From an uncultured bacterium (GTDB taxonomy: Bacteria; Babelota; Babeliae; Babelales; Babelaceae): a stretch of 64,000 nucleotides of DNA. The translations under genes were made by a program, and so were the position numbers. Shown one piece after another: positions 1 through 64,000 of this stretch. How positions within the stretch are numbered: position 1 is the stretch's first letter; each line of letters begins with the position of its first letter. The notes under the pieces are model-generated. The model was not told where the DNA came from. It searched no databases and saw nothing but the letters and a program-made list of their open reading frames with translations. The stretch is from the NCBI GenBank assembly GCA_963848965.1, contig CAWKFG010000002.1:1191-65190 (forward strand). The letters are read 5' to 3'.

Positions 1-167
1 TTGAGCTTCTTCTTAAATATGGGGCCCATCCGAACATTAAGGACGCACAAGGTAGATGCCTATGGGAGGATCCTACATTACTAGAATACTGTTGCTTCGA
101 AACTACTGAACTTATTCGTAACAAAGCAGAAGAACTTAAACAAAATAAAAGCAATACAGCATCATAA
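1..167 (+). CDS. ankyrin-repeat protein, C-terminal fragment (5' part lies outside the window)
   Basis: Frame 3 is open from the window edge to TAA at 165-167. It reads ELLLKYGAHPNIKDAQGRCLWEDP..., which matches the ankyrin LLxxGAxxNxxDxxG consensus. Confidence 0.5.
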   Translation, partial: ELLLKYGAHPNIKDAQGRCLWEDPTLLEYCCFETTELIRNKAEELKQNKSNTAS

Positions 168-429
168 TCAAGAACCATAAGAAAACAATAGAGAGTATGT
201 GCGATTTCGCAGCGCAACTTCGAAGTAGCACACTTTTGACTTTAGTCTTCTATTTTAGGTCCTTACAAGAATTACACACGATAATAAGTAAATACTGCGG
301 TAATATTAGCAATATCAGCCGAAGGGTCGTAGATATTTAATGTAAAATCCAACTCTGGATTTTACAAGAGAAAACTAGTAATTACTTCTAGAGGATAGAG
401 CAAACATTTTTAACAGATGAGGACTTACT

Positions 430-1422
430 GTGAATAACTCTATATTAAAGATTAATTGGGAACGATCACATGCTTATACAAAGTTTCCTCTTCGCTTGCT
501 TTCTACTGTGATTTTACCCTATACAAAAGAGACTATAAAAGAAATATCGCTTTTGTCTAACGGATGTGGTAACACGAACTATAAGGTAACCTTAACCTCT
601 GGTATGATGTTACTTCTAAGAATTTATGTTCGAGATCGAGATGCGCTACAAAGAGAAAGAAATCTTTATACACTCTTACAGGGTAGAATTCCAGTTCCTA
701 AAATGCTTTATATCGATGACAGTTTTAAATTAATAAACTATCCAGTAGCTATAATCGAATGGATCGATGGTATGCTTATGAGAGAAGCGATTATTTCAAA
801 TACTAAGCTAGCAATTTCTCAAACTGCTTATGAAGCCGGTATAATAATAGCTATTTTAAGGCAAATTAAGTTTAAGCGAGGCGGTTTTTTTAAAACAGAT
901 CTAAAAATTCAACCATTTAGTGACGAAGAGAGCTATTTACCGCTAGTTATGAAATTTCTTGAAGATAAAGGTATCAAAAGCTCTTTAGGGTTAGAATTGA
1001 CGCAATCGATAAAAAAGCTTATAGACCAAAATCTTTCATTAATACCTAATAAAGCTGAGGTAAATCTAACCCATGGGGATTTTGATCCTTCAAATATTAT
1101 CGTTAACCTTCAAGGTGGTCAATGGAAGGTTGCAGGTGTACTTGATTGGGAATTCGCACATGCCGGTACATATTCTTCTGATATAGGAACTTTTATTCGT
1201 TATAGTCACAAATGCCCCGACTCTTACGAAGTTAAATTCATTGAAGGTATTCAATCTACTGAAACTGTGCTACCGGCATCGTGGAAAAAAAGTGCAAAGC
1301 TCATGGATTTGCTTAACCTTTTGCAACTGCTTTATACAAACAATGAACAGAAAAGACCTTTTCTAATGAGCGATGTGACTTCGTTAATTAATCACACTGT
1401 AACATCATGGGATACATTTTAG
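430..1422 (+). CDS. APH/choline-kinase-type phosphotransferase family protein
   Basis: 330-aa ORF with a GTG start. It has the catalytic loop LTHGDFDPSNIIV (HxDxxxxN) and the DWEFA metal-binding motif typical of aminoglycoside-phosphotransferase-like kinases. Confidence 0.7.
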   Translation: MNNSILKINWERSHAYTKFPLRLLSTVILPYTKETIKEISLLSNGCGNTNYKVTLTSGMMLLLRIYVRDRDALQRERNLYTLLQGRIPVPKMLYIDDSFKLINYPVAIIEWIDGMLMREAIISNTKLAISQTAYEAGIIIAILRQIKFKRGGFFKTDLKIQPFSDEESYLPLVMKFLEDKGIKSSLGLELTQSIKKLIDQNLSLIPNKAEVNLTHGDFDPSNIIVNLQGGQWKVAGVLDWEFAHAGTYSSDIGTFIRYSHKCPDSYEVKFIEGIQSTETVLPASWKKSAKLMDLLNLLQLLYTNNEQKRPFLMSDVTSLINHTVTSWDTF

Positions 1423-1481
1423 GCCAAAGAGCTTAGTACTTTTATGAGATTGTGTTCTACTGGGTCTGCAAATCATTTTCG

Positions 1482-1923
1482 TTATTTTGAGAAAACAGTT
1501 GTCCAAGAAAGAATGATAACCGCCAATGTCATAGTCTCCATAACTACATGTTGAGCGTCGGGTATTACAACATGATCTTTGATGGGCGGCAAAAAGCTAT
1601 AATTTTTTGCGTAATGTTCTTGAAATAGTCCTTTACTAACCTCATTCTTAAAGATTCCAAATAGGTAAGGAACCCACCAATTATTGATTTCTAGCAATAA
1701 GAGAATACTAAACCAAATCGCACCGCAAACCATTAACCAGCGAATCGCCAAAAGCTGAGGCGGTAAATAATACCCCCATGCTTCCATGCCAGAGGCTGCT
1801 TATTAATCGTGACTTTATAGAATCATGAGTGATATTCTCATTCCAGCCGGGAATGTAAATCCAATCCATAGCAACGATATAAATGCAGAGAACCGAAATA
1901 GCAACTGCACATAATAGTGTCAT
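1482..1923 (-). pseudogene. small multi-pass membrane protein gene, apparently frameshifted
   Basis: Two overlapping hydrophobic ORFs (1708..1923 and 1482..1787) lie in different frames. They join into one ~150-aa membrane protein if one frame shift is allowed near 1790. This is either a real frameshift or a sequencing error. Confidence 0.35.
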
Positions 1924-2306
1924 TTTAAACCCTTCTCTTTTTGAGTTCTTTCTTTATGGGCTTGTTGCTCTTGTGATAACGGCGAAGAAGATAAGAGCAA
2001 TACAGCATTACGGGAACCTTCACCAAAAGAGAATTTGTTTAAGTCTAGTGTCATACTATGTAAAGATGGCCCGGTAAAAAGATATAGATCTTCTCTTAAG
2101 GAATTGCTAGGGGTAGAACCGTCTGTATTACCAACTTCCGTTGGAGCTGTAGCATAGCTCAAGATTTCGCAAAAAGCTGCAGTAAGAATCTCAGATGGAC
2201 CTAAAAGCATTTCATCGCTACTTTTTGAGTTGTTTTGTTCCTTTTCCATTGTGTAAATAGAGAAGTTTACCATCGTAAGGCTTATAAGCAAAGTTATTTT
2301 AAGCAT
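1920..2306 (-). CDS. hypothetical secreted protein
   Basis: 128-aa ORF with a hydrophobic N-terminus (MLKITLLISLTMVNFSIY). Its TGA overlaps the ATG of the downstream ORF (ATGA at 1920-1923), suggesting translational coupling. No recognisable domain. Confidence 0.3.
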   Translation of the reverse strand: MLKITLLISLTMVNFSIYTMEKEQNNSKSSDEMLLGPSEILTAAFCEILSYATAPTEVGNTDGSTPSNSLREDLYLFTGPSLHSMTLDLNKFSFGEGSRNAVLLLSSSPLSQEQQAHKERTQKEKGLK

Positions 2307-2527
2307 TTTGCATCATTCAAGTCTTTAAGAAGACTTTTCATTTTTTTTAAACTCTAGAGTTTTACCTTCATTTTGAGTATAAGATATCTTCTAATTTCAT
2401 ACTTTCTTTCAAGAAATGACGAATTTACTTAGAGATTAACTTGGAAGTACTTAGAAGTCAAAATAGTTCGAAGTTGAAGATTAGGTCTACCATCGCTATA
2501 CGCTACTCTTAAACAACTCGGAATTTA

Positions 2528-2569
2528 ACACAGAAGTGATTTAGCCCCCTAGTACTTCTGTGTTTTTTT
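2528..2569 (+). terminator. orphan terminator-like hairpin with a T-run
   Basis: ACACAGAAGT (2528-2537) pairs with ACTTCTGTGT (2553-2562), followed by TTTTTTT. No annotated plus-strand gene lies upstream of it. Confidence 0.3.
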
Positions 2570-2846
2570 CCATGCTCAGTTCCTTATATAAAGGATCGTA
2601 TAGAATTATTTTTCCACTCTTGAAGAAAAATATCTACTAAACGCTTCGTAGTCAAAATCTGGACATAATAGCATTCACGTTACTTAAAAAAGCAATTAAA
2701 TACTAGATTCATCTATAATGCGTTTTATAATACTAAGGCGGCAGTTTTAACAAAAGCAAAGTTCAGCAAAAAGTTACATTTAGTTGCAAAATACAACTAA
2801 ATGGAGTATAGTAGATATAAGTTATCTCTTAATTAAAGGATCTACC

Positions 2847-3077
2847 ATGTCATCAGTAAAACTATCTGAAACTATTATTACTGAAGCAAAAATTATATCT
2901 AAAGCACTTAACCGCTCAGTCGCTGGGCAAATTGAACATTGGGCAAAAATAGGAAAAATCGCTGAAGAAAATCCAGATTTAACCTATCAATTCATTAAAG
3001 ATATCCTTATAGCCCAGCAAGAAATTCAAGCTAACAAGCTAACACCATATGTTCTGGGTAAGAAAAAACAAGATTAG
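2847..3077 (+). CDS. ParD-like type II antitoxin
   Basis: ATG at 2847 follows AAAGGA (2835-2840). The sequence ...ALNRSVAGQIEHWAKIGKIAEENP... carries the RS(I/V)AGQIEHWA signature of ParD_like antitoxins, and the gene sits directly upstream of a RelE/ParE toxin. Confidence 0.6.
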   Translation: MSSVKLSETIITEAKIISKALNRSVAGQIEHWAKIGKIAEENPDLTYQFIKDILIAQQEIQANKLTPYVLGKKKQD

Positions 3078-3101
3078 CTAACTTGCCTTTAAAGGAAAGT
3101 A

Positions 3102-3374
3102 ATGGAGATCTTACAAACAAGAACTTTTGCTAACCAGGTCAAAAAACTACACACAAACCAAAAGAACGATTTAGATGAAGCCATTAGAAAGGTTATCGAC
3201 AATCCTTTTATAGGTACACCTAAAAAGGGAGATTTAAGCGGTGTTAACGTTTATAAGTTTAAAATGGTTAAGCAATTAACATTACTAGCTTATGAATATG
3301 ATAGCAATAATGATCAATTACATTTACTAGCGCTAGGTTCCCATGAAAATTTTTATCGTGATCTGAAAAGCTAG
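3102..3374 (+). CDS. RelE/ParE-family type II toxin
   Basis: 90 aa. Size, position after the antitoxin, and the motifs F..QVKKL....K..L..AI..V..NP..G..KKGDL.GV.VYKF fit the RelE/ParE fold family. Confidence 0.7.
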   Translation: MEILQTRTFANQVKKLHTNQKNDLDEAIRKVIDNPFIGTPKKGDLSGVNVYKFKMVKQLTLLAYEYDSNNDQLHLLALGSHENFYRDLKS

Positions 3375-3389
3375 CTCAATCCTGTAGAC

Positions 3390-3458
3390 AAAAATCCTAC
3401 TATAAGGACTTTGGCAAAGATAATGTCTGCTGACGGTAACATGCAAACTAAAAAGTAA
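3390..3458 (+). pseudogene. 3' fragment of addiction-module antidote gene (copy of the 8618-8686 end)
   Basis: Reads KNPTIRTLAKIMSADGNMQTKK*, versus KNPTIRTLAKIMSADGNTQAKK* at the end of the intact gene 8342..8686. There is no upstream coding part here. Confidence 0.7.
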
Positions 3459-3565
3459 CTCCCAATGCTCTATTATAGGATGGATGAGACAGATTTAGCA
3501 ATATTCATGCTCTACAAACTACCTGTAGCATTTAATGTTCTAGGGATTTTTATTGAGGTCAAATT

Positions 3566-3589
3566 CTGCAGACAGCGTCTGCAGTTTTT
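3566..3589 (+). terminator. rho-independent terminator hairpin
   Basis: CTGCAGAC-AGC-GTCTGCAG followed by TTTTT. The sequence is identical to the hairpin at 8792..8815. Confidence 0.6.
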
Positions 3590-3629
3590 CCCTTGGCATT
3601 CAAATAGTTATAGTACATTTTAATAATTT

Positions 3630-3653
3630 CTGCCACCACCGGTGGCAGTTTTT
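3630..3653 (+). terminator. second terminator-like hairpin, present only in copy A
   Basis: CTGCCACC-ACC-GGTGGCAG followed by TTTTT. It has the same 8-bp stem, 3-nt loop and T5 architecture as 3566..3589, but with a different stem sequence. Confidence 0.5.
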
Positions 3654-3689
3654 CCTTATCCTTTAGATGTAATGCATCCCCAGCAAAAA

Positions 3690-3932
3690 TTACCATAATC
3701 GTTTCTTTGCAAATGCTCTACCTGAGCCAGACTTTAAATATTTTTCAAAGCTAATTGCAGTAGCTCTTTCTTTAAAAGCAATACAAGTTATCAATTCCCA
3801 AGGCCTGAATGATGAAGTATGCACTGAACCACCAGAATTGTGCGTTTGCAATCGCTCATTAATATTATCTGTGTAGCCTATGTATGTTTGATCTGGATTA
3901 TTTATTGATTTGATAAGGTATACGTAATACAT
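3690..3932 (-). CDS. GIY-YIG (URI-domain, YhbQ/COG2827-like) nuclease family protein, copy A
   Basis: 80 aa beginning MYYVYLIKS...YIGYT.N...R...HN. These are the GIY...YIG motifs followed by the conserved R and the H/N of the URI domain. Confidence 0.85.
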   Translation of the reverse strand: MYYVYLIKSINNPDQTYIGYTDNINERLQTHNSGGSVHTSSFRPWELITCIAFKERATAISFEKYLKSGSGRAFAKKRLW

Positions 3933-3955
3933 AATTGATTGATACTCTAGGGACA

Positions 3956-3998
3956 GTCCTCCTTCGCCTTATGACTTCGGTGGACAACCTTCGCTTGG
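3956..3998 (+). repeat. CCTTCGC/CTTCGG-rich short element, copy E1
   Basis: gtcctccttcgccttatgacttcggtggacaaccttcgcttgg. It is related to 9128..9173 and, in the opposite orientation, to 40921..40967. Confidence 0.6.
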
Positions 3999-4137
3999 GT
4001 TATCAATACCATTCCCTATCTTAAACCAATCCTTTACAGAAAATGGCCTGCCAACCGTAGCTTTAGCGAAGATTGGCGTTACTTAGTTGATATGTTTAGG
4101 GATAAGCAGGTGAGATTTGAAATGAGTTTAGATAAGT

Positions 4138-4451
4138 TTACCACAATTTTCTAAGACCCAATAATGGCCTTATAAGATCGTAGAGAGAATTCTTATATTT
4201 AAGAGTTATACCTAGCAAAATAGCCACAATACCGCAGTATATACCATATTTCAAATACTTATGCTTCTTTTCTTTTTTAATAAGATCTTCATATAATCTT
4301 TTAAATTGCTCGTGGTCTGGTTGGTATAAATTTAAGTCAATAGATGGTACTATGCCATCTATCAAATCATATCTTTTAAGAATAGCTTGAATAACACTTT
4401 TTTCTTCAAGACTTTTCATCGTATTTATGTGAATACTGCCATTTTTACTAA
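4138..4451 (-). pseudogene. C-terminal part of an alpha/beta-hydrolase-like gene split by the IS
   Basis: Removing 4452..5383 (the IS plus one TAA) joins this frame to 5384..6053 in frame: ...DNVYLI-SKNGSIHINTMKSLEEK... The part ends in a predicted TM helix (YGIYCGIVAILLGITL). Confidence 0.7.
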
Positions 4452-5380
4452 GAGCCTATCTCTAAAATGGAAAAAAGGTTGAAAATATAATAAAATCTCC
4501 TTCTAAAGAATCGCGATCAACGATCAAGAAGGAGATTTACACATGTGTCATACAAAAAATTGTTATGAAGTATGCATAAACAAGAAGTTTCTTATAACTC
4601 CAAATTTATGGAAAGATATAGAAAAAATAATACCAAAAATAAGCGAAAAATCAAAGCGGGGAAGACCCTCAATGGATATGAAAAGAGCAATAAATGGTAT
4701 CTATTATCTGTTAAGGACAGGTATACAATGGAATGCATTGCCTAGATGCTTTGGATCGTACTCTGCTGTCCATAAACTGTTTCAAAAATTAAGGTCTGTC
4801 GAGTTCTTTAAATATTTATGGTATGCTGAACTTGACCAATATGATAAAATTCACGGACTTAGTCTAGAAACTCAAGCTGCTGATTGTGTTTATATTAAAG
4901 CGCCCTTGGGTTCAGAGAAAACAGGCAAGAGCCCAGTAGATAGGAGAAAATTAGGAACAAAACGAAGCATATTAACTGATAAAAACGGTATAGTTATCGG
5001 TTGTGCGTTAGGTAGCGCTAATCAGCACGATTCTCAGCTATTTTTGGATACCTTATTATCCATTCCTAAGCATATATCCATGCCTTATAGCAAAATTATA
5101 AGTTTAGATGCAGCTTATGATTCAGCGCAAATAAGAGCCTACTTGCTGCATTACAGCTATGTACCTAAAATAATGAAAAATAAAAGAAAAGCTAAAAATA
5201 AAGTTTATGGTGTACCAGAAGGTTATCAACGCTGGTTCATTGAACCTACGCATTCATGGCTCAATCGGTTTAGGCGCTTGTTTGTTCGTTATGAAAAATA
5301 CGCTTTAAACTATATGGCTATGGTTTATTTTGCCGTAGCTATCATTATTTTTAACAAATTATGAATTTACGGATAGGCTC
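4452..5380 (+). mobile_element. IS5-family insertion sequence (IS427/ISL2-like), 929 bp
   Basis: Imperfect terminal inverted repeats: GAGCCTATCTCTAAAAT (4452-) and the reverse complement of 5364-5380, GAGCCTATCCGTAAATT (14 of 17 match). TAA direct repeats flank it (4449-4451 and 5381-5383). It holds a single transposase ORF. Confidence 0.85.
4543..5364 (+). CDS. IS5-family DDE transposase
   Basis: 273 aa. The N-terminal RGRPSMDMKRAINGIYYLLRTGIQWNALP matches the DUF4096/IS5 N-domain. DDE-region motifs are DAAYDS and ...RWFIEPTHSWLNRFRRLFVRYEK. The stop codon lies inside the right inverted repeat. Confidence 0.9.
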   Translation: MCHTKNCYEVCINKKFLITPNLWKDIEKIIPKISEKSKRGRPSMDMKRAINGIYYLLRTGIQWNALPRCFGSYSAVHKLFQKLRSVEFFKYLWYAELDQYDKIHGLSLETQAADCVYIKAPLGSEKTGKSPVDRRKLGTKRSILTDKNGIVIGCALGSANQHDSQLFLDTLLSIPKHISMPYSKIISLDAAYDSAQIRAYLLHYSYVPKIMKNKRKAKNKVYGVPEGYQRWFIEPTHSWLNRFRRLFVRYEKYALNYMAMVYFAVAIIIFNKL

Positions 5381-6053
5381 TAATTAAATAAACATTATCA
5401 TTGCCACACGCTCTTAGTCTATAATAGAGTGCACAAGCGTCGTTATATGATAACTGATAATCCTGCTTTGAATGAATAATAATGACAGGAACAGTAGTAG
5501 GAATAGAATCAATTGAAAAAATAGGTTGTATACCACCTGGGCTGTACCAGGGAAAGACTATCTTAGCACAATAAGGCAACCAATAGTATGCAAATGGCAA
5601 TTTTGTTACTTTTTTTAAGTTCATTAAAGGACCGCTTACAGTGTGATATATTGCACTATTTCCACTTACTAAAGCTGATTCTAGAATGAGGGCTTGTATC
5701 TGTCTCCCTTGATCTTCAACAAGGTAATTTAATGCTGTTGCTGTTCCTTGAGACGTTGCATGAATAATAAACTTTTTGTCCTTGTTCATTAAACAAGCCT
5801 CTCTAAGAAAATTAATACATTTCCGTTGGCCTAAATCAGGGTAATTTTCTGGTGTTGATACTGGGGTAATTGTAGCCTGATTATCCCCCAGAAGGCCCTT
5901 GATATAATCAGGATTTCCTCCTAGCCCATTTTGCCCAGGAATACTGTAGATATGTAATATGACATTGTTTTGACATATAGCATTAAGCACTACGTTAAAT
6001 ATAAAAACGTGTACCAATGCTATTTTTTTCATAGTATTTAATGTATTCTTCAT
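5367..6053 (-). pseudogene. N-terminal part of a secreted alpha/beta-hydrolase-like gene truncated by the IS
   Basis: Signal peptide, nucleophile-elbow-like HATSQG, and a later IIIHSKQDY. The last four codons (RAYP*) are encoded by the IS right end, so the reading frame runs into the element. Confidence 0.7.
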
Positions 6054-6425
6054 ATCTTGATAATAAATAATTTATAATTTTAATCAAATGGTCCTAAAGG
6101 AAAACTCTTTGCAAACGTACCTATTAACAAAACTAGTATAGACTATTTGTAGTATCCCAAGTAATGGAACGATAGGTTGATAAGACGTAACGTCACTTTG
6201 TTAATATATTTAGAAAAGCAAGTTGAGTGTAAAGCCGACCTCAATAGTATTGAAGCTCGATTTGTATTTTCTTATAAATAAACGAGTACTACCATAACAG
6301 ATATAATACAGCTTTCTAATTTTCATTTTAACTAAAACAAAGAATGATTATTTAACAGCCAAGGGATAGGTAGTTTTGAGCGTATTTCCATATCTAATAA
6401 TGCCCTATCTATAGTTATTACTGTT

Positions 6426-7370
6426 TTATAGAAAGTTCCTTTCTTGAAGCCATTGAGCAATTTCAGCCAGAATATTATCTATATGATTTTTGTTTTGTTG
6501 ATCATTAAAGTTATGATCATATCCTGTATAACGCCGATATGTTAAGTTAGTTTTACCTTTGTTTTCAAAATATTGTTGCAATTTATCAGCACTTTCAACT
6601 GGACAATTAACATCTCTTGTTCCGTGAGCTAGAAAGATAGGAAGATTCACTCTTTCTAGGTATTTCCAAGGCATGACTTCTGCAATATCTGCCCACCATT
6701 TAAGCGTGTTAGTACTACCATAAGCAGTTAATGTGCTTTTTGGAAAACAGTAGGCAAGAAGCATAATAGCATGAAAATAAAGACGGTTCGAATACTTACT
6801 TAGCGATGATTCTTTGCCTATAAGGGTTAACATTTCATCTTTTAAAGTCATCCCACAACCTCCTGATAGTATTACTATCGCTTGCGATTCTGGAATAAGA
6901 GCACCTAAAAGGCTAGCAAGCATTCCTCCTTCAGAAAAACCTATAAAAATAATACGCCGATCCCAGTAAGATTCAACCTTTCTTAATTGTTCAATAACTA
7001 ATTTATAATCTTGTATGCGCTGTGTAAGTGTGTTACATGCATAGTATTCATCTATGTTTATATTATTTAAACTATGGATTCCAGGTTTCTCTACTAACAA
7101 AAATCCAGCTTTCAGTTTATCGATAAATAACTCTTTACCTAAAAACCAATCGTAATACTGAAAGCAGCTTGCCGCTTCAGAACCTTGTAGCATTGCTATT
7201 ATAGGGAAACACTCATCGCTAGATGGTCTTTTAAAATAATAGGTTAAACTAGAACCGTCAGCACGCTGTATGTTAAATTCTGTAGGCAAATCGTTTGCTA
7301 GTAAAGAAATAGAGCTCATAAGCAATAAAATAAACGATAGCATAAGCTTTACGATTCCTTCTGATTTCAA
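6426..7370 (-). CDS. secreted alpha/beta hydrolase (dienelactone hydrolase / S9-like)
   Basis: 314 aa with a signal peptide, GFSEG nucleophile elbow, HGTRDVNCP (acid) and GYDHNF (His). Confidence 0.7.
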   Translation of the reverse strand: MKSEGIVKLMLSFILLLMSSISLLANDLPTEFNIQRADGSSLTYYFKRPSSDECFPIIAMLQGSEAASCFQYYDWFLGKELFIDKLKAGFLLVEKPGIHSLNNINIDEYYACNTLTQRIQDYKLVIEQLRKVESYWDRRIIFIGFSEGGMLASLLGALIPESQAIVILSGGCGMTLKDEMLTLIGKESSLSKYSNRLYFHAIMLLAYCFPKSTLTAYGSTNTLKWWADIAEVMPWKYLERVNLPIFLAHGTRDVNCPVESADKLQQYFENKGKTNLTYRRYTGYDHNFNDQQNKNHIDNILAEIAQWLQERNFL

Positions 7371-7513
7371 GCAGCTTAATCAAGATATTTTTAAAAGTTT
7401 AACAGAAAAGAGATATCAGTGAAAAAGGTTAAAAAAACCTTAAATTTTCTTGTAAGAATGTAACAAAATATGTATACTTATTTGTATACAAAATCCAAAT
7501 AAGAGAGGCTTTT

Positions 7514-7762
7514 ATGTCAAAAATGGTAAGATTATCCCACAATGCAGCTGAAAACCTTGAAAACATATCAAATCTAACAGGTAAGTCTAAACAATCCATT
7601 ATTGAAAAAGCTCTTAATAAATTATATAGAGAAGAATTCTTAAAAAAAACAAATGAAGAATTCGAAATCTTAATGGCTGACCCTCAACTATGGGAAGAAG
7701 AATTAAAAGAGCGTGAATTATGGGATGCCACATTAAATGATGGGTTAGAACCCTATGAATGA
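7514..7762 (+). CDS. ribbon-helix-helix (CopG/MazE-like) antitoxin
   Basis: 82 aa. The N-terminal VRLS...ENLENISNLTGKSKQSIIEKAL is an RHH pattern. It overlaps the downstream PemK/MazF gene by 8 nt. Confidence 0.65.
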   Translation: MSKMVRLSHNAAENLENISNLTGKSKQSIIEKALNKLYREEFLKKTNEEFEILMADPQLWEEELKERELWDATLNDGLEPYE

Positions 7763-8105
7763 TAAAATAATAGTACGGGGAGATGTGTGGCTTGTAGATT
7801 TAGATCCTACAGTAGGCCATGAGCAGGCAAAAAAAAGACCGTGTGTCGTTATTTCTGCAGATTTATTTAATAAAGGCAAGCACGGGTTAGCTGCAATAAT
7901 GCCCTTAACATCAAAATATAAGCCTTTATCTTGGTTGGTAAAAATTGAACCACCTGAAGGTGGTTTAAAAGTACTATCTTACGCTATAGGCTATCAAATA
8001 AGAGTAGTTTCAGTTGATAGGTTCCTTGGTAAAAGCCTTGGGCGTTTACAACCTAGAACTATGCAAGAAATTGAGCAAAAGCTCCGTATTTTATTAGCTC
8101 TTTAA
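7755..8105 (+). CDS. PemK/MazF-family type II toxin (mRNA interferase)
   Basis: 116 aa. GDVWLVDLDPTVGHEQAKKRPCVVIS is the hallmark N-terminal MazF/PemK motif. Confidence 0.85.
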   Translation: MNDKIIVRGDVWLVDLDPTVGHEQAKKRPCVVISADLFNKGKHGLAAIMPLTSKYKPLSWLVKIEPPEGGLKVLSYAIGYQIRVVSVDRFLGKSLGRLQPRTMQEIEQKLRILLAL

Positions 8106-8115
8106 AAAAAGTATT

Positions 8116-8403
8116 ATGAGTTACATAAAACGCTAGAATACGAGTCGGTTAAGCGATCAAATTAAAAAAGAAAAAGCCCAAATTGCAGAGCGTCTGTCAA
8201 AAATAGAAACTGACGGTTATTTTGGTGACCATAAAGATGTTGCTGAGTATATTTGGGAGCTAAGATGGAAAAATGGTCGAAGGCTTTATTATGCATATTT
8301 AGCTGACTTAGGAATATTACTTTTACTTGGGGGCAATAAAAATGGCCAAAGCAAAGACATCACCAAAGCAGAAAAAATCTTCAGAAAACATACAGAGCGT
8401 TAA
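8116..8403 (+). pseudogene. addiction-module killer (RelE/HigB-like) toxin with a premature stop
   Basis: The frame from ATG 8116 reads MSYIKR*NTSRLSDQIKKEKAQIAERLSKIETDGYFGDHKDVAEYIWELRWKNGRRLYYAY...LLLLGGNKNGQSKDI...*. There is an in-frame TAG at 8134-8136 and no ATG downstream of it. Confidence 0.6.
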
Positions 8404-8686
8404 ACTTAAATCCAATACAGGCGTAAAACCTTATAGCCCTACGAAAGAAATATTACAAGGCGATCTAATTGGCAAAGCCATAGTGGAATGCTTGATGAAC
8501 AATGACCCTGAAGGTGTTATGGAAGTGATTGCTATCTATTTAGGTACTTTAAATAGAGTCAAAGCTGCACAGCAAGCAAATCTTTCTCGTTCCACACTCT
8601 ACCATAGCTTAAGGTATAAAAATCCTACCATAAGGACTTTGGCAAAGATAATGTCTGCTGATGGTAACACGCAAGCTAAAAAGTAA
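8342..8686 (+). CDS. addiction-module antidote, HTH DNA-binding protein
   Basis: ATG at 8342 (TTG at 8327 is also possible). AAQQANLSRSTLYHSLRYKNPTIRTLAKIM is the HTH of the HigA-like antidote family that pairs with killer proteins. It overlaps the decayed toxin frame. Confidence 0.65.
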   Translation: MAKAKTSPKQKKSSENIQSVKLKSNTGVKPYSPTKEILQGDLIGKAIVECLMNNDPEGVMEVIAIYLGTLNRVKAAQQANLSRSTLYHSLRYKNPTIRTLAKIMSADGNTQAKK

Positions 8687-8791
8687 CTCTCAATGCTCTA
8701 CTATAGTATGAGGCAAATTTAGCAATATTCATGTTCTACAAACTACCAGCGGCATTTGATGTTCTAGAGATTTTTTTATTGAAGACAAATT

Positions 8792-8815
8792 CTGCAGACA
8801 GCGTCTGCAGTTTTT
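8792..8815 (+). terminator. rho-independent terminator hairpin
   Basis: CTGCAGAC-AGC-GTCTGCAG followed by TTTTT, between the convergent antidote gene and the GIY-YIG gene. Confidence 0.6.
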
Positions 8816-8851
8816 CCTTATCCTTTGAATATAACGCATCCCCAGCAAAAA

Positions 8852-9094
8852 TTACCATAATCGTTTCTTTGCAAACGCCCTACCTGAACCAGACTTTAAA
8901 TATTTTTCAAAGCTAATTGCAGTAGCTCTCTCTTTAAAAGCAATACACGTTATTAGTTCCCAAGGCCTGAATGATGAAGTATGTACCGAACCACCAGAAT
9001 TATGCGTTTGCAGTTGCTCGTTAATATTATCTGTGTAGCCTATATATGTTTGATCTGGATTATTTATTGATTTGATAAGGTATACGTAATACAT
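8852..9094 (-). CDS. GIY-YIG (URI-domain) nuclease family protein, copy B
   Basis: 80 aa, differing from copy A at one residue (R27 to Q). Confidence 0.85.
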   Translation of the reverse strand: MYYVYLIKSINNPDQTYIGYTDNINEQLQTHNSGGSVHTSSFRPWELITCIAFKERATAISFEKYLKSGSGRAFAKKRLW

Positions 9095-9127
9095 AATACC
9101 TCTTAGTTGCTTGATATTTCAGGGACG

Positions 9128-9173
9128 GTCCTCCTTCGCTCTTTAGAGCTTCGGCAGAAAACCTTCGCTTAGG
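9128..9173 (+). repeat. CCTTCGC/CTTCGG-rich short element, copy E2
   Basis: gtcctccttcgctctttagagcttcggcagaaaaccttcgcttagg. It shares identical 14-nt (tcctccttcgctct) and 10-nt (gagcttcggc) blocks with the reverse complement of 40921..40967. Confidence 0.6.
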
Positions 9174-9350
9174 CTATCAATATCACCCTTTATTTTAAAT
9201 CAATCCTTTAAAGAAATGGCCTGCCAACCGAAGCTTTAGCGAAGGTTGGCGTGGCCAGTTATACATGTTTAGGAACTTTGAGCTTGGATTTGGAATTTGT
9301 TTATGGAAAGTACGCATATTTCACATCCTTAAGAAACAAAGGTAGTTTTT

Positions 9351-9634
9351 CTAATTTTTCATTTTGTGCAGTTCATCTAGGACAAGAAGATCAGTCGTTG
9401 GAAGCCATGATTGTGCAAACATGCTCTCACGACCTAATATTTGATCATAATTAAGGTAACTACTATTGCTAAATTCCTGAGCAATATTTTTAGCAAGCCA
9501 AGTTTTACCAGCTTGCCTTGGCCAATCAAAAGAACTATCTTTTTTTCAAGATCTTTTAAAATTCTATTTTTTTGTACTCTTTGTATGGCGACCAAACTGT
9601 AATAAAATAGAGAAAAGTCACGACTTTCTTCCAT
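9351..9634 (-). pseudogene. decayed AAA+ (DUF4143-type) ATPase fragment
   Basis: Reads MEESRD...KKIVLLIG, then after a 1-nt deletion in the Gly codon continues PRQAGKTWLAKNIAQEF...TTDLLVLDELHKMKN*. Walker A is GPRQAGKT and Walker B is LLVLDE. It is truncated where cassette copy B begins. Confidence 0.6.
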
Positions 9635-9826
9635 TGTAATGCATTTAGTTGGAATTTCAATGGGACTTGAATTTTTTGTAAATTAGCCTCCAATAATAAA
9701 GCACTAAGGGCCCTTTATCTGAAGACACCTCTTCAAAAATAAGTTAACCATAGAATTTAGAGCTTAAGAACTATAAGATCTTTCTTATGTAGCTTTCTAT
9801 TTTAGTACTCTTAGTAAGGAGAGGGC

Positions 9827-10699
9827 ATGCGATTTCTGTTTTTACGTGTCGGCAGACCCTTACGATTTTTTAAACGCATTAGAATAGGCTTTCGCTTATT
9901 TAAACAAAGTCTTTCAACCATTGTTTTTGATCATCATCGCTATTTTTTATTTTGTGCACTTCTTGCTCTTGTACAATTTTCGCGTATTGAGCTTACAAGC
10001 CTTATAGATCCACAGTTTTCTATCTCCTATGCAGTAACTGAGTCACTTATGGGACAAAGCTTTTTTACGATTCTTTTTTCAAGGCCACACCATTTTCGAT
10101 CATTATATGACATAGGTGATATAGGCTTTAAAGTCTTATTCTTTTTTATTGAGCTGTTTCTGTCATTTACGATACTGGGCGCAGTAAGTTACTATACCTT
10201 CTACTTAAAAAAAGAAAGCTCTTTGCAGAGTATTATCTATAGCCTCAGTCAGTGGAAGAAGATAGGTATCTGGGTATCTCTTGAACTTGTCATTCTTTTT
10301 TTGACATCGCTTTTAGGAATTATAGGTGATTTTCTCGAGTTTGTATGGTCACTCAGCACCGCTTTAGTGATACCTCTTATAATGTTTCAACAATCTTCTA
10401 TGATTATGATTATTAAAAATACCTTCCTCTTCTTTAAACAGCGATTTGCTAATATTATAGGCATCGAAACAGTTACTGAAAGTCTCTTTATATTCCTGAC
10501 GTTTCTCTTTTATTATATATATCAAAATCAACAGACATTTACGTTCAGTTTTTTGCAATCAACAAAATTGCACGCACTTACTCTTGTCGGACTTTTCTAT
10601 CTTAATGCGGTAGCAGCTGTTACAGAAGTTATTACTCTGACACTGCTTTATAAAGTTATTGTCCCACAAAAATTCTCACTTAAGAACCTCGTTGAGTAA
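9827..10699 (+). CDS. hypothetical multi-pass membrane protein
   Basis: 290-aa ORF with about 6-7 hydrophobic segments and no recognisable motif. Confidence 0.4.
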   Translation: MRFLFLRVGRPLRFFKRIRIGFRLFKQSLSTIVFDHHRYFLFCALLALVQFSRIELTSLIDPQFSISYAVTESLMGQSFFTILFSRPHHFRSLYDIGDIGFKVLFFFIELFLSFTILGAVSYYTFYLKKESSLQSIIYSLSQWKKIGIWVSLELVILFLTSLLGIIGDFLEFVWSLSTALVIPLIMFQQSSMIMIIKNTFLFFKQRFANIIGIETVTESLFIFLTFLFYYIYQNQQTFTFSFLQSTKLHALTLVGLFYLNAVAAVTEVITLTLLYKVIVPQKFSLKNLVE

Positions 10700-10723
10700 G
10701 AGAGGGCACATATTTACGTGCTC

Positions 10724-12325
10724 TTACCACTGATTTTCTGATTGCTGCGGAGCCAAAGAGATATAGGTTCTTCTTCCCTTTAAAAACTTTCCATGAATAG
10801 CACTTTTTAAAGATGTAATGCAGTCACGAGGAACCATAATAAAAGTTCTGCGCTTGATAACTCGAACTTTATGAATTTGATCTTGTTGAACGCATCCTGT
10901 TTTAATAAAGTACTCAACAACATCAGTTTTATTAACGCCGTCATCTGATCCAATGTTAATAAATACTTCTTGTAGCTGATCGGGAAGAACAACTTTGCTA
11001 GAAGGAATAAACTGATATTCATCTGCCTCTATATGCCCAAGAAATTTTTCTTGAACAAGAGAAGCAGCAAGAACTTTCACCTGCTCTTGCGAAAACGACT
11101 GTACTAGTGAAAGCACCCGTGCATCAAAATCTTTCTTTGGCTCACTAATAATATGTGATGTATAACATTCTGCTTCTTTCAGTCGAGCTTCAATAATGCT
11201 TTCACGTGTAGGAATATTAAAAGGTTCAAGAGTAATAGAAAACTTTTTCTGTACTACAGAAAGCAAAGAAAGCTCACTTTTAGATATAAGCGTTATAGCA
11301 GTTCCTTCTTTACCTGCTCTTCCTGTTCTGCCAATACGATGAATATAGCTTTCATGATCATCAGGTAAAGAAAAATTGATAACATGCGTTAAATCAGGAA
11401 TATCAATACCACGAGCAGCAACATCGGTTGCTACGACAAGCGAAATCTCTTTATTCTTAAACTTCTTTACAATAAGGTTTCGTTGTACTTGGCTCATATC
11501 ACCATGTAATGTGCCTACAGAGTATCCTCGTTTTACAAGATGCTCTGCAACTTCTGCAGTAAGAATCTTTGTTTGACAAAACACAAAACCATAAAAATCT
11601 GGAATACTTTCTATAATACGTTTAAGAACATATATACGTGCTCGAGCAGGAACTAAACAAAAGTACTGTTTTGTTGTCTGCCCTACTATCTCTTCTTTGC
11701 TTACACGAACTGATACAGGCTTTGTCATATGAGTGCGCATTATATCGCTAATACCTGCTTTTACTGTAGCAGAAAAAAGCCATATCTCTCGATTACGTGG
11801 TACATACTGTAATATTTCATCTATCTCTTCTTTAAATCCCATATCAAGCATAATATCAGCTTCATCCAATATCATAGTCTTTACAGAATTCATCACAAGA
11901 GTTTTACGTAAAAGATGATCTCGCAATCTACCTGGAGTACCTACAACGATGTGTGTCCCTCTTTTTAAAGCTGCTATCTGATCTTCGATTGAAACACCTC
12001 CAAAAAGCACTTCTATAGAAACTTTCATAGAGGACGCAATTTTAACAAGACTTTCTCGTATTTGCACAGCAAGTTCTCGTGTTGGAGCAACAATAAGGGC
12101 TTGAGGCATTTTACGAGAAACATCAATACGATGGAGTAAAGGAATACCAAATGCAAGAGTTTTTCCCGTACCTGTTTGTGCTTGGCCATGAAAATCAATT
12201 TTTTCACAGCCAAGTAATAAAGGAATAGCTTTGCTTTGAATTTCTGTAGGCTCTTGAAATCCTAATGTTTCAAGAGCAGTTTGAACACACGTTGACAAAG
12301 GAAGATCTTTAAATGTTTTTATCAT
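10724..12325 (-). CDS. deaD: DEAD-box ATP-dependent RNA helicase (DeaD/CsdA-like with a DbpA-type C-terminal domain)
   Basis: Motifs AQTGTGKT, PTRELA, DEAD, SAT and HRIGRTGRAG. The ATG at 12325 (MIKTFKDL...) is preferred over the TTG at 12382 used by the ORF track. Confidence 0.9.
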   Translation of the reverse strand: MIKTFKDLPLSTCVQTALETLGFQEPTEIQSKAIPLLLGCEKIDFHGQAQTGTGKTLAFGIPLLHRIDVSRKMPQALIVAPTRELAVQIRESLVKIASSMKVSIEVLFGGVSIEDQIAALKRGTHIVVGTPGRLRDHLLRKTLVMNSVKTMILDEADIMLDMGFKEEIDEILQYVPRNREIWLFSATVKAGISDIMRTHMTKPVSVRVSKEEIVGQTTKQYFCLVPARARIYVLKRIIESIPDFYGFVFCQTKILTAEVAEHLVKRGYSVGTLHGDMSQVQRNLIVKKFKNKEISLVVATDVAARGIDIPDLTHVINFSLPDDHESYIHRIGRTGRAGKEGTAITLISKSELSLLSVVQKKFSITLEPFNIPTRESIIEARLKEAECYTSHIISEPKKDFDARVLSLVQSFSQEQVKVLAASLVQEKFLGHIEADEYQFIPSSKVVLPDQLQEVFINIGSDDGVNKTDVVEYFIKTGCVQQDQIHKVRVIKRRTFIMVPRDCITSLKSAIHGKFLKGRRTYISLAPQQSENQW

Positions 12326-12710
12326 AGTTGTCGTTATGTTTCCCCTTCGGTATAGCGTATGCTGACTGAAACACTTCAGCAAGTAATATAATTGTATTAA
12401 AGAACATACATTCTTTGCATAAGAACGCTCGCTTTTGTAGTATTCTTAAATAGACCACTCATGTGTCCACTGGCTGAAGTTATAGCTTTCTTTATACAAG
12501 GTCTTTTAAAGAAAGGGGAAGACATATAGATAAAGAACCCTTAAAAAACCCTAGAAAGTGAAAATAAGTATAAACAATAGGTTAAAAAGTGCAAGAAAAA
12601 CTCTTTTATTACCACTTTTTTTTCATGCATAATAGTGTATGATGAAAGATGCACAAGATGAAATGCTCATAAGAATTTTAAGGGTAAAAACCAGATATAA
12701 AGGAACAAAA

Positions 12711-13862
12711 ATGAATAAAGCACACTCTAAAAAGAGATTGTGCCTTTTAGGTACTTTTATAGTATTTACAAGTAGCACAATTCGTACTGATGGACTGTTA
12801 GAAAGTGCACAAAAAATACTTGGTACTGCGCTTTCTTTCCCCCTAGGACATAACACTGCTTCACAAGAAACAACGGATTATGTAAATGATATTACAAAAC
12901 AGCTTAATCCAGATCAAAAAGCAGTACAAGTCAAAAAGATGAATCGATTTGCTCAATATCTTTTTGGAAGCCAAAATGCTCTCGCATTACCTGGACTCAA
13001 TACTGTTTTAGTAAACGAAGACTGGTTTAAAAAACTTCCTGAAGAGCAAAAGAGATTTCTTATCGGCCGTTCACTCGTTCATATGAATAAACCATTAGAA
13101 TATGCTCTTTATAAGTATGCATTACCTTTACTCACAAAATCTTTTATTGAACTTAATGCACCATTTGCACTATCTAGGGTCGCTTCAGCAGAAGAAAAAG
13201 CTGACATGGATGATGAAGAACGTACTTACTTTGATAGTAAGGTTAATCGATGGGCACTCCGCACAGCTCTTAATCTCTTAGCAAGCCTTACGAATCAATA
13301 CTTTTCTCGACGTCTTGAATATGAAGCAGATAAAGAAGCAGCACTCAAACTTAATTGTATTGATGGAGCCGTAGATCTGTTAAAGCGTACAGATAAATTT
13401 CCAAGTCAAGATCCTTTAGGTGCTCTTTGCTCAACAATCCCTCTTTTACATATAGCCACCGGCTCAACAATGCCCCTTTTAGATATACCTACTGGTATAG
13501 GTCAAGCTATACATAATAAAAATGTCGCTAACAGAGCTTTAAACAATGCAGATATTGAAGGAGAGCCTACAAAGTTGGGCCGCCAAGAAATAATAAATAC
13601 AGCGCTTGAAGAAGATCATGAAAGACTCACTGTAAAATTAGGTAGGCTTCCTTTAGGACAGCTCTATCTCTTTAAATTACCAGTAACCTTACGAGATGCT
13701 ATTCCAGGCAGGTTTAATAATATCTCAACACGTCTTGAAAGCTTTTTGCTTAGTTTACCGCTTGTGCGCTATTTCTGGTCATATCCTCGGCCAATTGATC
13801 GTATAAAAGCACTTAAAGCTCTTGAGCGTGTTTTAGAAAAAGAACAAACAAAGTCTGCATAA
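12711..13862 (+). CDS. secreted M48-peptidase-like protein with a degenerate active site, paralogue 1
   Basis: ATG at 12711 follows AAGGAA, then a signal peptide. SRRLEYEADKEAA matches the M48 ExxAD region, but the expected HExxH position reads RSLVH. Confidence 0.5.
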   Translation: MNKAHSKKRLCLLGTFIVFTSSTIRTDGLLESAQKILGTALSFPLGHNTASQETTDYVNDITKQLNPDQKAVQVKKMNRFAQYLFGSQNALALPGLNTVLVNEDWFKKLPEEQKRFLIGRSLVHMNKPLEYALYKYALPLLTKSFIELNAPFALSRVASAEEKADMDDEERTYFDSKVNRWALRTALNLLASLTNQYFSRRLEYEADKEAALKLNCIDGAVDLLKRTDKFPSQDPLGALCSTIPLLHIATGSTMPLLDIPTGIGQAIHNKNVANRALNNADIEGEPTKLGRQEIINTALEEDHERLTVKLGRLPLGQLYLFKLPVTLRDAIPGRFNNISTRLESFLLSLPLVRYFWSYPRPIDRIKALKALERVLEKEQTKSA

Positions 13863-13910
13863 TAACAGGGGGCATATGCCCCCTTAGCCTCTAAAATGGA
13901 AAGAGTTTTT

Positions 13911-15071
13911 ATGAATAAATGTATCTTTTTAACGTATGCTTTTCTTATTTTTAGCGTCCACGCTCTCTTTTCTATGTCATTTGTTGAAAAAGTCCAAAAT
14001 GGTATAGGAACTTTCATGAGCTTTCCCTTTGCAAGTTACAGAAATGTTTCATCAACAACGCAAGAGTATGTACAATCACTCTGCCAAAAGTTGCAGTTGG
14101 GTACTACACCAGTGCAAGTTAAGCACATGAATTCTGTAGCGCAGTCCTTTTTTGGAAACCAAAATATTATCGCATTGCCTGGACTAAATACCATTTTACT
14201 TAATGAAGACTGGTTTAAAAGACTTCCTGAAGATCAAAAAAGATTCGCTCTCGGGCGTACTCTTGTACATCTTAACAAGCCTGTCGAATATACTCTTTAT
14301 AAATACATACTACCACTGCTAGCAAATGCATTAGTAGAATCTTATTCATCAGGACAGCCATCTCCTGGTTTTCCTGGAACTCGACGTTGGTATAATACTT
14401 GTAATACCTCAGAAGGATCTCGACAACTATCAGGGTGGCTTTCAGATAAAGCCCGCTCACATCTTGCTCATCTTGTAGTACAGTTCTTTTCTCGTGATAT
14501 GGAATATGAAGCAGATAGAGAAGCAGCAGAGAAACTTGACTGTGCTCAAGGAGGAATAAACCTTCTTAAAGAGCTTTCTACTTTCAGAAGTAATAAAACG
14601 TTCTTAAGCAGTATCTCCTCTCTTATTCCTCTTTTTGATATTCCGGGATATGCTTTTAATTCATATAAAACAAGCTCGCTTGCAGAACAAGCAACACAAA
14701 GAATGATGGATGATGCTCAAGAACGAGCCGAAAGAACAAGTCATATGGACCCCTATCGCGTATGGGCAAAAGCTGAACCGGATCAACAAGTATTTGAAGC
14801 AGAGTATGAACGGTTACTCAGACAAGATAAGCATAGCCACACGTTACAGTTTAAGGGGATACCATTTGGACATTTCTTTCCTTATTATATTCTCAATTAC
14901 CTTAAAAAGTACACTCCAGGCAGACTTACTAACATTTCTAATCGCTTAGAATCTTTTATCTCTCACTTGCCTGTTGTACACTACTGGTGGTCATATCCAC
15001 GTACAAACGATCGTATAGAAGCACTTAAAACAGTACTACAACAAAAGATACAAGAGGCCGCACAACCATAA
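13911..15071 (+). CDS. secreted M48-peptidase-like protein with a degenerate active site, paralogue 2
   Basis: Collinear with paralogue 1 (NEDWFK(K/R)LPE(E/D)QKRF, RTLVH, SRDMEYEADREAA, WSYPR..DRI.ALK). The start could be 13896 or 13911. Confidence 0.5.
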   Translation: MNKCIFLTYAFLIFSVHALFSMSFVEKVQNGIGTFMSFPFASYRNVSSTTQEYVQSLCQKLQLGTTPVQVKHMNSVAQSFFGNQNIIALPGLNTILLNEDWFKRLPEDQKRFALGRTLVHLNKPVEYTLYKYILPLLANALVESYSSGQPSPGFPGTRRWYNTCNTSEGSRQLSGWLSDKARSHLAHLVVQFFSRDMEYEADREAAEKLDCAQGGINLLKELSTFRSNKTFLSSISSLIPLFDIPGYAFNSYKTSSLAEQATQRMMDDAQERAERTSHMDPYRVWAKAEPDQQVFEAEYERLLRQDKHSHTLQFKGIPFGHFFPYYILNYLKKYTPGRLTNISNRLESFISHLPVVHYWWSYPRTNDRIEALKTVLQQKIQEAAQP

Positions 15072-15114
15072 GCGGCCCCCTATTCTTATAGCGATTTAAT
15101 CGAATAGATCAAAG

Positions 15115-15143
15115 TTGTCAAACATACAAAAGTATGCTATACT
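15115..15143 (+). promoter_or_regulatory. sigma-70-like promoter upstream of rpsA
   Basis: TTGTCA (15115-15120), a 17-nt spacer, then TATACT (15138-15143). This leaves a ~110-nt leader containing a CCGCC...GGCGG hairpin before the rpsA ATG. Confidence 0.45.
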
Positions 15144-15258
15144 AACACATGTTAGGTTTAGTTGTTGTATATGTTTAACCATTATACCCCCTTCTTTTTA
15201 AGGTGGCCCCGCCTTTCAGTCTGGCGGATACGGTCACTCGTTTATAGGAGTACATTGA

Positions 15259-17049
15259 ATGTCAAAAGAACTGTTAAAACCTCAGCAGTTCCGCCGAGCG
15301 GAACTACGATTTGATGATGAATCATTTCAGCTGAATGAACAACAAAAAGGAGAGCTCTCTGCGCTGTATGAAGGTACACTCGACAGATTTAAGCCAGGCA
15401 GTATCATTAAGGGCACCGTAATTAAGGCAAGCGCAGAAGGTGTTCTCGTAGATATTGACTATAAATCCGATGGCTTAATTGCTGCATACGAGTTTTCTGA
15501 ACATGAGCTTAAACGATTAGCTCCAGGATCAGAAATTGAAGTTATGCTCGATGAGCTTGAAAATAGTGATGGTAATGTCATCTTGTCTTACGAAAAAGCG
15601 AAAGCTATGAAGGCATGGGACTCTATCATGAAGCTCTACGAGGAAAACAAGCCAGTAGAAGGTATTGTTACTCATAAGGTTAAGGGCGGCTTAAGCGTTG
15701 ATATTGGTATTCCTGCGTTCTTACCAGGATCCCAAGTAGATATTCAACGAGTTACCGACTTTGATCAGTTTGTAGGACAACCTATTACGGCAAGTATCAT
15801 AAAGATTAATCCAAAGCGTGGTAATGTTATTATTTCACGCCGTAAATTTCTCAATGAACAACGAGCTGAAACTCGTAAAAAGATTCTTGAAACCTTACAA
15901 CCAGGTTCAGTTATTCAAGGAACCGTTAAAAATATCACTAACTACGGTGTATTCATCGATATTGGTGGCGTAGACGGACTCCTGCATATTACTGATATGA
16001 CCTGGGGTCGTATTGCTCACCCAAGTGAACTAGTACGTATTGGTGATACTGTTACAGTAAAAGTCCTTTCATTCGATAAGGTTAATGAAAAGATCTCACT
16101 TGGTATGAAGCAACTTTCACACAATCCGTGGGAAGAACTAGATCCTTCAGTACAAATAGGCTCTCGCATAAAAGGTACTATCTCAAGTATTACCGATTAT
16201 GGTCTCTTTGTAGAAGTGCAAGCAGGCGTTGAAGGCTTAGTACATATTTCTGAAATATCATGGACCGATCGTATTAACGATCTTCATAAGCACTTTAAGG
16301 TAGGTGAAACTATCGAAGCGCTTGTTGTATCCTTAGATAAAGAAAATAGACGTATGTCACTTAGTATCAAGCAGCTTGAGAAGAACCCATGGGATGCAAT
16401 TAGTGAACAGTACGAAATTGGGCAAAAGATCTCCGGTAAAGTAAGTAATGTTACTGAATTTGGTATCTTTGTACAACTTGCTCCTGGTATTGATGGCCTT
16501 GTTCATATCTCAGACTTCTCATGGACTGAGCATATTGAACATCCAGCAGATCGTTACAAAAAAGGTGACGAAGTTGAAGCTGTCATTATCGGCATTAATA
16601 AGCAAAATAAAAAGATTTCACTTGGTATTAAACAATTGACTCCTAATCCATGGGAAGAGATTGAAAAGAAATATCCAGTAGGATCTACCATTGAAGGTGA
16701 AGTTTCAAAAATCACTAATTTTGGTGCATTTGTAAAACTTCCAACAGGTATTGAAGGCCTCGTTCACATCTCTGAACTTTCTGGTGATAATGTTGAGAAA
16801 GTGGAAGATTTTCTCAAAGTTGGCCAAGTAGCTACGTTCAAGGTCATCAAAGTAAGTCCAGAAGAGCATAAGCTTGGCTTAAGCTTAAAGACTGAAGATG
16901 AAGGTGAAAAGAAAGCTAAGAAAGAAAAAGCACCTGCTAAAAAAGAGAAACGATCTGAAATACCTGCACAACCAAAACAGAAATCTCAGTTGCAACTAGA
17001 GCTTGAAAAGCTCTCTCGCCAAAAAGAAGAAGACACAAGCAACGAGTAA
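15259..17049 (+). CDS. rpsA: 30S ribosomal protein S1
   Basis: 596 aa with six tandem S1 domains (repeated G..V.G.V..I...G.FV....G..GL.HISE pattern) and a Lys/Glu-rich tail. Confidence 0.95.
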   Translation: MSKELLKPQQFRRAELRFDDESFQLNEQQKGELSALYEGTLDRFKPGSIIKGTVIKASAEGVLVDIDYKSDGLIAAYEFSEHELKRLAPGSEIEVMLDELENSDGNVILSYEKAKAMKAWDSIMKLYEENKPVEGIVTHKVKGGLSVDIGIPAFLPGSQVDIQRVTDFDQFVGQPITASIIKINPKRGNVIISRRKFLNEQRAETRKKILETLQPGSVIQGTVKNITNYGVFIDIGGVDGLLHITDMTWGRIAHPSELVRIGDTVTVKVLSFDKVNEKISLGMKQLSHNPWEELDPSVQIGSRIKGTISSITDYGLFVEVQAGVEGLVHISEISWTDRINDLHKHFKVGETIEALVVSLDKENRRMSLSIKQLEKNPWDAISEQYEIGQKISGKVSNVTEFGIFVQLAPGIDGLVHISDFSWTEHIEHPADRYKKGDEVEAVIIGINKQNKKISLGIKQLTPNPWEEIEKKYPVGSTIEGEVSKITNFGAFVKLPTGIEGLVHISELSGDNVEKVEDFLKVGQVATFKVIKVSPEEHKLGLSLKTEDEGEKKAKKEKAPAKKEKRSEIPAQPKQKSQLQLELEKLSRQKEEDTSNE

Positions 17050-17064
17050 TAAAGGGATTACGTT

Positions 17065-17475
17065 ATGATGGCTGAAAGAACATTTGCAATAATTAAACCT
17101 GACGCAATCGATGCTCGTGTAAGCGGCATGATTATTAATCTAATCGAACTTAATAAGTTTCATATTGTACGTATGCAAAAAGTGCATCTTACTAAAGCTC
17201 AAGCAGAACAATTCTATGACATTCATAGAGAACGGCCATTCTTTGGTGAACTTGTAGAATATATGATTTCAGGTCCCGTTATTATTATGGCGCTTGAAAA
17301 AGAGAATGCTATTCAGCAGTGGCGTGATGTTATGGGAGCAACAGACCCTAAAAAGGCAGCTCCCGCTACTATACGCTACATGTTTGGCACTTCTATTGGC
17401 AATAATGCAACTCATGGATCAGATAGCCCTGAGAATGCCAAAAAAGAGCTTAAATTCTTTTTTCCAGATTTATAA
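17065..17475 (+). CDS. ndk: nucleoside diphosphate kinase
   Basis: ERTFAIIKPDA...RMQKVHLTKAQAEQFY...NATHGSDS, including the active-site His motif NxxHGSD. Confidence 0.95.
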   Translation: MMAERTFAIIKPDAIDARVSGMIINLIELNKFHIVRMQKVHLTKAQAEQFYDIHRERPFFGELVEYMISGPVIIMALEKENAIQQWRDVMGATDPKKAAPATIRYMFGTSIGNNATHGSDSPENAKKELKFFFPDL

Positions 17476-17477
17476 AA

Positions 17478-17504
17478 GAGGGCGACATAAAGTCGCCCTC
17501 TTTC
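17478..17504 (+). terminator. rho-independent terminator, probably bidirectional
   Basis: GAGGGCGAC-ATAAA-GTCGCCCTC followed by TTT and preceded by AAAA. It sits between the convergent ndk and ATPase genes. Confidence 0.7.
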
Positions 17505-17518
17505 ACTAGTAAAAAGAT

Positions 17519-18883
17519 TTATCTCACCTTTCTTTCCGCTAGCATTTCTAGCGCTTGTCTTATATCTTGCTGTTGTAAGCTCGCTATTTTTGCCACTGCA
17601 TAGAGAGGATAAGAATCTATTTTTTCAAAACTAGAATAATTATGCGTAGAGAACCGTATTCCATAATAAGAGTTGGGATGAGTTTCAAGAAACAAATGAA
17701 TACTTCTTAACGTCTTTCCAGAACCACTTTTTACTTCAATAGGAACAACAAGCTCTCTTTCTTGGATAAGATAATCTACTTCTGCCTGACTTGCTCGTTC
17801 TTTTCGATGCCAATAGTAAAGATGTTTTTTTCTCATAGGATCACTATAAGCAAGAAGCTCTTGACCGACAAATGCCTCAACAAGCGAACCTTTATTTACA
17901 AATTCTGTAATTGGATGTAAAAACCAGCCAGCAAGGTCTAATCCAAGCACCGCTTGACTAAGACCAACATCAAGAAACATTACCTTATAATCCTGCGGAT
18001 CTATTTGTGCTCCTAGCGGAACTCCTTGAGCAGAAGAATAAAATATTTTAGTACTTACTCCAGCTGTAACGAGCAGATCAAGAGCTGGCGCAAGTTCACG
18101 TTTACGATAATCCCCTTCTATAAGACTATACTTAAACTTTTTACCTAGTTGAAGTGGCATATGTTCAAAAAGCATTTCTACGTATTTAATTTGCAATCTT
18201 CTTGCATACTTACCAAAGTCTTGCCGATAAGCATCAAGAAGCCTATTATGAATTCTTGAACATCGAAGTATATCTTTTGTTTCTTTCCAACACTTTACTA
18301 CTTGTGGCATACCTCCTAAAGCAAGATATTCTCCTATAAGAGTAAGGGCTTTCTTATGAATAAGCTCGCTCATTTCCTCATTTAGTTCATGAGCAAGAAT
18401 TTCTTCTATTAATAGGTTTTCATCAAGCGCCGCAAGAAATTCTATAAATGATAGAGGATACATATAAAGTGACTGAACTCGACCAACAGGAATACCAACC
18501 TTTTCAATAGCAAAATCTAGTAATGATCCTGCTGCAATAACATGAAGTTCCGGTATCATTTCATAAAAATAACGTAAAGCAAGAAGAGCTTCAGGAACAA
18601 CTTGTATCTCATCCAAAAATAAAAGAGTCTTACCAGGGGTAATAGATTTTCCTGTAAACACTGAAATTTCTCGAAGAATTCTTTCTGGTTGTAGATCTTT
18701 TTTAAAGGTAGCATGAAGTTCTATCATAAGCTCTAGATTAACTTCTACAAAGTCAGAAAATGTACTACCTAAGGTGCGAGCCGCATGCGTTTTACCTACT
18801 TGTCGCGCTCCTCTTAAAAGAAGAGGGAGTCTATCTTTATCATTCTTCCAAGTACCTAGATAATAATCAATGATGCGCTTCAA
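17519..18883 (-). CDS. AAA+ ATPase with a DUF4143-type C-terminal domain (COG1373-like)
   Basis: 454 aa. Walker A is GARQVGKT and Walker B is LLFLDEIQ. The long C-terminal region is typical of the AAA_14/DUF4143 architecture. Confidence 0.8.
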   Translation of the reverse strand: MKRIIDYYLGTWKNDKDRLPLLLRGARQVGKTHAARTLGSTFSDFVEVNLELMIELHATFKKDLQPERILREISVFTGKSITPGKTLLFLDEIQVVPEALLALRYFYEMIPELHVIAAGSLLDFAIEKVGIPVGRVQSLYMYPLSFIEFLAALDENLLIEEILAHELNEEMSELIHKKALTLIGEYLALGGMPQVVKCWKETKDILRCSRIHNRLLDAYRQDFGKYARRLQIKYVEMLFEHMPLQLGKKFKYSLIEGDYRKRELAPALDLLVTAGVSTKIFYSSAQGVPLGAQIDPQDYKVMFLDVGLSQAVLGLDLAGWFLHPITEFVNKGSLVEAFVGQELLAYSDPMRKKHLYYWHRKERASQAEVDYLIQERELVVPIEVKSGSGKTLRSIHLFLETHPNSYYGIRFSTHNYSSFEKIDSYPLYAVAKIASLQQQDIRQALEMLAERKVR

Positions 18884-18921
18884 TAGAGCTCCTTGTACAA
18901 TACCTCACGATAACTAAGATA

Positions 18922-19006
18922 TTTTTGGTCGAAAATCAAATATAATTTTACAAATTTTTGGTTGAAAATCAAAGTAATTTTTAGATATTTTTGGTCGAAA
19001 ATCAAA
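18922..19006. repeat. three 33-bp-spaced direct repeats (19-nt core) in the ATPase upstream region
   Basis: TTTTTGGTCGAAAATCAAA occurs at 18922-18940 and 18988-19006. TTTTTGGTTGAAAATCAAA occurs at 18955-18973. The period is exactly 33 bp, and the nearest copy ends 39 nt upstream of the ATPase start codon. Confidence 0.85.
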
Positions 19007-19106
19007 CATATAGTTGCTTTTATGGATCTCAAAACAAAATACTGCAACAAAAAAAGAGAGGCGATCTCCTGCCGTAGCAGCCCCAAAACATTTGGGCATT
19101 CGACTA

Positions 19107-19126
19107 AAGGCGGCATAAGCCGCCTT
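19107..19126 (-). terminator. hairpin overlapping the nusB stop codon
   Basis: AAGGCGGC-TTAT-GCCGCCTT on the minus strand, with only a weak T tract after it. Confidence 0.3.
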
Positions 19127-19616
19127 ATTCTATTATCGTTTCTTGTCTACGCTTTAAAAACTCATCTAAGATACCGTTGACAAATTTATAGGCATCTTTT
19201 TCTGCAAAGCATTTAGCAAGTTCTACTGCTTCGTTAATAATTAAGATGCGGTCTGCTGGAGTATAGAGTATCTCCCAAAGAGCATTACGTAAAATAAGAC
19301 GAGTTGCTGTTCCTAATCGTTCAAACCGCCAATTATCAAGAAGAGGACGGTACATCTCATCAAGTTTAATGCGATCTTCAACAACTCCTGCTACTTGTCT
19401 ATAAAGAGCACTGTTTCGATCGATAGTAATACCAAAACCGCGTGTAAAATTGTCTACAATAGCCTCAAGAGAGCTATCATAATCAAATGAATCAGCAGCA
19501 TATAAAAGATGAAATATTAAAGACCGTTGGTCACGGGGCGATAAGGAATCGCTTGAAAGAGTATCCTCGCGCTCATCTATGCCTCTCCATTCTTTCTGCT
19601 TTATCTCATCGTCCAT
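19125..19616 (-). CDS. nusB: transcription antitermination factor NusB
   Basis: 163 aa. LIFHLLYAAD..., RLILRNALWEILY and INEAVELAKCFAEKDAYKFVNGILD match conserved NusB blocks. Confidence 0.85.
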   Translation of the reverse strand: MDDEIKQKEWRGIDEREDTLSSDSLSPRDQRSLIFHLLYAADSFDYDSSLEAIVDNFTRGFGITIDRNSALYRQVAGVVEDRIKLDEMYRPLLDNWRFERLGTATRLILRNALWEILYTPADRILIINEAVELAKCFAEKDAYKFVNGILDEFLKRRQETIIE

Positions 19617-19632
19617 ATATCGTACCTACATA

Positions 19633-20199
19633 TTATTTTTTCACACGTTCTATATATTTTGCTTCTCTGGTATCTACTTTAATAACATCACCTTCATTTA
19701 CAAAAAGTGGAACTTGTATAACTAAGCCTGATTCAAGCGTTGCAGGCTTTGTTCCTCCGCCTTGTGCAGTATCGCCACGTACACCAGGCGGCGTCTCTTT
19801 TACCTCAAGCTCCATAAAGAGTGGTGCATTTACTGCTATAGGACGATCATTAAAGTATAAAACAGTATAGACTGTTTGTTCCTTTAAAAAATCAAGAACA
19901 TCCGCAAGCTGTTCAGCAGTAAGCTCTACTTGATCATACGTTTCTTGCTCAATGAAGTTATAGATGCCATCTTGTCCATAGACATAAAGCATTTCTTTAT
20001 ATTCAAGATCTGGCGTTTCTAATTTTTCTTCTGCTCTGAATGTTTCTTCATGAACAAGACCGCTAATTAAATTTTTCATTTTTGTGCGCATGTAGGCACC
20101 GCCTTTTCCAGGCTTTACATGCTGGTATTCAAGCACTGTATAGGGCTCCCCCTTATACAGCAGTTTGGTACCACGACGTAAATCTCCAGCTAAAACCAC
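19633..20199 (-). CDS. efp: elongation factor P
   Basis: 188 aa with a GTG start. GDLRRGTKLLYKGEPYTVLEYQHVKPGKGGAYMRTKMKNL is the conserved EF-P N-domain, including the KPGKG loop. Confidence 0.95.
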   Translation of the reverse strand: MVLAGDLRRGTKLLYKGEPYTVLEYQHVKPGKGGAYMRTKMKNLISGLVHEETFRAEEKLETPDLEYKEMLYVYGQDGIYNFIEQETYDQVELTAEQLADVLDFLKEQTVYTVLYFNDRPIAVNAPLFMELEVKETPPGVRGDTAQGGGTKPATLESGLVIQVPLFVNEGDVIKVDTREAKYIERVKK

Positions 20200-20302
20200 A
20201 GTACATCCTTTGTAACAAAATAATACGTAAATCGGTATTTTTAGTATAGAAAATACCCATAAAAAAGCAATAACCCCTAGAACACTCGTGTACTTATCTT
20301 AG

Positions 20303-21391
20303 CTATTGCACAACTTTATCTGTAGCCCAACGTGCAGATAGTTCTACTAGTTGAGCTTTAAATTCACTATCAATGTCATCATACTGTGTTTGTCTCTCTT
20401 TTGTCTTTCTAAAGCTTTTTAAAAAGCTTTGTTGAACTGCTTTGATACGAGCATGCCAATATTCAAAATAAAGCTTTTTCATTGAATACTGCTTACTCGT
20501 AATCTCTTGGTATTTACGCTCAAGAAATTCTTGAGTTACCTGATTCCAATTACTAACAACAACAATAGGAAGATCTTTATAGAGTATATTAAGCTGTGAT
20601 GATCGTACTATTGGTATAGATCCTACTAAAAGTGCTTCCCATGTTCTATAGCAATCAATTCCTGCTCCTCGAGGAGACAACGTAAACTTACAAGTAGCCA
20701 TCTCAGCTAAGTAATCCATAGTAGGATGAGTTTCATCAAATTTACAACAAAATGGTTGCGCTTCAAATATGCACTGAACTGTTTTACGTTCTGCATGCGT
20801 ATGCGCGGCAAAATTCATGGCAAGAAGATTATTTTTAGGAACAGCACGAAGTTTCTCAAAATAAGCATCCATATCATCCCGTTTGTCATAAAACGCTTTT
20901 AAGCCAATAACTCCGATAGGGATAGGAACAAATTTAGGATGATGGTATGTTCCTGGATGAATACCAAACCACGCAAGTACCTTTTTATCGTTTAAATAAT
21001 GAGCATGTTCGTTTTTATAGGCATCATCAACATCGCCATGCGTAATAAGAATATAGGGACTCTTTATCTTTGAATGTGCATGTTCAAAGAACAATCCGGG
21101 TACTCGAGCAAAAATAATATCTCCTGGCTGCACAGCAGAAGGATCGAAGTGAACAGGACAAAGCTTTTCTTGCAGCGTCGTAGCCTTACCATCAGGTTCA
21201 AAGTAATGTTGAGCACACTCTCGAAATGCCCAACGAATAATAAAAGTAGAAGAAGGAACACTACGCAAAAACTGTCCTACCTCTGCTTTATATTCGTTAT
21301 TTCCATTGACACATTTAGCTGGCACAAAAAGCATGAGCTGCGCAAGAAAACTGTTTGTAAGAACTATCCATACTAGTGAAATTCTCTTCAT
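20303..21391 (-). CDS. secreted exostosin-like (GT47-like) glycosyltransferase family protein, paralogue 1
   Basis: Signal peptide. The C-terminal CKFTLSPRGAGIDCYRTWEALLVGSIPIV resembles the exostosin motif (S.FCL.P.G....R..EA...GCIPV). Confidence 0.5.
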   Translation of the reverse strand: MKRISLVWIVLTNSFLAQLMLFVPAKCVNGNNEYKAEVGQFLRSVPSSTFIIRWAFRECAQHYFEPDGKATTLQEKLCPVHFDPSAVQPGDIIFARVPGLFFEHAHSKIKSPYILITHGDVDDAYKNEHAHYLNDKKVLAWFGIHPGTYHHPKFVPIPIGVIGLKAFYDKRDDMDAYFEKLRAVPKNNLLAMNFAAHTHAERKTVQCIFEAQPFCCKFDETHPTMDYLAEMATCKFTLSPRGAGIDCYRTWEALLVGSIPIVRSSQLNILYKDLPIVVVSNWNQVTQEFLERKYQEITSKQYSMKKLYFEYWHARIKAVQQSFLKSFRKTKERQTQYDDIDSEFKAQLVELSARWATDKVVQ

Positions 21392-21421
21392 ATAACATCT
21401 CTCTTAGTTTTTCATAACTAT

Positions 21422-22384
21422 TTATTTAAGAAAGTTTTCACGTACTCTCTGAATCTGGTTATTCCAATACTCTATATAAAGCTTTTCTATGTTATATTTT
21501 TTTGAAGTAATTTCTTTATATTTTTGGTTAAGAAACGCTTCGTTCAGCTGTTCCCATTTATCTATAACTACTATTGGTAAATCTCTATAAAGTGTATTAA
21601 GTTGTGATGATTTCACAACAGGAACAGATCCTACTAAAAGAGCCTCCCAGGTTCTATAGCAATCAATACCAATACCTTTAGGAGAAAGCGTAAATTTGCA
21701 TCGTGCCATTTCAGTCATATAATCAAGCCACGGTTTTCTGTCACCTACTAAGCAAAATGGCTTACCAGCAAACATTTTTCTACAGAGCTGTCTATCTTTT
21801 CTATGAGGATCAACAAAATTTATGTATACAAGCTTATCTTTTTTTACTCCTTTCAAGTACGATAAAAATTTATGTGTTTCTTCTTGGTTTTTTCCATATG
21901 AATGACTGCGAGCTATAACTCCAAGAGGAATAGGAAAAAACTTAGGATGTACAGTTACAGTAGGATGAATCCCAAACCATGCAATTATTTTATTACTAGT
22001 AAGATATGGTACATAACTATCTTTAAATGCATCGTTTACATCTCCATGAGTGATAAGAATATAAGGATTTTTAATAGACGGATGTATTTTTTCTAAAAAT
22101 TTACCCGGCGCTCGGGCAAACACAATATCTCCTGCTTTTACTTCCTTTGGCTCTACCGTTTGCTTTCCTACAACAAGCGATTCCTTTTCTGGATCAAACT
22201 GGAAATGCGCTATATCTCTAAACCCAAACTGAGAAATATAGCGATGAGAAGTTTCTGCATCTAAGAACGAAGGAATTTGTAAGGACTGTAATTGACATAG
22301 TTCAGGTATTTGAACAGTATCATCTTGAGCATAGACTCCTCTACTAAGCGCTAAAGAAATCACTATACATAAGTTCTTTTTCAT
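21422..22384 (-). CDS. secreted exostosin-like (GT47-like) glycosyltransferase family protein, paralogue 2
   Basis: Collinear with paralogue 1 (ILITHGDV.DA.K, AWFGIHP, CKFTLSPKGIGIDCYRTWEALLVGSVPVV), with a signal peptide. Confidence 0.5.
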   Translation of the reverse strand: MKKNLCIVISLALSRGVYAQDDTVQIPELCQLQSLQIPSFLDAETSHRYISQFGFRDIAHFQFDPEKESLVVGKQTVEPKEVKAGDIVFARAPGKFLEKIHPSIKNPYILITHGDVNDAFKDSYVPYLTSNKIIAWFGIHPTVTVHPKFFPIPLGVIARSHSYGKNQEETHKFLSYLKGVKKDKLVYINFVDPHRKDRQLCRKMFAGKPFCLVGDRKPWLDYMTEMARCKFTLSPKGIGIDCYRTWEALLVGSVPVVKSSQLNTLYRDLPIVVIDKWEQLNEAFLNQKYKEITSKKYNIEKLYIEYWNNQIQRVRENFLK

Positions 22385-22589
22385 ATGGCTCTCCCTTTTA
22401 AAACATTTTCCAAATTATCCCTAGGCTACCTTCTCTTTTTTTGAAAATCAACAGAAAAACCCAAAAGAGAGCGATATTTTCGTTAACATCTCTTTTTTAT
22501 TATGTTATAATTAATAATAGAAAATGATTTAGAATTTCTTTTGTGCTCTTTTATGGTATACTAGAGCGCAAACGGTGTTAACCCTTCAC

Positions 22590-23819
22590 ATGAGTAGTCT
22601 TATGAACATACTAAAAATTACTGATCCTGCTCTTGCCTCGCTTATTGAGCAAGAAGAAACTCGGCAAACTACGGGTATCAACCTTATAGCGTCAGAAAAT
22701 TATACTCACCCTGCCGTTCTAGAGGTTACAGGTTCAGTACTCACCAATAAGTATGCTGAAGGTTATCCTGGTAAGCGGTACTATGGAGGGTGCGAATTTG
22801 TAGACAAAGTAGAGCTTCTTGCTATTGAACGCTGCAAAGAGCTCTTTGGTGCCGAGCATGTTAATGTTCAACCTCATGCAGGCTCTCAAGCAAATATGGC
22901 AGTATATACAGCTATACTGAAGCCAGGTGATACTATTATGGGAATGAGTCTCGCAGCTGGAGGACATCTTACTCATGGTCATACAGTTAACTTTTCGGGA
23001 ACACTGTATAATACCATTCAATATAGTGTAGATCCACAAACAGAACTCATAGACTATAAGGTAGTAGAGGAACTTGCTTTACATCATAAGCCAAAGCTTA
23101 TTATAGCTGGGGCATCTGCTTATTCTCGCATCATTGATTTTGAACGATTTGCAGCTATTGCTCACAAAGTAGGTGCCTATTTTATGGCAGATATAGCTCA
23201 TATTGCCGGCCTTATAGCCGTAGGTTTACATCCAAGCCCAGTTCCTTATGCAGACTTTGTAACAAGCACTACCCATAAAACACTTCGAGGCCCACGCGGT
23301 GGTTTTATTATGTGTAAAGCTGAGTTCAAAGATGCTCTTGATAGAGCTATTATGCCAGGTACCCAAGGTGGTCCTGCTATGCATACTATTGCAGCTAAAG
23401 CAGTTGCTTTTCATCTTGCACAGCAACCTGAATTTAAACAGTACCAACAACAGATTATTGCTAATGCACAAGCAATGGTAGAAACATTTAAAGAGCGTGG
23501 GTACCGTATAGTATCCGGTGGCACTGATAACCATCTTTTTATTCTTGACTTGCGTTCAAAGCATATAACGGGTAAAGCGGCAGAGACGGCTCTTGAACAA
23601 GCGGGCGTGAGCGTAAGCCGCAGCGCTATTCCCAATGACCCTGAAAAGCCATGGATTACAAGCGGCATTCGTATTGGAACTCCTGCTATTACTACTCGTG
23701 GACTCAAAGAAAAAGAAGCTCAAACTATTGCTTCTTTTATTGATGAAGTGCTTACCTATCATACAGATACACAAAAACTTGCAAGTATCAAAAATCATGT
23801 AAGCACACTATTCACATAA
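22590..23819 (+). CDS. glyA: serine hydroxymethyltransferase
   Basis: [21 protein letters not shown] and [14 protein letters not shown] (PLP lysine motif). The start is ambiguous between GTG 22575, ATG 22590 and ATG 22602. Confidence 0.95.
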
Positions 23820-23827
23820 AGGATATT

Positions 23828-24271
23828 ATGGTACCTGTATGGCACCTCTATGCACTTTTATCTGCAGCTTTTGCTGCATTAGTAGCAATCTTTGGGAAAA
23901 AAGGGTTTGGTGATCTTGGAACTCTTGATAGCACGCTAGCAACAACAGTACGGGCCGTTATTATGGCCCTCTTTTTACTTGTAGTTTCACTGTCACTTGG
24001 CAAGTTTAAGCTTTTGTCTACCATACAATCACGAGCGCTTCTTTTTATTACACTTTCTGGTATTGCAGGAGCCCTTTCATGGTTATTTTACTTTCTTGCC
24101 ATACAAATAGCTCCAGCAGATCAGGTACCTGCAGTTGCTGCTCTTGATAGACTGAGTGTCGTATTTGTTCTGGTATTTGCAGTTCTTTTCTTAGGTGATA
24201 CACTTACGATATATTCAGCTCTGGGTGCAACACTGCTTACAATCGGCGCAATCTTAATGACGATAAAATAA
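23828..24271 (+). CDS. small EamA/DMT-family membrane transporter
   Basis: 147 aa with about 5 TM segments and a single EamA-like half (SWLFYFLAIQIAPA..V.A...LSVVFVLVFAVLFLGD). Confidence 0.65.
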   Translation: MVPVWHLYALLSAAFAALVAIFGKKGFGDLGTLDSTLATTVRAVIMALFLLVVSLSLGKFKLLSTIQSRALLFITLSGIAGALSWLFYFLAIQIAPADQVPAVAALDRLSVVFVLVFAVLFLGDTLTIYSALGATLLTIGAILMTIK

Positions 24272-24272
24272 C

Positions 24273-24764
24273 ATGGAAAAGCTTTATGCGCCTTGGCGCG
24301 GTAACTATATAAATAACGGTACATCTGGCAAATGCGTGTTCTGCTGTTGTGCTCAAAGTACGAATGACGAAGAAAATTTTATTTTAAAACGGTATCCAAC
24401 CGGTATGGTTATGTTGAACCTTTACCCTTACAATGCTGGTCATATACTTATTGTACCCTTTACCCATACAGCTCATATAACTACCTTAACTGCCAAAGAA
24501 CGATTTGAGATGGTTGAAATGGCAAGTATAAGTTCTGCTATCTTAGAACAAACACTCAATTGTGAAGGCATAAACATAGGAGTTAATATAGCAAAGTCAG
24601 CTGGAGGAAGCATACCGGAGCATATTCATATGCATGTAGTTCCTCGTTGGACAGGAGATACTAATTTCCTTGTCACAACTGCAGATACTAAGGTTGTTCC
24701 TTTTGATCTCTGCCACATCTATAAAAAGCTTCGTGCTGCCCTTCTTATTTCGAAGAATGTTTAA
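24273..24764 (+). CDS. HIT-family nucleotide hydrolase/transferase
   Basis: Histidine triad HIHMHVVPR, followed by WTGDTNF. The start follows the previous stop by 2 nt. Confidence 0.85.
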   Translation: MEKLYAPWRGNYINNGTSGKCVFCCCAQSTNDEENFILKRYPTGMVMLNLYPYNAGHILIVPFTHTAHITTLTAKERFEMVEMASISSAILEQTLNCEGINIGVNIAKSAGGSIPEHIHMHVVPRWTGDTNFLVTTADTKVVPFDLCHIYKKLRAALLISKNV

Positions 24765-25590
24765 GTGCTTCTTCTAGTAACCTTACAACCTCTTGAGCAT
24801 CTTTCTTATGCTCTTCGCTAAATGAAAGATCTGCTCGTTCTCGAGCATAACTTAAAGCTGTTCTTCCTTCTTTATTTACAATACGAGGATCTGCTCCCTG
24901 CGCTAGTAAAAACTGTACCAAATGAAGATCAGCATTCCATGAAGCAGTCATGAGGGCAGTACTTCCTTGTTCGTTTTGTGTATTAACATCTGCCCCAGCT
25001 TGTAACAAAAGATCAACTTTTTCTTTATCTGAAACCCTTAAATGAGGGGAAGTTACAGGAAGATTAAGCTCAGCCACAAGTTGACCCGCCACCGCCTTAC
25101 TTTCTGGGTTGCTTTTTATGAGCTCTGTAAGCCATTTACGAGCAGAGTCTGTTGTTCCTCCTAACAGAGCCATGGTGAGAAGCATTCTGTCTTTCAGCGT
25201 ATCAAGCAAATTTTTAAAATAACTTCTTTGTCGTAATTCATTAATTACCATATCGGTAAAAATAGAAGCCACATGAGGCCGCTCTTTAAATTCTTTATCT
25301 AAAATAGGCTTCAAGTGACCATGTAAAAATTTTTCAAAGATTGATTCACCGGCAAATGATGTTGGAGCTACATTGATATTCTTGAGTCGTTCCGCTTCTT
25401 GTTTTAAAAGAGTATTTGCTACTTCTTGCGCTCGAGGAAAAAGACCAAACTTTTCAATCTCTGCAATCAGTTCAGCAGGTAACTGTGCTAAAAAGGTATC
25501 TTGAAGAGCTTTTTTTAAAGCTGACTCCATAGCCCCTAGGAAAGCAGGGTATGCAAGCATTAGTATAATTGTAAAAATTTTTTTATACAT
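24745..25590 (-). CDS. secreted ankyrin-repeat protein with an F-box-like LPxEL motif
   Basis: Signal peptide, LAQLPAELIAEIEKF near residue 35, and C-terminal ANK repeats (LLQAGADVNTQNEQGSTALMTA, LLAQGADPRIVNKEGRTAL). Confidence 0.8.
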   Translation of the reverse strand: MYKKIFTIILMLAYPAFLGAMESALKKALQDTFLAQLPAELIAEIEKFGLFPRAQEVANTLLKQEAERLKNINVAPTSFAGESIFEKFLHGHLKPILDKEFKERPHVASIFTDMVINELRQRSYFKNLLDTLKDRMLLTMALLGGTTDSARKWLTELIKSNPESKAVAGQLVAELNLPVTSPHLRVSDKEKVDLLLQAGADVNTQNEQGSTALMTASWNADLHLVQFLLAQGADPRIVNKEGRTALSYARERADLSFSEEHKKDAQEVVRLLEEALKHSSK

Positions 25591-25735
25591 TATATAACCC
25601 TCTTTTCTTTAATGATTATTTCTATTATAGTAAAATAATACAGAGAAAATCAAGATAATAGAGATACGTTACGATGCTTAAAAAGAGATCTGAGTGCAAG
25701 CACCGAACAATCTGAGCAACAATACTCTCCCTTTG

Positions 25736-26001
25736 TTAAAAAATATCTGAATGTGTACCTAATCTTGCAAAATAGATATGCGTTTTGGTTTTTTTATAAA
25801 TTAGTAGCATGTCGTTTTTGACGTGGCAGTCTCGATAATCAATATAGTTCCCTTTAAATTTATGATCGCGATATTTTGCGGGTAAAGGCTTTCCTGATAG
25901 AAGAAGCAATGTTACAGTTTCTAGCTCTTGAAGATCATGGCCACGTTTTTTATAAGCTCTACGTCTTTTTTAAAACGTCGATCATAAACAGGGATTAGCA
26001 T
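25736..26001 (-). pseudogene. YafQ/RelE-type toxin with a frameshift in an A-run
   Basis: MLIPVYDRRFKKDVELIK then, after a missing A in an A6 tract (~25958-25963), KRGHDLQELETV...KYRDHKFKGNYIDYRDCHVKNDMLLIYKKTKTHIYFARLGTHSDIF*. The span is 266 nt, which is not a multiple of three. Confidence 0.6.
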
Positions 26002-26003
26002 AG

Positions 26004-26111
26004 TTATTTAAGACCAATTTTTTTAAAGAAATCGTCAGCATCCTTACATGTAATTAAATTTTTTCCTCTTTCTATATTATCTATAGCTTTTAACGTTATT
26101 TCATGAGGTAG
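26004..26111 (-). pseudogene. C-terminal remnant of a RelB/DinJ-type antitoxin
   Basis: ...LPHEITLKAIDNIERGKNLITCKDADDFFKKIGLK*. The stop lies 2 nt before the toxin ATG, and the N-terminal RHH part is replaced by the HIT-gene fragment. Confidence 0.4.
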
Positions 26112-26112
26112 T

Positions 26113-26205
26113 ATACCAGAACACATTCATATGCATGTAGTACCTCACTGGACAGGAGATACTAATTTCCTTGTTACAACTGCAGATACTAAGGTTATTC
26201 CTTTT
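26113..26205 (+). pseudogene. duplicated 3' fragment of the HIT gene
   Basis: 85 of 93 nt are identical to 24612..24704 (hand alignment). It encodes IPEHIHMHVVPHWTGDTNFLVTTADTKV but has no upstream part. Confidence 0.8.
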
Positions 26206-27562
26206 TTTCCTTGTCGAGCAATAAGCTTATAATGTACTGGTAGCTTTCCTTTTTTGGACCAGTAATACCTGTTTCTCTGATTTGTGCATTAGCAATTGCC
26301 AATGCTGTCATGCCATCTACATTCTGGATATCAATGTCTGGGCTTAAGCTTCTAGGAATATATATTACAAAACGCTTATCATTAATAACAGTAGCTCCTC
26401 TAATAAGCTCTTCTGCTATCTTTGCATAACCCTTTTTTGCAGCCCACATTAGAGCAGTCATACCATTCTTATCTTGGATATCGATTTCGGCTCCTTTATC
26501 TAGAAGATATTCTACTCCATCGTAACAGTTATTTTTTACAGCATTTATTAAGGCAGTATTTCCTTCTTTATCTTGAATATTAACATCTGCTCCGGCTTTT
26601 ATAAGAAGTTTTACCCAACTTTTATTACAATCACGATTTTTTACGGCAAGTATTAAGGCAGTCTTTCCTTTTTTATCTTGAATATTAACACCTGCTCCTG
26701 CTTTTATAAGAAGTTTTACTAAACTTTTATTGTAATTACCTTTCATAGCATTCATTAAAGCAGTATAACCATCTTTATTTTTAATATTAACATTAGCACC
26801 ATGTGTTATAAGTAATTTTCCTATTTCTGCCAGGTCATTCTGAGTTCCTACGTCTAGTTGATCATTCCCTGCAGCCTCTATTAAAGCGGTATCGCCCAAT
26901 TCATCTTGTGAATCAATATCTGAGCCTGCACTAAGGAGTATTTCTACTATGTCTTTATGCCCGATAATAACAGCCTCCATCAAAGCAGTACAACCATCAA
27001 TATCTCGAGCATTAACATTAATACCCATAGATAAAAATTCTTTTACAACCTTTATAGTTCCCATAGTAGCTGCCCATATAAAATCTAGCTGCCTTAACCA
27101 TTCTAAAGCACCAGGCGTATTTATTTCTTTTGCTATATCTTTTGCCATGCTTGAATAGAAAGACCTCTTAGATTCTTTACAGCATTTCCTATCTAATTCA
27201 CTTATAAGAATTCTATTAAAATCAGGGTTATTAAAAAGAAATTGTAAGTCTTTATCTTTAGATAATTCTTTTACTGTAACTAAGGCATTATTATAGTCTG
27301 CGCAGTTTATAAGCTCTAATTGTTGCTGAAGACTATTAAGAGCTTCAATAAAAGAAGATGAGCTTGAACGCTCTGATACTTCCTTCATTCTTTGCACTAG
27401 TTCAACCAATTCATTAACATCTTTAAATTCAGTAGAAAATCTATCAATTTCCTGCCTCAATTCTTGCGGTAAAATATCTAAATAACTTTCTTGTTTTTGT
27501 GCCACTTGCATAGCAAGTGTATAACTAGATAATCCTAATGCCATAATGATTATTTTTTTCAT
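26195..27562 (-). CDS. secreted ankyrin-repeat protein with an F-box-like LPxEL motif
   Basis: 455 aa with a signal peptide, LDILPQELRQEIDRF, and at least 7 ANK repeats (G.TAL..A...G......LL..GA..N..D). Confidence 0.9.
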   Translation of the reverse strand: MKKIIIMALGLSSYTLAMQVAQKQESYLDILPQELRQEIDRFSTEFKDVNELVELVQRMKEVSERSSSSSFIEALNSLQQQLELINCADYNNALVTVKELSKDKDLQFLFNNPDFNRILISELDRKCCKESKRSFYSSMAKDIAKEINTPGALEWLRQLDFIWAATMGTIKVVKEFLSMGINVNARDIDGCTALMEAVIIGHKDIVEILLSAGSDIDSQDELGDTALIEAAGNDQLDVGTQNDLAEIGKLLITHGANVNIKNKDGYTALMNAMKGNYNKSLVKLLIKAGAGVNIQDKKGKTALILAVKNRDCNKSWVKLLIKAGADVNIQDKEGNTALINAVKNNCYDGVEYLLDKGAEIDIQDKNGMTALMWAAKKGYAKIAEELIRGATVINDKRFVIYIPRSLSPDIDIQNVDGMTALAIANAQIRETGITGPKKESYQYIISLLLDKEKKE

Positions 27563-27790
27563 AATAGTATCCTTATTTTATACTTTTTTAATTTTATTAA
27601 CAATGTATACTTGTTTTCAAAAAATGCAATAGAGAAACTTGTCTAAGCAGGGCAATCGCATTAAAAAAATCTGCAAAAGTATACTACTCATGAAATAAAA
27701 ACCCTTTAGTCATGAGGAGTTAAAAAGAGAGACAGTGCTCAGAATGTGGCTCTAATTCGATCTTTATGCTTAAACTCATCTTATTTGCTA

Positions 27791-29122
27791 TCATCTTAGA
27801 GGACGCTTTTCTGCTTTTCTAACAATTCTTGTAAAAGTAGAAATAGACGGCTCTTGTAGCTTTACTACAGTATCCATAGTAACCATCTCTTTTACCAGAG
27901 GCTTTATAGTCTCATTAAAGTACACACACTTGAAATTCATCATTCTATTTTTTATGTTCTCTCGGTACTCTTTATTCTCAAGATACTTCTTAAGCACTGT
28001 AGGAACTTCCTTAAAGTTGGTAATAACATCACCAAAGCCATTGCGTTTAACAAAGTCTATATTAAGTCCTTCCCACCAAAGTGTACCACTTGTTTGATCT
28101 ACGACTATAGGTAAATGAGAAACAATTGCTTCAGATATTGAACCTGGACCAGGTTTTGTAATAAGCACATCTGAAACTGCCATTAAATCTGCTATACGAT
28201 CAGTAAATCCTAAAATTGTAGTAGTAATATGAGGTGGTAACATAATCTTACTAATGTTCTTTTTGAGTGATTCGTTTCTTCCTAAACATACAATAAGATG
28301 CATAGGCGTATCCATCTTTGCAAGAGCTCGAACATAGCGATAATTTGCAAGCGAACCAGCTCCTCCCATAAGCACCATAACGATCGGTTTATTATCTGGT
28401 AATGTAAAGTCCTTTTTAATACGTTTTCTGTTTTTCTTTACAAAAAATTCTGGCCTCAATGGAAATCCTACAACACGAACTTGATGAGCAGGAATATTTG
28501 CAGGTACTATTTTCTCTCGAATAACTTTGTCATCAAACGTTAAGGTATAACAAAATTTAGAATATTTAGGATCTTTAATACCATTAATATAGTTTGTACT
28601 ATCAAGATCGTTTGTAATTATAAGAAACGGCACATTAAGCTTTTGTGCTACATTTAAAAGAGCACCATCAAGCATTGGTATAACCGAAATAATAAGATCC
28701 GGCTTCTCATATTTAAAAAACTCTAAGATTAACCATTCTATAGTACTTTGGCGTAAATTTACTCCCCACCTTCCTACAACAACAAAGTTGTTAGCAATTG
28801 TTGTCCATCTACATTGTAAACAAAAGTTATAAAAATCTTCCCCTGCCATTTTGCCAAAACTGAGTGTACGCAGTGTATCAAATGGCCCAATAACGTCTTG
28901 AAAGATATTCAATGTAGTAACATCATAGTCATCTTTTAAATATTCATTAAGCCCTTTAGCTACTGCTATATGTCCTCCGCCTCCCTTACACATAAAAACA
29001 ACAATTCTTTTCTTTACAGGAGCTATAGTACAAACACGAGGACGACGCATATTACGAGGAACAGAAATTATATATGAAGTAGTCCCTACCAACAAACACA
29101 AAATAAAATTTTTTATACTCAT
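27791..29122 (-). CDS. MGDG-synthase/UgtP-like diacylglycerol glycosyltransferase (GT28)
   Basis: CKGGGGHIAVAKGLNEYL (the GGGH motif of the MGDG_synth domain) and LITKPGPGSISEA (GT28 C-terminal domain). It has an N-terminal hydrophobic anchor. Confidence 0.65.
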   Translation of the reverse strand: MSIKNFILCLLVGTTSYIISVPRNMRRPRVCTIAPVKKRIVVFMCKGGGGHIAVAKGLNEYLKDDYDVTTLNIFQDVIGPFDTLRTLSFGKMAGEDFYNFCLQCRWTTIANNFVVVGRWGVNLRQSTIEWLILEFFKYEKPDLIISVIPMLDGALLNVAQKLNVPFLIITNDLDSTNYINGIKDPKYSKFCYTLTFDDKVIREKIVPANIPAHQVRVVGFPLRPEFFVKKNRKRIKKDFTLPDNKPIVMVLMGGAGSLANYRYVRALAKMDTPMHLIVCLGRNESLKKNISKIMLPPHITTTILGFTDRIADLMAVSDVLITKPGPGSISEAIVSHLPIVVDQTSGTLWWEGLNIDFVKRNGFGDVITNFKEVPTVLKKYLENKEYRENIKNRMMNFKCVYFNETIKPLVKEMVTMDTVVKLQEPSISTFTRIVRKAEKRPLR

Positions 29123-29348
29123 ACTTATTGTTAATTCTAGAAGAAGTACTTAAAGATAAGGTTATCCAATTTTACTATACACTTTTTTTCAAGTTTTCCT
29201 ATCTTAGTATACTTCAACCACAGAAAAAATAAAAAAGGAGCATCTCTTTCGTAGAAATGATCTCTCATGCTTACAAAATATACCTACGTACCATGTACAA
29301 ATGTGAGCGTTACTTACAGAAAAAGAGATAAAAATGCTCTAAGCACTA

Positions 29349-30377
29349 CTAACAAACTACCCAGAATTCAAACAGATAGATAAACACACTGATAACAAAT
29401 ACTTGTAGACCTATGCTCAAAAACTTTTTGTGCCTTACTGTTAAATAAGGTCCCAAAACATTCATAAAAAACATGAACGTTGATGTTCCTAAAAATAAAA
29501 AGAAAAAATAATCTGCTAATGTTGAATATCCTACTTTAGGTACAATCGTTTCAATAACAAAGCGATATGCCAAAAGACCTGTAATGTTGGTCGTAGAAAG
29601 CTGAATAAGCGTCGATTGATTTTCTTTATGATCCAAACACAAAGAAAAGAGCTCTATAAAAAATATTATAAGTAAGGGAAGAATAATCATAATGATATAG
29701 CGAACACTATAATGGTAGTAATCCATCTCAAAAAGTACCTGAGGAAATTGTAAATCTTTCACATCTTTACCCATATGCAAAGTCCCATATCCTGCTACTA
29801 CACTTTTATCTTGAAACTGCCATCCAGAAACAAAAGCTTCATCCGAAATTATAAAATCTTGTTCAGATACTTCAAAGATAATTTCATGAGGTGAAACCGA
29901 AATATTAGCAAGAGAAAGAAAAATGCGGTGATCTTCAAAAGGAAAATACCCATAATATAAATTTGTTTTAAACGAAATACGTATTGTATAACGAGCTATA
30001 ACATGGTCGCCTACTAAATAGGTAGAAGGCTCGCCTTTTTCTTCAATATCACCTTTTATAAAAATAAACTTGCTTATAGTATCAAGGGTAATAAGGCTTG
30101 GATCGAACTTAAACCATACTACACCAGACACTTTAAACTTGTTATTAATGGTATCAAATTCAATAAAGTTATAAATGGAAAAACCAACTTGAACTTTAAC
30201 AGATGCAGAACCAAACTTACTAAGCTCAGCGGGAGTCATAAGCGTTATAGATGGCTGTCTATCAAGAGAGCAGAAACGATGAAATAAAGAAAATACCAAA
30301 AAAACAATAATACAGGCAGTGATGCTTATAGTTACTGCTTGAAAGCGGGGACTTAATTCATTAACTTCTGCTGACAT
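29349..30377 (-). CDS. pentameric ligand-gated ion channel (Cys-loop receptor) family homologue
   Basis: The N-terminal beta-rich domain has W.D-like FKFDPSL and YFPFEDHRIF (compare YPFD.Q). It then has an M1 with a Pro (RYIIMIILPLLIIFF), an M2-M3 region (LIQLSTTNITGLLAYRFVIETIVPKVGYSTLADYFFF) and a terminal M4. Confidence 0.55.
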   Translation of the reverse strand: MSAEVNELSPRFQAVTISITACIIVFLVFSLFHRFCSLDRQPSITLMTPAELSKFGSASVKVQVGFSIYNFIEFDTINNKFKVSGVVWFKFDPSLITLDTISKFIFIKGDIEEKGEPSTYLVGDHVIARYTIRISFKTNLYYGYFPFEDHRIFLSLANISVSPHEIIFEVSEQDFIISDEAFVSGWQFQDKSVVAGYGTLHMGKDVKDLQFPQVLFEMDYYHYSVRYIIMIILPLLIIFFIELFSLCLDHKENQSTLIQLSTTNITGLLAYRFVIETIVPKVGYSTLADYFFFLFLGTSTFMFFMNVLGPYLTVRHKKFLSIGLQVFVISVFIYLFEFWVVC

Positions 30378-30388
30378 AAAAGAGCTCC

Positions 30389-31735
30389 CTAAAAGATATA
30401 ATAAAGAGCTGCCAATATTCGTACGTTGTTAACAGGATCTGTATTTCTTACTCGACCGCAACTATCTGGTGTTCCATAAGCAGCTCGAGCGAATTCTATT
30501 TCTAATCCAAAACGTATAGGATCCTTTCTAAATACATAACGTGGAAATACTTGTAATGAATAATCTATTTTTTCAGATACATTACCAAGCGTAAAGGCAA
30601 TTGGTTGTCCGGTTGTTGGATCAAGAAACAATCTATGCCGTGTACCAAGATTCTTAATACCCCCCACAAAAAGACCAAGCTCCATGCTATCACAACAGAA
30701 TATATAAGACATATCAATCCAGCCACCTGCTACATTAATATTCGTATACGTACGAAAATCAGTAACAGGATCAATAGTACTTACTGCATAGCCACCAAGT
30801 ACAAGCTGGTCAGCTGCATTTTGAGCATATAAGCCTTTCATTCGAACAGAAAAAGGAGCTCGAGTATATGCAGCAAATGCTTCAAATATAAAGCTATTAA
30901 TATGTTCATCTACTTTTACGTTTTTATCAGTTACAACGCGGGGTACAAGCCGCTTAAAATCCCCTGCAACACCTACAAGATTGTCACCTTCACCAAAATA
31001 TCTGCGAAATTGTAAGTGAAAATTAGGCGTAAGAGAGTTACGTATATAGACAGTATTAGGTCCAATAGGGCCAGGACTTGCAAAATCGCGCTGACTTAAA
31101 GCTGCAAATATTACTTCATAATCATGACCAAATCTTTGAGTAACTCGAAATTGAGGATCTCGTGCTTGAGGCTCTATGCCAGCACCAACAGCAAACGTAA
31201 CTGTATGGGGAAAAGATTCAACAATAAAGAGAGGATGCCAGAATTGACCAAAAATAAATGAGCCTGTAGGCCACTCAACTTTTCCATAAGCATGCCGTAC
31301 CCGAAAAGCGCCAATAGAATCCTCGGTAATTCCTCTAAAATCTGCCTCAATAATACCGCTTGTTTTAATACAGCCCCAGTCAGGACCTGTTATTTTTAAT
31401 CCAACACGAGATTCAATCATAGTTATATGATATGATCCATGTGCATTAATATCGCGGCCAAAGATATCCGGTCTTCGTGGAGCAGGAAAAATCACAATAT
31501 GCTCTTCTCGTGAAGCAATAATGTCGCGAGTATCATAAAAGATTTCACAATTTATATACCCATAAGGAGTAACTCCAACCTTTGCATCCTCAAGTGGACG
31601 CCACATAATTGGTCTTCCTGAAGAAGGTTTACATGAAGAGCTTCCTATAGCAGGTACTTGATCAACCTCTTGGCCATACACATATCCTGCTCCTGCAATA
31701 AGCATGAGCAAATAGTATACTCTTCCCTTCTTCAT
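30389..31735 (-). CDS. outer-membrane beta-barrel (porin-like) protein
   Basis: Signal peptide, alternating hydrophobic pattern, aromatic-rich, with a C-terminal ...ALYYIF ending in Phe. It lies 11 nt upstream of the channel-like gene. Confidence 0.5.
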   Translation of the reverse strand: MKKGRVYYLLMLIAGAGYVYGQEVDQVPAIGSSSCKPSSGRPIMWRPLEDAKVGVTPYGYINCEIFYDTRDIIASREEHIVIFPAPRRPDIFGRDINAHGSYHITMIESRVGLKITGPDWGCIKTSGIIEADFRGITEDSIGAFRVRHAYGKVEWPTGSFIFGQFWHPLFIVESFPHTVTFAVGAGIEPQARDPQFRVTQRFGHDYEVIFAALSQRDFASPGPIGPNTVYIRNSLTPNFHLQFRRYFGEGDNLVGVAGDFKRLVPRVVTDKNVKVDEHINSFIFEAFAAYTRAPFSVRMKGLYAQNAADQLVLGGYAVSTIDPVTDFRTYTNINVAGGWIDMSYIFCCDSMELGLFVGGIKNLGTRHRLFLDPTTGQPIAFTLGNVSEKIDYSLQVFPRYVFRKDPIRFGLEIEFARAAYGTPDSCGRVRNTDPVNNVRILAALYYIF

Positions 31736-31966
31736 TCCTATCCCTTTTTATAATGCTTCTATAAACTGTTTTCGGCAGATTACTATAAAATTACAAGAGA
31801 TGCAACTTGAGACCGGACAATTAAGAAGGCTATTTACAAATCTGCCGGGTTTTTAGGTAATAGACTTGGGTAATTCTTAAGATCTAACTTTAAAGTTGCA
31901 CACGATCCCATCTTCTCGTTTTACTGGGAATGTGCTATTATTAAATTACAAGGATAATTTTTAAGT

Positions 31967-34576
31967 ATGACAGGTAAGGCTATGGATTCACTGAAAGTTC
32001 GACAAAAATTTTTTCACTATTTTACTGAGCGAGGACACACGCAGGTACCAAGCTCTTCACTTATACCTGCACAAGACCCAACGTTGCTTTTTACTAATGC
32101 AGGAATGAATCAATTTAAAGATCTTTTTTTAGGCAAAGAGACACGCAGTTATAAACGAGCTGTCTCTATTCAAAAATGTATTCGTGCTGGCGGAAAGCAT
32201 AATGACCTAGAAAATGTAGGGTTCACCAAACGCCATCTCACATTCTTTGAAATGATGGGCAACTTCTCTTTTGGAGACTATTTTAAGCGCGAAGCAATAC
32301 AGTACGCGTGGGAATTTCTTACCAAAGAGATAGGATTACCTGCAGATAAACTTTATGCAAGTATTTACTATAAAGATGATGAAGCCTATACCATATGGCA
32401 TAAGGAGATTGGTCTACCAGAAAACCGCATCGTACGACTTGGTGAACAAGATAACTTCTGGCAGATGGGTGATACCGGACCATGCGGTCCTTGTTCAGAA
32501 ATTTATATCGATCGCGGTATAGGATATTCGTGTGAAGGAAAAGAATGTGCACCTGGCTGTTCTTGTGATAGATTCTTAGAGATCTGGAATCTCGTATTTA
32601 TGCAATATGATAGACAATCAGATGGTACTGATAAACCTCTCAAGCAAACGGGTGTTGATACTGGTATGGGTCTTGAACGGCTGTGTGCTATCATACAAGA
32701 GAAAGATTCCGTCTACGATACTGATCTTTTTGCTCCACTTATACAAGCAGTTGAGCAGCTTACGGGCATCATCTATTGCTCTGCATCTGGTGAAATACAA
32801 GCTGCATTTCGAGTTCTTGCAGATCATATTCGTTCATCTGCTTTTGCTATTGCCGATGGCTGTACCCCTTCAAATGAAGGACGCGGCTATGTGCTCAGAA
32901 AGATTATAAGAAGAGCTGCGCTCTTTGCTCAAAAACTTCATAAAAAGAATATATTTCCTGATTTAGCACCAGCTCTCATTAAAGCAATGAGCCCTCTATA
33001 CCCCGAGCTTCAAACACATGCGATGGTGATTTCTTCTATTCTTAAAAGTGAAGTAGAAAAATTCTCTGCAAACCTTATTAATGGACAACAGATTCTTGCA
33101 AAATATTTTGAAGAAAATCACACATCAAAAACGATAGCAGGAGCTCAGGCATTTAAACTTTATGATACGTATGGTTTTCCTCTTGAACTCACAAAAGTTA
33201 TTGCCTATGAGCATGGGTTTACCGTTGATACAGAGGGATTTGAAGATCTTATGGAACAGCAACGGATACAATCTGGTAAAAAGCAAGCACAAGAAGAATG
33301 CTCTCTTGACGAGTCCGTATATACACACTTTACGGGATACGATGAACATGTTACACAGACTGTTATCACTGCACTTCTTGTCAATAATAAGCCTATCGAT
33401 AAAGTGGAACCTGGTACGCTTGTCTCTGTTGTCACAGAAAAGTCTCCCTTCTATGTTGAATGTGGTGGACAAATAAGTGACCAAGGATTTATAAAAGTTC
33501 ATGATAAAGAAGCAAAACTCTTAGGCCTTAAAAAGATTCATAAAGCAATTGCAGCTGACATTGAAGCACCAAGCACATTGCATGTAGGTGATACCGCTAC
33601 GTTAGTAGTTGACAGTCCTAGCCGTATCAATACTATGAAAAACCACACAGCAACACACCTATTACAGGCTGCTTTAATTGCTATTGTTGGCAAAGGAGTA
33701 AAGCAATCAGGATCTGTTGTTACACCTGATTATCTACGATTTGACTTTACATACCATGAAAATTTAACCCCTGAGCAAATAACCTCTATTGAGAACCTTG
33801 TTAATGATAAAATAATGCACAATATCCCAGTGCGAGTAACAGAGACAACGCTCAAAGACGCTCAAGAGCGTGGTGTTATCGCATTCTTTGGTGAAAAGTA
33901 TAATCCTGAAAAAGTTCGTGTCGTTGAAGTTCCTAGTTTTTCAGCAGAGCTTTGCGGTGGTACCCATGTACGAGCTACCGGTGATATAGGTGCTTTTAAA
34001 ATTACCGAGGTATCTTCTCTTTCAGCAGGTAACAGAAGAATTGTTGCACTTACAGGACCTGGTGCTCTTGCACTGTTCCAGCAAACATTCAGTTTAGCCA
34101 AAAGCCTTAGTCAAGAATTTAAAGTACCTCTTGAGAGCGTGGCTGACGCTGTACAAAAACAGAAAGAGCAGCTAAAATCTGCAAAAACCTATGCAAGAGA
34201 TCTTAAAAAGCAACTGTATAAACTTCAAATGCCTGAGTGGGCTACCAAAATTCAAAACTTTGGCTCAGTTCCCTTTCTTTATCTAGCAATTAAAGATGCA
34301 TCTGCAGAAGATCTTAAAGAGATTGCACAAGAATTTATGCGAGTACAACCGGGACTCTATTTCTTAGTTGGCCAAGAAGGAGCACGAGTACATTATTTTG
34401 CATCGCTTGCTCCGCAGCTTGCACAAAAAGTAAATCTTCAAGCATTTAATACCTGGCTCAAAGAGCATGGTCTACGAGGAGGAGTAAGCGGAACAACTCT
34501 TCAGGGAGGTGCACCCACTTTAGATCTTGATCTTGAATATGGTATTAAAAAATGGTTACATGATCATATACAATAA
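31967..34576 (+). CDS. alaS: alanine--tRNA ligase
   Basis: 869 aa. FTNAGMNQFKD, the class II core, the HxxxH editing/second-domain motif (HTATHLL), and CGGTHV. An alternative ATG at 31982 (MDSLKVRQKF) is possible. Confidence 0.95.
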   Translation: MTGKAMDSLKVRQKFFHYFTERGHTQVPSSSLIPAQDPTLLFTNAGMNQFKDLFLGKETRSYKRAVSIQKCIRAGGKHNDLENVGFTKRHLTFFEMMGNFSFGDYFKREAIQYAWEFLTKEIGLPADKLYASIYYKDDEAYTIWHKEIGLPENRIVRLGEQDNFWQMGDTGPCGPCSEIYIDRGIGYSCEGKECAPGCSCDRFLEIWNLVFMQYDRQSDGTDKPLKQTGVDTGMGLERLCAIIQEKDSVYDTDLFAPLIQAVEQLTGIIYCSASGEIQAAFRVLADHIRSSAFAIADGCTPSNEGRGYVLRKIIRRAALFAQKLHKKNIFPDLAPALIKAMSPLYPELQTHAMVISSILKSEVEKFSANLINGQQILAKYFEENHTSKTIAGAQAFKLYDTYGFPLELTKVIAYEHGFTVDTEGFEDLMEQQRIQSGKKQAQEECSLDESVYTHFTGYDEHVTQTVITALLVNNKPIDKVEPGTLVSVVTEKSPFYVECGGQISDQGFIKVHDKEAKLLGLKKIHKAIAADIEAPSTLHVGDTATLVVDSPSRINTMKNHTATHLLQAALIAIVGKGVKQSGSVVTPDYLRFDFTYHENLTPEQITSIENLVNDKIMHNIPVRVTETTLKDAQERGVIAFFGEKYNPEKVRVVEVPSFSAELCGGTHVRATGDIGAFKITEVSSLSAGNRRIVALTGPGALALFQQTFSLAKSLSQEFKVPLESVADAVQKQKEQLKSAKTYARDLKKQLYKLQMPEWATKIQNFGSVPFLYLAIKDASAEDLKEIAQEFMRVQPGLYFLVGQEGARVHYFASLAPQLAQKVNLQAFNTWLKEHGLRGGVSGTTLQGGAPTLDLDLEYGIKKWLHDHIQ

Positions 34577-34580
34577 AAAT

Positions 34581-34601
34581 AAGGCCGTTTTATGCGGCCT
34601 T
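34581..34601. terminator. hairpin between the convergent alaS and pth genes
   Basis: AAGGCCG-TTTTATG-CGGCCTT, preceded by AAAAAT. Confidence 0.45.
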
Positions 34602-34612
34602 AGAGAACACTG

Positions 34613-35146
34613 TTACTCATACAGTTTTTCGATCATATCAGCTGCAGTCTCTATAAGACGCTCTACTTCCTCTGGCCGTTCTTTAAAGTTTTGAAGTACA
34701 TACTGAGGAACTTCTTCTTTAACTGCCGGACGGCCTATACCAAACCTTAGGCGTGTAAATTGATCTGAGAGATAAGAGATAAGTGATTTAAGGCCATTAT
34801 GTCCTCGGGCACTTCCTCCTTTGCGCAAAGCCATTTTACCAAAAGGAAATTCCAGTTCGTCATGCACTACTAAAATATTATCCGCACGTATACCAGTCTT
34901 TGCAAAATAGGGAATCACTGCTCCTGAATTATTCATAAATGTCTGCGGCTTTACCAAAGTAATAGAAACAGTTCCAATCTGTATCTGAGCGAGCTCCATT
35001 TTATCTTTAGAGCGCCATTGGCCACCAAAACGCTGTGCAAGAGCATCTACAACAAGAAAGCCAATATTATGTCTTGTAAACTTATAAGCAGGCCCTGGGT
35101 TACCAAGGCCTATAATAACTTTAGGAGGTGTAATAGGTGTTTCCAT
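34613..35146 (-). CDS. pth: peptidyl-tRNA hydrolase
   Basis: IIGLGNPGPAYKFTRHNIGF...GHNGLKS are the canonical Pth motifs. Confidence 0.95.
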   Translation of the reverse strand: METPITPPKVIIGLGNPGPAYKFTRHNIGFLVVDALAQRFGGQWRSKDKMELAQIQIGTVSITLVKPQTFMNNSGAVIPYFAKTGIRADNILVVHDELEFPFGKMALRKGGSARGHNGLKSLISYLSDQFTRLRFGIGRPAVKEEVPQYVLQNFKERPEEVERLIETAADMIEKLYE

Positions 35147-35157
35147 ACATTTATACT

Positions 35158-35184
35158 AAAAATGGCTGGAAAGTTCCAGCCATT
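35158..35184 (-). terminator. rho-independent terminator after the skp-like gene
   Basis: Perfect 11-bp stem AATGGCTGGAA-CT-TTCCAGCCATT followed by TTT on the minus strand, 6 nt after the stop codon. Confidence 0.7.
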
Positions 35185-35190
35185 ATTCTT

Positions 35191-35820
35191 TTATACAGTC
35201 TTAGTTTTCTTTACAGGCTCTTTTTCTTTTTCTTTTGCTTTCTTAGCTTTTTCTTCTATATAGCCTTTGTTAAGAGCTGTAAGCACATCATCTGTGATAT
35301 CAAATTGGTCAGCTCCTGCAAGAACTGCTTCTCCACGCAATACAAGGTCCCACCCTTGAGCAATTCGGATATCGTTAATAACTTTATCGAGCTTAGGGCC
35401 AACCTGCCCTTGGGCTTTTTTAACTTCATTCTGTGCGTATGATTCAATCTCTTGCATACGCATGCTCAGTTCATACTCAACACGAGCTACTTCTTCGTAT
35501 TTACGCTTAAGAGCTTCTTGTGAAACTGCCCCACTTGATTGTAATCCTTGAAAATCTTTTTTACCTTTTTCATATTTATCACGAAGATCTGCTATCTCTT
35601 TTTGTGCAGGCTCAAGAATTTCTTGTATCTTGCCATAGAGATCACGCCACTCTGCTGATACTTGACCAAGCGCTTGTGGATCGAGAGAGATAATTTTTTG
35701 AATATTTACGAATGCAATCTTAGGAGCTGTTGCTACACGAGCTACTTTTGGAACTGCCTGCGAATTGCTAAAAAAACCAAGAACTGCCATAATACTTAAT
35801 CCTAAAAATAAACGAGTCAT
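35191..35820 (-). CDS. OmpH/Skp-like periplasmic chaperone
   Basis: ATG at 35820 follows GAAAGG, then a signal peptide (MTRLFLGLSIMAVLGFFSNSQA). KIAFVNIQKII, a long coiled-coil and a lysine-rich tail fit OmpH family features. Confidence 0.6.
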   Translation of the reverse strand: MTRLFLGLSIMAVLGFFSNSQAVPKVARVATAPKIAFVNIQKIISLDPQALGQVSAEWRDLYGKIQEILEPAQKEIADLRDKYEKGKKDFQGLQSSGAVSQEALKRKYEEVARVEYELSMRMQEIESYAQNEVKKAQGQVGPKLDKVINDIRIAQGWDLVLRGEAVLAGADQFDITDDVLTALNKGYIEEKAKKAKEKEKEPVKKTKTV

Positions 35821-35891
35821 ACTAAACCTTTCTCTAAATAACACGGTGCATAGAAACCCTGTCAAAAGAGTAACGCTTTTAAAATAATTCG

Positions 35892-38555
35892 TCAATTGGA
35901 CTCATGTCTTCGTTTACGTACAAAATATTTGCGCATCTCTTCTAATAAAATAATAGAAGAAGCAACAGCAAGCGAAAGAAGCCAATCATAACCATCTAAA
36001 GGCACTGTTTTTAGAATATGCTCTAAAAATGGTACATAAAGTGCAGCTACTTGTAAAAGAATAACGAGCATTGTTGCACCAACAAGCCATTTATTTGATA
36101 GTAATGGGATAGTAAACAGAGAAAGGATTTCAGAGCGGCAGTTCCAAGCATTAAACCACTGAAATGCGGCCATAGTTACCAGTGCTACTGTTCGAGCTTT
36201 CTCCAAAGAATAATGAGTTACATAAAAAGAAAAAAGGAGCAGTGTACCACAAGCCATTATAAGAGCACCATAGCTCATTTTGATTACCATACCTCTATCA
36301 ATGAGATTACCCTTTTGCATCCGTCTTAATGCACTACGCTCAGATTTTTCTGTTCCTAAAGCAATATCTAAAAATCCGTCCGTTACTAAATTAAGCCAAA
36401 GAATTTGTGCAGGTAAAAGAGGAAATGGCATTGAAAGTAAAAAAGCACTACTTATGGTGAGTATCTCACCTAGATTAGTAGTAAAAAGATACAGAATAAC
36501 TCGTCGTAAAGTATAAAAAATATGACGACCTTCTTCAATAGCCTTTATAATACTACCAAATGAATCATCAAGCAATACCATATCAGCTGCTTGTTGTGCT
36601 ACTTCAGTTCCTTTTATACCCATAGCAATTCCTAAGTCTGCTGCAACTAAAGAGGGTACATCATTAACTCCATCTCCTGTCATTGCAACAAGCTTATCCT
36701 TTTTATGAAATAATTCTATGAGTCTCATTTTATCATGTGGTAAAAATCGAGCATAGACACGAATGCGTTCTATGTTTTTTAACAGTTGTTTATCAGAAAG
36801 CTGTTCAAATTCTTTTCCTGTAAGTACTTCATCGTCAGGCTTTAAGAGCCCTATTTCATGTGCTACAAAAAGGGCTGTTTTTGCATGATCTCCTGTTGCC
36901 ATAATAACTTCAAGGCCAAGTTTACGAGCAACAGATACCATCTCTTTTGCATCTGGTCTAATTGCATCCTGAATACCAAGTAATGCCAAAAAGTTTAAAG
37001 TACCTCTCAATTTTTCAAGAAAGAATGTTCTAAAATCTTCTTGGATCTCATTGGAGGATAACTCTTTATAGGCAAGACCAATAACTCGTAGCCCTTGATT
37101 AAGAAAAGCATCAAGTGCATCTAAAACTTCTTGAGAAACTGCATGTGATGCTTGTATAATAGCCTCAGGTGCACCTGAAACAAATACTAGAACCTTTTCA
37201 TCTGCTTTATAAGCAGCTACATGCATACGCAACGTTGCATCAAACGGTATTTCATAAAGAAGCTGATATCTATTAGAAAGCTCTCTTTTATAACCACCTA
37301 ATTTTCGTGCAAAAATATCCATCCCCGCTTCTAAAGGGTCACCCTTAATCTTAAAAAGTTTCGTTTGTAGATCATATCGTATCTCTGCATTACTGAGTAG
37401 AGCTGCTGCATCTCGCGCTAAAAAAAGGTCTTTATGCTCAGCAGTTTCTGGCACTGAGCTACCGTTAAAAAGTACAGCCCCTTCTTCAAAGTATCCTGTG
37501 CCTGTTACATCATAGACATAACCAGGTGTAGAGACTTTAAGTACCATCATCTCATTACGAGTAAGCGTTCCTGTTTTATCAACAACCAATAGTTGAGCTC
37601 GCCCTAATCCTTCTACAGCCTGTAGTCTTTTTACTAGTACATGCTTTTGAGCCATACGATAAGCACCTGCTGCAAGAACTAATGTAACAACAATAGGAAG
37701 TCCTTCGGGAATAACAGAAACACCAAGTGCTACCAATAATAAGAGTACTTCTAAAATGTTTCTGCCCATACTTATTCCGATAATAAAGAGACTAGTACAA
37801 AGCACCAGTAATCCTATAAGTAACAAGCGTGAGAGCCTTTCTATTTGCTTTCGCAAAGGAGTTCGTGTATCTACTCGCTCAATACTCTTTTGAAGTTGTC
37901 CAAGCACTGTATCAAGACCTGTTGCCACTACAATGGCAGATGCATTACCAGTAAGCACATAGGTACCGCTAAAGAGCATATTTGTTTGCTCATACAAAGC
38001 ACGAGGCCCTTCAAGCGTGTTTAACTGCTTTTCTACAGGATTTGATTCTCCTGTAAGCATTGATTCATCTATTTTAAGATCAGATGATGCAATAATACGT
38101 GCGTCTACAGGAACACGTTCGCCTTCTTGCACAATAATAATATCACCCGGTACAAGCTCTTTTGTAGGAATAATATGCTTTTTGCCTTCCCGAACGACAG
38201 TACAGGTAGATGAAATAAATTTTTTTAAACTTAACAATAACGTAGCTGCTCGCCCTTCTTGAATAGTGCCTACCAAAGCATTAAAAAGAAGAACACTCCC
38301 TATAATAGCAGCATCAAGAACGTCTCCTAAAAAGAATACGAGCACTGCAGAAAATGCTAAAATATAAACAAGTGGGCTCGTAAACTGAGAAAGAAAAAGC
38401 TGTATCCATGAAGGAGCTTTTGCCTCTGGCAAACTATTTGGTCCGTATTTTTGTAAGCGCGCCTCTGCTTCCTGTTGAGAAAGGCCCTCAGTAAGTGAAG
38501 TTTTATATTCTGTAGCAAGAGCTTCAGCAGATTGTGCATAGGGCTTTAATTTCAT
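35892..38555 (-). CDS. P2-type cation-transporting P-type ATPase (Ca2+/Mg2+-ATPase-like)
   Basis: TGES, IPEGLP, DKTGTLT, MATGDH and TGDGVNDVPSL, with 10 predicted TM segments. Confidence 0.9.
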   Translation of the reverse strand: MKLKPYAQSAEALATEYKTSLTEGLSQQEAEARLQKYGPNSLPEAKAPSWIQLFLSQFTSPLVYILAFSAVLVFFLGDVLDAAIIGSVLLFNALVGTIQEGRAATLLLSLKKFISSTCTVVREGKKHIIPTKELVPGDIIIVQEGERVPVDARIIASSDLKIDESMLTGESNPVEKQLNTLEGPRALYEQTNMLFSGTYVLTGNASAIVVATGLDTVLGQLQKSIERVDTRTPLRKQIERLSRLLLIGLLVLCTSLFIIGISMGRNILEVLLLLVALGVSVIPEGLPIVVTLVLAAGAYRMAQKHVLVKRLQAVEGLGRAQLLVVDKTGTLTRNEMMVLKVSTPGYVYDVTGTGYFEEGAVLFNGSSVPETAEHKDLFLARDAAALLSNAEIRYDLQTKLFKIKGDPLEAGMDIFARKLGGYKRELSNRYQLLYEIPFDATLRMHVAAYKADEKVLVFVSGAPEAIIQASHAVSQEVLDALDAFLNQGLRVIGLAYKELSSNEIQEDFRTFFLEKLRGTLNFLALLGIQDAIRPDAKEMVSVARKLGLEVIMATGDHAKTALFVAHEIGLLKPDDEVLTGKEFEQLSDKQLLKNIERIRVYARFLPHDKMRLIELFHKKDKLVAMTGDGVNDVPSLVAADLGIAMGIKGTEVAQQAADMVLLDDSFGSIIKAIEEGRHIFYTLRRVILYLFTTNLGEILTISSAFLLSMPFPLLPAQILWLNLVTDGFLDIALGTEKSERSALRRMQKGNLIDRGMVIKMSYGALIMACGTLLLFSFYVTHYSLEKARTVALVTMAAFQWFNAWNCRSEILSLFTIPLLSNKWLVGATMLVILLQVAALYVPFLEHILKTVPLDGYDWLLSLAVASSIILLEEMRKYFVRKRRHESN

Positions 38556-38586
38556 GAAAAACTCCGCGCTAGAAGTACTCTACCAT

Positions 38587-39345
38587 TCATTTATGATTTG
38601 CTGCAAATTTGTGCCTTAAAAATTGCAAAATTTTTCCTTCAATAGCTTCATCTGTACGACTAGGTAAACTGAACTTAAACTTTTGCTGTACTGGTTTGAG
38701 GTTATTCATAAATCGTTGTGATACAATAGTTGCTGTTTGGCGTAATATACCTTCTTTTATATCAGTAGGCAGTTCATTAAAACTTTTTTTGTCATACTCA
38801 GCTTTTTCAATAAATGGTAAGGCAACTAGCATAGCCTCTGAAGTTAAAAACCGTAGCGCCCAGTCTTGTAGCGTAGTACCAACTGGTGTTTTATGCTCTT
38901 TTAAATGAGTAATTAAAGTGTCATAAGCAGTCTCCAATTCAGGTGTTAAAGTATCTACAGGAACCTGAAAGACGCTTTCTGGATTTATTACTTCAACAAT
39001 AAGATTGCGAAGTTCAATAAGATCCTTGTCTTGAGCACCAGCTTTTGCAAATTTTTTTATAAAGCCGTTTGCTACCTCATCAGCTTTGGTTTTAAGCTCA
39101 GAATCAGAAAGTACTCTACTAAAAGGCATCTGCGATTCATCTACAATATACTTTATACTCGCTGGTGTAAGCAAGTTACGCAAATGTTCTGAAAACTCTG
39201 GGTGTGGTGTCCTTTTTTTCCACTCTAAAAAAGCAGTATCTGCTTCTTTGTTTTTCTCTTCAATAGTAAGCACCCCTGGCTGTGCATATGCAAGCACAGG
39301 AACTATACTTATTATAAAAAACATATATCTTCTTAAATTAATCAT
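38587..39345 (-). CDS. hypothetical secreted protein
   Basis: 252-aa ORF with a signal peptide and no recognisable motif. Confidence 0.35.
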   Translation of the reverse strand: MINLRRYMFFIISIVPVLAYAQPGVLTIEEKNKEADTAFLEWKKRTPHPEFSEHLRNLLTPASIKYIVDESQMPFSRVLSDSELKTKADEVANGFIKKFAKAGAQDKDLIELRNLIVEVINPESVFQVPVDTLTPELETAYDTLITHLKEHKTPVGTTLQDWALRFLTSEAMLVALPFIEKAEYDKKSFNELPTDIKEGILRQTATIVSQRFMNNLKPVQQKFKFSLPSRTDEAIEGKILQFLRHKFAANHK

Positions 39346-39438
39346 AGGTATCCCCCCTTAAAAATTATTTCTATTAATAATTTATCAAAATGGCTTGTGC
39401 TTATTCAATAAAATGCTTAATAAAATGTTGGAACCTAC

Positions 39439-39470
39439 GAAAATGTTCGGAATGGAAAAGAATTAAAAAG
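39439..39470 (+). repeat. 32-nt direct repeat flanking the TA cassette (left copy)
   Basis: gaaaatgttcggaatggaaaagaattaaaaag. It matches 40240..40272 with 2 substitutions and 1 indel. A partial extra copy (aaaatgttggaac) lies at 39422-39434. Confidence 0.7.
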
Positions 39471-39491
39471 AAGGCAAACTACGCTCGATGA

Positions 39492-39803
39492 TCATTTTTT
39501 GCTCTTAAAAATTTCTTGGGGCTCTTTTTCAAGAGTTGCGAGAAGATGCGCTAAGCTAGATAAAGTTAAGTTAGCTTCACCACGTCTAATCTTAGCAACT
39601 TGGACTGGAGTTGAATCTAACCGTCTTACAAGTTCATTAAAGCCAATATTATGCTTACTCATATAATCTTCCATAGCAGATGAGATTGATTCTTGTAATA
39701 AGGACAAGAATCTAATTTCACGTTCTGCTCGTTCTTCAATTTCAGCAATTTCATTTTTGCTTAATCTCTTTTCAAGATATTCTTGAAAACTTTTTGTTTT
39801 CAT
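39492..39803 (-). CDS. XRE-family HTH antitoxin (HigA-like)
   Basis: 103 aa. The HTH is FNELVRRLDSTPVQVAKIRRGEANLTLSSLAHLL. It sits immediately downstream of a Gp49-like toxin. Confidence 0.7.
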   Translation of the reverse strand: MKTKSFQEYLEKRLSKNEIAEIEERAEREIRFLSLLQESISSAMEDYMSKHNIGFNELVRRLDSTPVQVAKIRRGEANLTLSSLAHLLATLEKEPQEIFKSKK

Positions 39804-39815
39804 AAATGTCCTTTT

Positions 39816-40136
39816 CTATAACTGTGAAAGCCGCTTACGTGCAATCCTTATATCCCTTTCTTGTTCTGATTTATTACCTGCAGCAAGCAAAATAATTATA
39901 TCACCACCAGAAAATGAATAATAAATTCTATAACCATACTTAAGTTCTCGTAATTCAAAAAGACCCTTCTTTAAAGGTCTACTATGTGGAAGTTTTAACG
40001 CATTGCCAGATTTTTCCAAGATTTTTATTACAGCAGCAACCTCCTTAAACTGTTCATCCGTTAGCGAGTTAAACCATTTTTCAATAGGATTGTTCTTTTT
40101 TGCCCCATCCCAGTACTCAATTTTCCATCTCTTCAT
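39816..40136 (-). CDS. Gp49/HigB-like RelE-superfamily toxin (DUF891 type)
   Basis: 106 aa. ...PIEKWFNSL...KLPHSRPLKKGLFELRELKYGYRIYYSF.GGDIIILLAAGNK matches the phage Gp49-like killer pattern. Confidence 0.75.
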   Translation of the reverse strand: MKRWKIEYWDGAKKNNPIEKWFNSLTDEQFKEVAAVIKILEKSGNALKLPHSRPLKKGLFELRELKYGYRIYYSFSGGDIIILLAAGNKSEQERDIRIARKRLSQL

Positions 40137-40239
40137 AAATGATAAGGCCTTCCCTACGAAAGACTTAATATGCTATATTTTAATATAGTACATTAAAATA
40201 TAGCAGTCAACTCATCCTTTTAAAACGTTTGAGTTTTAT

Positions 40240-40272
40240 GAAAATGTTTGGAACGGAAAAGAATTGAAAAAG
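40240..40272 (+). repeat. direct repeat flanking the TA cassette (right copy)
   Basis: gaaaatgtttggaacggaaaagaattgaaaaag. Confidence 0.7.
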
Positions 40273-40334
40273 TGTGATAGCTAAAGTTTAAGAAAATCTA
40301 TGAAAGGAGAAAAAGAAACATATAAAAAAATTTA

Positions 40335-40699
40335 GGAGGCGCCTGAATTACAAACTCATCTTGCCGAACCACCGTACTTAAACCACTCCAAGTATAGTCT
40401 TTGTGCTTGCACTCTAGTGTAGTCGCAAAGACTCGATTCATACTAGAGACTAGGTTTATGATCCCTCAAGTTATACACCTAAAAATTCACTTGAGGTCCT
40501 CTTGATACCTTATGAGCATACAGGCCAAGAGAATGCCTTCGAGCTCATAAGTGCAGCGACCGCTTTGTGCCGATGCCCGTGGAGTCACAGCTTCCACGCG
40601 TTACTTGACCCATGTATTACGAGCGCAGGGGTCATCTTACTCGACTTGCGTTTTAAGTATGCGCGGCAGCCTTAAGCCCTATGGCTTATGAGCGCCTCC
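40335..40699. ncRNA. candidate large structured RNA of unknown family (minus strand slightly favoured)
   Basis: No ORF of 60 aa or more on either strand, and GC is clearly higher than the flanks. The closing helix is 40335-42/40692-99 and a long-range helix is 40375-82/40652-59. Perfect hairpins of 6-9 bp lie at 40396-403/40426-33, 40464-71/40489-96, 40509-17/40543-51, 40578-83/40593-98 and 40606-11/40629-34. A/T runs sit at both ends. Confidence 0.4.
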
Positions 40700-40744
40700 G
40701 CTTTTTTCTTTATATGTCAAAGACAAACTTATCTTACTATTCTT

Positions 40745-40774
40745 ACTATAATTTATTTTAAATCAAATTGTCAA
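40745..40774 (-). promoter_or_regulatory. sigma-70-like promoter facing the candidate RNA locus
   Basis: On the minus strand, TTGACA (40774-40769), an 18-nt spacer, then TATAGT (40750-40745), about 45 nt upstream of the closing helix. Confidence 0.35.
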
Positions 40775-40920
40775 TTATTTTTTGAAAAAGAAAAAGAATT
40801 TGAAGAAACTATAAGAAAGAAATGAATTTTTAAGAAGTTTTTTGCATTGAGTTATCAATGCTTTTAGAATTTTTAACTAATCCTTGCTTTCAGCTACACC
40901 GGGTTACAGCATAGCTCCTT

Positions 40921-40967
40921 TAAGAGCGACCGTGTCCGCCGAAGCTCGCAGAGCGAAGGAGGAAGGT
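40921..40967 (-). repeat. CCTTCGC/CTTCGG-rich short element, copy E3, abutting the tmRNA 3' end
   Basis: The minus strand reads ACCTTCCTCCTTCGCTCTGCGAGCTTCGGCGGACACGGTCGCTCTTA immediately after the tmRNA CCA. It is related to E1 and E2 next to the GIY-YIG genes. Confidence 0.6.
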
Positions 40968-41328
40968 TGGTGGAGGCGATGGGAATCGAACCCATGTCCG
41001 CACTACAATCGACTTAAAGCGCTACATGCTTAGTCTTTATCAATTCTTATAAAAATACTTAAAGACAGGTATTTTTTATAAGCTTGGTTTGTGTTCATTC
41101 AAGCTACAGACCAAGGTAACCTTGCTTGACGTCCTATAAAGGGTAATACGAGCCTTATCGATCTATAGGCATATCAATGAGACAAGTGTGTTGCCGCTAT
41201 TAAGCGAAAGCAACAGCAGATTGTGCTGTATTTGCACTTATTGTTTGACCATTTATTTTACGAGTACTCAGTCAAAGCTCGGCATGCTCTTCAAGCGTCT
41301 TATAACACGTCGAAGCCAGTACGCCCCC
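40968..41328 (-). ncRNA. ssrA: transfer-messenger RNA (tmRNA, SsrA), 361 nt
   Basis: The 5' end GGGGGCGTACTGGCTTCGACGTG and the 3' end GGACATGGGTTCGATTCCCATCGCCTCCACCA form a 7-bp acceptor stem with G3:U, plus a T-arm and CCA. The internal reading frame GCA AAT ACA GCA CAA TCT GCT GTT GCT TTC GCT TAA TAG gives the tag ANTAQSAVAFA. Confidence 0.92.
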
Positions 41329-41352
41329 GAATCTTTCAAAGAATTCATTATA

Positions 41353-41381
41353 AGAATACCACAGTAAACTATCTTTGTCAA
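41353..41381 (-). promoter_or_regulatory. sigma-70-like promoter for ssrA
   Basis: On the minus strand, TTGACA (41381-41376), a 17-nt spacer, then TATTCT (41358-41353), directly followed by TATAAT (41352-41347). It lies about 20-25 nt upstream of the mature 5' end. Confidence 0.45.
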
Positions 41382-41600
41382 TTTAAAACCCTGTACCAAA
41401 AGCACGTATTTTACCTTCTAACGCTCGAATAAGGTTTCCTATAAACTATTATTAATGCCTTATAGTCAAAGAAGGGCTCTTCATTAAAAAGACTCTTGAC
41501 TGAATTATTCTTTTCAGTATACTAATATTTGAAATTAAATTGTTTTTATAGAACTTTCTTAGTTTTTTATTTATATTTATCATTATATAATGAGATTGTC

Positions 41601-42884
41601 ATGAAAAAATTACTTTTCTATGCCCTTATCTATGCAGTTGGAAGCTGCTCTTTCTTTATGTATTCTATGGAAAACCCTTTTGATGACTTTAATGTAGACC
41701 TTATAGACTTTGGATACATTGATAACGTTGATAATTTTTCTCTAGAAAGTTTTATTGACCTTAGTCCTTCAGAAGATCTTTCGCACAAAAAAAGGCCATA
41801 TAATGCCGAAATTATTCAACAAGATGCTCTTGTTCAAGAAAGTCCTCAAAAAAAGTTAAAAATCGATGGTTCAGTTGCTCTTCTTTTAAAAGAATTACAA
41901 ATGCTTGAAGAGAAGCATAGAGCAGTACGTGCAAATCTTATAGAAGAGGCAAAAAAGCTTGCATTACGATGCCAGGTTAACTTTGATTTGATACGTCCTT
42001 TAGATTTAAACTATAACAACCTTCCCTTATACGAAGGCGTATCAAAACTTTCACAAGATCTTCTTTTAAAAAGTAAAGATGCTCCTTTTCTTTTAACATT
42101 ACAACCAAAGGCTCGTGCAGAACTTCTTACTGCACTCACAGTAAAAACAGAGATTATTATAAAAGAAGTGACTGTTCTAGAAAAAGTCCTTGAATGTATT
42201 AGCACTGGATCTACATTCACACATACAGTTTATCCGCAGCCCGAAACAGAGCTTCTTGATGTTATTCAGCTTGATCAGCTTCTTAAAGAATCATTACGGT
42301 GCTCTCGAGATTCAGAACGATCAAGAGACTCTTGGCTTACAAAATTGAAGTGGTTAATCTCTTTATATTCATTTAATATCTCTAAAAAATTTGCTCGCCA
42401 ATTAGGTGAAGAATCTCATAATCCATTACACGAAGTGTTTCAAAAGACTCTCGGTAATGCACTTATTGTACATGCAAAACATCATAGCATTACTTATAAA
42501 GACTTTTGCACGCTTTTAAAATTTATTATGCAAGATAGTCCTTTAGCTGCACCATTTATTGCTCGTGTAGGAGAATTTTTAGCATCAATACATGCAACAC
42601 ACACGAAACTTGGACTTATTAAAAGTCTTATTAGCCAAACGTTAAAAGCAAGCATTAATGCAGCTGAAACTAAAGAGGTATTTACCTGTGCTATTTGTTA
42701 TGAAGCACTTTCAGTATCTTCTAAACAATCTCTTTCTCAAGATGATTTCCAAGGTATTGTTACTCCTGCCTGCGCTTGTCAAAATTATTACCATAAAGCC
42801 TGTCTTGAAAAATGGATAGCAAACGGCTGCCCTATTTGCAAACGAAAAGTTGGTATTCAACCTATTATTAATCCTCAATCATAG
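41601..42884 (+). CDS. secreted protein with a C-terminal C4HC3 RING-like zinc finger (candidate E3-ligase-like effector)
   Basis: The ATG at 41601 (MKKLLFYALIYAVGSCSFF signal) is preferred over the TTG at 41529. The C-terminus reads CAIC-x24-CAC-x4-H-x2-C-x8-CPIC and contains HKACLEKW. Confidence 0.6.
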   Translation: MKKLLFYALIYAVGSCSFFMYSMENPFDDFNVDLIDFGYIDNVDNFSLESFIDLSPSEDLSHKKRPYNAEIIQQDALVQESPQKKLKIDGSVALLLKELQMLEEKHRAVRANLIEEAKKLALRCQVNFDLIRPLDLNYNNLPLYEGVSKLSQDLLLKSKDAPFLLTLQPKARAELLTALTVKTEIIIKEVTVLEKVLECISTGSTFTHTVYPQPETELLDVIQLDQLLKESLRCSRDSERSRDSWLTKLKWLISLYSFNISKKFARQLGEESHNPLHEVFQKTLGNALIVHAKHHSITYKDFCTLLKFIMQDSPLAAPFIARVGEFLASIHATHTKLGLIKSLISQTLKASINAAETKEVFTCAICYEALSVSSKQSLSQDDFQGIVTPACACQNYYHKACLEKWIANGCPICKRKVGIQPIINPQS

Positions 42885-42893
42885 AAAGTTTAT

Positions 42894-43433
42894 ATGAATA
42901 CATATATCTTAGCTCTCCTTCTTACAACGAGTACCTTTTTATGTGCTATGGAAGTACCTACAAAAGCTCTTGAAGCTCATATTACAGCACTTATTGAGCG
43001 CAAAAAAAGACAACTTGATACTGATCAAGAGCAGCTTGCAGCTATTAAAAGTCGCCTTGAGGTCTATTCTACTCTTGACAATGATGCACATAGAATTCGT
43101 CTAAGACAAGCAGAGCTTGCAAAAGAACTTGATGAAACGCAAAAGCAAAAACTGCAAGAAATGAGAACTCTTGTTGATGAATTTCAACAAAAAAAAGCTC
43201 GCATTGAACAAAAGTATGCAGCTTTAGCCCAAGAAGCTCGTGCTCAAAAAGATTTTGTTGGCCAACAACAAGAGCTCGCAGTACGCGAGACTAGACGCTT
43301 GGCACAAACAGATATTCAATTTCTCTTAAATCTTAACAAAGTACCTGTTTTGCCTGAAAGACCAAATACACCTATTAGTTCTCCTAAAGCACCACCAGCT
43401 TTCCCTTTTCAAGGATACTCACCAAAAAAGTGA
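42894..43433 (+). CDS. hypothetical secreted coiled-coil protein
   Basis: 179 aa with a signal peptide and a Gln/Glu/Lys-rich heptad-like sequence. No enzymatic motif. Confidence 0.35.
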   Translation: MNTYILALLLTTSTFLCAMEVPTKALEAHITALIERKKRQLDTDQEQLAAIKSRLEVYSTLDNDAHRIRLRQAELAKELDETQKQKLQEMRTLVDEFQQKKARIEQKYAALAQEARAQKDFVGQQQELAVRETRRLAQTDIQFLLNLNKVPVLPERPNTPISSPKAPPAFPFQGYSPKK

Positions 43434-43934
43434 TTATGCAATCTCTATAAGCTCTATATCAAAAATAAGATGAGCATTTGCAGGTATTACTGGAGGATAT
43501 CCATAGGTTCCATAGCCAAGTTGTGGTGGAATAAAGAATCGTACTTTATCTCCTAAATGCATTTCGAGCAGCCCTTCATCCCATCCTTGGATAACATTAC
43601 CACTTCCTACAATAAACGAAAAGGACCTGCCATGATCATAGCTGCTATCAAACTTTCTTCCTGGTCTATCATTACCATCATTCAACCATCCAGTATAGTG
43701 TACGGTAACACGCTGTCCTGGTTTCGGTGTTGTTTGTCCATTCCCATCATGTAATATCTGGTACTTTAATCCAGAGGGAAGAGTAATTTCATCACTAGGT
43801 AAAGGTTTGTCTTGCATAGCAGATTCCTTATCTTTTTGAGCATGAACATGTTTTTTACTATCAAGTTGAGCAATAAGAATGTAACATCCTACCACTCCCC
43901 CTAATAACAGACTAACTACTATATTTTTTCTCAT
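43434..43934 (-). CDS. FKBP-type peptidyl-prolyl cis-trans isomerase (secreted/anchored)
   Basis: VTVHYTGWL.DG..FDSSYD.G.SFSF.VG.G.VI.GWDEGL..M..G......IPP.LGYG is the canonical FKBP core. Confidence 0.9.
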   Translation of the reverse strand: MRKNIVVSLLLGGVVGCYILIAQLDSKKHVHAQKDKESAMQDKPLPSDEITLPSGLKYQILHDGNGQTTPKPGQRVTVHYTGWLNDGNDRPGRKFDSSYDHGRSFSFIVGSGNVIQGWDEGLLEMHLGDKVRFFIPPQLGYGTYGYPPVIPANAHLIFDIELIEIA

Positions 43935-44081
43935 AGAACTCTCCTTATTCAGATCTCAGCACACACTATACTATAGACTGAAAGAAGAATCAAAAATAAT
44001 ATACCAATTAACAAAATGCAATAACATTCGTATACTGGAAAAGTATCTTTAAAAAGCATCTTTTGTAAGAAAGGCACTTTC

Positions 44082-44987
44082 ATGAATACTATTGCCCTTT
44101 CGCGAAAGCTTCTTATTGGCATTGCTCTTAATAGCGGCTTTACTCTTTTTGAGTTTTTAATGGGCTATTTCTCTGGGAGCCTTTCCTTAATTTCTGACGC
44201 TTCTCATAATCTTGCAGATGTTCTTAGTCTTTGTATAACACTGTTTGCTTACAAAGTTGCCCAAAGAAAACCATCTGCATATAAAACATATGGCTATGGA
44301 AAAATAACTATTTTTAGTGCATTGCTCAATGGCCTCATACTTATAGTCCTTGCAGGCTCCTTGTTTTATGAAGCATATGAACGATTTTGGCAGCCCCATA
44401 CAATTGAAGGGAATCTTGTTGTGGTAGTAGGGTTGTTAGGTATCCTCGTAAATGGGAGTATCGCACTCTTATTTCTCAATGAACGCCATGATCTTGCAAT
44501 TCAGAGTGCATTTCTTAATATGCTGTTTGATACTCTCGCTTCTGCAGGAGCAGTATGTGCTGGACTTATTATTGCACTCACAGGATATATGGCTATTGAT
44601 ACTCTTATGAGCGGCCTCATTGGTACATTACTTATCATAAGCAGTTACGGGCTTCTTAAAGAGGCATTTCATCTGCTTCTGGGAGGAACACCACGTCATA
44701 TTAATACTCAAAAGATAACGTCTTTGATAAAAGAAACAACAGCAGTTGTTGCTGTCAATGATCTGCATATATGGGCACTTTCTTCAGAATATACTGCTTT
44801 AAGCTGCTCTCTTACACTTGAATGCCACAACCTTTTTACGTGTGCTCAAATAATTAAAGAGCTTAAAGCAAAAATTGGAGAACAACACAATATTCATCAT
44901 ATAACAATTGAGGTACAACCTGCTACATTACTGGTCTTGAATAAGGAGCTCAACTGCTGCTTGATTAATGAGGTCAAAAAGATTTGA
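44082..44987 (+). CDS. cation diffusion facilitator (CzcD/ZitB-like) transporter
   Basis: GSLSLISDASHNLADVLS (the TM2 HxxxD-type motif), six TM segments and a C-terminal cytoplasmic domain. Confidence 0.9.
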   Translation: MNTIALSRKLLIGIALNSGFTLFEFLMGYFSGSLSLISDASHNLADVLSLCITLFAYKVAQRKPSAYKTYGYGKITIFSALLNGLILIVLAGSLFYEAYERFWQPHTIEGNLVVVVGLLGILVNGSIALLFLNERHDLAIQSAFLNMLFDTLASAGAVCAGLIIALTGYMAIDTLMSGLIGTLLIISSYGLLKEAFHLLLGGTPRHINTQKITSLIKETTAVVAVNDLHIWALSSEYTALSCSLTLECHNLFTCAQIIKELKAKIGEQHNIHHITIEVQPATLLVLNKELNCCLINEVKKI

Positions 44988-45785
44988 TGCTGGCATCAAC
45001 ATTCCTGGTGACGCCATTACACAAGGAGCTTCAAGTGCGTCTTCTTGATCATAAAGTGCTCCTAGAGCAGCCAAAGATCTTTCAAGAGAGCTTCTTAAAC
45101 TTTGAGCCAGTTGTTGGTAGGCAGGATTACTTTTAAATGCCTTTATTTGATTGCGCAACTGCACCATTTTTGGATGTGTTTGAAGTATGGATCGTATTTT
45201 AATACTCAGTGCATTAATTTGCTGTGTATAGTTCCGTAATCGCTGAGCTATTTGAGCATTTATTTTTTGTAACTCTTGCTGCAATGGAGCAAGATTTGTA
45301 GCTGATAATGTTTTAATTTGCTCTTCAAGAGACTCGGCCTGCTGACCTTGCTCATACGTCAAAACAGGTGTTTCATAGATAATACTCACTGTTTTTTGTA
45401 ATTGCTGAATTTTCTGAAATTCCGGAGTTTTTTGATAGTCTGCAATCTGCTTATTAACCTCATCTGCACGTGTACCTAATTGTTGAATAATTGGATCAGA
45501 GTCCATAAGAGTACATTCTTGGTCAATGATTGAAGATAATTGGTTAAAAAGAGGAGCAATTCCCAACTCGCCGCTTAAAATACTAAACTGCAACTTAATA
45601 TTTTTTAAAGCATGCAAAAACTCAGATCCTCCTTCAACAGCAAGAATAGCATTACCCAACTTCTTTTTTTCTTGTTTAATTTGTACATCAAGAGCCTGTA
45701 GCTGAGCTTCTTGAGTCTGCTGTGCATACACAAAACTACCTAAGAATACGATAATTATTAGAGATTTTTTCATTATTTTACCCAT
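44928..45785 (-). CDS. hypothetical secreted coiled-coil protein
   Basis: 285 aa with a signal peptide and a Gln-rich heptad-like sequence. Its 3' end overlaps the CDF gene end by 60 nt. Confidence 0.35.
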   Translation of the reverse strand: MGKIMKKSLIIIVFLGSFVYAQQTQEAQLQALDVQIKQEKKKLGNAILAVEGGSEFLHALKNIKLQFSILSGELGIAPLFNQLSSIIDQECTLMDSDPIIQQLGTRADEVNKQIADYQKTPEFQKIQQLQKTVSIIYETPVLTYEQGQQAESLEEQIKTLSATNLAPLQQELQKINAQIAQRLRNYTQQINALSIKIRSILQTHPKMVQLRNQIKAFKSNPAYQQLAQSLRSSLERSLAALGALYDQEDALEAPCVMASPGMLMPASNLFDLINQAAVELLIQDQ

Positions 45786-45921
45786 ACTTTTTATTTAATA
45801 ATATAAAATATAATTATAGATAAAAGAAAGATTTTTAATGAGATTTACACATACAGAAAAGATTTCAAGATTTGGATTTATTTTACAAAAGTATCTTTGT
45901 ATTCTTTTGAACTATGCCCCA

Positions 45922-46374
45922 CTAAAACTTTCCACGAAGTTCTCTGCGAGTTTCTCGTGCAATATCCCGTTCTCTAAGCTCTTCCTTCTTTGCATGAGCT
46001 TTTTTATGTTTGCATAATCCAAGCTCTACTTTAACTTTTCCTTTATCATTAAAATACAGCTTTAAAGGAACAAGTGTCACTCCTTTACGAGAGATATCTC
46101 CTACAATTCTCGTAAGCTCTCGTCGATGCACTAAGAGTTTGCGAGTACGACGAGCTAGTTCTTCACTCTTAGAATAGGCATGAGAGTACGGTGGAATATA
46201 ACAGTTAATGAGATTAAGCTCATTCTGATGAATAGTAGCAAATGAACCAGGAAGTGAAACCTGGTTTGCTCGTAAAGACTTTACTTCATCGCCAGTAAGT
46301 ACAATACCAGTTTCAATGCGGTCTAAAATTTCATAATCATGAAAAGCTTTTTTATTTTGAGCAATAATTTTCAT
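45922..46374 (-). CDS. smpB: SsrA-binding protein SmpB
   Basis: The ATG at 46374 is preferred (MKIIAQNKKAFHDYEI...GIVLTGDEVKSLR...LVPLKLYF.DKGKVKVELGL.KHKK). Confidence 0.95.
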   Translation of the reverse strand: MKIIAQNKKAFHDYEILDRIETGIVLTGDEVKSLRANQVSLPGSFATIHQNELNLINCYIPPYSHAYSKSEELARRTRKLLVHRRELTRIVGDISRKGVTLVPLKLYFNDKGKVKVELGLCKHKKAHAKKEELRERDIARETRRELRGKF

Positions 46375-46583
46375 ACAACCTTTAAACAAAAAACTCTGAG
46401 CACTTTCTAAAAGCAGTAGCTAGATTATAACAAAACAATATTACAGATAAAAGCCGTTTTTTTATTAGTATAACAGAGATTCAGTAGGAAATAAACTAAC
46501 GCCCATTTCTATTTATTGACAAATAAGAACTTATTAATATATAATTTGTATAAAAACAAGTTTATTTTAAAATGAGAAACGTT

Positions 46584-47246
46584 ATGAATAAGAGATACAT
46601 TCTTGCTGTTCTTATGACAGCTTCATCACTTAAAGCAATGGAACGGGAAGAGGGGCTACCTTATCTTCAAGTACTATCAAAACTCAAAACAGATCAACCA
46701 TCCTATCTTGGCCGTGTACCTAAAGAGCTCCATGAAGAGCTTTTAAATTTTACGATTCCTCATCTTGTCGAACAATATGCAAAAAGCTATTCAAATCTTT
46801 ATGACGTTTACGATCAATGGTCTATAATACCTGCCATACTAAATAAAGTAAAAACAGATCTAAAAAAAGAAGGTCATACAGAAGAGATTATGAAAGATCC
46901 TGCATTTATTCCTGTTCTTATTGGAAGTATAGCACGCTCTTTATATCGTGCTCCTTTCCAAGTCGCTGTAGCACTAGAAGATGAAGCTGCTCAAAAGTGG
47001 CTTAAAAATGCCCTTGCAAATCCGCAAATAAAACGACAAGCTATTGATTTGTTCTTTCAAATCGTAGCAAATCAAGATATGGATATAAAGCAAAGAGCAA
47101 ACATAATAACTAAGCTCCTTAATGCAGGCATTGATGTCAATACTAAAAGCAAGCAGGGTAATACACCGTATACAGTAGCATTAACAAAGCAAGATGCAGC
47201 TATGACACGCTTTTTAAAATCAAAAGGCGGTAAATTGCAAGATTAA
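46584..47246 (+). CDS. secreted protein with an LPxEL-like motif and a C-terminal ankyrin repeat
   Basis: Signal peptide (MNKRYILAVLMTASSLKA), YLGRVPKELHEELLNF, and a C-terminal LLNAGIDVNTKSKQGNTPYTVAL. Confidence 0.55.
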   Translation: MNKRYILAVLMTASSLKAMEREEGLPYLQVLSKLKTDQPSYLGRVPKELHEELLNFTIPHLVEQYAKSYSNLYDVYDQWSIIPAILNKVKTDLKKEGHTEEIMKDPAFIPVLIGSIARSLYRAPFQVAVALEDEAAQKWLKNALANPQIKRQAIDLFFQIVANQDMDIKQRANIITKLLNAGIDVNTKSKQGNTPYTVALTKQDAAMTRFLKSKGGKLQD

Positions 47247-47758
47247 TGCTTGTCCTTTGATTCAGCCTTTCTTTTATTCAGCTCAGCAATAAGCCGTGTG
47301 AATATCCGTTTCATTATCGGGTATAATGCTGCACTTATAAGAAATGCTAAAAGAAGTCCGCCAAGCAATAAGCACCAAAAGCAAAATTCGCCCCCTCCTA
47401 AATACTTTTTCATATCTACATAGCGCGAAAGAAATGCATTAAATTTCTCGATCCATGAAGGATTGTACGGCGCTAAATTCATCCCTAATAACTTATGAAA
47501 AAAGAAGACACCAAATGCATAATCTATTGCATATAAAGGGACCATAGTTAGCGGATTATTAATAATATAGACAGTAGTAAACGTAACTGCAGAGTTACAG
47601 CGCAACAGCCAGCTCAAAATAAAAATTAACGGTGTTTGCAAAGGAATCGTAGGTGACCATGCAATAAAGTTACCAAGGCAAAACGAAAGCGCAAGCTTAT
47701 GAGGTGACCGTTCAGCAAGTACTAATTTGTCTAATACCCTTTTTATATATGCTTTCAT
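47243..47758 (-). CDS. DUF2062-family membrane protein
   Basis: SPHKLALSFCLGNFIAWSP...RCNSAVTF...INNPLTMVPLY matches the DUF2062 pattern. It has 3-4 TM segments. Confidence 0.55.
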   Translation of the reverse strand: MKAYIKRVLDKLVLAERSPHKLALSFCLGNFIAWSPTIPLQTPLIFILSWLLRCNSAVTFTTVYIINNPLTMVPLYAIDYAFGVFFFHKLLGMNLAPYNPSWIEKFNAFLSRYVDMKKYLGGGEFCFWCLLLGGLLLAFLISAALYPIMKRIFTRLIAELNKRKAESKDKH

Positions 47759-47855
47759 AAAACCACCTTTTGAAAAATATCTTTTTTTACAGTACTCTAA
47801 GAGTGTAGTATAGGCAGATTTCAGTTCCTCTTTAAAGGATTTATTAGGAGATACA

Positions 47856-48596
47856 ATGAAACAGTTTACGCTTTTACCTTATACTATAGCGATAGTAGGG
47901 CTTTTTTCAACACCTTATCTAGGAGCTACTCTTTCAAATACTCCTACCTTTGATTTTGGTATCTTTGAAGCAAAATCTGAATCACAAGAACCTGAAAAAA
48001 AACAGGAATATAGTTCCTATATTTTAAGAGTACAGTTTCCTGTAAGCTTAAAGAAAACCCCTCCGGTCTGTGCTTATTATAAAGGCTATAATTTAGAATT
48101 TAATACAGACTTTTGCATTATCCAAGAGACTCGTTCATGTGACAGATTCACTATTGCTATTACCGAACAGGTACATCGTGAATTTGATAGCACACAAGTA
48201 CAGTATCTCGAACGCTTACGGAACAAAAAATGCCGTCTTTTTTATCTGACACGAAGCTCTGATCAAACAGCACCATGGACTATAGAGGAAGAAGAAGAAA
48301 AAAATATTCCTCTTAAACTTCCACGTAATGCTGTTGTCCTCTTTTTAGATCCTTCCCATGTTGAGGGTCTCCAGTGCGACAAAGAAAACTTTAAAGCTAC
48401 TGGCATCATTACCGATCCTGTTGTATCGTTGCCCTATGTTACCATTAAAGCTTCAATATCTGCTCAAGAACTTGAAAAAACATCAGTAAGTACCTTACTT
48501 GCTTCTTTAGATTCACGCGGAATTCATCCCCATGTTCCTAAAGAGGTAAAAATTGACAGTACTGCTATCGTTTCTATGCGGACTTTTGTGCGATAA
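47856..48596 (+). CDS. hypothetical secreted protein
   Basis: 246-aa ORF with a signal-like N-terminus and no recognisable motif. Confidence 0.35.
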   Translation: MKQFTLLPYTIAIVGLFSTPYLGATLSNTPTFDFGIFEAKSESQEPEKKQEYSSYILRVQFPVSLKKTPPVCAYYKGYNLEFNTDFCIIQETRSCDRFTIAITEQVHREFDSTQVQYLERLRNKKCRLFYLTRSSDQTAPWTIEEEEEKNIPLKLPRNAVVLFLDPSHVEGLQCDKENFKATGIITDPVVSLPYVTIKASISAQELEKTSVSTLLASLDSRGIHPHVPKEVKIDSTAIVSMRTFVR

Positions 48597-48602
48597 CTAC
48601 GT

Positions 48603-49622
48603 ATGCAGATAACCGTTTTAGCAATAGAAACTTCATGTGATGAAACAGCAGCTTCTGTCTACCAAACAGAAAAAGGAGTCCTTTCTAATGTGCTATTCTC
48701 TCAAATTGAGCTACACAAAAAGTATGGCGGGGTTGTCCCTGAAATTGCTTCTCGATCACATTTAGAAAAGATAGCACCCATTGTACAAAAAGCACTTAAA
48801 GATGCTCAGCTCTCTTTAGATTCTATTGATGTTATAGGAATAACTTATACTCCTGGACTTCCTGGTTCACTCCTTGTAGGACTCAGCTTTGCAAAAACAA
48901 TAGCCTGGGCTGCTCACAAAAAGCTTATAGGGGTTAATCATCTAGAAGGTCATGCATTTTCTGCCTCTATTGAGCATACAATACCATTTCCCTATCTTTG
49001 TTTAACCGCATCAGGAGGCCATACTGCACTGTATCTTATTGAAAACTTTGGTATCTACACTCTTCTCGGTCAGACGATGGATGATGCTGCTGGAGAAGCC
49101 TTTGATAAAGTATCTAAGCTTATTGGTCTTGGGTACCCTGGTGGCCCCATTATTGAAAAGCTTGCAGAAAAAGTTTATTTTAAAGACTTTTTCCACTATC
49201 CTCGTGCAACTCCCTCTTCTCTTGACTTTAGTTTTTCGGGAGTAAAGACAGCAGTACTCTATGACCTAGTAAAACGAGGAGCCTATGACTTACAAACAAA
49301 ACAGTTTTTAAGACCGGATGACCAACGTTTACAAGAGGAGGTTGCAAGCTCGTTACTCGTCTGTATAACTGATATTTTCAAGCAAAAGATCGCTCTTGCA
49401 CTTAAAAAACATCCAGAAGTTCAAGCAGTTGCCTTTGTAGGAGGCGTAGCATGCAACAAATATATGCGTCATCAATTAACACAGTTTTGCTTAGAACATG
49501 GCAAACAGCTGTATTACCCTTCACCGCAGTACTGTACCGATAATGCAGCAATGATTGCTTTTGTTGCTCACTATAAAGCACAAAAGCAGGAATGGTCAGA
49601 CTTTACGCTTGATATTCGCTAA
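48603..49622 (+). CDS. tsaD: tRNA N6-adenosine threonylcarbamoyltransferase TsaD
   Basis: [20 protein letters not shown] and GGVACN are Kae1/TsaD family motifs. Confidence 0.95.
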
Positions 49623-50902
49623 ACAGCAGGACCAGAACTACCATTCTTTTTATTCATAGCTTCGATAAATTCTTCGTTGGTCTTAAATTTCCTAATTTTA
49701 TCAATAAGAAACTCCATACCCTCTATCGTATTCATAGTTGCTAAGAATTTGCGCAGTACCCATACTTTATTGAGCTCTGCTTCACTTAAAAGAAGCTCTT
49801 CACGACGAGTACCTGAAACAAGTAAATCAAATGCAGGGAACGTACGACGATTTGCAAGCTTACGGCTCATATGCATTTCCATGTTACCAGTACCCTTAAA
49901 CTCTTCGTATATTACTTCGTCCATACGAGAGCCTGTTTCAATAAGAGCAGTTCCTATAATAGTAAGAGAACCAGCTTCTTCGGTATTACGTGCTGCACCA
50001 AAAAATCTCTTTGGGCGCTGTAATGCATTAGCATCAATACCACCGGTTAATATCTTACCAGAAGAAGGAGCAGTTGTGTTGTAAGCACGTGCAAGACGAG
50101 TAATAGCATCTAAAAGAATAACAACGTCATGACCTACTTCTACTAATCGTTTCGCTTTTTCAAGTACAATCTCTGCAACTTGAACATGTCGGTCTGCAGA
50201 TTCATCAAATGTAGAGCTAATAACTTCAGCATTCTTGCTTCGTACTGTACGTCTCATATCAGTTACTTCTTCTGGACGTTCGTCGATAAGAAGAATGATA
50301 AGAAATACTTCAGGATGGTTGTGTACTATAGTTTGAGCAATTTCCTTTAGAAGAATCGTTTTTCCTACTTTTGGAGGAGCAACGATAAGACCTCTCTGCC
50401 CTTTTCCTATAGGAGTAAACAGATCCATAATACGAGTAGATATGAATGATGGATCATACTCTAAGTTAAACTTCTTATCTGGATGCAATGCTGACAGACG
50501 ATCAAAATGAGTACGGTCTGCAAGTGTTGCTGGATCTTGAAAGTTAACTTTATTGATCTTTAAAAGAGCAAAATATTTCTCTCCATCTTTTGGTTTGCGA
50601 ATAACACCTGAAACAGTATCTCCTGTACGCAAATTAAAGCGCCTTATTTGAGAGGGAGATACGTAAATATCGTCAGGTCCAGAAACATAATCAAATTTTG
50701 GAGATCGCAAAAATCCAAAACCATCAGGAAGCTTTTCAAGTACCCCTTCAACTTCTAATTCACGCTCTGGATGTTGTTCTACATCAACAATGCTTTTAAT
50801 AAGTTGATCTTTTGTCATTAATGTAGAACCTACAATGCCTAACCGACGAGCATGCATCTGAAGGTCAGTTAAACCTAGTTCCTGTAATTCTTGCTCTCTC
50901 AT
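49619..50902 (-). CDS. rho: transcription termination factor Rho
   Basis: 427 aa with an N-terminal Rho_N domain, a cold-shock-like RNA-binding domain (GFGFLR), Walker A (APPKVGKT) and RecA-like core motifs. Confidence 0.95.
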
Positions 50903-51011
50903 GCATACATCTCCTTAAAAATAATATATAAAATTGGCATAAAACACCCCATTATGGTGCTTTTACTATAAAAGCAAAGAAAAAATGTGTAAAAATTTTT
51001 AAACGGTTAAT

Positions 51012-51971
51012 TTACTTATGAGCTACTCGTGTTCTGTTATCCTTATATAACATGTATAATACTGGAGTTGCAATAAAAATAGTTGAATAGATACCAAAAA
51101 CAATACCAACTAAAAGAGCCAGCGATAAATCACGAAGAGTCTCTCCACCAAAAATAAGCAATGCTACCACAACGAGCGTTGTCGCAAATGTTGTTAAAAT
51201 AGTACGGCTCAGCGTTTCAGTGATACTGATGTTGATAATATCATAAAATGACGTAGTTGGCATCTGCTTTACATTTTCACGAATACGAGAAAAAATCACC
51301 ATAGTATCGTTGATAGAATACCCTAGTACTGCTAATATTGCTCCAATAACGTTAATAGAAACTTCTTTATCAAACAAAAGAAAGGCAAGAAGAACAATAA
51401 GAGCATCGTGAAATAAGGAGATAACTGCTCCCATAGCATATGAATACGACCAAAACCTAAATGCGATATAAGCAAGCATTAAAAGAAGACTCACTATCAC
51501 TGCATATAAAGAATTTGTTCGTAGTGTTGATCCACTTGCTACACCTACACTATCAGTTTGTTTAATAGTAACAGTATACTCTTCATCAAGTCCCTTTTGC
51601 AAAGCAGCTCGAATACTCTCAGCTTCTTGGGAAACATCTTTTGCCTCTTTTTTTACACGAACTAAATGTTCTTGTGGTGAAAACTCTCTGGTTACTGATC
51701 CTGGCCACCCTGCATTATCAAGAATGTGCACAAGCTTTTCACCACCGACTGGCTTATTAAATTGCATAAGTGTTTGGATACCACCAGTAAAATCCACACT
51801 ATAGTTAAACGTATGACCATCGTGCGTTGTATACCGTTTATAAAAGTATCCTCCTATAAAAGAGGCAATTAAAACAAGTGACAATGCTGCTGATACATAA
51901 CGGTATTTTAAAAAATCTATTGCATGCGTTCTAGCATATCCATGCTGACGAACTCTGAGCAAGCTGATCAT
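51012..51971 (-). CDS. secF: protein translocase subunit SecF
   Basis: 319 aa. IDFLKYRY..., six TM segments and GYSINDTMVIFSRIREN fit SecF. No secD gene is adjacent. Confidence 0.85.
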   Translation of the reverse strand: MISLLRVRQHGYARTHAIDFLKYRYVSAALSLVLIASFIGGYFYKRYTTHDGHTFNYSVDFTGGIQTLMQFNKPVGGEKLVHILDNAGWPGSVTREFSPQEHLVRVKKEAKDVSQEAESIRAALQKGLDEEYTVTIKQTDSVGVASGSTLRTNSLYAVIVSLLLMLAYIAFRFWSYSYAMGAVISLFHDALIVLLAFLLFDKEVSINVIGAILAVLGYSINDTMVIFSRIRENVKQMPTTSFYDIINISITETLSRTILTTFATTLVVVALLIFGGETLRDLSLALLVGIVFGIYSTIFIATPVLYMLYKDNRTRVAHK

Positions 51972-52031
51972 AATAATCTCTCTGCTTTATATATTAAAGG
52001 ATAATGTAGGTAATGAATAAGAAGGGAAGAT

Positions 52032-52067
52032 AAGGAAAATAAGGAGCACTGTTTAGCACAGTGTTCC
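52032..52067 (-). terminator. rho-independent terminator after rpmA
   Basis: On the minus strand, GGAACACTGT-GCTAA-ACAGTGCTCC (one G:U pair) followed by TTATTTTCCTTA, 4 nt after the stop. Confidence 0.6.
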
Positions 52068-52070
52068 TTA

Positions 52071-52325
52071 TTACCGTGCAAGTATCGAAACGTACTTACG
52101 TCCTTTTGGGCCATAATGAAATTTGATAACACCTGCAGTTACAGCAAAGATAGTATAATCTTTACCGCACTTTACTCCGTTACCAGGATGAATACGAGTA
52201 CCACGCTGACGAACAATAATATCGCCTCCATGTACTTGCTCTCCATCATATAATTTCACGCCCAGTCGCTTACTTCTACTATCGCGACCATTCGAGGTCG
52301 ACCCACCCGATTTACTCGTTGCCAT
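52071..52325 (-). CDS. rpmA: 50S ribosomal protein L27
   Basis: [37 protein letters not shown] is the canonical L27 sequence. Confidence 0.95.
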
Positions 52326-52368
52326 GTTTATCCCCTGTCAATTAATAAAATGTGATCTAAATCAAGAA

Positions 52369-53166
52369 CTAGCCTTTATTATTAGTATGCCCTGAATTTT
52401 CATGAATGTCAAAAATTTCGTATTTCTTTTTCCAAGCTTCTAAAGAGACAGGAAAATGGGGCAAAGCAAGTTCTAGAAGCCCTTTAGCATATTGCCGGAT
52501 CTCAAACTGGGCATTAGGATTAAGCCGAAGCTTTAAAAAATGCATAAGAGAATGCAAATTGCAAGTATAAATAAATTCAGAGTAGGTGCAGAGTGGTAAT
52601 ACTCCTCGAGCCTGTTCTCTACAGATACCTTTTTCTAAAAGCTTCTCATTTACTCTAAAAGCAGCCTCTATAGCCTCTTTATAAAGCTCTTCAAGCTCTT
52701 TATCCTTAAATGCTCCTTGAGAGCTCTGTTTATTTTTAGCATCTGGGTTACGCCAATAGGCAGGAATATAGAATTCCATAGGAGCTTTAACGTACCGGTA
52801 GCTAATTTCGTTATACGAGCTCATACGGTGGCGCATCCATTGCCGAACAATGTAAATAGGTGCTTTTACACGAAAAGAAAGCTGATTATGTTCAAAAGGG
52901 CTTGTATGCTCATGCTCCATAAGATAGCCAATAAGGTTCTTATCCCGTTCAGAAAGCTCCTTACTAAATTTGCCATAAGAGACACGAGCAGCATTTACGA
53001 TATCAACATCTGAGCCAGAAACCCGTACAAGCTCCAATGAGCTTCGGCCATCACCTAAAGGATCAAGTTTTACTGAGACTGCAATTTCCTGATATTCAGG
53101 CTGCTTATTAAGCTCACTCTCCATAATTAAGGTAAAATTCGAAGTTTCTAACGTTTCTTGAGCCAT
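52369..53166 (-). CDS. thyX: FAD-dependent thymidylate synthase ThyX
   Basis: The ThyX signature RHRMSSYNEISYRY (RHRxxSxxxxSxR). Confidence 0.9.
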   Translation of the reverse strand: MAQETLETSNFTLIMESELNKQPEYQEIAVSVKLDPLGDGRSSLELVRVSGSDVDIVNAARVSYGKFSKELSERDKNLIGYLMEHEHTSPFEHNQLSFRVKAPIYIVRQWMRHRMSSYNEISYRYVKAPMEFYIPAYWRNPDAKNKQSSQGAFKDKELEELYKEAIEAAFRVNEKLLEKGICREQARGVLPLCTYSEFIYTCNLHSLMHFLKLRLNPNAQFEIRQYAKGLLELALPHFPVSLEAWKKKYEIFDIHENSGHTNNKG

Positions 53167-53296
53167 AATGTCTCCTGCCTAAGATTGTGATAATTTTATG
53201 CCTTAGTGTACCCAAAAATTGAAAAAATCAAAACATTGTTTTTAGCCCAAAAACTGTTATTCTAATATCGTTTATACATACCTCTAGGAGAGCTTT

Positions 53297-54751
53297 ATGC
53301 ACTACGTATTGCTGGTATTTACCCCTCTATTTTTGTTCACAATATATTCACAGCCTCTTCAAGCAAGAGCTAAACCTCCTAAAAAGCATGATCCTCTTCT
53401 TGCTATTGTACTTATGGCAAAAAATGAAGAATCAGTTATGGTACGAACTTTAAAGCCTTTTGTAGAAGCGCAAAAAGTAAATCCTGATGGAACTGTAACA
53501 AAACTCATTGATTCGTATCTTATTCTTGATACTCAATCTGGAGATAAAACAGCTCAAGTTACCAAAAATTACTTTAAAGAGCAGAAAGTCAAACGTGGCT
53601 ATGTAGTCACGGAACCTTTTAAAGCAGTTTCAGATGCTCCTACCATTGACTATGCAGCAACACGTAACCGATCACTGGAGCTTGCAGAACAAAAGTTTCC
53701 TCATGCAGCTTTCTTCCTTATAGTCGATGCAGAATGGTATTTCCATGGAGTTGAAGAGCTCATTGCATTTTGCCAAAAGCATGCAAATCTCTCTCTTGAT
53801 GATCCTGCATATGCATCTTCATATCTTATTACTGTGCGTCATACCGGGGGTGGCCATTATTATCCATCTCCTCGACTTTTTAGAGCATCCTGCAAATTAC
53901 GTTATAAAGATGATATTCACGAACAGCCAGTTGAGCCAACAAATAAAAAACTGCCAAAAACCATCTATTTTGAGCAAAGTCCTGAAAGGTATGGAGACAA
54001 GAAATCTCAAGAACGATGGGAACGTACAGATAAAGAACGTTTACTCAAAAGGTATAAAGATAATCCACAAGATAAACGGTCACTCTTCCTTCTTGCTCGA
54101 ACTCATTTTGGCCTAGCTTGCACTACGTATAAGCTTGAAGACTTAGAACTCGCTTATAAATACTATAAAGAGCGACTCAAGCTTGTTATAGAAGATATCT
54201 CTGAGCATGATAAAAAGCGCACTGAAGCTGAACTGTTTGAGCTGTATGGCATTACGCAAAAAAAGACGTTTCCTAAGTATAAAAACTGTACTGAAGAAGA
54301 TTTTATGGCTATGTACGAACTTGCACAAACAACGGAACGACGAGCAAAACGTCAACGTTCATTTAGCTGGATTGAAGCACTAAGCTATTACTTGCAAGCA
54401 TATGCTATGCGGCCTCACAGAATAGAGCCTCTTATACGTATTGCACAGTATTATCTTCAGGTAGGTATGAGCAACCAGGCTTTGCTCTGTGCCCGTAAAG
54501 CATTTGACGTACCCTTTCCAGACAATGAACTCCTATGGGTAGAAGAAGATATGTATACGTTCCATCGCTATGACATGTTAAGTCAATGTGCATGGTTTGA
54601 AAAAGACTATGAATTAGGAGAAAAAGCAGTACTTAAAGCACTTGAGATTAATTCTGATAACAAACATTTTCAAAGCCATTTAGAATTATATAAAGAACGC
54701 AAAGCTGAACAAAAAGAGCAGTCTCAAAAGAAAGCAGCCATTACATCCTAA
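53297..54751 (+). CDS. signal-anchored GT-A-like glycosyltransferase with a C-terminal helical-repeat (TPR-like) region
   Basis: The hydrophobic N-terminus is followed by LAIVLMAKNEE (a GT2-like start) and IVDAEW (DxD-like). The C-terminal half is rich in TPR-like A..YY...L patterns. Confidence 0.45.
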   Translation: MHYVLLVFTPLFLFTIYSQPLQARAKPPKKHDPLLAIVLMAKNEESVMVRTLKPFVEAQKVNPDGTVTKLIDSYLILDTQSGDKTAQVTKNYFKEQKVKRGYVVTEPFKAVSDAPTIDYAATRNRSLELAEQKFPHAAFFLIVDAEWYFHGVEELIAFCQKHANLSLDDPAYASSYLITVRHTGGGHYYPSPRLFRASCKLRYKDDIHEQPVEPTNKKLPKTIYFEQSPERYGDKKSQERWERTDKERLLKRYKDNPQDKRSLFLLARTHFGLACTTYKLEDLELAYKYYKERLKLVIEDISEHDKKRTEAELFELYGITQKKTFPKYKNCTEEDFMAMYELAQTTERRAKRQRSFSWIEALSYYLQAYAMRPHRIEPLIRIAQYYLQVGMSNQALLCARKAFDVPFPDNELLWVEEDMYTFHRYDMLSQCAWFEKDYELGEKAVLKALEINSDNKHFQSHLELYKERKAEQKEQSQKKAAITS

Positions 54752-54785
54752 AAAGCCGAATTTCCGCGCTTACTTGAGGTAAACA

Positions 54786-55754
54786 ATGATAAAGTATATT
54801 TTCCTAGTTCTTATCGGTATCTGCACCTATTCAATAGCTACTAATAAGGTAGATTTTGATGCTTCTTTAGGCAAAAATGACTCTTATTTTGGCACATATT
54901 ATACGCAATGCATGAGTGCGTTTAATAAAGTAGGAAGCCAATGGGCATATCTAGGAACCTGCCCTGAACCTATTGGACCTTTAGTAACACTATGCCGTTC
55001 TCTTTACTATAAAAATCCATTGCCAACAACCTTACGTACGCCTGCACAACCTAAAATCCCTTTAAAAATTCACCAAATATGGCTTGGCAGTCCTTTTCCT
55101 GATAAATACAAAGCATGGCAAAAGACATGGCAATCAATGCCAGGGTTTGAGTATAAACTATGGACAGATGCTGACGTAGAAAAAATGGATTTTGATGTAA
55201 AAGATATCTATCTAAAGTCCAAAAACTATGGGCAACGCTCTGATATACTTCGAATGGTTATCTTAGAAAGAGAAGGTGGTATGTATATAGATACCGATTT
55301 TGAATGTATCTCACCAGAGTTTTTTAAGCTTCTGCACTGCACCTATGACTTTTACACAGGTTTACACCCTTTAGATGCAGAAACATTTGCCTTAGAAAAT
55401 GCGCTTATAGGCTCTATTCCTCATCATCCTATAGTCAAAGCATATCTTAAGCAGTTAAAAGATATATGGAACAAAACTTCAATTAACGATTACGACGAAG
55501 TGGTCATAAAAACGGGTCCCGGTCTTTTTACACGAGCATTTTCTCAAGAAGCAGGTAAAAAGTATAAAGATATAGCATTGCCTCCTACATTCTTTTATCC
55601 TCTTGGGCTTCATCAATGGGACTTTTTAAAGCGCTTTAGCTATGAGAGTATTAAAGCTAAAGTTTTAAAACCAGAGTCTGCTGCCATACATTGGTGGCAT
55701 GGAACATGGAAAGCTCCTCAATCTAAAGTTAAAGGAAGCTCAAAGAGACGCTAG
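54786..55754 (+). CDS. signal-anchored GT32-like glycosyltransferase (DXD sugar-binding region)
   Basis: IPLKIHQIWLG....P.......W and SDILRMVILEREGGMYIDTDFECI match the Gly_transf_sug/GT32 (Och1-like) motifs. Confidence 0.7.
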   Translation: MIKYIFLVLIGICTYSIATNKVDFDASLGKNDSYFGTYYTQCMSAFNKVGSQWAYLGTCPEPIGPLVTLCRSLYYKNPLPTTLRTPAQPKIPLKIHQIWLGSPFPDKYKAWQKTWQSMPGFEYKLWTDADVEKMDFDVKDIYLKSKNYGQRSDILRMVILEREGGMYIDTDFECISPEFFKLLHCTYDFYTGLHPLDAETFALENALIGSIPHHPIVKAYLKQLKDIWNKTSINDYDEVVIKTGPGLFTRAFSQEAGKKYKDIALPPTFFYPLGLHQWDFLKRFSYESIKAKVLKPESAAIHWWHGTWKAPQSKVKGSSKRR

Positions 55755-55788
55755 AGCTCCCTTTAATCTCGAGTTTGCTTTTTCCTCT

Positions 55789-56949
55789 TTATTTCTTTTT
55801 TCTTGTACGTTTAATCAGCAAATAGCCTTCATCTTGTTTCTTAAAGACCTTTAGATGTGCTTTTATAATATTGTTATAGTTCAATTCATGATAGCAAAGT
55901 TCTAACTCAGTTCTTAATTTTCTTCTTAAGGAAGTATCTTTTATTGTTTGCTCTATTGTTGCAACAAAAATTTCAGGATCTTTAGGTGTCCTAATTGTAC
56001 CTGCTACAAGATCCATATAATGAGTAGAATCAGTAACTACTGTTGGTAATCGAGCAGCTATGAATTGAGCTGCTGCTCCCGATACCGATCTTGTATCCAT
56101 ACCAGCCCACAAATAGCCTAAATCAGAAATATAGAGCCTTCTACTCAATTCTTTTTGATCTAAAAACTTAGTTATATGTATTACCTGAGCTTTTAGTTGA
56201 TATTTTTCCACCACGTCCCTTACTTTAGCATGCTCAACCGCACATAATTCTGGAGTAAACGTATTATAAGAGGTTAAAAGTTGAACTTTATGGTTTGGAT
56301 TAGATTTTAACCAAGGAACTAAAAACTCCAAAATAGGACCAAATTGCTTCCAATTAGCCATAAAACCTGTAGTAGTTAATATAATATCATTTGTATTAAA
56401 GCCATACTTTACTCGTAATCGCTTTCTAAATTCTTGCGTTCTTATCAAAGGAGGCTCAAAAACAGGAACACCGTGATGCACCATATTGATCTTACCTGTT
56501 TCCTCAAAAAATAAAGAAGGCTTATGATAAATGCATTGATCAAAAAGATGAATCAAACGATGCATATCATTTGATTCATAATGAACAATAGCTACTACTT
56601 TGATACCATTAACACGAAGATTTTGAATTAATGGCAATAAAACTTCAGTAGAGGGAAGTATCCCTGGTTCATATTGAATATTCAATACCTGTATTCCGTC
56701 TTGCTTTACTTGTTCTAATAACTCATTTGGGCTTAAAGTGTGTGGATAAACAAATACTGAATGTCCTGCCTTTTTAAGGGCTACGTATAAATTCTTTGTG
56801 TAGATAGCAATTCCACATTTAATGTTCCAAGAACTCCAATAGCCAACTCTTAGATTCGAGTTATCTACTAGAAAATTTCTTTTATGGTTTTCTCCATTCA
56901 AGCAAAAACTTACTAATATTGTTAAAATATAACGTGCTATAATTCTCAT
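55789..56949 (-). CDS. GT-B (GT4-like) glycosyltransferase
   Basis: 386 aa. The N-terminal RVGYWSSWNIKCGIAIYTKNL pattern and a C-terminal ...GAAAQFIAARLPTVVTD segment resemble group-1 glycosyltransferases. The N-terminus is hydrophobic. Confidence 0.45.
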   Translation of the reverse strand: MRIIARYILTILVSFCLNGENHKRNFLVDNSNLRVGYWSSWNIKCGIAIYTKNLYVALKKAGHSVFVYPHTLSPNELLEQVKQDGIQVLNIQYEPGILPSTEVLLPLIQNLRVNGIKVVAIVHYESNDMHRLIHLFDQCIYHKPSLFFEETGKINMVHHGVPVFEPPLIRTQEFRKRLRVKYGFNTNDIILTTTGFMANWKQFGPILEFLVPWLKSNPNHKVQLLTSYNTFTPELCAVEHAKVRDVVEKYQLKAQVIHITKFLDQKELSRRLYISDLGYLWAGMDTRSVSGAAAQFIAARLPTVVTDSTHYMDLVAGTIRTPKDPEIFVATIEQTIKDTSLRRKLRTELELCYHELNYNNIIKAHLKVFKKQDEGYLLIKRTRKKK

Positions 56950-57094
56950 TTTGCTCCTTTAAACTAGCAATTACAGTGACCCCTTCAATGTTTTACCTTA
57001 AACAAACATTTAAAGTAGTGTCAACAGATTAGATGCCAATTCTTTGTCGGTTAGCAGAATTTGAATTAAACTCTAAAAATTAAAACTAGCAGTC

Positions 57095-58120
57095 CTATAA
57101 AGAAGGTAAAACTTGGCTTTGTGATTTCTGTGAGTTTTCTATTTTATAGTGTGCTATTACTTCTTTAGCACTTGCTTGGAAATGGAGAGCTTTAAACTTT
57201 ATTTGCATATCAAGACCTTTATTATAACAAACAGGATAGCCATCAAAAAACTTGATATCTTTTATCTCTATCTTAGAGCCATCTTTTAATCTTACTGTCT
57301 TCATTTCATAACTTCGGTAAATCTCTCCCGTCCATTGGGGAGCAAATATAGAAGAGTCAAAAGTAGATTGATCTATAATCTGTGTTAAACTACAAATCTT
57401 CAATTTACTTTGGTATCTTTTTACAAAAATTGGAAAAAGAGGAATATCGTCTATAATATGAGTCCATGATTTAGATAGGTCATATTGCTTGGCAAGCATA
57501 CTTATTGTTTGCTTATCATTATAAAAATCAATAAGAAAGGTATTCAGCTCTTGAATAGAACTTAAATTCCAAAAGGAAATCATACCTACTTCTCCATTTA
57601 CTAAAGCTATATCAAAATCTTTGTAATTTTTATAATATTCTTCTGTAGCATTACAATAAAGCATTACATCTGACTCAATATAAAGAGCTACCGGTATAGA
57701 ATTTTTTCTTATAAATTCCCCTAAAATAAACCAGCGCTGAAAGACCGTTATACCCCACTCATAACTACAGGAGGTAAGGTGAGTATATAATGAAGCAAAG
57801 TAGCTAGCAGACGTATAGTAATCTGCTATATTATAATGCTCAATTCCTAAATGTGAGTAATGACTATTGCTTGCGTCTCCAATCAAGATAACTCGATCAT
57901 TAAATTGTTTGGCCTGATACAATGTATGCTCCAAATAATGAGGATCATTTTTATGTACGAAAATAACTGGAATACTAGTATTTAAATTATCTTTACTATC
58001 TACAGCATATAGAGAAGTTTCGATTCCTGTTATTAATAAGTACAATACTAGATATCTCTTTAAAAGCATGCATCTTCTCCTCAATTTTAACAAAAACCAA
58101 CAAAATCCCTTATTTTTCAT
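57095..58120 (-). CDS. hypothetical signal-anchored protein in the glycosyltransferase cluster
   Basis: ORF of 341 aa (324 aa if the ATG at 58069 is used, giving MLLKRYLVLYLLITGIETSLYA). No motif recognised. Confidence 0.3.
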   Translation of the reverse strand: MKNKGFCWFLLKLRRRCMLLKRYLVLYLLITGIETSLYAVDSKDNLNTSIPVIFVHKNDPHYLEHTLYQAKQFNDRVILIGDASNSHYSHLGIEHYNIADYYTSASYFASLYTHLTSCSYEWGITVFQRWFILGEFIRKNSIPVALYIESDVMLYCNATEEYYKNYKDFDIALVNGEVGMISFWNLSSIQELNTFLIDFYNDKQTISMLAKQYDLSKSWTHIIDDIPLFPIFVKRYQSKLKICSLTQIIDQSTFDSSIFAPQWTGEIYRSYEMKTVRLKDGSKIEIKDIKFFDGYPVCYNKGLDMQIKFKALHFQASAKEVIAHYKIENSQKSQSQVLPSL

Positions 58121-58210
58121 TTAAGAGCTCTTGACCACTACTTCGCGCAGCTATTCGATTTTACTTCTGTATAAAATAAGATAAACACTTATCTATGTCT
58201 AATAAATTAC

Positions 58211-59392
58211 TTAAGGCTTAAAAGTAAATAAGTATTTATCTTGATCAAAAACATCTAACTTCATTCTATCAAGCCCAAGCTGTTGTACCAGCCCAGGATG
58301 CATACTAATACCTTCGTCATTTCCAACATGTATGGCTCTATTGACAACAGTTTCTATCTTTACATAATCCGCCATCCAAAGAATAAGTGCCATCATATTA
58401 TCTAATTCAATCCAACATTCCTTAGAAGTATAAAGTCCTTCAATAGCTTTATATGTATGAGGGCAAGAGAAAGCTTTCTTATCTTTCTCTCTTAACCGCA
58501 GTAGCTCAGGAAAATTAGTAGTTCCTTGTGTTCGAGCAACTAATTTTTGTTGTACAAGACTCTTTATCCACGCTTTTATTTTCCAAGCATCTTTCCAGCT
58601 CTCCACTTTAGATCGAGCTCTGGCAAACTCTTCAGTATGTGGGATTTCATCAAGAAAGCTTTCGTATTCATAGAGAATATGTTTTGTACCATCCCAGAAT
58701 TTTTTATCTAAACAGTAAGTTACGAAACTCCACCAATGCAAGGGTTCCCGTACCCAATCAAGTCTCTTAGCTTTTATTTCTCTATCTAAAAAGCAATAAG
58801 ACCAACAAGATACCATTCCTACATTATGGTAATTATCTGTTGCCCACTTATGTAAATTAAGAGTTAGTTCAATGTAAGAGGGACTTACCATTAAATCCTC
58901 CTCAAAGAGGATAGTTTTGCTATATCCACACCAATCAAACATAAAACGCAATGCATCAATTTGGTTTTTAGGACATCCATAGTTTCTTGGCCTAAAAATA
59001 ATATTTTTATGCTTAATTGATGATTTCTGTATGAGGTCTGCATTCTCCGTCTGCTTTGCACGAGGACCACCATCTAAAAAGAAATAGAAGGGGAGTGTTT
59101 GAGCCTCTGGATTCTGTTCTAATGATTTAACAAGCTGCGCTAGATAATGAGGCCTATTATAACATATAATAGCAATGCCTACTGGCTCACTCATACGGTT
59201 TGAAGTGTCCCTATATAAAGAGTCATAACCATAAGACTCTAAAGAAGGGATTGTATTATTATTGCTATTCTCTGTTTGACAAATCGAGTGAGACATCGAG
59301 AGTAAAGTTATAAGAAAGAGAAAAATAGTTTTCTCTTTTCTAAAAATAAAGCTTAATTTTTGACAATTAAGAGGCTTATAATTTTCCATCAT
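58211..59392 (-). CDS. signal-anchored GT-A glycosyltransferase, GNT-I (GT13)-like
   Basis: VGIAIICYNRPHYLAQLVKSLEQ and ILFEEDLMVSPSYIE resemble the GlcNAc-transferase I family (CNRP.YL and the EDD motif). Confidence 0.45.
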   Translation of the reverse strand: MMENYKPLNCQKLSFIFRKEKTIFLFLITLLSMSHSICQTENSNNNTIPSLESYGYDSLYRDTSNRMSEPVGIAIICYNRPHYLAQLVKSLEQNPEAQTLPFYFFLDGGPRAKQTENADLIQKSSIKHKNIIFRPRNYGCPKNQIDALRFMFDWCGYSKTILFEEDLMVSPSYIELTLNLHKWATDNYHNVGMVSCWSYCFLDREIKAKRLDWVREPLHWWSFVTYCLDKKFWDGTKHILYEYESFLDEIPHTEEFARARSKVESWKDAWKIKAWIKSLVQQKLVARTQGTTNFPELLRLREKDKKAFSCPHTYKAIEGLYTSKECWIELDNMMALILWMADYVKIETVVNRAIHVGNDEGISMHPGLVQQLGLDRMKLDVFDQDKYLFTFKP

Positions 59393-59720
59393 TTAGTTTC
59401 CTATGGTAAATTTTAGTTCTACATTTTTATCAAAAGTCTTAATTTTAGCTTAAATCCATTAATAGGATTATAATTGAAAGCTAACCTCTCTCCTTACTTA
59501 GCTATTATTCACTTCAAAATTACTTAAATTTTAATTCAATAGAAAGGGAAAAAACAAGAATTGGTAACAGAAGATAAAAATATATTCAGGAGGTATCAAT
59601 ACAGCCTACAAGTGCATAAATAGTAACTCTAGAAAATATAGAGCTATATATCAGTAAATAAAGGCACAGGAACCTAGAAAAAATGAACTGATACATCTAA
59701 AAGATCAAGCCCTACTGAGC

Positions 59721-59750
59721 ACTAAGGAGCTTGCGTTCAAGCTCCTTAGT
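59721..59750. repeat. perfect 13-bp inverted repeat (hairpin)
   Basis: ACTAAGGAGCTTG-CGTT-CAAGCTCCTTAGT, about 150 nt downstream of the ugd stop. No adjacent T-run on either strand. Confidence 0.6.
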
Positions 59751-59901
59751 AAGCCCGCTTACCATAACTAAGATAAAATTCGAAGTTCCCAGAGAGCCCT
59801 GCCTAACTTCTCTTTACCCTAAAGATACTAATAATTTTAAGCTTCAATGTACCAAAAACATCATAGAATTATGTCTTCTACAAACGGCTAACCATCTATG
59901 T

Positions 59902-61314
59902 TTATATGACGTAAGCATTTCCTATATTTTTATAGATGAATCCTAAATTTTTTAATTGCTTCACATTTATTATATTGCGCGCATCAAACATCACAGGAGC
60001 ATGCATCAGTGCATGTACTTTGTTAAGATCCATAACCTTAAATTCTTCCCATTCAGTAAGTACTATAGCAGCATCTGCATTTTCTACAGCATCCCAAATC
60101 GATTCGCAGTATGTAATCTTAGGGATGAGCTTTTTCATGCTATTCATTGCCATAGGATCATATGCTTTAACACGTGCACCTGCATTTTGCAAAAGCTCTA
60201 TAATAGCAATTGCAGGTGAAGACCGAACGTCGTCAGTGTTTGCTTTAAACGCTAACCCTAATATTGCTATCGTTTTATCGCGAATAGAACCGCCTAATAA
60301 AGATATAAGTTTATGAAATATCTTGCTTTTGTGTTCTTCATTTGCAATAAGTACAGATTCTAATATTTTAAGCTCATTTTTTAGGGCTTTGCCCTTGTAA
60401 ACAAGTTCATGAGAGTCTTTAGGAAAACAGGAACCTCCAAAACCTGGCCCTGGCTTTAAAAATTGTGACCCAATACGGGGGTCCATTCCTATTCCCTTTA
60501 CTACTTCAATTATATCTGCTCCAACACCTTCACAAAGGTCTGCAAGCTCATTTACAAAGGCTACTTTTGTTGCTAAAAATGCATTTGATCCATATTTAAT
60601 CATCTCTGCACTTACAATACCTGTATACAGAAAAGGCACTTTGCGCTTGTGAAAGTCCTGGTAAATCTCATCCATGATATGACGAGCTCTCTTTGATTGC
60701 ACACCTAAGACAATACGATATGGATAAAGAAAGTCTTGAATAGCACTTCCTTCTTTTAAGAATTCAGGATTTGAGACTATATCAAAAGAATGCTTTCCCT
60801 GCAAAGAAGTTTTTATAAGCATTTCAACTTTATGTGTCGTTCCTATAGGAACCGTACTTTTAGTGCAAATAACTTTATATTCGGTTAGATTCTGTCCTAT
60901 GAGCCTTGCAACACTTTTAACTGCAGAAGTATCTGCTTTCCCATTTGGCTTCATTGGAGTACTTACAGCAATAAAAATTACTTCACTCTTTTTAATAGCT
61001 TCTGCAGGATTATCAGTAAAAGAGATATTTCTTTTTGTGATTACTTCAGAAAGCATCTCATCTAGGCCCTGCTCATAAATAGGCGATTTTCCCTCTCTTA
61101 AAGTGCTTATTTTTTGCTTATCTGTGTCGGCACATATAACATAATGACCTTGATGAGCAAAGCATACTCCTGTTACAAGTCCAACATATCCTGTGCCTAT
61201 AATTGCTATGTGCTTAGGGTTCGATTTAGTTGGGCAAAACGATAATAAAGCTACAATGAAAAAAGTAAAAAAAGTTAATTTAATCTGCTTAACAAGCATC
61301 TTTATACTACTCAT
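59902..61314 (-). CDS. ugd: UDP-glucose 6-dehydrogenase with an N-terminal hydrophobic extension
   Basis: IAIIGTGYVGLVTGVCFA (Rossmann fold), GGSCFPKD (catalytic Cys) and the UDPG_MGDP_dh domains. It is preceded by about 33 extra residues, including LTFFTFFIVALLSF. Confidence 0.9.
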   Translation of the reverse strand: MSSIKMLVKQIKLTFFTFFIVALLSFCPTKSNPKHIAIIGTGYVGLVTGVCFAHQGHYVICADTDKQKISTLREGKSPIYEQGLDEMLSEVITKRNISFTDNPAEAIKKSEVIFIAVSTPMKPNGKADTSAVKSVARLIGQNLTEYKVICTKSTVPIGTTHKVEMLIKTSLQGKHSFDIVSNPEFLKEGSAIQDFLYPYRIVLGVQSKRARHIMDEIYQDFHKRKVPFLYTGIVSAEMIKYGSNAFLATKVAFVNELADLCEGVGADIIEVVKGIGMDPRIGSQFLKPGPGFGGSCFPKDSHELVYKGKALKNELKILESVLIANEEHKSKIFHKLISLLGGSIRDKTIAILGLAFKANTDDVRSSPAIAIIELLQNAGARVKAYDPMAMNSMKKLIPKITYCESIWDAVENADAAIVLTEWEEFKVMDLNKVHALMHAPVMFDARNIINVKQLKNLGFIYKNIGNAYVI

Positions 61315-61592
61315 CTAATTCTCCTAATAAAATTTTGCTTTTCTAAAACTGTTTCAGCCAACTTACTACAGTGTCGTAAAAAAGATCAAGATCACTCTTA
61401 CGCATAACAGCATAATATCAGTAATTGGTTTTAAAGAGACTGATTACAAATTGCTCTCTAGTAAGCAATAGATAACAGAAACACCTTAAGTATAACAATT
61501 CGTTATCACTTTTATCAGTGTAAAGTATAATAAAATAAATCTGAATAATTAAGAGAGGAGACAATTTTAGAACGCTTTAAAGGCTTATTAGT

Positions 61593-61620
61593 AAAGGAGA
61601 GCAAGGCTGCTCTCCTTTTT
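61593..61620 (+). terminator. orphan terminator-like hairpin
   Basis: AAAGGAGAGC-AAGGCT-GCTCTCCTTT followed by TT. It is plus-oriented, although both flanking genes are on the minus strand. Confidence 0.3.
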
Positions 61621-61663
61621 GATAATTCCTAGACCTCTTAAGCACATTGATTACTACTTTATA

Positions 61664-62488
61664 TTATTCCAAACTATCAAGGGGAGCATATGGTTTCTTG
61701 GTCCTTACGCTTGCTTCTAACTTAAGCTGGAGAGTTCTATCTATATGATGGTTACTAATAGGATTCCCAACATTATAGAGATAAATTATATCTGGAATGA
61801 ATTTAATATGACCTTTAGATGCCATCTCCAATAGAGGAAACATCATGGCCAGATCAGATGCCATCCGATAGAATTTACCTTCTTCGTCAAGTAAGTCTTC
61901 TCTTTTTATTTTTTTAAAGAGCTTTGCTCTATATGTTTTCAGATGACTGGTTACCCAAGGATACTTTCTAAAAGCATTTTCCTGTATTACCCATTGAGGA
62001 AGTTTTGCACAACAGCCCCGAGCTCCACTTGGATAATCCTTGAAAGAGCCATAAGTAAGCCATGTATTTTTATCTTTATATTCTTTTTCCACTCGAGCAA
62101 AAGCACCTGGCACTAGATAATCATCCCCATCTACTTGGACAACTATCTTATGATCAGGACATCCATGCACTACATTATAAATGTTTTCTAATGAACGGCC
62201 TACCCGTACTTTGTTATCAATAATTTTAACTTTAGGTTTAATATCATGCTCATCACGATACTTATTAATGAGATGTAGTGTTTTATCAGTAGAATCATCA
62301 TTAACGATAATGACTTCAAAGGGAGACTCAAGCTCTTGGGTTACTACTGTCTCTAAATTTTTTTCACAATACTTTTCATTGTTATAGGTCGTTATAATTA
62401 CAACAAACTCAAGAGGCTCTTCGTTTGTAGAATATATACATACAAAGTTAGTAACTAAAAGAATGCTAAAAAATATTTTTTGGTTCAT
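61664..62488 (-). CDS. GT2-family glycosyltransferase (signal-anchored)
   Basis: FVVIITTYNNEKY...VIIVNDDSTDKT and VDGDDYL are the classic GT2 motifs. The N-terminus is hydrophobic. Confidence 0.85.
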   Translation of the reverse strand: MNQKIFFSILLVTNFVCIYSTNEEPLEFVVIITTYNNEKYCEKNLETVVTQELESPFEVIIVNDDSTDKTLHLINKYRDEHDIKPKVKIIDNKVRVGRSLENIYNVVHGCPDHKIVVQVDGDDYLVPGAFARVEKEYKDKNTWLTYGSFKDYPSGARGCCAKLPQWVIQENAFRKYPWVTSHLKTYRAKLFKKIKREDLLDEEGKFYRMASDLAMMFPLLEMASKGHIKFIPDIIYLYNVGNPISNHHIDRTLQLKLEASVRTKKPYAPLDSLE

Positions 62489-62968
62489 AGTCGCTCTTTC
62501 GATAAAACTAGGATCAATTTTATTAATAAAGAATTACTCAATTTTCTTCCGTATAGCTTTTTAGTATTTCTTTTGTGATTTATTACACCCTAGTACTTAT
62601 ACTCATAATTTGTCAAGTAACTATAGGACATGGTTGAATTGTGAAATTAGATCTAATAATTTAAAGCAAAGAAATTGTTAAAGATCGGTCAATAGAGCTA
62701 GAGAGTCACTGCACAGCTTTAAGCCTATTATAACTTTCAATAACTTGCCTTCCTCTTAACAACGCTCTACTTCGAATCAATGCCTCTCGCTCCACGTCTG
62801 ATACGGATAATCATTTCATTCTAGCTTTCAAAAGCATGGGGTTTTCTGGTCATAGTAATAAAGTCTTTACTTCAATCCCTAGCCTATCCTAGTATTATCC
62901 AAAGGTTTATAGCTTTTAAAGTTAATAGACGCCTTCGTTAAACAATTTTATTTTAAAAGGAGAAATGT

Positions 62969-64000
62969 ATGTTACTCTTATATTTTGCTACCTTTGTTGT
63001 AGTAACCTCTGGCTCTACAAGGTCATTTGCTAATACAGAAGAACCTCTTGCTCTTATAAAATCAACTGAAATTACAAAAAATAAGCTCAAGGTTATTGTT
63101 AATCAGGAGTTTAAAAATAGGTACCTAAGAGAAGATTTCTTTATAAAATATAATGACAATGACATTGACCTAACCAAACTTGATTACTCTATAGTTATTA
63201 TGCCTTTTTTGTTAAACGTTATCTCAATGGTTTGGAATTCAGGCAAAAAATACACGATAGCTTCTCTAGATAGCGATCTCTATACATCCTTAGAGACTAT
63301 CAAAAAAATTTACGTAAAAATGTATCCTAACCTCAAATGGGCTGGAGAACTTATACCAGAAAAATTAGTAAAAAATATAATAAACTTTGATTCTTCTCAT
63401 TCAAATATCAACAAATCTGTAGCTCTTACCTTTAGCGGAGGAGTAGATTCAACTTTCTCTTTCTTTACTCATCTTGATGAGAATATACATCTAATTTCTG
63501 CAGGAGGACATCCCGATCAACCATTAAGCTCAAAAAGTATGTGGGAAGAAAGACAAAAGCAACTTCTTTCTTTTGCTCAAAAGTACAATCGGCCTCTCTT
63601 CTTTCTTGAGTCAAATTATATTACTTTTATTAATTGGGGTAGACTTAACAGCTTATCTCCTGCAATAACAGATTGGCGCTTAGGAACACTTGAAGGATTA
63701 AGTTTAACAGGTTTAGTTGCTCCTATACTTGTAAGTAAAAGGATTTCCCGACTCTATATCGCATCCTCCTATAGCTGGAGCTATCCTTATGCTACTGCAG
63801 CAAACCCGTTTGTAGATAACAACATCTGTTTTGCCAGAGATATAAGAGTTATTCACGATAGTTTTGACTTTTCACGATACGATAAGATTCGCTATATTGT
63901 CAACGCCTGTAAAGATAAAAATTTAAAGCCTTTTTTAAAAGCATGCGATAAACCTTCGCTTAGTAATTGCTGTGGAAGTTGGGATAGATGTAAAAAGTGC
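62969..64000 (+). CDS. PP-loop (SGGxDS) ATP-pyrophosphatase-family protein, partial (3' end outside the window)
   Basis: ATG at 62969 lies 6 nt after AGGAG. The frame is open for 344 codons to the window edge. It has a signal-like N-terminus, ALTFSGGVDSTFSF (PP-loop) and a Cys-rich end (NCCGSWDRCKKC). It is absent from the ORF track because it is unterminated. Confidence 0.5.
   Translation, partial: MLLLYFATFVVVTSGSTRSFANTEEPLALIKSTEITKNKLKVIVNQEFKNRYLREDFFIKYNDNDIDLTKLDYSIVIMPFLLNVISMVWNSGKKYTIASLDSDLYTSLETIKKIYVKMYPNLKWAGELIPEKLVKNIINFDSSHSNINKSVALTFSGGVDSTFSFFTHLDENIHLISAGGHPDQPLSSKSMWEERQKQLLSFAQKYNRPLFFLESNYITFINWGRLNSLSPAITDWRLGTLEGLSLTGLVAPILVSKRISRLYIASSYSWSYPYATAANPFVDNNICFARDIRVIHDSFDFSRYDKIRYIVNACKDKNLKPFLKACDKPSLSNCCGSWDRCKKC

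Follow-up and report, generated by a model that had tools for sequence, protein, structure and literature searches.

A conserved tmRNA-derived paralog located next to ssrA in Dependentiae and predicted to be incapable of canonical trans-translation

In the 64,000-nt stretch of DNA analyzed here (the window), positions 40335 to 40699 of the minus strand very probably code for an RNA of ca. 365 nt that originated when ssrA was duplicated in tandem, together with its promoter, in an ancestor of a lineage of Dependentiae (TM6) and has since been inherited vertically, under purifying selection and with the tmRNA architecture kept. Its parent or sister gene, a canonical tmRNA, is found at 40968 to 41328 of the same strand (RF00023, 182.5 bits; also called by ARAGORN; tag ANTAQSAVAFA), and the paralog is located 268 nt downstream of it with an almost equal length (RNA position i corresponds to window position 40700-i). 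The genes of the cognate AlaRS (alaS, 31967 to 34576) and of the cognate SmpB (45922 to 46389) are also in the window. Judging from its sequence, the paralog would be a copy of tmRNA that is maintained by selection and incapable of canonical trans-translation, and it probably has a job other than that of tmRNA; alanylation and tagging are the task of the canonical ssrA beside it. This explanation as a whole, i.e., an ssrA-derived paralog that lost the canonical activity and acts as a structural mimic, appears likely to us. No description of this paralog was found in the literature on tmRNA paralogs, pseudogenes, tmRNA-like RNAs, or tmRNA in Dependentiae.

The first-pass annotation of this DNA had described a structured RNA of a family that could not be named and without tRNA-like elements. 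This assignment had to be abandoned, since a local cmscan search gave a match to RF00023 (38.0 bits, E value of 1.4e-13, model positions 33 to 332, i.e., 300 of 374) and nhmmer connected the paralogs with canonical tmRNAs at E values of 1e-5 to ca. 1e-11, both indicating a diverged tmRNA homolog. The match is significant but below the Rfam gathering score (38 versus 47 bits), so that curated membership of RF00023 is not reached. A confident Rfam match had been put forward as a refutation of novelty; the match does exist, but it stays under the gathering score and most functional hallmarks of tmRNA fail, which argues that the paralog is not simply a known RNA. Other paralogs scored 42.1 (L084) and 35.9 (L083) bits against the same model, with no RF00023 report for L082 at an E value of ≤0.01 or for L001 and L006 at the gathering score. 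A scan of the window at the Rfam gathering score found the true tmRNA alone, and ARAGORN made no call at the paralog locus, neither for the window nor for any of the homologs. All the elements shared with tmRNA (P1, P2, pseudoknots 1 to 4 [PK1 to PK4], and the T stem) are present, and their order, P1-P2-PK1-P5-PK2-PK3-PK4-T arm, is that of tmRNA. Within 40150 to 40900, nothing significant except tmRNA was detected by cmscan on either strand at an E value of ≤10; RNase P, SRP, 6S, ROOL, GOLLD, HEARO, OLE, and raiA, with no model match in this search, were rejected; for RNase P and SRP, this agrees with the first-pass annotation. A permuted (two-piece) tmRNA (RF01849-51, RF04321) was also rejected, given the colinear order and the lack of a permuted-model match at the locus.

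The RNA is closed by P1, whose acceptor-like 5′ strand GGAGGCG (40693 to 40699), with an A at position 3, is invariant in 12 of 12 homologs and pairs with CGCCUCC at 40335 to 40341, a heptamer that had been noticed in the tmRNA too and is in fact the acceptor 3′ strand of both genes. No CCA follows; the next bases are UAAAUUUUUUU. P1 is the 8-bp closing helix previously noted (GGAGGCGC at 40335-42 with GCGCCTCC at 40692-99), and a second long-range helix of 8 bp (TACTTAAA at 40375-82 with TTTAAGTA at 40652-59) turned out to be P2, the long helix (40644 to 40671 with 40360 to 40393) between the tRNA-like end and the pseudoknot body. A D-arm-like hairpin, UAAGCC-AUAG-GGCUUA (40673 to 40688; its core, AAGCC-CTAT-GGCTT at 40674-87, had been reported correctly), replaces the D-loop motif of tmRNA, and a hairpin of 4 to 6 bp with differing sequence occupies this position in nine of nine mini-domain folds. 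PK1 (40606 to 40643; P3 CGAG/CUCG and P4 UGACCC/GGGUCA) is near-invariant, loops included. It is followed by two hairpins, P5a and P5b (40553 to 40598), at the position of the tag reading frame, and then by PK2 (40497 to 40551; P6 CUUAUGAGC/GCUCAUAAG and P7 UUCUCUUG/CAAGAGGA, helices 10 and 11), PK3 (40450 to 40495; P8 CUCAAGU/ACUUGAG and P9 UUAGGU/ACCUAG), and PK4 (40397 to 40448; P10 CUCUAGU/ACUAGAG and P11 GUCUUUG/CAAAGAC, helices 13 and 14). The T-arm-like hairpin AUGAG-UUUGUAA-UUCAG (40343 to 40359) has a conserved stem and has lost the T-loop motif, and an extra unpaired layer sits between P1 and the T stem. Each sequence tested forms the four-way junction as well as PK1 to PK4, and the hairpins listed in the first-pass annotation are real; they correspond to P5 and to first stems of pseudoknots. 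A 9-mer, CTTATGAGC, does occur twice (40509 and 40685) and its partner GCTCATAAG once (40543), as had been stated, but the alternative pairing suggested on this basis is not a conserved feature; apart from the window, only its closest relative, L085, has the 9-mer at RNA positions 7 to 15 as a second copy, which L087 and the remaining homologs lack.

The GC content of the locus (48.5%) stands out from that of the window (35.9%) and of the flanks (22%), which agrees with the earlier count of 33 G+C in the 60 nt of 40561-40620 against 8 in those of 40741-40800. The paralog folds with a minimum free energy of −126.6 kcal/mol (z = −3.4), a stability equaled by only 1 of 100 dinucleotide shuffles, and the fold exceeds chance. 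The longest open reading frame overlapping the locus has 57 aa, so that none attains 60 aa. A sigma-70-type promoter-like site, TTGACA-18-TATAGT, matching 11 of 12 consensus positions, is found on the minus strand at 40745 to 40774, separated from the RNA by a leader of 45 nt (40700 to 40744), as had been described. The same arrangement, TTGAC(A/T), a spacer of ca. 18 nt, and TAnnnT, was recognized on visual inspection in 10 homologs among the 11 having upstream sequence (in L091, the TTGAC candidate is less clear). On the other side, a trailer with a U7 run (40324 to 40334), the T7 run contained in the bases after P1 and reported before, could be a termination or processing signal. U runs after P1 were also seen in L085, L087, L002, and L084, while L001, L003, and L091 have hairpin and U-run terminators right after the RNA. 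The transcript, its ends, and its abundance are predicted from these promoter-like and terminator-like sequences. The conserved −35/−10 pair, together with the retention of the paralog in L087, where the locus lacks a canonical ssrA, suggests that it is expressed independently. Fold, promoter, and absence of open reading frames all fit the stable, structured, noncoding RNA gene of the minus strand, with a promoter of its own, that had been proposed.

We recovered 12 full-length and three partial homologs from Dependentiae in independent NCBI, JGI, ENA, and Logan assemblies, all of them metagenomic and from one lineage. The 12 complete ones share the ends GGAGGCG...CGCCUCC. Another candidate, L081, coming from a metagenome pattern scan, was rejected as a chance match. 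The fetched loci were searched for paralogs with an nhmmer profile; as the profile reaches even canonical tmRNAs, further paralogs in these loci would have shown. The paralogs are monophyletic and 60 to 85% identical, the identity with the canonical tmRNA of the respective genome is ca. 48%, and their flanks are AT rich and unalignable. Their divergence tracks that of the canonical genes (r = 0.89), with mean pairwise identities of 68% for the paralogs and 76% for the canonical copies. Canonical ssrA was recovered beside the paralog in eight loci (in L091, partially), and in every one of them the paralog directly follows it; in L087, the paralog is retained and canonical ssrA is absent from the locus. 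The neighborhood is conserved and includes alaS and smpB, and no conserved partner gene was found near the paralog. The only recurrent neighbor codes for a secreted protein of ca. 240 aa with no Pfam match, which starts 20 to 35 nt past P1 on the same strand in L006, L082, L083, and L084. In the window, a toxin-antitoxin pair is located between its ortholog (38587 to 39345) and the RNA, and in L001 to L004 the gene is not downstream of the RNA, with other or no genes there. As for a mobile origin, there was no integrase at the site and no match to a phage genome, plasmid, or IMG/VR contig.

Compensatory changes among homologs, which had been proposed as the test of the helices, are abundant. 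Across the 98 pairs assessed, 94.8% of the cells are paired, compared with 36 to 46% when the 3′ partners are slid, and 45 pairs changed on both sides, compared with 11 to 19 in the slid controls; none of 500 shuffles attained the observed value. RNAalifold gave compensatory changes in 45 of 91 pairs and, when run again, in 31 of 75. By element, both sides changed in 16 of the 23 pairs of P2 (helices 2 to 5) and in all seven of P8, and compensatory changes affected half of the 16 pairs of P5a and P5b (helices 8 and 9). Within P4, pair 84:108 is A-U in five sequences and G-C in four. P9 and the D-like hairpin are out of register in the MAFFT alignment, and both were assessed in each sequence separately; a P9-type helix of 6 to 9 bp with differing sequence forms in nine of nine homologs. 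The near-invariant parts are P1, PK1, and PK2. All seven pairs of P1 are invariant, and of the other 91 only 31 never vary, so that by simple arithmetic the chance of an invariant P1 is ca. 5e-4 (0.34^7), which argues for a sequence-specific reader. Conserved G·U pairs (e.g., 44:367, in eight of nine sequences) fix the strand.

The hallmarks that have been lost are those of charging and tagging. All 12 homologs have A-U at pair 3:70 instead of the G3·U70 of the canonical tmRNAs of the same genomes, which start with GGGGGCG. None of the 12 paralogs encodes CCA, the bases after P1 being UAAA, AUAA, AUCG, AACA, AUCU, CACA, AGAG, GUUA, AACU, UUAA, UUAU, and AACU, with a discriminator that varies among U, A, C, and G, whereas the canonical copies end in ...CGCCUCCACCA and CCA is encoded in three of three tRNA genes of the loci. 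In a former study (PMC5041485), G3:U70 and discriminator A73 are given as the chief requirements of AlaRS, and this signature is described as "always present in tmRNA sequences." Neither the T-loop GGUUCGAnUCC nor the D-loop analogue GGCUUCGACG exists in the paralogs, both motifs being invariant in the canonical copies; the T-like loop is variable (4 to 10 nt) as opposed to an invariant GGGUUCGAYUCCC. The elbow formed by the D- and T-loops is the surface read by SmpB and the ribosome. No conserved tag peptide or small open reading frame was found in three frames of nine homologs: would-be tag frames go from an immediate stop to >40 codons, a stop comes directly past the would-be resume codon in four of the nine, and the PK1-PK2 segment measures 53 to 58 nt with length steps that are not multiples of three. 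With A3-U70, no CCA, a variable discriminator, ordinary hairpins in place of the elbow, and covarying hairpins in place of the reading frame, the paralog is predicted, with good confidence, to escape alanylation and to be incapable of protein tagging, and recognition by SmpB and AlaRS would be lost. Processing of the tRNA type or even noncanonical charging may occur, since CCA can be added posttranscriptionally and a cloverleaf-like junction and an invariant acceptor stem are present.

A drifting tandem duplicate of ssrA without function would explain the loss of G3·U70, CCA, loop motifs, and tag frame and the score below the Rfam threshold, and duplicates of this kind are routinely discarded by the curators of tmRNA databases, being taken for pseudogenes or false positives (PMC4131195; PMC11915505). 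However, a decaying pseudogene is highly improbable for an RNA found in 12 lineages in which 45 out of 98 pairs have both-side changes and 94.8% of the cells stay paired, with 48.5% GC in a 36% GC genome and flanks of 22%, a conserved promoter, and near-invariant P1, PK1, and PK2. It has diverged just slightly faster than the canonical gene (68 versus 76%) and has been retained in reduced genomes, even after separation from ssrA in L087; identities of 60 to 85% exclude very recent copies, and a full-length RNA with both ends and no mobile element at the site speaks against an integration fragment as well. Function as a second working tmRNA is somewhat less improbable, although still quite unlikely. 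CCA would be added posttranscriptionally, AlaRS or another synthetase would charge the RNA despite A3-U70, there would be a very short tag or none, and rescue could take place without tagging. The junction does resemble a cloverleaf, with the invariant 7-bp acceptor stem stacked on a T-like stem of 5 bp; PK1 is conserved, as is the GUUAUGCG after it, with the Ala codon GCG in 11 of 12 homologs, and other Dependentiae have two full tmRNA genes. Yet the AlaRS determinants G3·U70 and A73 (PMC5041485) are replaced by an A-U pair in 12 of 12 and by a discriminator that can be U, A, C, or G, and the elbow read by SmpB is gone, with an unpaired layer between P1 and the T stem and T- and D-loops of varying length. 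The sequence after GCG differs in each lineage and lies inside covarying hairpins, and the genomes that truly have a double ssrA keep both tRNA-like domains (TLDs) intact.

The proximity of the secreted-protein gene, 20 to 35 nt after P1 on the same strand in four loci (L006, L082, L083, and L084), could indicate a cis-acting element, either a 5′ leader or processing platform for this gene or an insulator or terminator of ssrA. We deem this very unlikely, given the toxin-antitoxin pair that intervenes in the window, the terminators (L001, L003, and L091) or U runs (window, L085, and L087) after the RNA, the other or missing downstream genes of L001 to L004, and a 365-nt fold of four pseudoknots with tRNA-like ends that exceeds the needs of a leader. 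Just as improbable is a competitor acting by the acceptor stem, in which P1 would bind AlaRS unproductively or its 5′ strand would swap onto the canonical 3′ strand, where A3-U70 would take the place of G3·U70 and charging would be blocked. The invariance of P1 in seven of seven pairs, when most other helices covary, its identity at 13 of 14 bases (G3 to A) with the equally invariant canonical P1, and the presence of alaS in the same conserved neighborhood are in its favor. Nonetheless, this idea is purely inferential and leaves the conservation of four pseudoknots unexplained; intramolecular P1 should be strongly favored, the discriminator and CCA that AlaRS also reads are absent, and no other conserved pairing between both RNAs survived comparison. 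One such pairing, between UGYACUUAU of the paralog and the resume region AUAAGUGCA of the canonical tmRNA, was not supported, the 9-mer changing together with its intramolecular P6 partner in L003, L084, and L091, and unrestricted duplexfold of paralog and canonical RNA produced meaningless full-length "duplexes." As for an entirely new family without kinship to any known RNA, no Rfam family reaches the gathering score here, but the significant RF00023 match, the homology found by nhmmer, the identical order of elements, and the tandem position with ssrA make it a practically negligible prospect.

How a tmRNA-derived mimic could work can be outlined as follows. Transcription would start at the promoter of the paralog itself, maturation or termination would take place at P1, and the resulting RNA would imitate the structure of the tmRNA body without being chargeable. 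Binders of this body, such as S1 or the small subunit of the ribosome or else a tmRNA-directed nuclease, could then be engaged by the near-invariant PK1 and PK2 and the other parts of the pseudoknot ring, with the result that trans-translation would be modulated or buffered or that a new ribosome-associated role would appear. Fixation of A3 might prevent charging and entry into stalled ribosomes without a message. As a complete mechanism, a nonchargeable mimic working via its pseudoknot body is speculative, being the reading that we favor with low confidence. The decoy idea also leaves unexplained why the elbow was remodeled rather than retained; a molecule with a TLD only is a known way of titrating SmpB (PMC4131195). 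Somewhat easier to defend, if still tentative, is the notion of a naturally selected "dead" tmRNA, unchargeable, stripped of its message, and constrained in the pseudoknot ring, whose body would be functional without alanylation or tagging. If true, trans-translation in Dependentiae might have a built-in antagonist or buffer, or the RNA might be a new one associated with the ribosome.

Dependentiae are obligate intracellular bacteria, and tmRNA is regarded as near-universal in bacteria. An RNA that fails the tRNA-like checks and yet is conserved, evolves by compensatory changes, and has a separate promoter across a lineage of small genomes would amount to a separation-of-function experiment of evolution, with the pseudoknot body kept and charging, SmpB-type elbow, and tag lost. 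It makes an old question, the purpose of the tmRNA pseudoknots, testable, and it would represent a new class of RNA missed by present annotation pipelines (Rfam gathering score and ARAGORN).

The closest known system is canonical tmRNA itself, with which the paralog shares length, order of elements, the blocks AAAGACUA and GUCUUUG, a sigma-70-type promoter of its own, and the smpB neighborhood. It differs by A3-U70, the lack of an encoded CCA, the variable discriminator, the absence of T- and D-loop motifs, with a real D-like hairpin and an extra layer between P1 and the T stem, and two hairpins instead of the tag frame; where a match was reported, Rfam scores are 36 to 42 bits, and identity is ca. 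48%. Duplication of ssrA with adjacent or nearby copies is found in other members of the phylum (L057 and L032). There, both copies keep GGGGGCG...CGCCUCCA, T-loop, and tag frame (119 to 144 bits), whereas here one copy has been remodeled and conserved in the remodeled state. The ssrA pseudogenes and 3′ fragments of genomic islands (PMC4131195) are likewise tmRNA-like, beside ssrA, and fail the TLD checks. However, they lack one end or consist of the 3′ piece alone and are not conserved, while the paralog is full length, has its own promoter, and covaries across 12 lineages without an integrase. Another derivative devoid of full trans-translation is the TLD-only gene of mycobacteriophage DS6A, which, as summarized in PMC4131195 from Mao et al. 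2009, is thought to be interfering and was proposed to titrate SmpB; going by that summary, it consists of the tRNA-like domain with the body dropped, and the paralog is the opposite half, with the body kept and the tRNA-like domain remodeled. Finally, the mRNA-like function has also been lost in mitochondrial tmRNAs and in reduced tmRNAs such as that of Nasuia, which may lack tag frames (PMC11915505). These are the sole tmRNA of their genomes and, by the criteria of the curators, keep the tRNA-like domain and the CCA-tail positions (PMC11915505), whereas the paralog of Dependentiae exists alongside an intact tmRNA and is devoid of the signals for charging.

The only gene detected by Rfam at curated thresholds is the true tmRNA, ssrA (40968-41328, minus strand, 182.5 bits). 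When 40150-40900 was scanned permissively, a single match was significant, to RF00023 (tmRNA), at 40373-40661 on the minus strand, covering model positions 33-332 of 374. Its 38 bits are under the gathering score of 47, with an E value of 1.4e-13, and thus the locus at 40335-40699 (minus strand) is a diverged tmRNA homolog. ARAGORN made no call for this paralog, which lies 268 nt downstream of the true tmRNA on the same strand, has a similar length (365 vs 361 nt) and shares with it blocks such as AAAGACUA, UUUAAGU and CGCCUCC in pairwise alignment. The first-pass annotation had the coordinates, helices, motif copies and base counts right, as well as the G+C enrichment (48.5% versus 35.9% in the window and 22% immediately upstream) and the absence of ORFs of 60 aa or more. 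The stable structured RNA that it described is also borne out by folding of the minus strand (-126.6 kcal/mol, more stable than shuffles, z = -3.4) and by covariation, but not its view that the family could not be named; the finding is real, yet more specific than supposed.

A SmpB scan of GTDB representatives provided 80 loci, those with lineage labels being all Dependentiae, TM6 or Babelota, and in roughly 48 the canonical tmRNA is downstream of smpB. Searching relatives with nhmmer, as the first-pass annotation had proposed, recovered strong homologs in five (L001-L004 and L006, E 1e-21 to 1e-36), all starting 100-650 nt past the canonical gene and sharing its strand. Three more (L082-L084) were gained by a metagenome scan with the pattern of pseudoknot PK1, and L085, L087 and L091, plus partial copies in L088-L090, via homologs of the adjacent 252-aa protein. 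A family profile run across 84 loci found no further members, the remaining matches being weak and to canonical tmRNAs themselves, and phage, plasmid and viral-contig collections had no match. Identity is 60-85% among paralogs and about 48% between them and canonical tmRNAs. In a joint tree the paralogs form one clade, and their pairwise distances rise in step with those between canonical genes (r = 0.89; on average 68% vs 76% identity), a pattern indicating a single old duplication and vertical descent thereafter. The locus L087 has the tmRNA-like gene (5507-5867 of this JGI contig) and no canonical tmRNA anywhere in its 12.8 kb, so the paralog is kept even apart from ssrA. This is a tmRNA-derived RNA class, so far confined to one Dependentiae lineage.

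RNAalifold predicted 91 pairs from the nine-sequence alignment (alignment A3), 45 of them with compensatory changes; adding the pseudoknot stems gave 98 pairs in 15 helices. Standard pairs fill 94.8% of cells, versus 36-46% after a shift of the 3' partners by 1-3 columns, and 45 of the 98 pairs change on both sides with pairing kept (11-19 in the slid controls), while none of 500 column shuffles attained any observed measure. These figures show the structure to be under selection. In stems P8 and P10 every pair changes. MAFFT misaligns P9 and the D-like hairpin, which were judged one homolog at a time: 9/9 form a P9-type helix, 6-9 bp long and differing in sequence, and "mini" constructs of both ends give in 9/9 the same predicted four-way junction of the closing stem P1, D-like hairpin, long P2 and T-like hairpin. 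Adding three sequences left the outcome unchanged (31/75 nested pairs compensatory); in L091, for instance, CGUGG/CCACG becomes CAUGG/CCAUG. Conserved G·U pairs identify the minus strand as functional. P1 is invariant at 7/7 pairs, whereas only 31/91 of the other pairs never vary, and by simple arithmetic the chance of this is ca. 5e-4 (0.34^7). Such invariance amid varying helices suggests a sequence-specific reader, or selection holding nucleotide A3. PK1 and PK2, loops included, are nearly invariant, P11 and GACUAUAC are conserved among paralogs, and in P2, PK3 and P10 only the pairing is kept.

The hallmarks of tmRNA charging and tagging have been lost. Canonical tmRNAs of the same genomes have both ends invariant (GGGGGCGUACUGGCUUCGACGU ... 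GGACAUGGGUUCGAYUCCCAUCGCCUCCACCA), carry G3·U70 and encode CCA. In contrast, paralogs have GGAGGCG ... CGCCUCC ends in 12/12, so that pair 3:70 is A-U, any of the four bases can follow P1, and none has a CCA there; tRNA genes in the fetched loci encode CCA in 3/3. The T stem is retained, with a variable loop of 4-10 nt and one unpaired layer between it and P1, and a variable hairpin replaces the D-loop motif. No conserved reading frame exists between PK1 and PK2 in nine paralogs: the would-be resume codon GCG meets an immediate stop in 4/9 and opens a run of 3 to >40 codons in the rest, the sequences differ in length by numbers not divisible by three, and two hairpins, with eight compensatory pairs, form in this segment. 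AlaRS recognizes mainly G3:U70 and the discriminator A73, a signature said to occur in tmRNAs without exception (PMC5041485), and so we infer that the paralog is probably not alanylated and cannot tag proteins; canonical trans-translation would be beyond it.

It should be expressed on its own signals. The TTGACA-18-TATAGT pair noticed in the first pass is at 40774-40745 (minus strand), 45 nt ahead of the first G of the closing helix, and the run of seven T (U7 in the RNA) is directly past it. An equivalent TTGAC(A/T), ca. 18-nt spacer and TAnnnT precede 10/11 homologs with upstream sequence, L091 being less clear. Hairpin and U-run terminators are predicted downstream in L001, L003 and L091, and U runs follow in the window, L085, L087, L002 and L084. 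A leader block, TTGA(C/A)ATAT(A/G)..., conserved in the window (40700-40722), L001, L082, L084, L085 and L091, 15-25 nt upstream of the first base, between the -10 and P1, could be a processing or regulatory signal. The extra GCUCAUAAG at 40685-40693 (RNA positions 7-15) duplicates the 3' strand of P6, and alternative pairing had been proposed from it. However, it is shared only with the closest relative, L085, and absent from L087 and other homologs, so it is a peculiarity of that lineage and not a conserved switch.

Both RNA genes sit in a translation quality-control neighbourhood (window 31967-46389; also L006, L087 and L091), with alaS, pth, an OmpH-like gene, an FKBP gene and smpB in the window. 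The conserved order is smpB ... FKBP - ssrA - ssrA-like - (240-aa protein) - ompH/skp - pth ... alaS, i.e., the genes of AlaRS (tmRNA charging) and peptidyl-tRNA hydrolase remain linked to both. The most frequent downstream neighbour, starting 20-35 nt past the RNA in L006 (13194-13916) and L082-L084, encodes a lineage-specific secreted protein of ca. 240-260 aa (homologs P0002-P0006) with a conserved NKEADTAFLxW motif near the N-terminus; the window ortholog (252 aa, 38587-39345, minus strand) matches no Pfam family. There the genes of a Gp49/HigB-like toxin (39816-40136) and of an HTH antitoxin (39492-39803), both on the minus strand, lie between it and the RNA, an insertion absent from L085, L006 and L082-L084. 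HigB toxins are reported as cleaving tmRNA in M. tuberculosis (PMC3912914). Inserted between ssrA and the FKBP gene is a gene whose 451-aa product carries a RING-H2-like finger at its C-terminus (41529-42884, plus strand; sub-threshold Pfam matches), and an ORF at 46572-47246 (plus strand) looks ankyrin-like by eye; homologous loci have called ankyrin-repeat genes. Eukaryote-like effector genes are expected in an intracellular parasite of protists.

In sum, selection has kept this tmRNA paralog as a folded RNA. A drifting, decaying pseudogene is excluded by the compensatory changes in its helices, and an unrelated new RNA family is refuted by the RF00023 match, among other signs of homology to tmRNA. 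As a tentative and rather speculative proposal, the RNA would be a non-chargeable stand-in for the tmRNA body that engages the small ribosomal subunit, S1, a nuclease or whatever else recognizes PK1, PK2 and the ring of pseudoknots, either tuning trans-translation or serving a new ribosome-linked role; fixation of nucleotide A3 would fit selection against charging a message-less RNA. Rival readings, each unlikely, are a second working tmRNA with odd rules, against which the lost charging and tagging features speak, a cis leader for the downstream gene, and an RNA whose acceptor stem, the invariant P1, competes for AlaRS or for the canonical tmRNA.

Duplication of ssrA seems recurrent in Dependentiae, with differing outcomes. 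Two other genomes carry double genes of canonical type, L057 (13036-13466 and 13996-14349) and L032 (10552-11019, minus strand, and 15398-15755). Unlike the paralog, all these copies are complete, with GGGGGCG...CGCCUCCA, intact T-loop, tRNA-like domain and tag, and Rfam scores of 119-144 bits; within each pair one tag is long and the other short, showing the appearance of an ordinary second allele. Curators of tmRNA databases list second alleles, pseudogenes in which one end is missing, fragments derived from genomic islands and a phage gene with only the tRNA-like domain, and they reject duplicates with poor AlaRS features or without CCA positions (PMC4131195, PMC11915505). In the literature searched on tmRNA paralogs, pseudogenes and Dependentiae tmRNA, we found no conserved, covarying, non-alanylatable, tag-less paralog described. 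Such a gene falls below the Rfam threshold and escapes ARAGORN, and its interest is that nature has here parted the body of tmRNA from its charging and tagging functions.

Follow-up and report, generated by a model that had tools for sequence, protein, structure and literature searches.

Described systems and the Dependentiae background

In Chlamydia trachomatis, exported sugar-nucleotide-dependent enzymes make glycogen in the inclusion lumen from host UDP-glucose (PMC4829429; Gehre et al. 2016, eLife). A similar arrangement, in which a polymer would be made outside the bacterium from host sugar-nucleotides, is suggested by a gene island at positions 53297-64000 of the window (the whole stretch of DNA analysed, 64,000 nucleotides long). 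The chlamydial enzymes leave by type 3 secretion, unlike the Sec signals seen in the island; they make one polymer, and host SLC35D2 brings UDP-glucose into the vacuole (PMC4829429). In the island, by contrast, the tags extend to an entire variable set of enzymes, NAD- and ATP-dependent ones among them.

The Golgi type II glycosyltransferases GnT-I (GT13), MGAT2 (GT16) and POMGNT1 are nearest in fold to one island protein, P5. In both groups the catalytic domain is predicted to be non-cytoplasmic and to use sugar-nucleotides, and in related loci sulfotransferases and GT14/GT10-type families accompany the P5-type genes too; the island, however, has shorter hydrophobic cores that look cleavable. 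Golgi enzymes rely on nucleotide-sugar transporters. We know of no Golgi counterpart for an exported UDP-glucose 6-dehydrogenase (Ugd), GDP-mannose 4,6-dehydratase (Gmd) or nucleotidyltransferase.

Giant viruses resemble the source of the island in being parasites of protists with glycosylation clusters of their own (Speciale et al. 2022). These clusters, for activated-sugar synthesis and glycosyltransferases, are clade-specific and use the precursor pool of the host cytoplasm (PMC9614988). The viral enzymes are made in that cytoplasm and need no export signal; large viral contigs encode relatives of the P5 family, and these have none. The island also recalls O-antigen and capsule loci (Wzx/Wzy- or ABC-dependent), where a glycosyltransferase cluster is likewise accompanied by UDP-glucose dehydrogenase and modifying enzymes, and where gene content varies among close relatives at a fixed chromosomal site. 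Those loci have cytoplasmic enzymes and encode a priming transferase together with a flippase, polymerase or exporter. In contrast, the island enzymes bear export signals, and no priming phosphoglycosyltransferase, flippase, polymerase or ABC exporter was present among the Pfam matches from the roughly 60 kb of loci covered (the island, contig L001 and the congener loci), in which several genes have no Pfam match.

The sample came from a soil metagenome. Since Rho of the window is 86% identical to a protein of 'Candidatus Dependentiae bacterium' and 83% identical to that of Babela massiliensis, the window was assigned to Candidatus Dependentiae (Babeliales), a group of obligate intracellular parasites of protists. 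Chromulinavorax destructans takes ATP from its host and has signal peptides on 44% of its CDS and on 78% of its ankyrin proteins (PMC6561590). [quoted passage not shown] The pattern in the window matches this secretome in the kind of N-terminal signal, which in B. massiliensis and C. destructans also occurs on eukaryote-like proteins of ankyrin/RING type, and in the presumed Sec and T2SS route. The difference is that here the signals sit on sugar-nucleotide enzymes and Leloir glycosyltransferases, which is not described in the Dependentiae secretome papers (PMC4378268, PMC6561590). The term 'glycosyl' is absent from the main text on C. destructans (PMC6561590) and occurs once only in that on Babela, as DNA glycosylase (PMC4378268); in the literature collection searched, no paper paired Dependentiae with glycosyltransferase in the relevant sense.

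Gene content of the island

The eight ORFs which the first-pass annotation had placed between 53297 and 64000 were all recovered. They are listed here with their predicted N-terminal segments and with other features of the window referred to below.

53297..54751, + strand: P1, 484 aa; unassigned N-domain and C-terminal TPR region; hydrophobic segment aa 1-18 (nt 53297-53350)
54786..55754, + strand: P2, 322 aa; GT32-type DXD glycosyltransferase; putative signal peptide aa 1-19 (nt 54786-54842)
55789..56949, - strand: P3, 386 aa; weakly GT4/GT-B-like; putative signal peptide aa 1-19 (nt 56893-56949)
57095..58069, - strand: P4, about 324 aa counted from its probable start; no family match; putative signal peptide MLLKRYLVLYLLITGIETSLYA
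58211..59392, - strand: P5, 393 aa; GT-A enzyme forming a separate family, predicted fold GnT-I/POMGNT1/MGAT2-like
59700..59850, no strand given: about 150 nt in the P5-Ugd gap that duplicate, in diverged form, the thyX 5' end with its upstream region
59902..61314, - strand: Ugd, UDP-glucose 6-dehydrogenase, 470 aa; 34-aa N-terminal extension, hydrophobic segment aa 13-27 (signal region nt 61231-61314)
61664..62488, - strand: P7, 274 aa; GT2 enzyme; putative signal peptide aa 1-20 (nt 62429-62488)
62969..64000, + strand: P8, truncated where the window ends (full length on L001, 454 aa); putative PP-loop enzyme; putative signal peptide aa 1-22 (nt 62969-63034)
20303-21391 and 21422-22384, - strand: two RXYLT1_C/exostosin-like proteins, adjoining EF-P
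27791..29122, - strand: GT28-like (diglucosyl-diacylglycerol-synthase-like) enzyme; Pfam Glyco_tran_28_C

The family assignments proposed earlier held for P2, P7 and Ugd. P2 matches Pfam Gly_transf_sug (37.4 bits, cut-off 23) and P7 matches Glycos_transf_2 (55.2 bits). Ugd contains three UDPG_MGDP_dh domains (E 3e-62, 6e-35 and 4e-37) beginning at aa 35, with the motifs GTGYVG and GGSCFPKD intact; its best NCBIfam model is TuaD. P5 has a charged N-terminal tail, a hydrophobic helix (aa 22-38), a linker of about 30 aa and a catalytic domain with an E-E-D motif. Sequences of its family fall short of the Pfam cut-offs for GNT-I and MGAT2 (weak matches to GT2 in 20, MGAT2 in 14 and GNT-I in 9 of 30); by its modelled fold P5 is GnT-I-like, the AF2 model (pLDDT 88.7) having 1FOA as its best PDB match in Foldseek (E 4e-10), followed by POMGNT1 and MGAT2. 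The AF2 model of P8 (pLDDT 91.5) is that of a PP-loop ATP-pyrophosphatase-fold enzyme from an undescribed family, with Foldseek matches to QatC, Cap9, TtuA, ArgG and MnmA and an invariant SGGxDS motif. The GT4-like call for P3 is weak (Pfam Glyco_transf_4, E 0.004, under the cut-off). Homologues of P3 are present in the related loci L008 and L004; the one in L008 is frameshifted, its signal being found in another reading frame. P1 had been called a GT-A/TPR protein: the searches gave no glycosyltransferase family match, leaving the GT-A part without support from any tool, and the TPR matches score under the Pfam cut-offs. P4 had no match in Pfam, NCBIfam or PDB searches, and its first beta-alpha unit matched the P5 profile non-significantly.

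The island belongs to a hypervariable locus, probably one for glycan synthesis. It runs about 8 kb past the window, continuing on L001, and the whole locus of about 19 kb holds at least 15 enzymes, including four P5 paralogs, Ugd, the PP-loop enzyme and LicD. The congener locus also encodes a fucosyltransferase-family protein, GT14 proteins, a polysaccharide deacetylase and a protein with TPR repeats. Gene content at this conserved site differs between the same-species contig and the congener; the comparison of genomes that had been proposed as a check on the presence of the island thus found other genes at the same site. The GC content of the island equals that of the rest of the window. The intergenic gaps 59393-59901, 61315-61663 and 62489-62968, which had been singled out as atypical, are indeed long but not special to the island: with lengths of 509, 349 and 480 nt, respectively, they rank 5th, 10th and 6th among the 59 gaps of the window (median 99), and larger ones lie elsewhere, one of them containing a tmRNA. 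In the thyX copy (repeat D1), identity reaches 83% across 52 nt; a pairwise alignment has a mean column identity of 77% over 248 columns, the similarity spanning about 150 nt.

Elsewhere in the window, the RXYLT1_C/exostosin-like proteins score 38.9 and 39.4 bits with Pfam RXYLT1_C (cut-off 27), each with a signal-like N-terminal segment and a match to Exostosin_GT47 under the cut-off. Glycosyltransferase clusters adjoin EF-P in the Dependentiae loci L007 and L008. The GT28-like enzyme (NCBIfam NF010135, 108.9 bits, under the 500-bit cut-off) has a hydrophobic N-terminal segment followed by PRNMRRPR. Its charge is +1 before the segment and +4 after it, which suggests the opposite orientation; the segment probably anchors the enzyme in the membrane and leaves its catalytic domain in the cytoplasm, so that the GT28-like protein departs from the pattern of export.

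Hydrophobic N-terminal segments

As the first-pass annotation had claimed, a hydrophobic N-terminal segment is present in all eight island genes and also begins the GT28-like enzyme and the exostosin-like pair. None was found on the window housekeeping genes Rho, AlaRS, GlyA, EF-P, Ndk, S1, ThyX and TsaD. Some 21-24 of the 50 other ORFs of the window have one, and ankyrin, RING-finger and hydrolase ORFs have signal-like N-termini; eight out of eight against this background of about 45% corresponds to p ~0.002. Since 44% of proteins in the phylum have such N-termini, part of the pattern could be a lineage habit unrelated to the chemistry.

Mis-set start codons had been named as one way in which the segments might prove illusory. 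In P2, P3, Ugd, P7 and P8 no in-frame ATG, GTG or TTG occurs between segment and domain, so the segment must be translated: the next in-frame start of P2 is codon 43, Ugd has no start codon 3' of the segment, and P7 has a single possible start within its first 50 codons. Shine-Dalgarno-like sequences precede the upstream starts of P1 (AGGAG, 8 nt 5'), P2, P3 and Ugd (AGGAG before the ATG in both), P5 and P8. In favour of true starts lying downstream, the longest ORF of P4 (reaching 58120) probably begins 17 codons early, and codon 33 of P5 is a further ATG. The start of P4 is, however, most likely codon 18 (nt 58069), which is preceded by GAGGAG and lies upstream of the hydrophobic segment, and the segment recurs in dozens of independent homologues from other assemblies. 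An annotation artefact that leaves the segments untranslated is therefore close to refuted.

Topology was judged computationally, by heuristics of charge, core length and segment ending. In the P5 family the hydrophobic core has a median of 13 residues (range 8-20); medians across the P5, P8 and Ugd groups are 11-14.5 aa, with some cores of 17-20 aa. Positive charge is higher on the N-flank than on the C-flank in 39 of 46 P5-family members (the opposite in 2), and the same bias is seen in 18/24 of the P8 family and 11/13 of the Ugd group. The segments have endings such as YA/Q, YS/T and FA/N (slash at the segment end) in common with the DcaP-like OMP, Skp/OmpH and FKBP of the window. Between congeners, identity is 39-68% in the segment and 74-88% in the mature part, hydrophobicity being kept; the figures are 39% (first 18 aa) versus 80% for P1 and 47% versus 88% for P2. 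The charge pattern is ambiguous in P1, with five basic residues in the 15 aa that follow the core, and in Ugd, with +3 before the core, +2 after it and two lysines soon after; the congener ortholog of P1 has a clean signal ending TYA/QS. From these features the segments look like ordinary Sec-type signal peptides, or at least N-in signal-anchors, and nearly all enzymes of the locus bear one. As had been proposed, the segments do exist, are translated and are out of the ordinary for such enzyme families. The Golgi-style type II anchor that the first-pass annotation saw in them was rejected on the short cores, the N-positive flanks and the endings like those of the bacterium's own envelope proteins.

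The segment is also found outside the window. It occurs in 46 of 52 members of the P5 family; relatives in Peribacillus and Brevibacillus begin directly at the domain, as do those in viral contigs of 190 kb and 78 kb. A signal-like N-terminus is present in 24 of 26 close homologues of P8 versus one of 12 distant ones, the 11 without it including Algibacter, the one with an organism name. Among the 150 closest cluster representatives of Ugd, 113 are canonical and 12-13 have an N-terminal extension; a rough NJ tree groups 14 of the 17 sequences with an extension in a single clade, and the extension is present in Ugd adjoining a P5 gene in a Chlamydiae MAG and a Simkaniaceae MAG. Gmd in L007, an NTP-transferase (sugar nucleotidyltransferase) in L008 and a sulfotransferase in L004 have signal segments too. 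Segment-bearing homologues come from Dependentiae, Chlamydiae, Simkaniaceae and Pseudomonadota MAGs; an ordinary anchor common to free-living homologues is at odds with Peribacillus, Brevibacillus and Algibacter, which lack the segment. The segment is present, translated, conserved and signal-like, and it tracks a host-associated lifestyle.

Probable site of glycan assembly

Since the glycosyltransferases, Ugd and an ATP-using enzyme all have export signals, the glycan is probably made outside the bacterial cytoplasm. We give a probability of roughly 0.6 to its being built there from host sugar-nucleotides; signal cleavage, final location, substrates and acceptor are what we infer. Of the options offered earlier, export into a host compartment or an unconventional envelope topology, catalytic domains that lie beyond the cytoplasm and have access to host sugar-nucleotides would fit best. 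The signal also occurs on NAD-, NADP-, ATP- and NTP-dependent enzymes, which speaks against a host compartment of the Golgi or ER type. Counting against export, porins would have to pass UDP-sugars or NAD+ (560-660 Da); moreover, Gmd needs bound NADP+ and Sec exports unfolded protein, so that cofactor loading would be outside.

It seems unlikely that the enzymes are instead effectors, delivered to the host cytosol by way of Sec and type II secretion to glycosylate host proteins or lipids in the manner of clostridial and Legionella glucosyltransferase toxins, rather than builders of a bacterial glycan. P2 does match the catalytic glycosyltransferase domain of TcdA/TcdB above the cut-off (30.3 bits), TPR protein-interaction repeats occur in P1 and a congener protein, and the ankyrin and RING-finger proteins of the window have the same kind of signal. 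However, the TcdA/TcdB match spans just 35 aa around the DXD motif, and loci for surface glycans typically show cassette-like turnover at a fixed site; with at least 15 enzymes in the locus and the GT14, fucosyltransferase and deacetylase of the congener, the set reads as complex polymer synthesis. Ordinary anchors would hold cytoplasmic catalytic domains in a membrane-bound complex using bacterial sugar-nucleotides and a lipid carrier. Many bacterial glycosyltransferases act at the membrane, some cores reach 17-20 aa, and in the GT28-like enzyme and the window P1 the residues that follow the segment are more positive than those ahead of it. We nevertheless consider this arrangement improbable: the N-positive bias in the three families, median cores that are short for a membrane span, endings the same as in bona fide exported proteins of this genome and the textbook signal of the congener P1 all argue against it, as do the free-living relatives without the segment and the loci without lipid-carrier genes among their Pfam matches. 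Soluble Ugd, Gmd and nucleotidyltransferase, besides, have no known need for an anchor.

Less probably still, Golgi enzymes acquired from a eukaryotic host might have retained their type II signal-anchors after transfer. The best structural matches of P5 (GnT-I, POMGNT1 and MGAT2), its tail-helix-linker-domain layout and the RXYLT1-like, GT32, GT14 (Branch), GT10 and sulfotransferase families of these loci would agree with such an origin. Yet the same segment occurs on the typically bacterial Ugd, Gmd and PP-loop enzyme, the segments vary in sequence even between congeners, and the GC content of the island is that of the window. No eukaryote-named protein appeared among 53 P5-family matches, most of which are metagenome proteins without an organism name; the named ones are all bacterial, being Firmicutes without the segment. 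The eukaryotic origin suggested by the first-pass annotation is accordingly very improbable.

Assembly outside the cytoplasm from host sugar-nucleotides, the reading we prefer, would proceed as follows. The signal would carry the catalytic domains of the Leloir-type glycosyltransferases, Ugd and the PP-loop enzyme across the cytoplasmic membrane. In free-living bacteria UDP-sugars, NAD+ and ATP are not available outside the inner membrane. As ATP is imported from the host in this group, host nucleotides must reach the periplasm, and UDP-sugars, NAD+ and ATP may all be present at the outer face of the inner membrane. UDP-glucuronic acid would be produced locally by Ugd, and P8 may modify a carboxylate. 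The glycan could then be assembled in the periplasm, at the cell surface or, after type II secretion, on the host side, from host sugar-nucleotides and without a lipid carrier or flippase.

Gene families of the island

The island (window 53297-64000) contains eight ORFs, P1 to P8, at the coordinates proposed by the first-pass annotation.

Genes of the island (window coordinates)
53297-54751, + strand: P1, TPR matches below threshold, N-terminal domain without match
54786-55754, + strand: P2, GT32 (Gly_transf_sug, 37.4 bits, cut-off 23)
55789-56949, - strand: P3, GT4-like, E 0.004 only
57095-58120, - strand: P4, no Pfam, NCBIfam or PDB match
58211-59392, - strand: P5, GT-A family of its own, predicted GnT-I-like fold
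59902-61314, - strand: P6 (Ugd), UDP-glucose dehydrogenase, three UDPG_MGDP_dh domains (E 3e-62, 6e-35 and 4e-37)
61664-62488, - strand: P7, GT2, 55 bits
62969-64000, + strand: P8, PP-loop fold, undescribed family

The family assignments proposed for P2, Ugd and P7 were upheld. P2 carries a DXD motif within YIDTDF; it also scored 30.3 bits against the TcdA/TcdB toxin domain PF12919 (cut-off 23.6), in a match spanning only profile positions 169-204 of 382. Ugd matched TIGR03026 with 473 bits (cut-off 189.8) and the TuaD equivalog with 530, under the cut-off of 700 for the latter. Its NAD-binding GxGxxG motif (GTGYVG) and the motif with the catalytic cysteine (GGSCFPKD) are both intact, and the Pfam domain starts at residue 35. 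The labels given to P1 and P3 stood only in part: the TPR half of "GT-A/TPR" is represented in P1 by sub-threshold matches and its GT-A half by no family match at all, while "GT4-like" describes a single weak match in P3. Searches of PDB sequences with P1 or P4 yielded nothing useful, and comparison of the P1 N-terminal domain or of P4 with the P5 family profile gave no significant score.

P5 had been called GNT-I-like. Membership in the Pfam GNT-I family (PF03071) was rejected, the gathering score not being reached; the sole Pfam match of P5 itself is to Glycos_transf_2 (17.3 bits, below cut-off), and weak matches across its family are divided among GT2 (20 of 30 members), MGAT2 (14 of 30) and GNT-I (9 of 30, best E 2.8e-6). 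The fold, as predicted, agreed with the name. The AlphaFold model (pLDDT 88.7) was closest in Foldseek to rabbit GnT-I (1FOA; E 4e-10, TM 0.48/0.54), followed by POMGNT1 and MGAT2, all ahead of bacterial GT2 structures. The acidic, metal-binding-type motif is E-E-D, and D166 is invariant. Judging from the model, P5 is a GT-A family of its own, closest by fold to GnT-I.

P8 is cut by the end of the window. Its full form, 454 aa long, is found on L001, a contig of the same species, and was modelled with a pLDDT of 91.5. Throughout the family the SGGxDS motif is kept: G158 and D160 do not vary, and F155, S156 and G157 hardly do. Foldseek aligned the model with QatC (E 9e-5), Cap9, TtuA, argininosuccinate synthase (ArgG) and MnmA over a core of only about 190 aa (TM 0.2-0.4). 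The motif and the adenine-nucleotide alpha-hydrolase fold bear out the description of P8 as a PP-loop enzyme. Since the protein has no match in Pfam, NCBIfam or PDB sequences, the family appears undescribed, and the model identifies P8 as a structurally confident member of it.

Translated N-terminal segments with signal-peptide properties

A hydrophobic N-terminal segment is present on all eight island proteins, as the first-pass annotation had claimed. That the start codons are mis-set and the segments untranslated is hardly credible: in P2, P3, Ugd, P7 and P8 the stretch separating the segment from the catalytic domain has no in-frame ATG, GTG or TTG. Upstream of the start codons of P1, P2, P3, P5, Ugd and P8 lie Shine-Dalgarno-like sequences. 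For P4 the likely start is codon 18 (nt 58069), with the segment still downstream of it.

Such a segment is missing from the window's housekeeping genes (Rho, AlaRS, GlyA, EF-P, Ndk, S1, ThyX, TsaD). The same kind of N-terminus occurs on about 21-24 of the 50 other ORFs. The RXYLT1/exostosin-like pair (20303-22384) is among them, as had been proposed, along with hydrolases, a RING-finger protein and two ankyrin proteins. Relative to this background of about 45%, the island (8/8) is enriched, with p of about 0.002. Beyond the enrichment, the oddity lies in the identity of the tagged enzymes. The window pattern fits the signal-rich secretome already known for Dependentiae in general (PMC6561590, PMC4378268): in Chromulinavorax destructans signal peptides were reported for 44% of CDS, a share that rises to 78% among ankyrin proteins (PMC6561590), and in Babela for 79 of 126 ankyrin proteins, with type II as the sole secretion system detected (PMC4378268).

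Ankyrin-repeat and RING-finger (E3-ligase-like) proteins with signal-like N-termini
24745-25590, 26195-27562 and 41529-42884: two ankyrin-repeat proteins and one RING-finger protein

Segment topology was assessed from simple measured properties, with the hydrophobic core delimited heuristically.

Segments in three protein groups
P5 family: segment in 46 of 52; core median 13 residues (8-20); N-flank more positive in 39 of 46, reverse in 2
P8 close homologs: segment in 24 of 26; core median 14.5; N-flank more positive in 18 of 24, reverse in 3
Ugd with extension: 13 members; core median 11; N-flank more positive in 11 of 13, reverse in 1

Core lengths ranged from 8 to 21 over these groups and from 9 to 17 in the island proteins; the cores are short, as expected of a Sec-type signal, whose core has about 7-15 residues, and not of a span of 20 or more. 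The N-flank is more positively charged than the C-flank in P2-P5 and P7, marginally so in Ugd (+3 vs +2), and the two are equal in P8 (0 vs 0). The value for P1 is invalid, an internal strand having been taken for the segment; by eye, basic residues lie C-terminal to the core, and the ortholog in a congener has a textbook signal ending TTYA↓QS. Candidate -3/-1 small-residue sites were found in nearly all sequences under a simple, permissive rule. The endings YA↓Q, YS↓Q/T, IA↓T and FA↓N resemble those of the DcaP-like OMP, Skp/OmpH and the FKBP isomerase of the same window, for all of which export is a necessity. Between the window and the congener, whose Rho proteins are 97% identical, segment identity is 39-68% as against 74-88% for the mature parts, with hydrophobicity retained, a divergence that matches the mode of signal-peptide evolution. 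Together, these data establish that the segments are present and translated, that they have the properties of signal peptides and that selection maintains them.

Two special export signals were considered and rejected. The lipoprotein (SPase II) lipobox [LVI][ASTVI][GAS]C is not matched by LSFC in Ugd or VSFC in P3, both having F at -1, and the post-core cysteine of Ugd is tyrosine in the congener, so this segment is not a lipobox; LicD on L001 (LLGC) alone fits the pattern. As for Tat export of cofactor enzymes, no motif resembling S/T-R-R-x-F-L-K was seen by eye in the N-termini.

Relatives of the segment-bearing enzymes and variability of the locus

The Rho protein of the window is 86% identical to that of a "Candidatus Dependentiae bacterium", 83% to that of Babela massiliensis and 80% to that of a Babeliaceae MAG. 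A search of sequencing runs found this DNA in one run, a soil metagenome, and in no RNA runs. Exact-sequence look-ups of the window Ugd and P5 returned no record, and a genome scan with the single P5 protein found no match; a profile scan did.

Segment-bearing P5 relatives in that scan belong to MAGs labelled Chlamydiae, Simkaniaceae, Babeliales and Pseudomonadota. In Peribacillus and Brevibacillus the protein starts directly at the domain, and relatives on viral contigs of 190 kb and 78 kb (IMG/VR) have no hydrophobic N-terminus. The distribution is similar for P8: the segment is present in 24 of 26 close relatives and missing in 11 of 12 distant ones, including the only named one, Algibacter. 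Of the 150 cluster representatives that an exhaustive search ranked nearest to Ugd, 113 have a canonical start and 12-13 a hydrophobic extension 17-41 aa long; some of the extended proteins rank among the very best matches to the window protein. A rough neighbour-joining tree placed 14 of the 17 Ugds with an extension in one clade of 16, among them the window Ugd and those adjoining P5 genes in the Chlamydiae and Simkaniaceae MAGs. Thus, the segments track host-associated lifestyle.

The P5-family genes on viral contigs suggest that protist-associated bacteria and large viruses share genes. A structural search of viral proteins with P5 returned generic GT-A matches only. On the two large viral contigs (L012 3127-6035; L013 3506-6252) the P5-family gene adjoins one for a protein of about 400 aa conserved between both.

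Related loci carry the same tag on further enzymes, namely GDP-mannose 4,6-dehydratase (Gmd, domain from aa 38), a hexapeptide sugar nucleotidyltransferase (from aa 28), GT4 enzymes and sulfotransferases.

Signal-like extensions ahead of the Pfam domain in other MAG loci (Gmd, hexapeptide sugar nucleotidyltransferase and sulfotransferases)
L007 3276-4454 (labelled "uncultured bacterium" only)
L008 3360-4460 (labelled "uncultured bacterium" only)
L004 2691-3464 (labelled Babeliales)

A P3 homolog in L008 (11463-11700, - strand) is an apparent exception. It is frameshifted, with the signal and first strand in another frame, and represents either a sequencing error or a pseudogene.

The contig L001, which matches window 59010-64000 at 99.6% identity, extends the island to a locus of about 19 kb. 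It supplies the full P8 and adds three P5 paralogs, LicD, a further GT32 and a 309-aa protein of unknown kind, every one with a signal-like N-terminus. Left of window 59010 it is unrelated; the breakpoint lies inside P5 (L001 1708), leaving a truncated protein of 145 aa, a pattern indicative of structural variation between strains or of a join in the assembly. In the congener the frame thyX - P1 - GT32 … Ugd … P8 is kept, with different genes between and beyond.

Congener locus at the same site after thyX
L017 1-21359 and L019 1-8526 (congener contig k141_706758): different gene set

The congener-specific set comprises a second GT32, GT2 enzymes, DUF6165, GT4, GT14 "Branch", a GT10 fucosyltransferase-family protein, a polysaccharide deacetylase and extra P5 paralogs; a TPR protein and, at one end, a transposase fragment are also present. 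Nearly all of these genes code for signal-like N-termini; two short ORFs and the two GT14 "Branch" proteins lack them. No priming phosphoglycosyltransferase, flippase, polymerase or ABC exporter was found among the Pfam families of the island, L001, L017 and L019, where several genes have no Pfam match. A Wzx/Wzy- or ABC-dependent polysaccharide locus was rejected, those genes not being found in the loci scanned.

Recent horizontal acquisition of the island was likewise rejected, its GC (0.32-0.385) lying inside the window range (0.32-0.40). The gap between P5 and Ugd holds, at 59700-59850, a diverged copy of about 150 nt of the thyX 5' end and upstream sequence (53062-53210), with a 52-nt core 83% identical. 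Sequence from the thyX 5' end thus flanks the P1-P5 block on both sides, possibly as the scar of a cassette insertion or exchange. This gap and two others had been singled out as atypically long. They are indeed long and AT-rich (509, 480 and 349 nt, GC 0.30-0.32, vs a median of 99 nt), but rank only 5th, 6th and 10th of 59. The three gaps gave no Rfam match and no promoter excess, the scan finding fewer sites than in shuffled sequence, and none of the 12 terminator hairpins predicted (vs 5.5 ± 2.4 in shuffles) falls within them; the individual genes probably have their own promoter regions there.

The only Rfam match of the window is a tmRNA (182.5 bits, 40968-41328, - strand), which partly fills a long apparent gap. 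Other features outside the island were also recorded.

Further features of the window
45922-46389, - strand: SmpB-like N-terminal sequence about 5 kb from the tmRNA; the syntenic congener gene (L019 14565-15017) matches Pfam SmpB
29349-30377, - strand: 342 aa, weak NCBIfam ligand-gated ion channel matches (E 7e-5), unusual for a small bacterial genome
2784-3374, 7755-8105 and 39492-40136: small ORF pairs, toxin-antitoxin/addiction-like by size and pairing only

Proposed export and glycan assembly outside the cytoplasm

In textbook bacteria, sugar-nucleotide-dependent glycosyltransferases are cytoplasmic because the periplasm is without UDP-sugars, NAD+ and ATP, and the glycans then leave on lipid carriers. 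The Dependentiae are obligately intracellular parasites of protists. We postulate that the segments carry the catalytic domains across the inner membrane and that a glycan is assembled outside the cytoplasm, a reading to which we assign a probability of roughly 0.6 and which, like the work as a whole, is computational. Such chemistry would be sensible only where UDP-sugars, NAD+, NADP+, ATP and NTPs exist outside the cytoplasm. C. destructans replicates in the host cytoplasm and imports host ATP, and LPS genes were not found in it (PMC6561590); with ATP imported, host nucleotides must cross the bacterial outer membrane. The site of action might be the periplasm, the cell surface or, after type II secretion, the host cytosol, and the product would be a variable glycan assembled without a lipid carrier. 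A partial parallel exists in the glycogen of C. trachomatis, for which exported sugar-nucleotide-dependent enzymes use host UDP-glucose (PMC4829429); there, export is by type 3 secretion into the vacuole, whereas the island enzymes bear what look like Sec-type signals. Giant viruses have clade-specific autonomous glycosylation clusters (PMC9614988).

The segments had been read as Golgi-style type II anchors, and their retention from a eukaryotic source is very improbable. Cores are mostly shorter than the 17-25 aa of such anchors, and no eukaryote-named protein appears among the listed P5 relatives. A stem-like linker is present in P5 and absent from Ugd and P7. The tagging of NAD-, NADP-, ATP- and NTP-dependent enzymes further argues against a Golgi/ER-like lumen and for a cytosol-like pool. 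Ordinary anchors facing the cytoplasm would be exemplified by the GT28-like gene (27791-29122), which does bear a segment, as proposed, but has a charge of +4 after it; this lipid glycosyltransferase-like protein is probably an anchored one with a cytoplasmic domain and is a clear exception. For the island enzymes that orientation seems improbable, given the more positive N-flank in 39 of 46 P5, 18 of 24 P8 and 11 of 13 Ugd sequences. We likewise regard it as unlikely, if a shade less so, that the enzymes are effectors modifying host proteins. Export followed by extracytoplasmic glycan assembly is the reading that we prefer.

A broader version can be put forward tentatively, as a conjecture that we hold with some doubt. 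Energy-parasitic intracellular bacteria may run a complete Leloir-type line outside the cytoplasmic membrane by means of added Sec signals, with host nucleotides entering the periplasm and neither lipid carrier nor flippase, as a bacterial counterpart of the Golgi. The line would comprise Ugd, Gmd and nucleotidyltransferase, to make and interconvert sugar-nucleotides, as well as glycosyltransferases, sulfotransferases and an ATP-dependent modifier. The module, with its largely monophyletic clade of exported Ugds, would have been disseminated across unrelated lineages associated with protists, namely Dependentiae, some Chlamydiae and Simkaniaceae, and some Pseudomonadota symbionts. The literature on Dependentiae searched for glycosyltransferases or signal peptides gave no account of Sec-tagged Ugd, Gmd or Leloir glycosyltransferase toolkits.

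If the enzymes do act outside the cytoplasm, intracellular bacteria living amid host metabolites would escape the rule that confines such enzymes to the cytoplasm, and bacterial glycan synthesis would have a new layout. A variable sugar coat would then be understandable in parasites that possess hardly any metabolism and lack LPS genes. Such a coat could bear on uptake by protists and on survival inside them.
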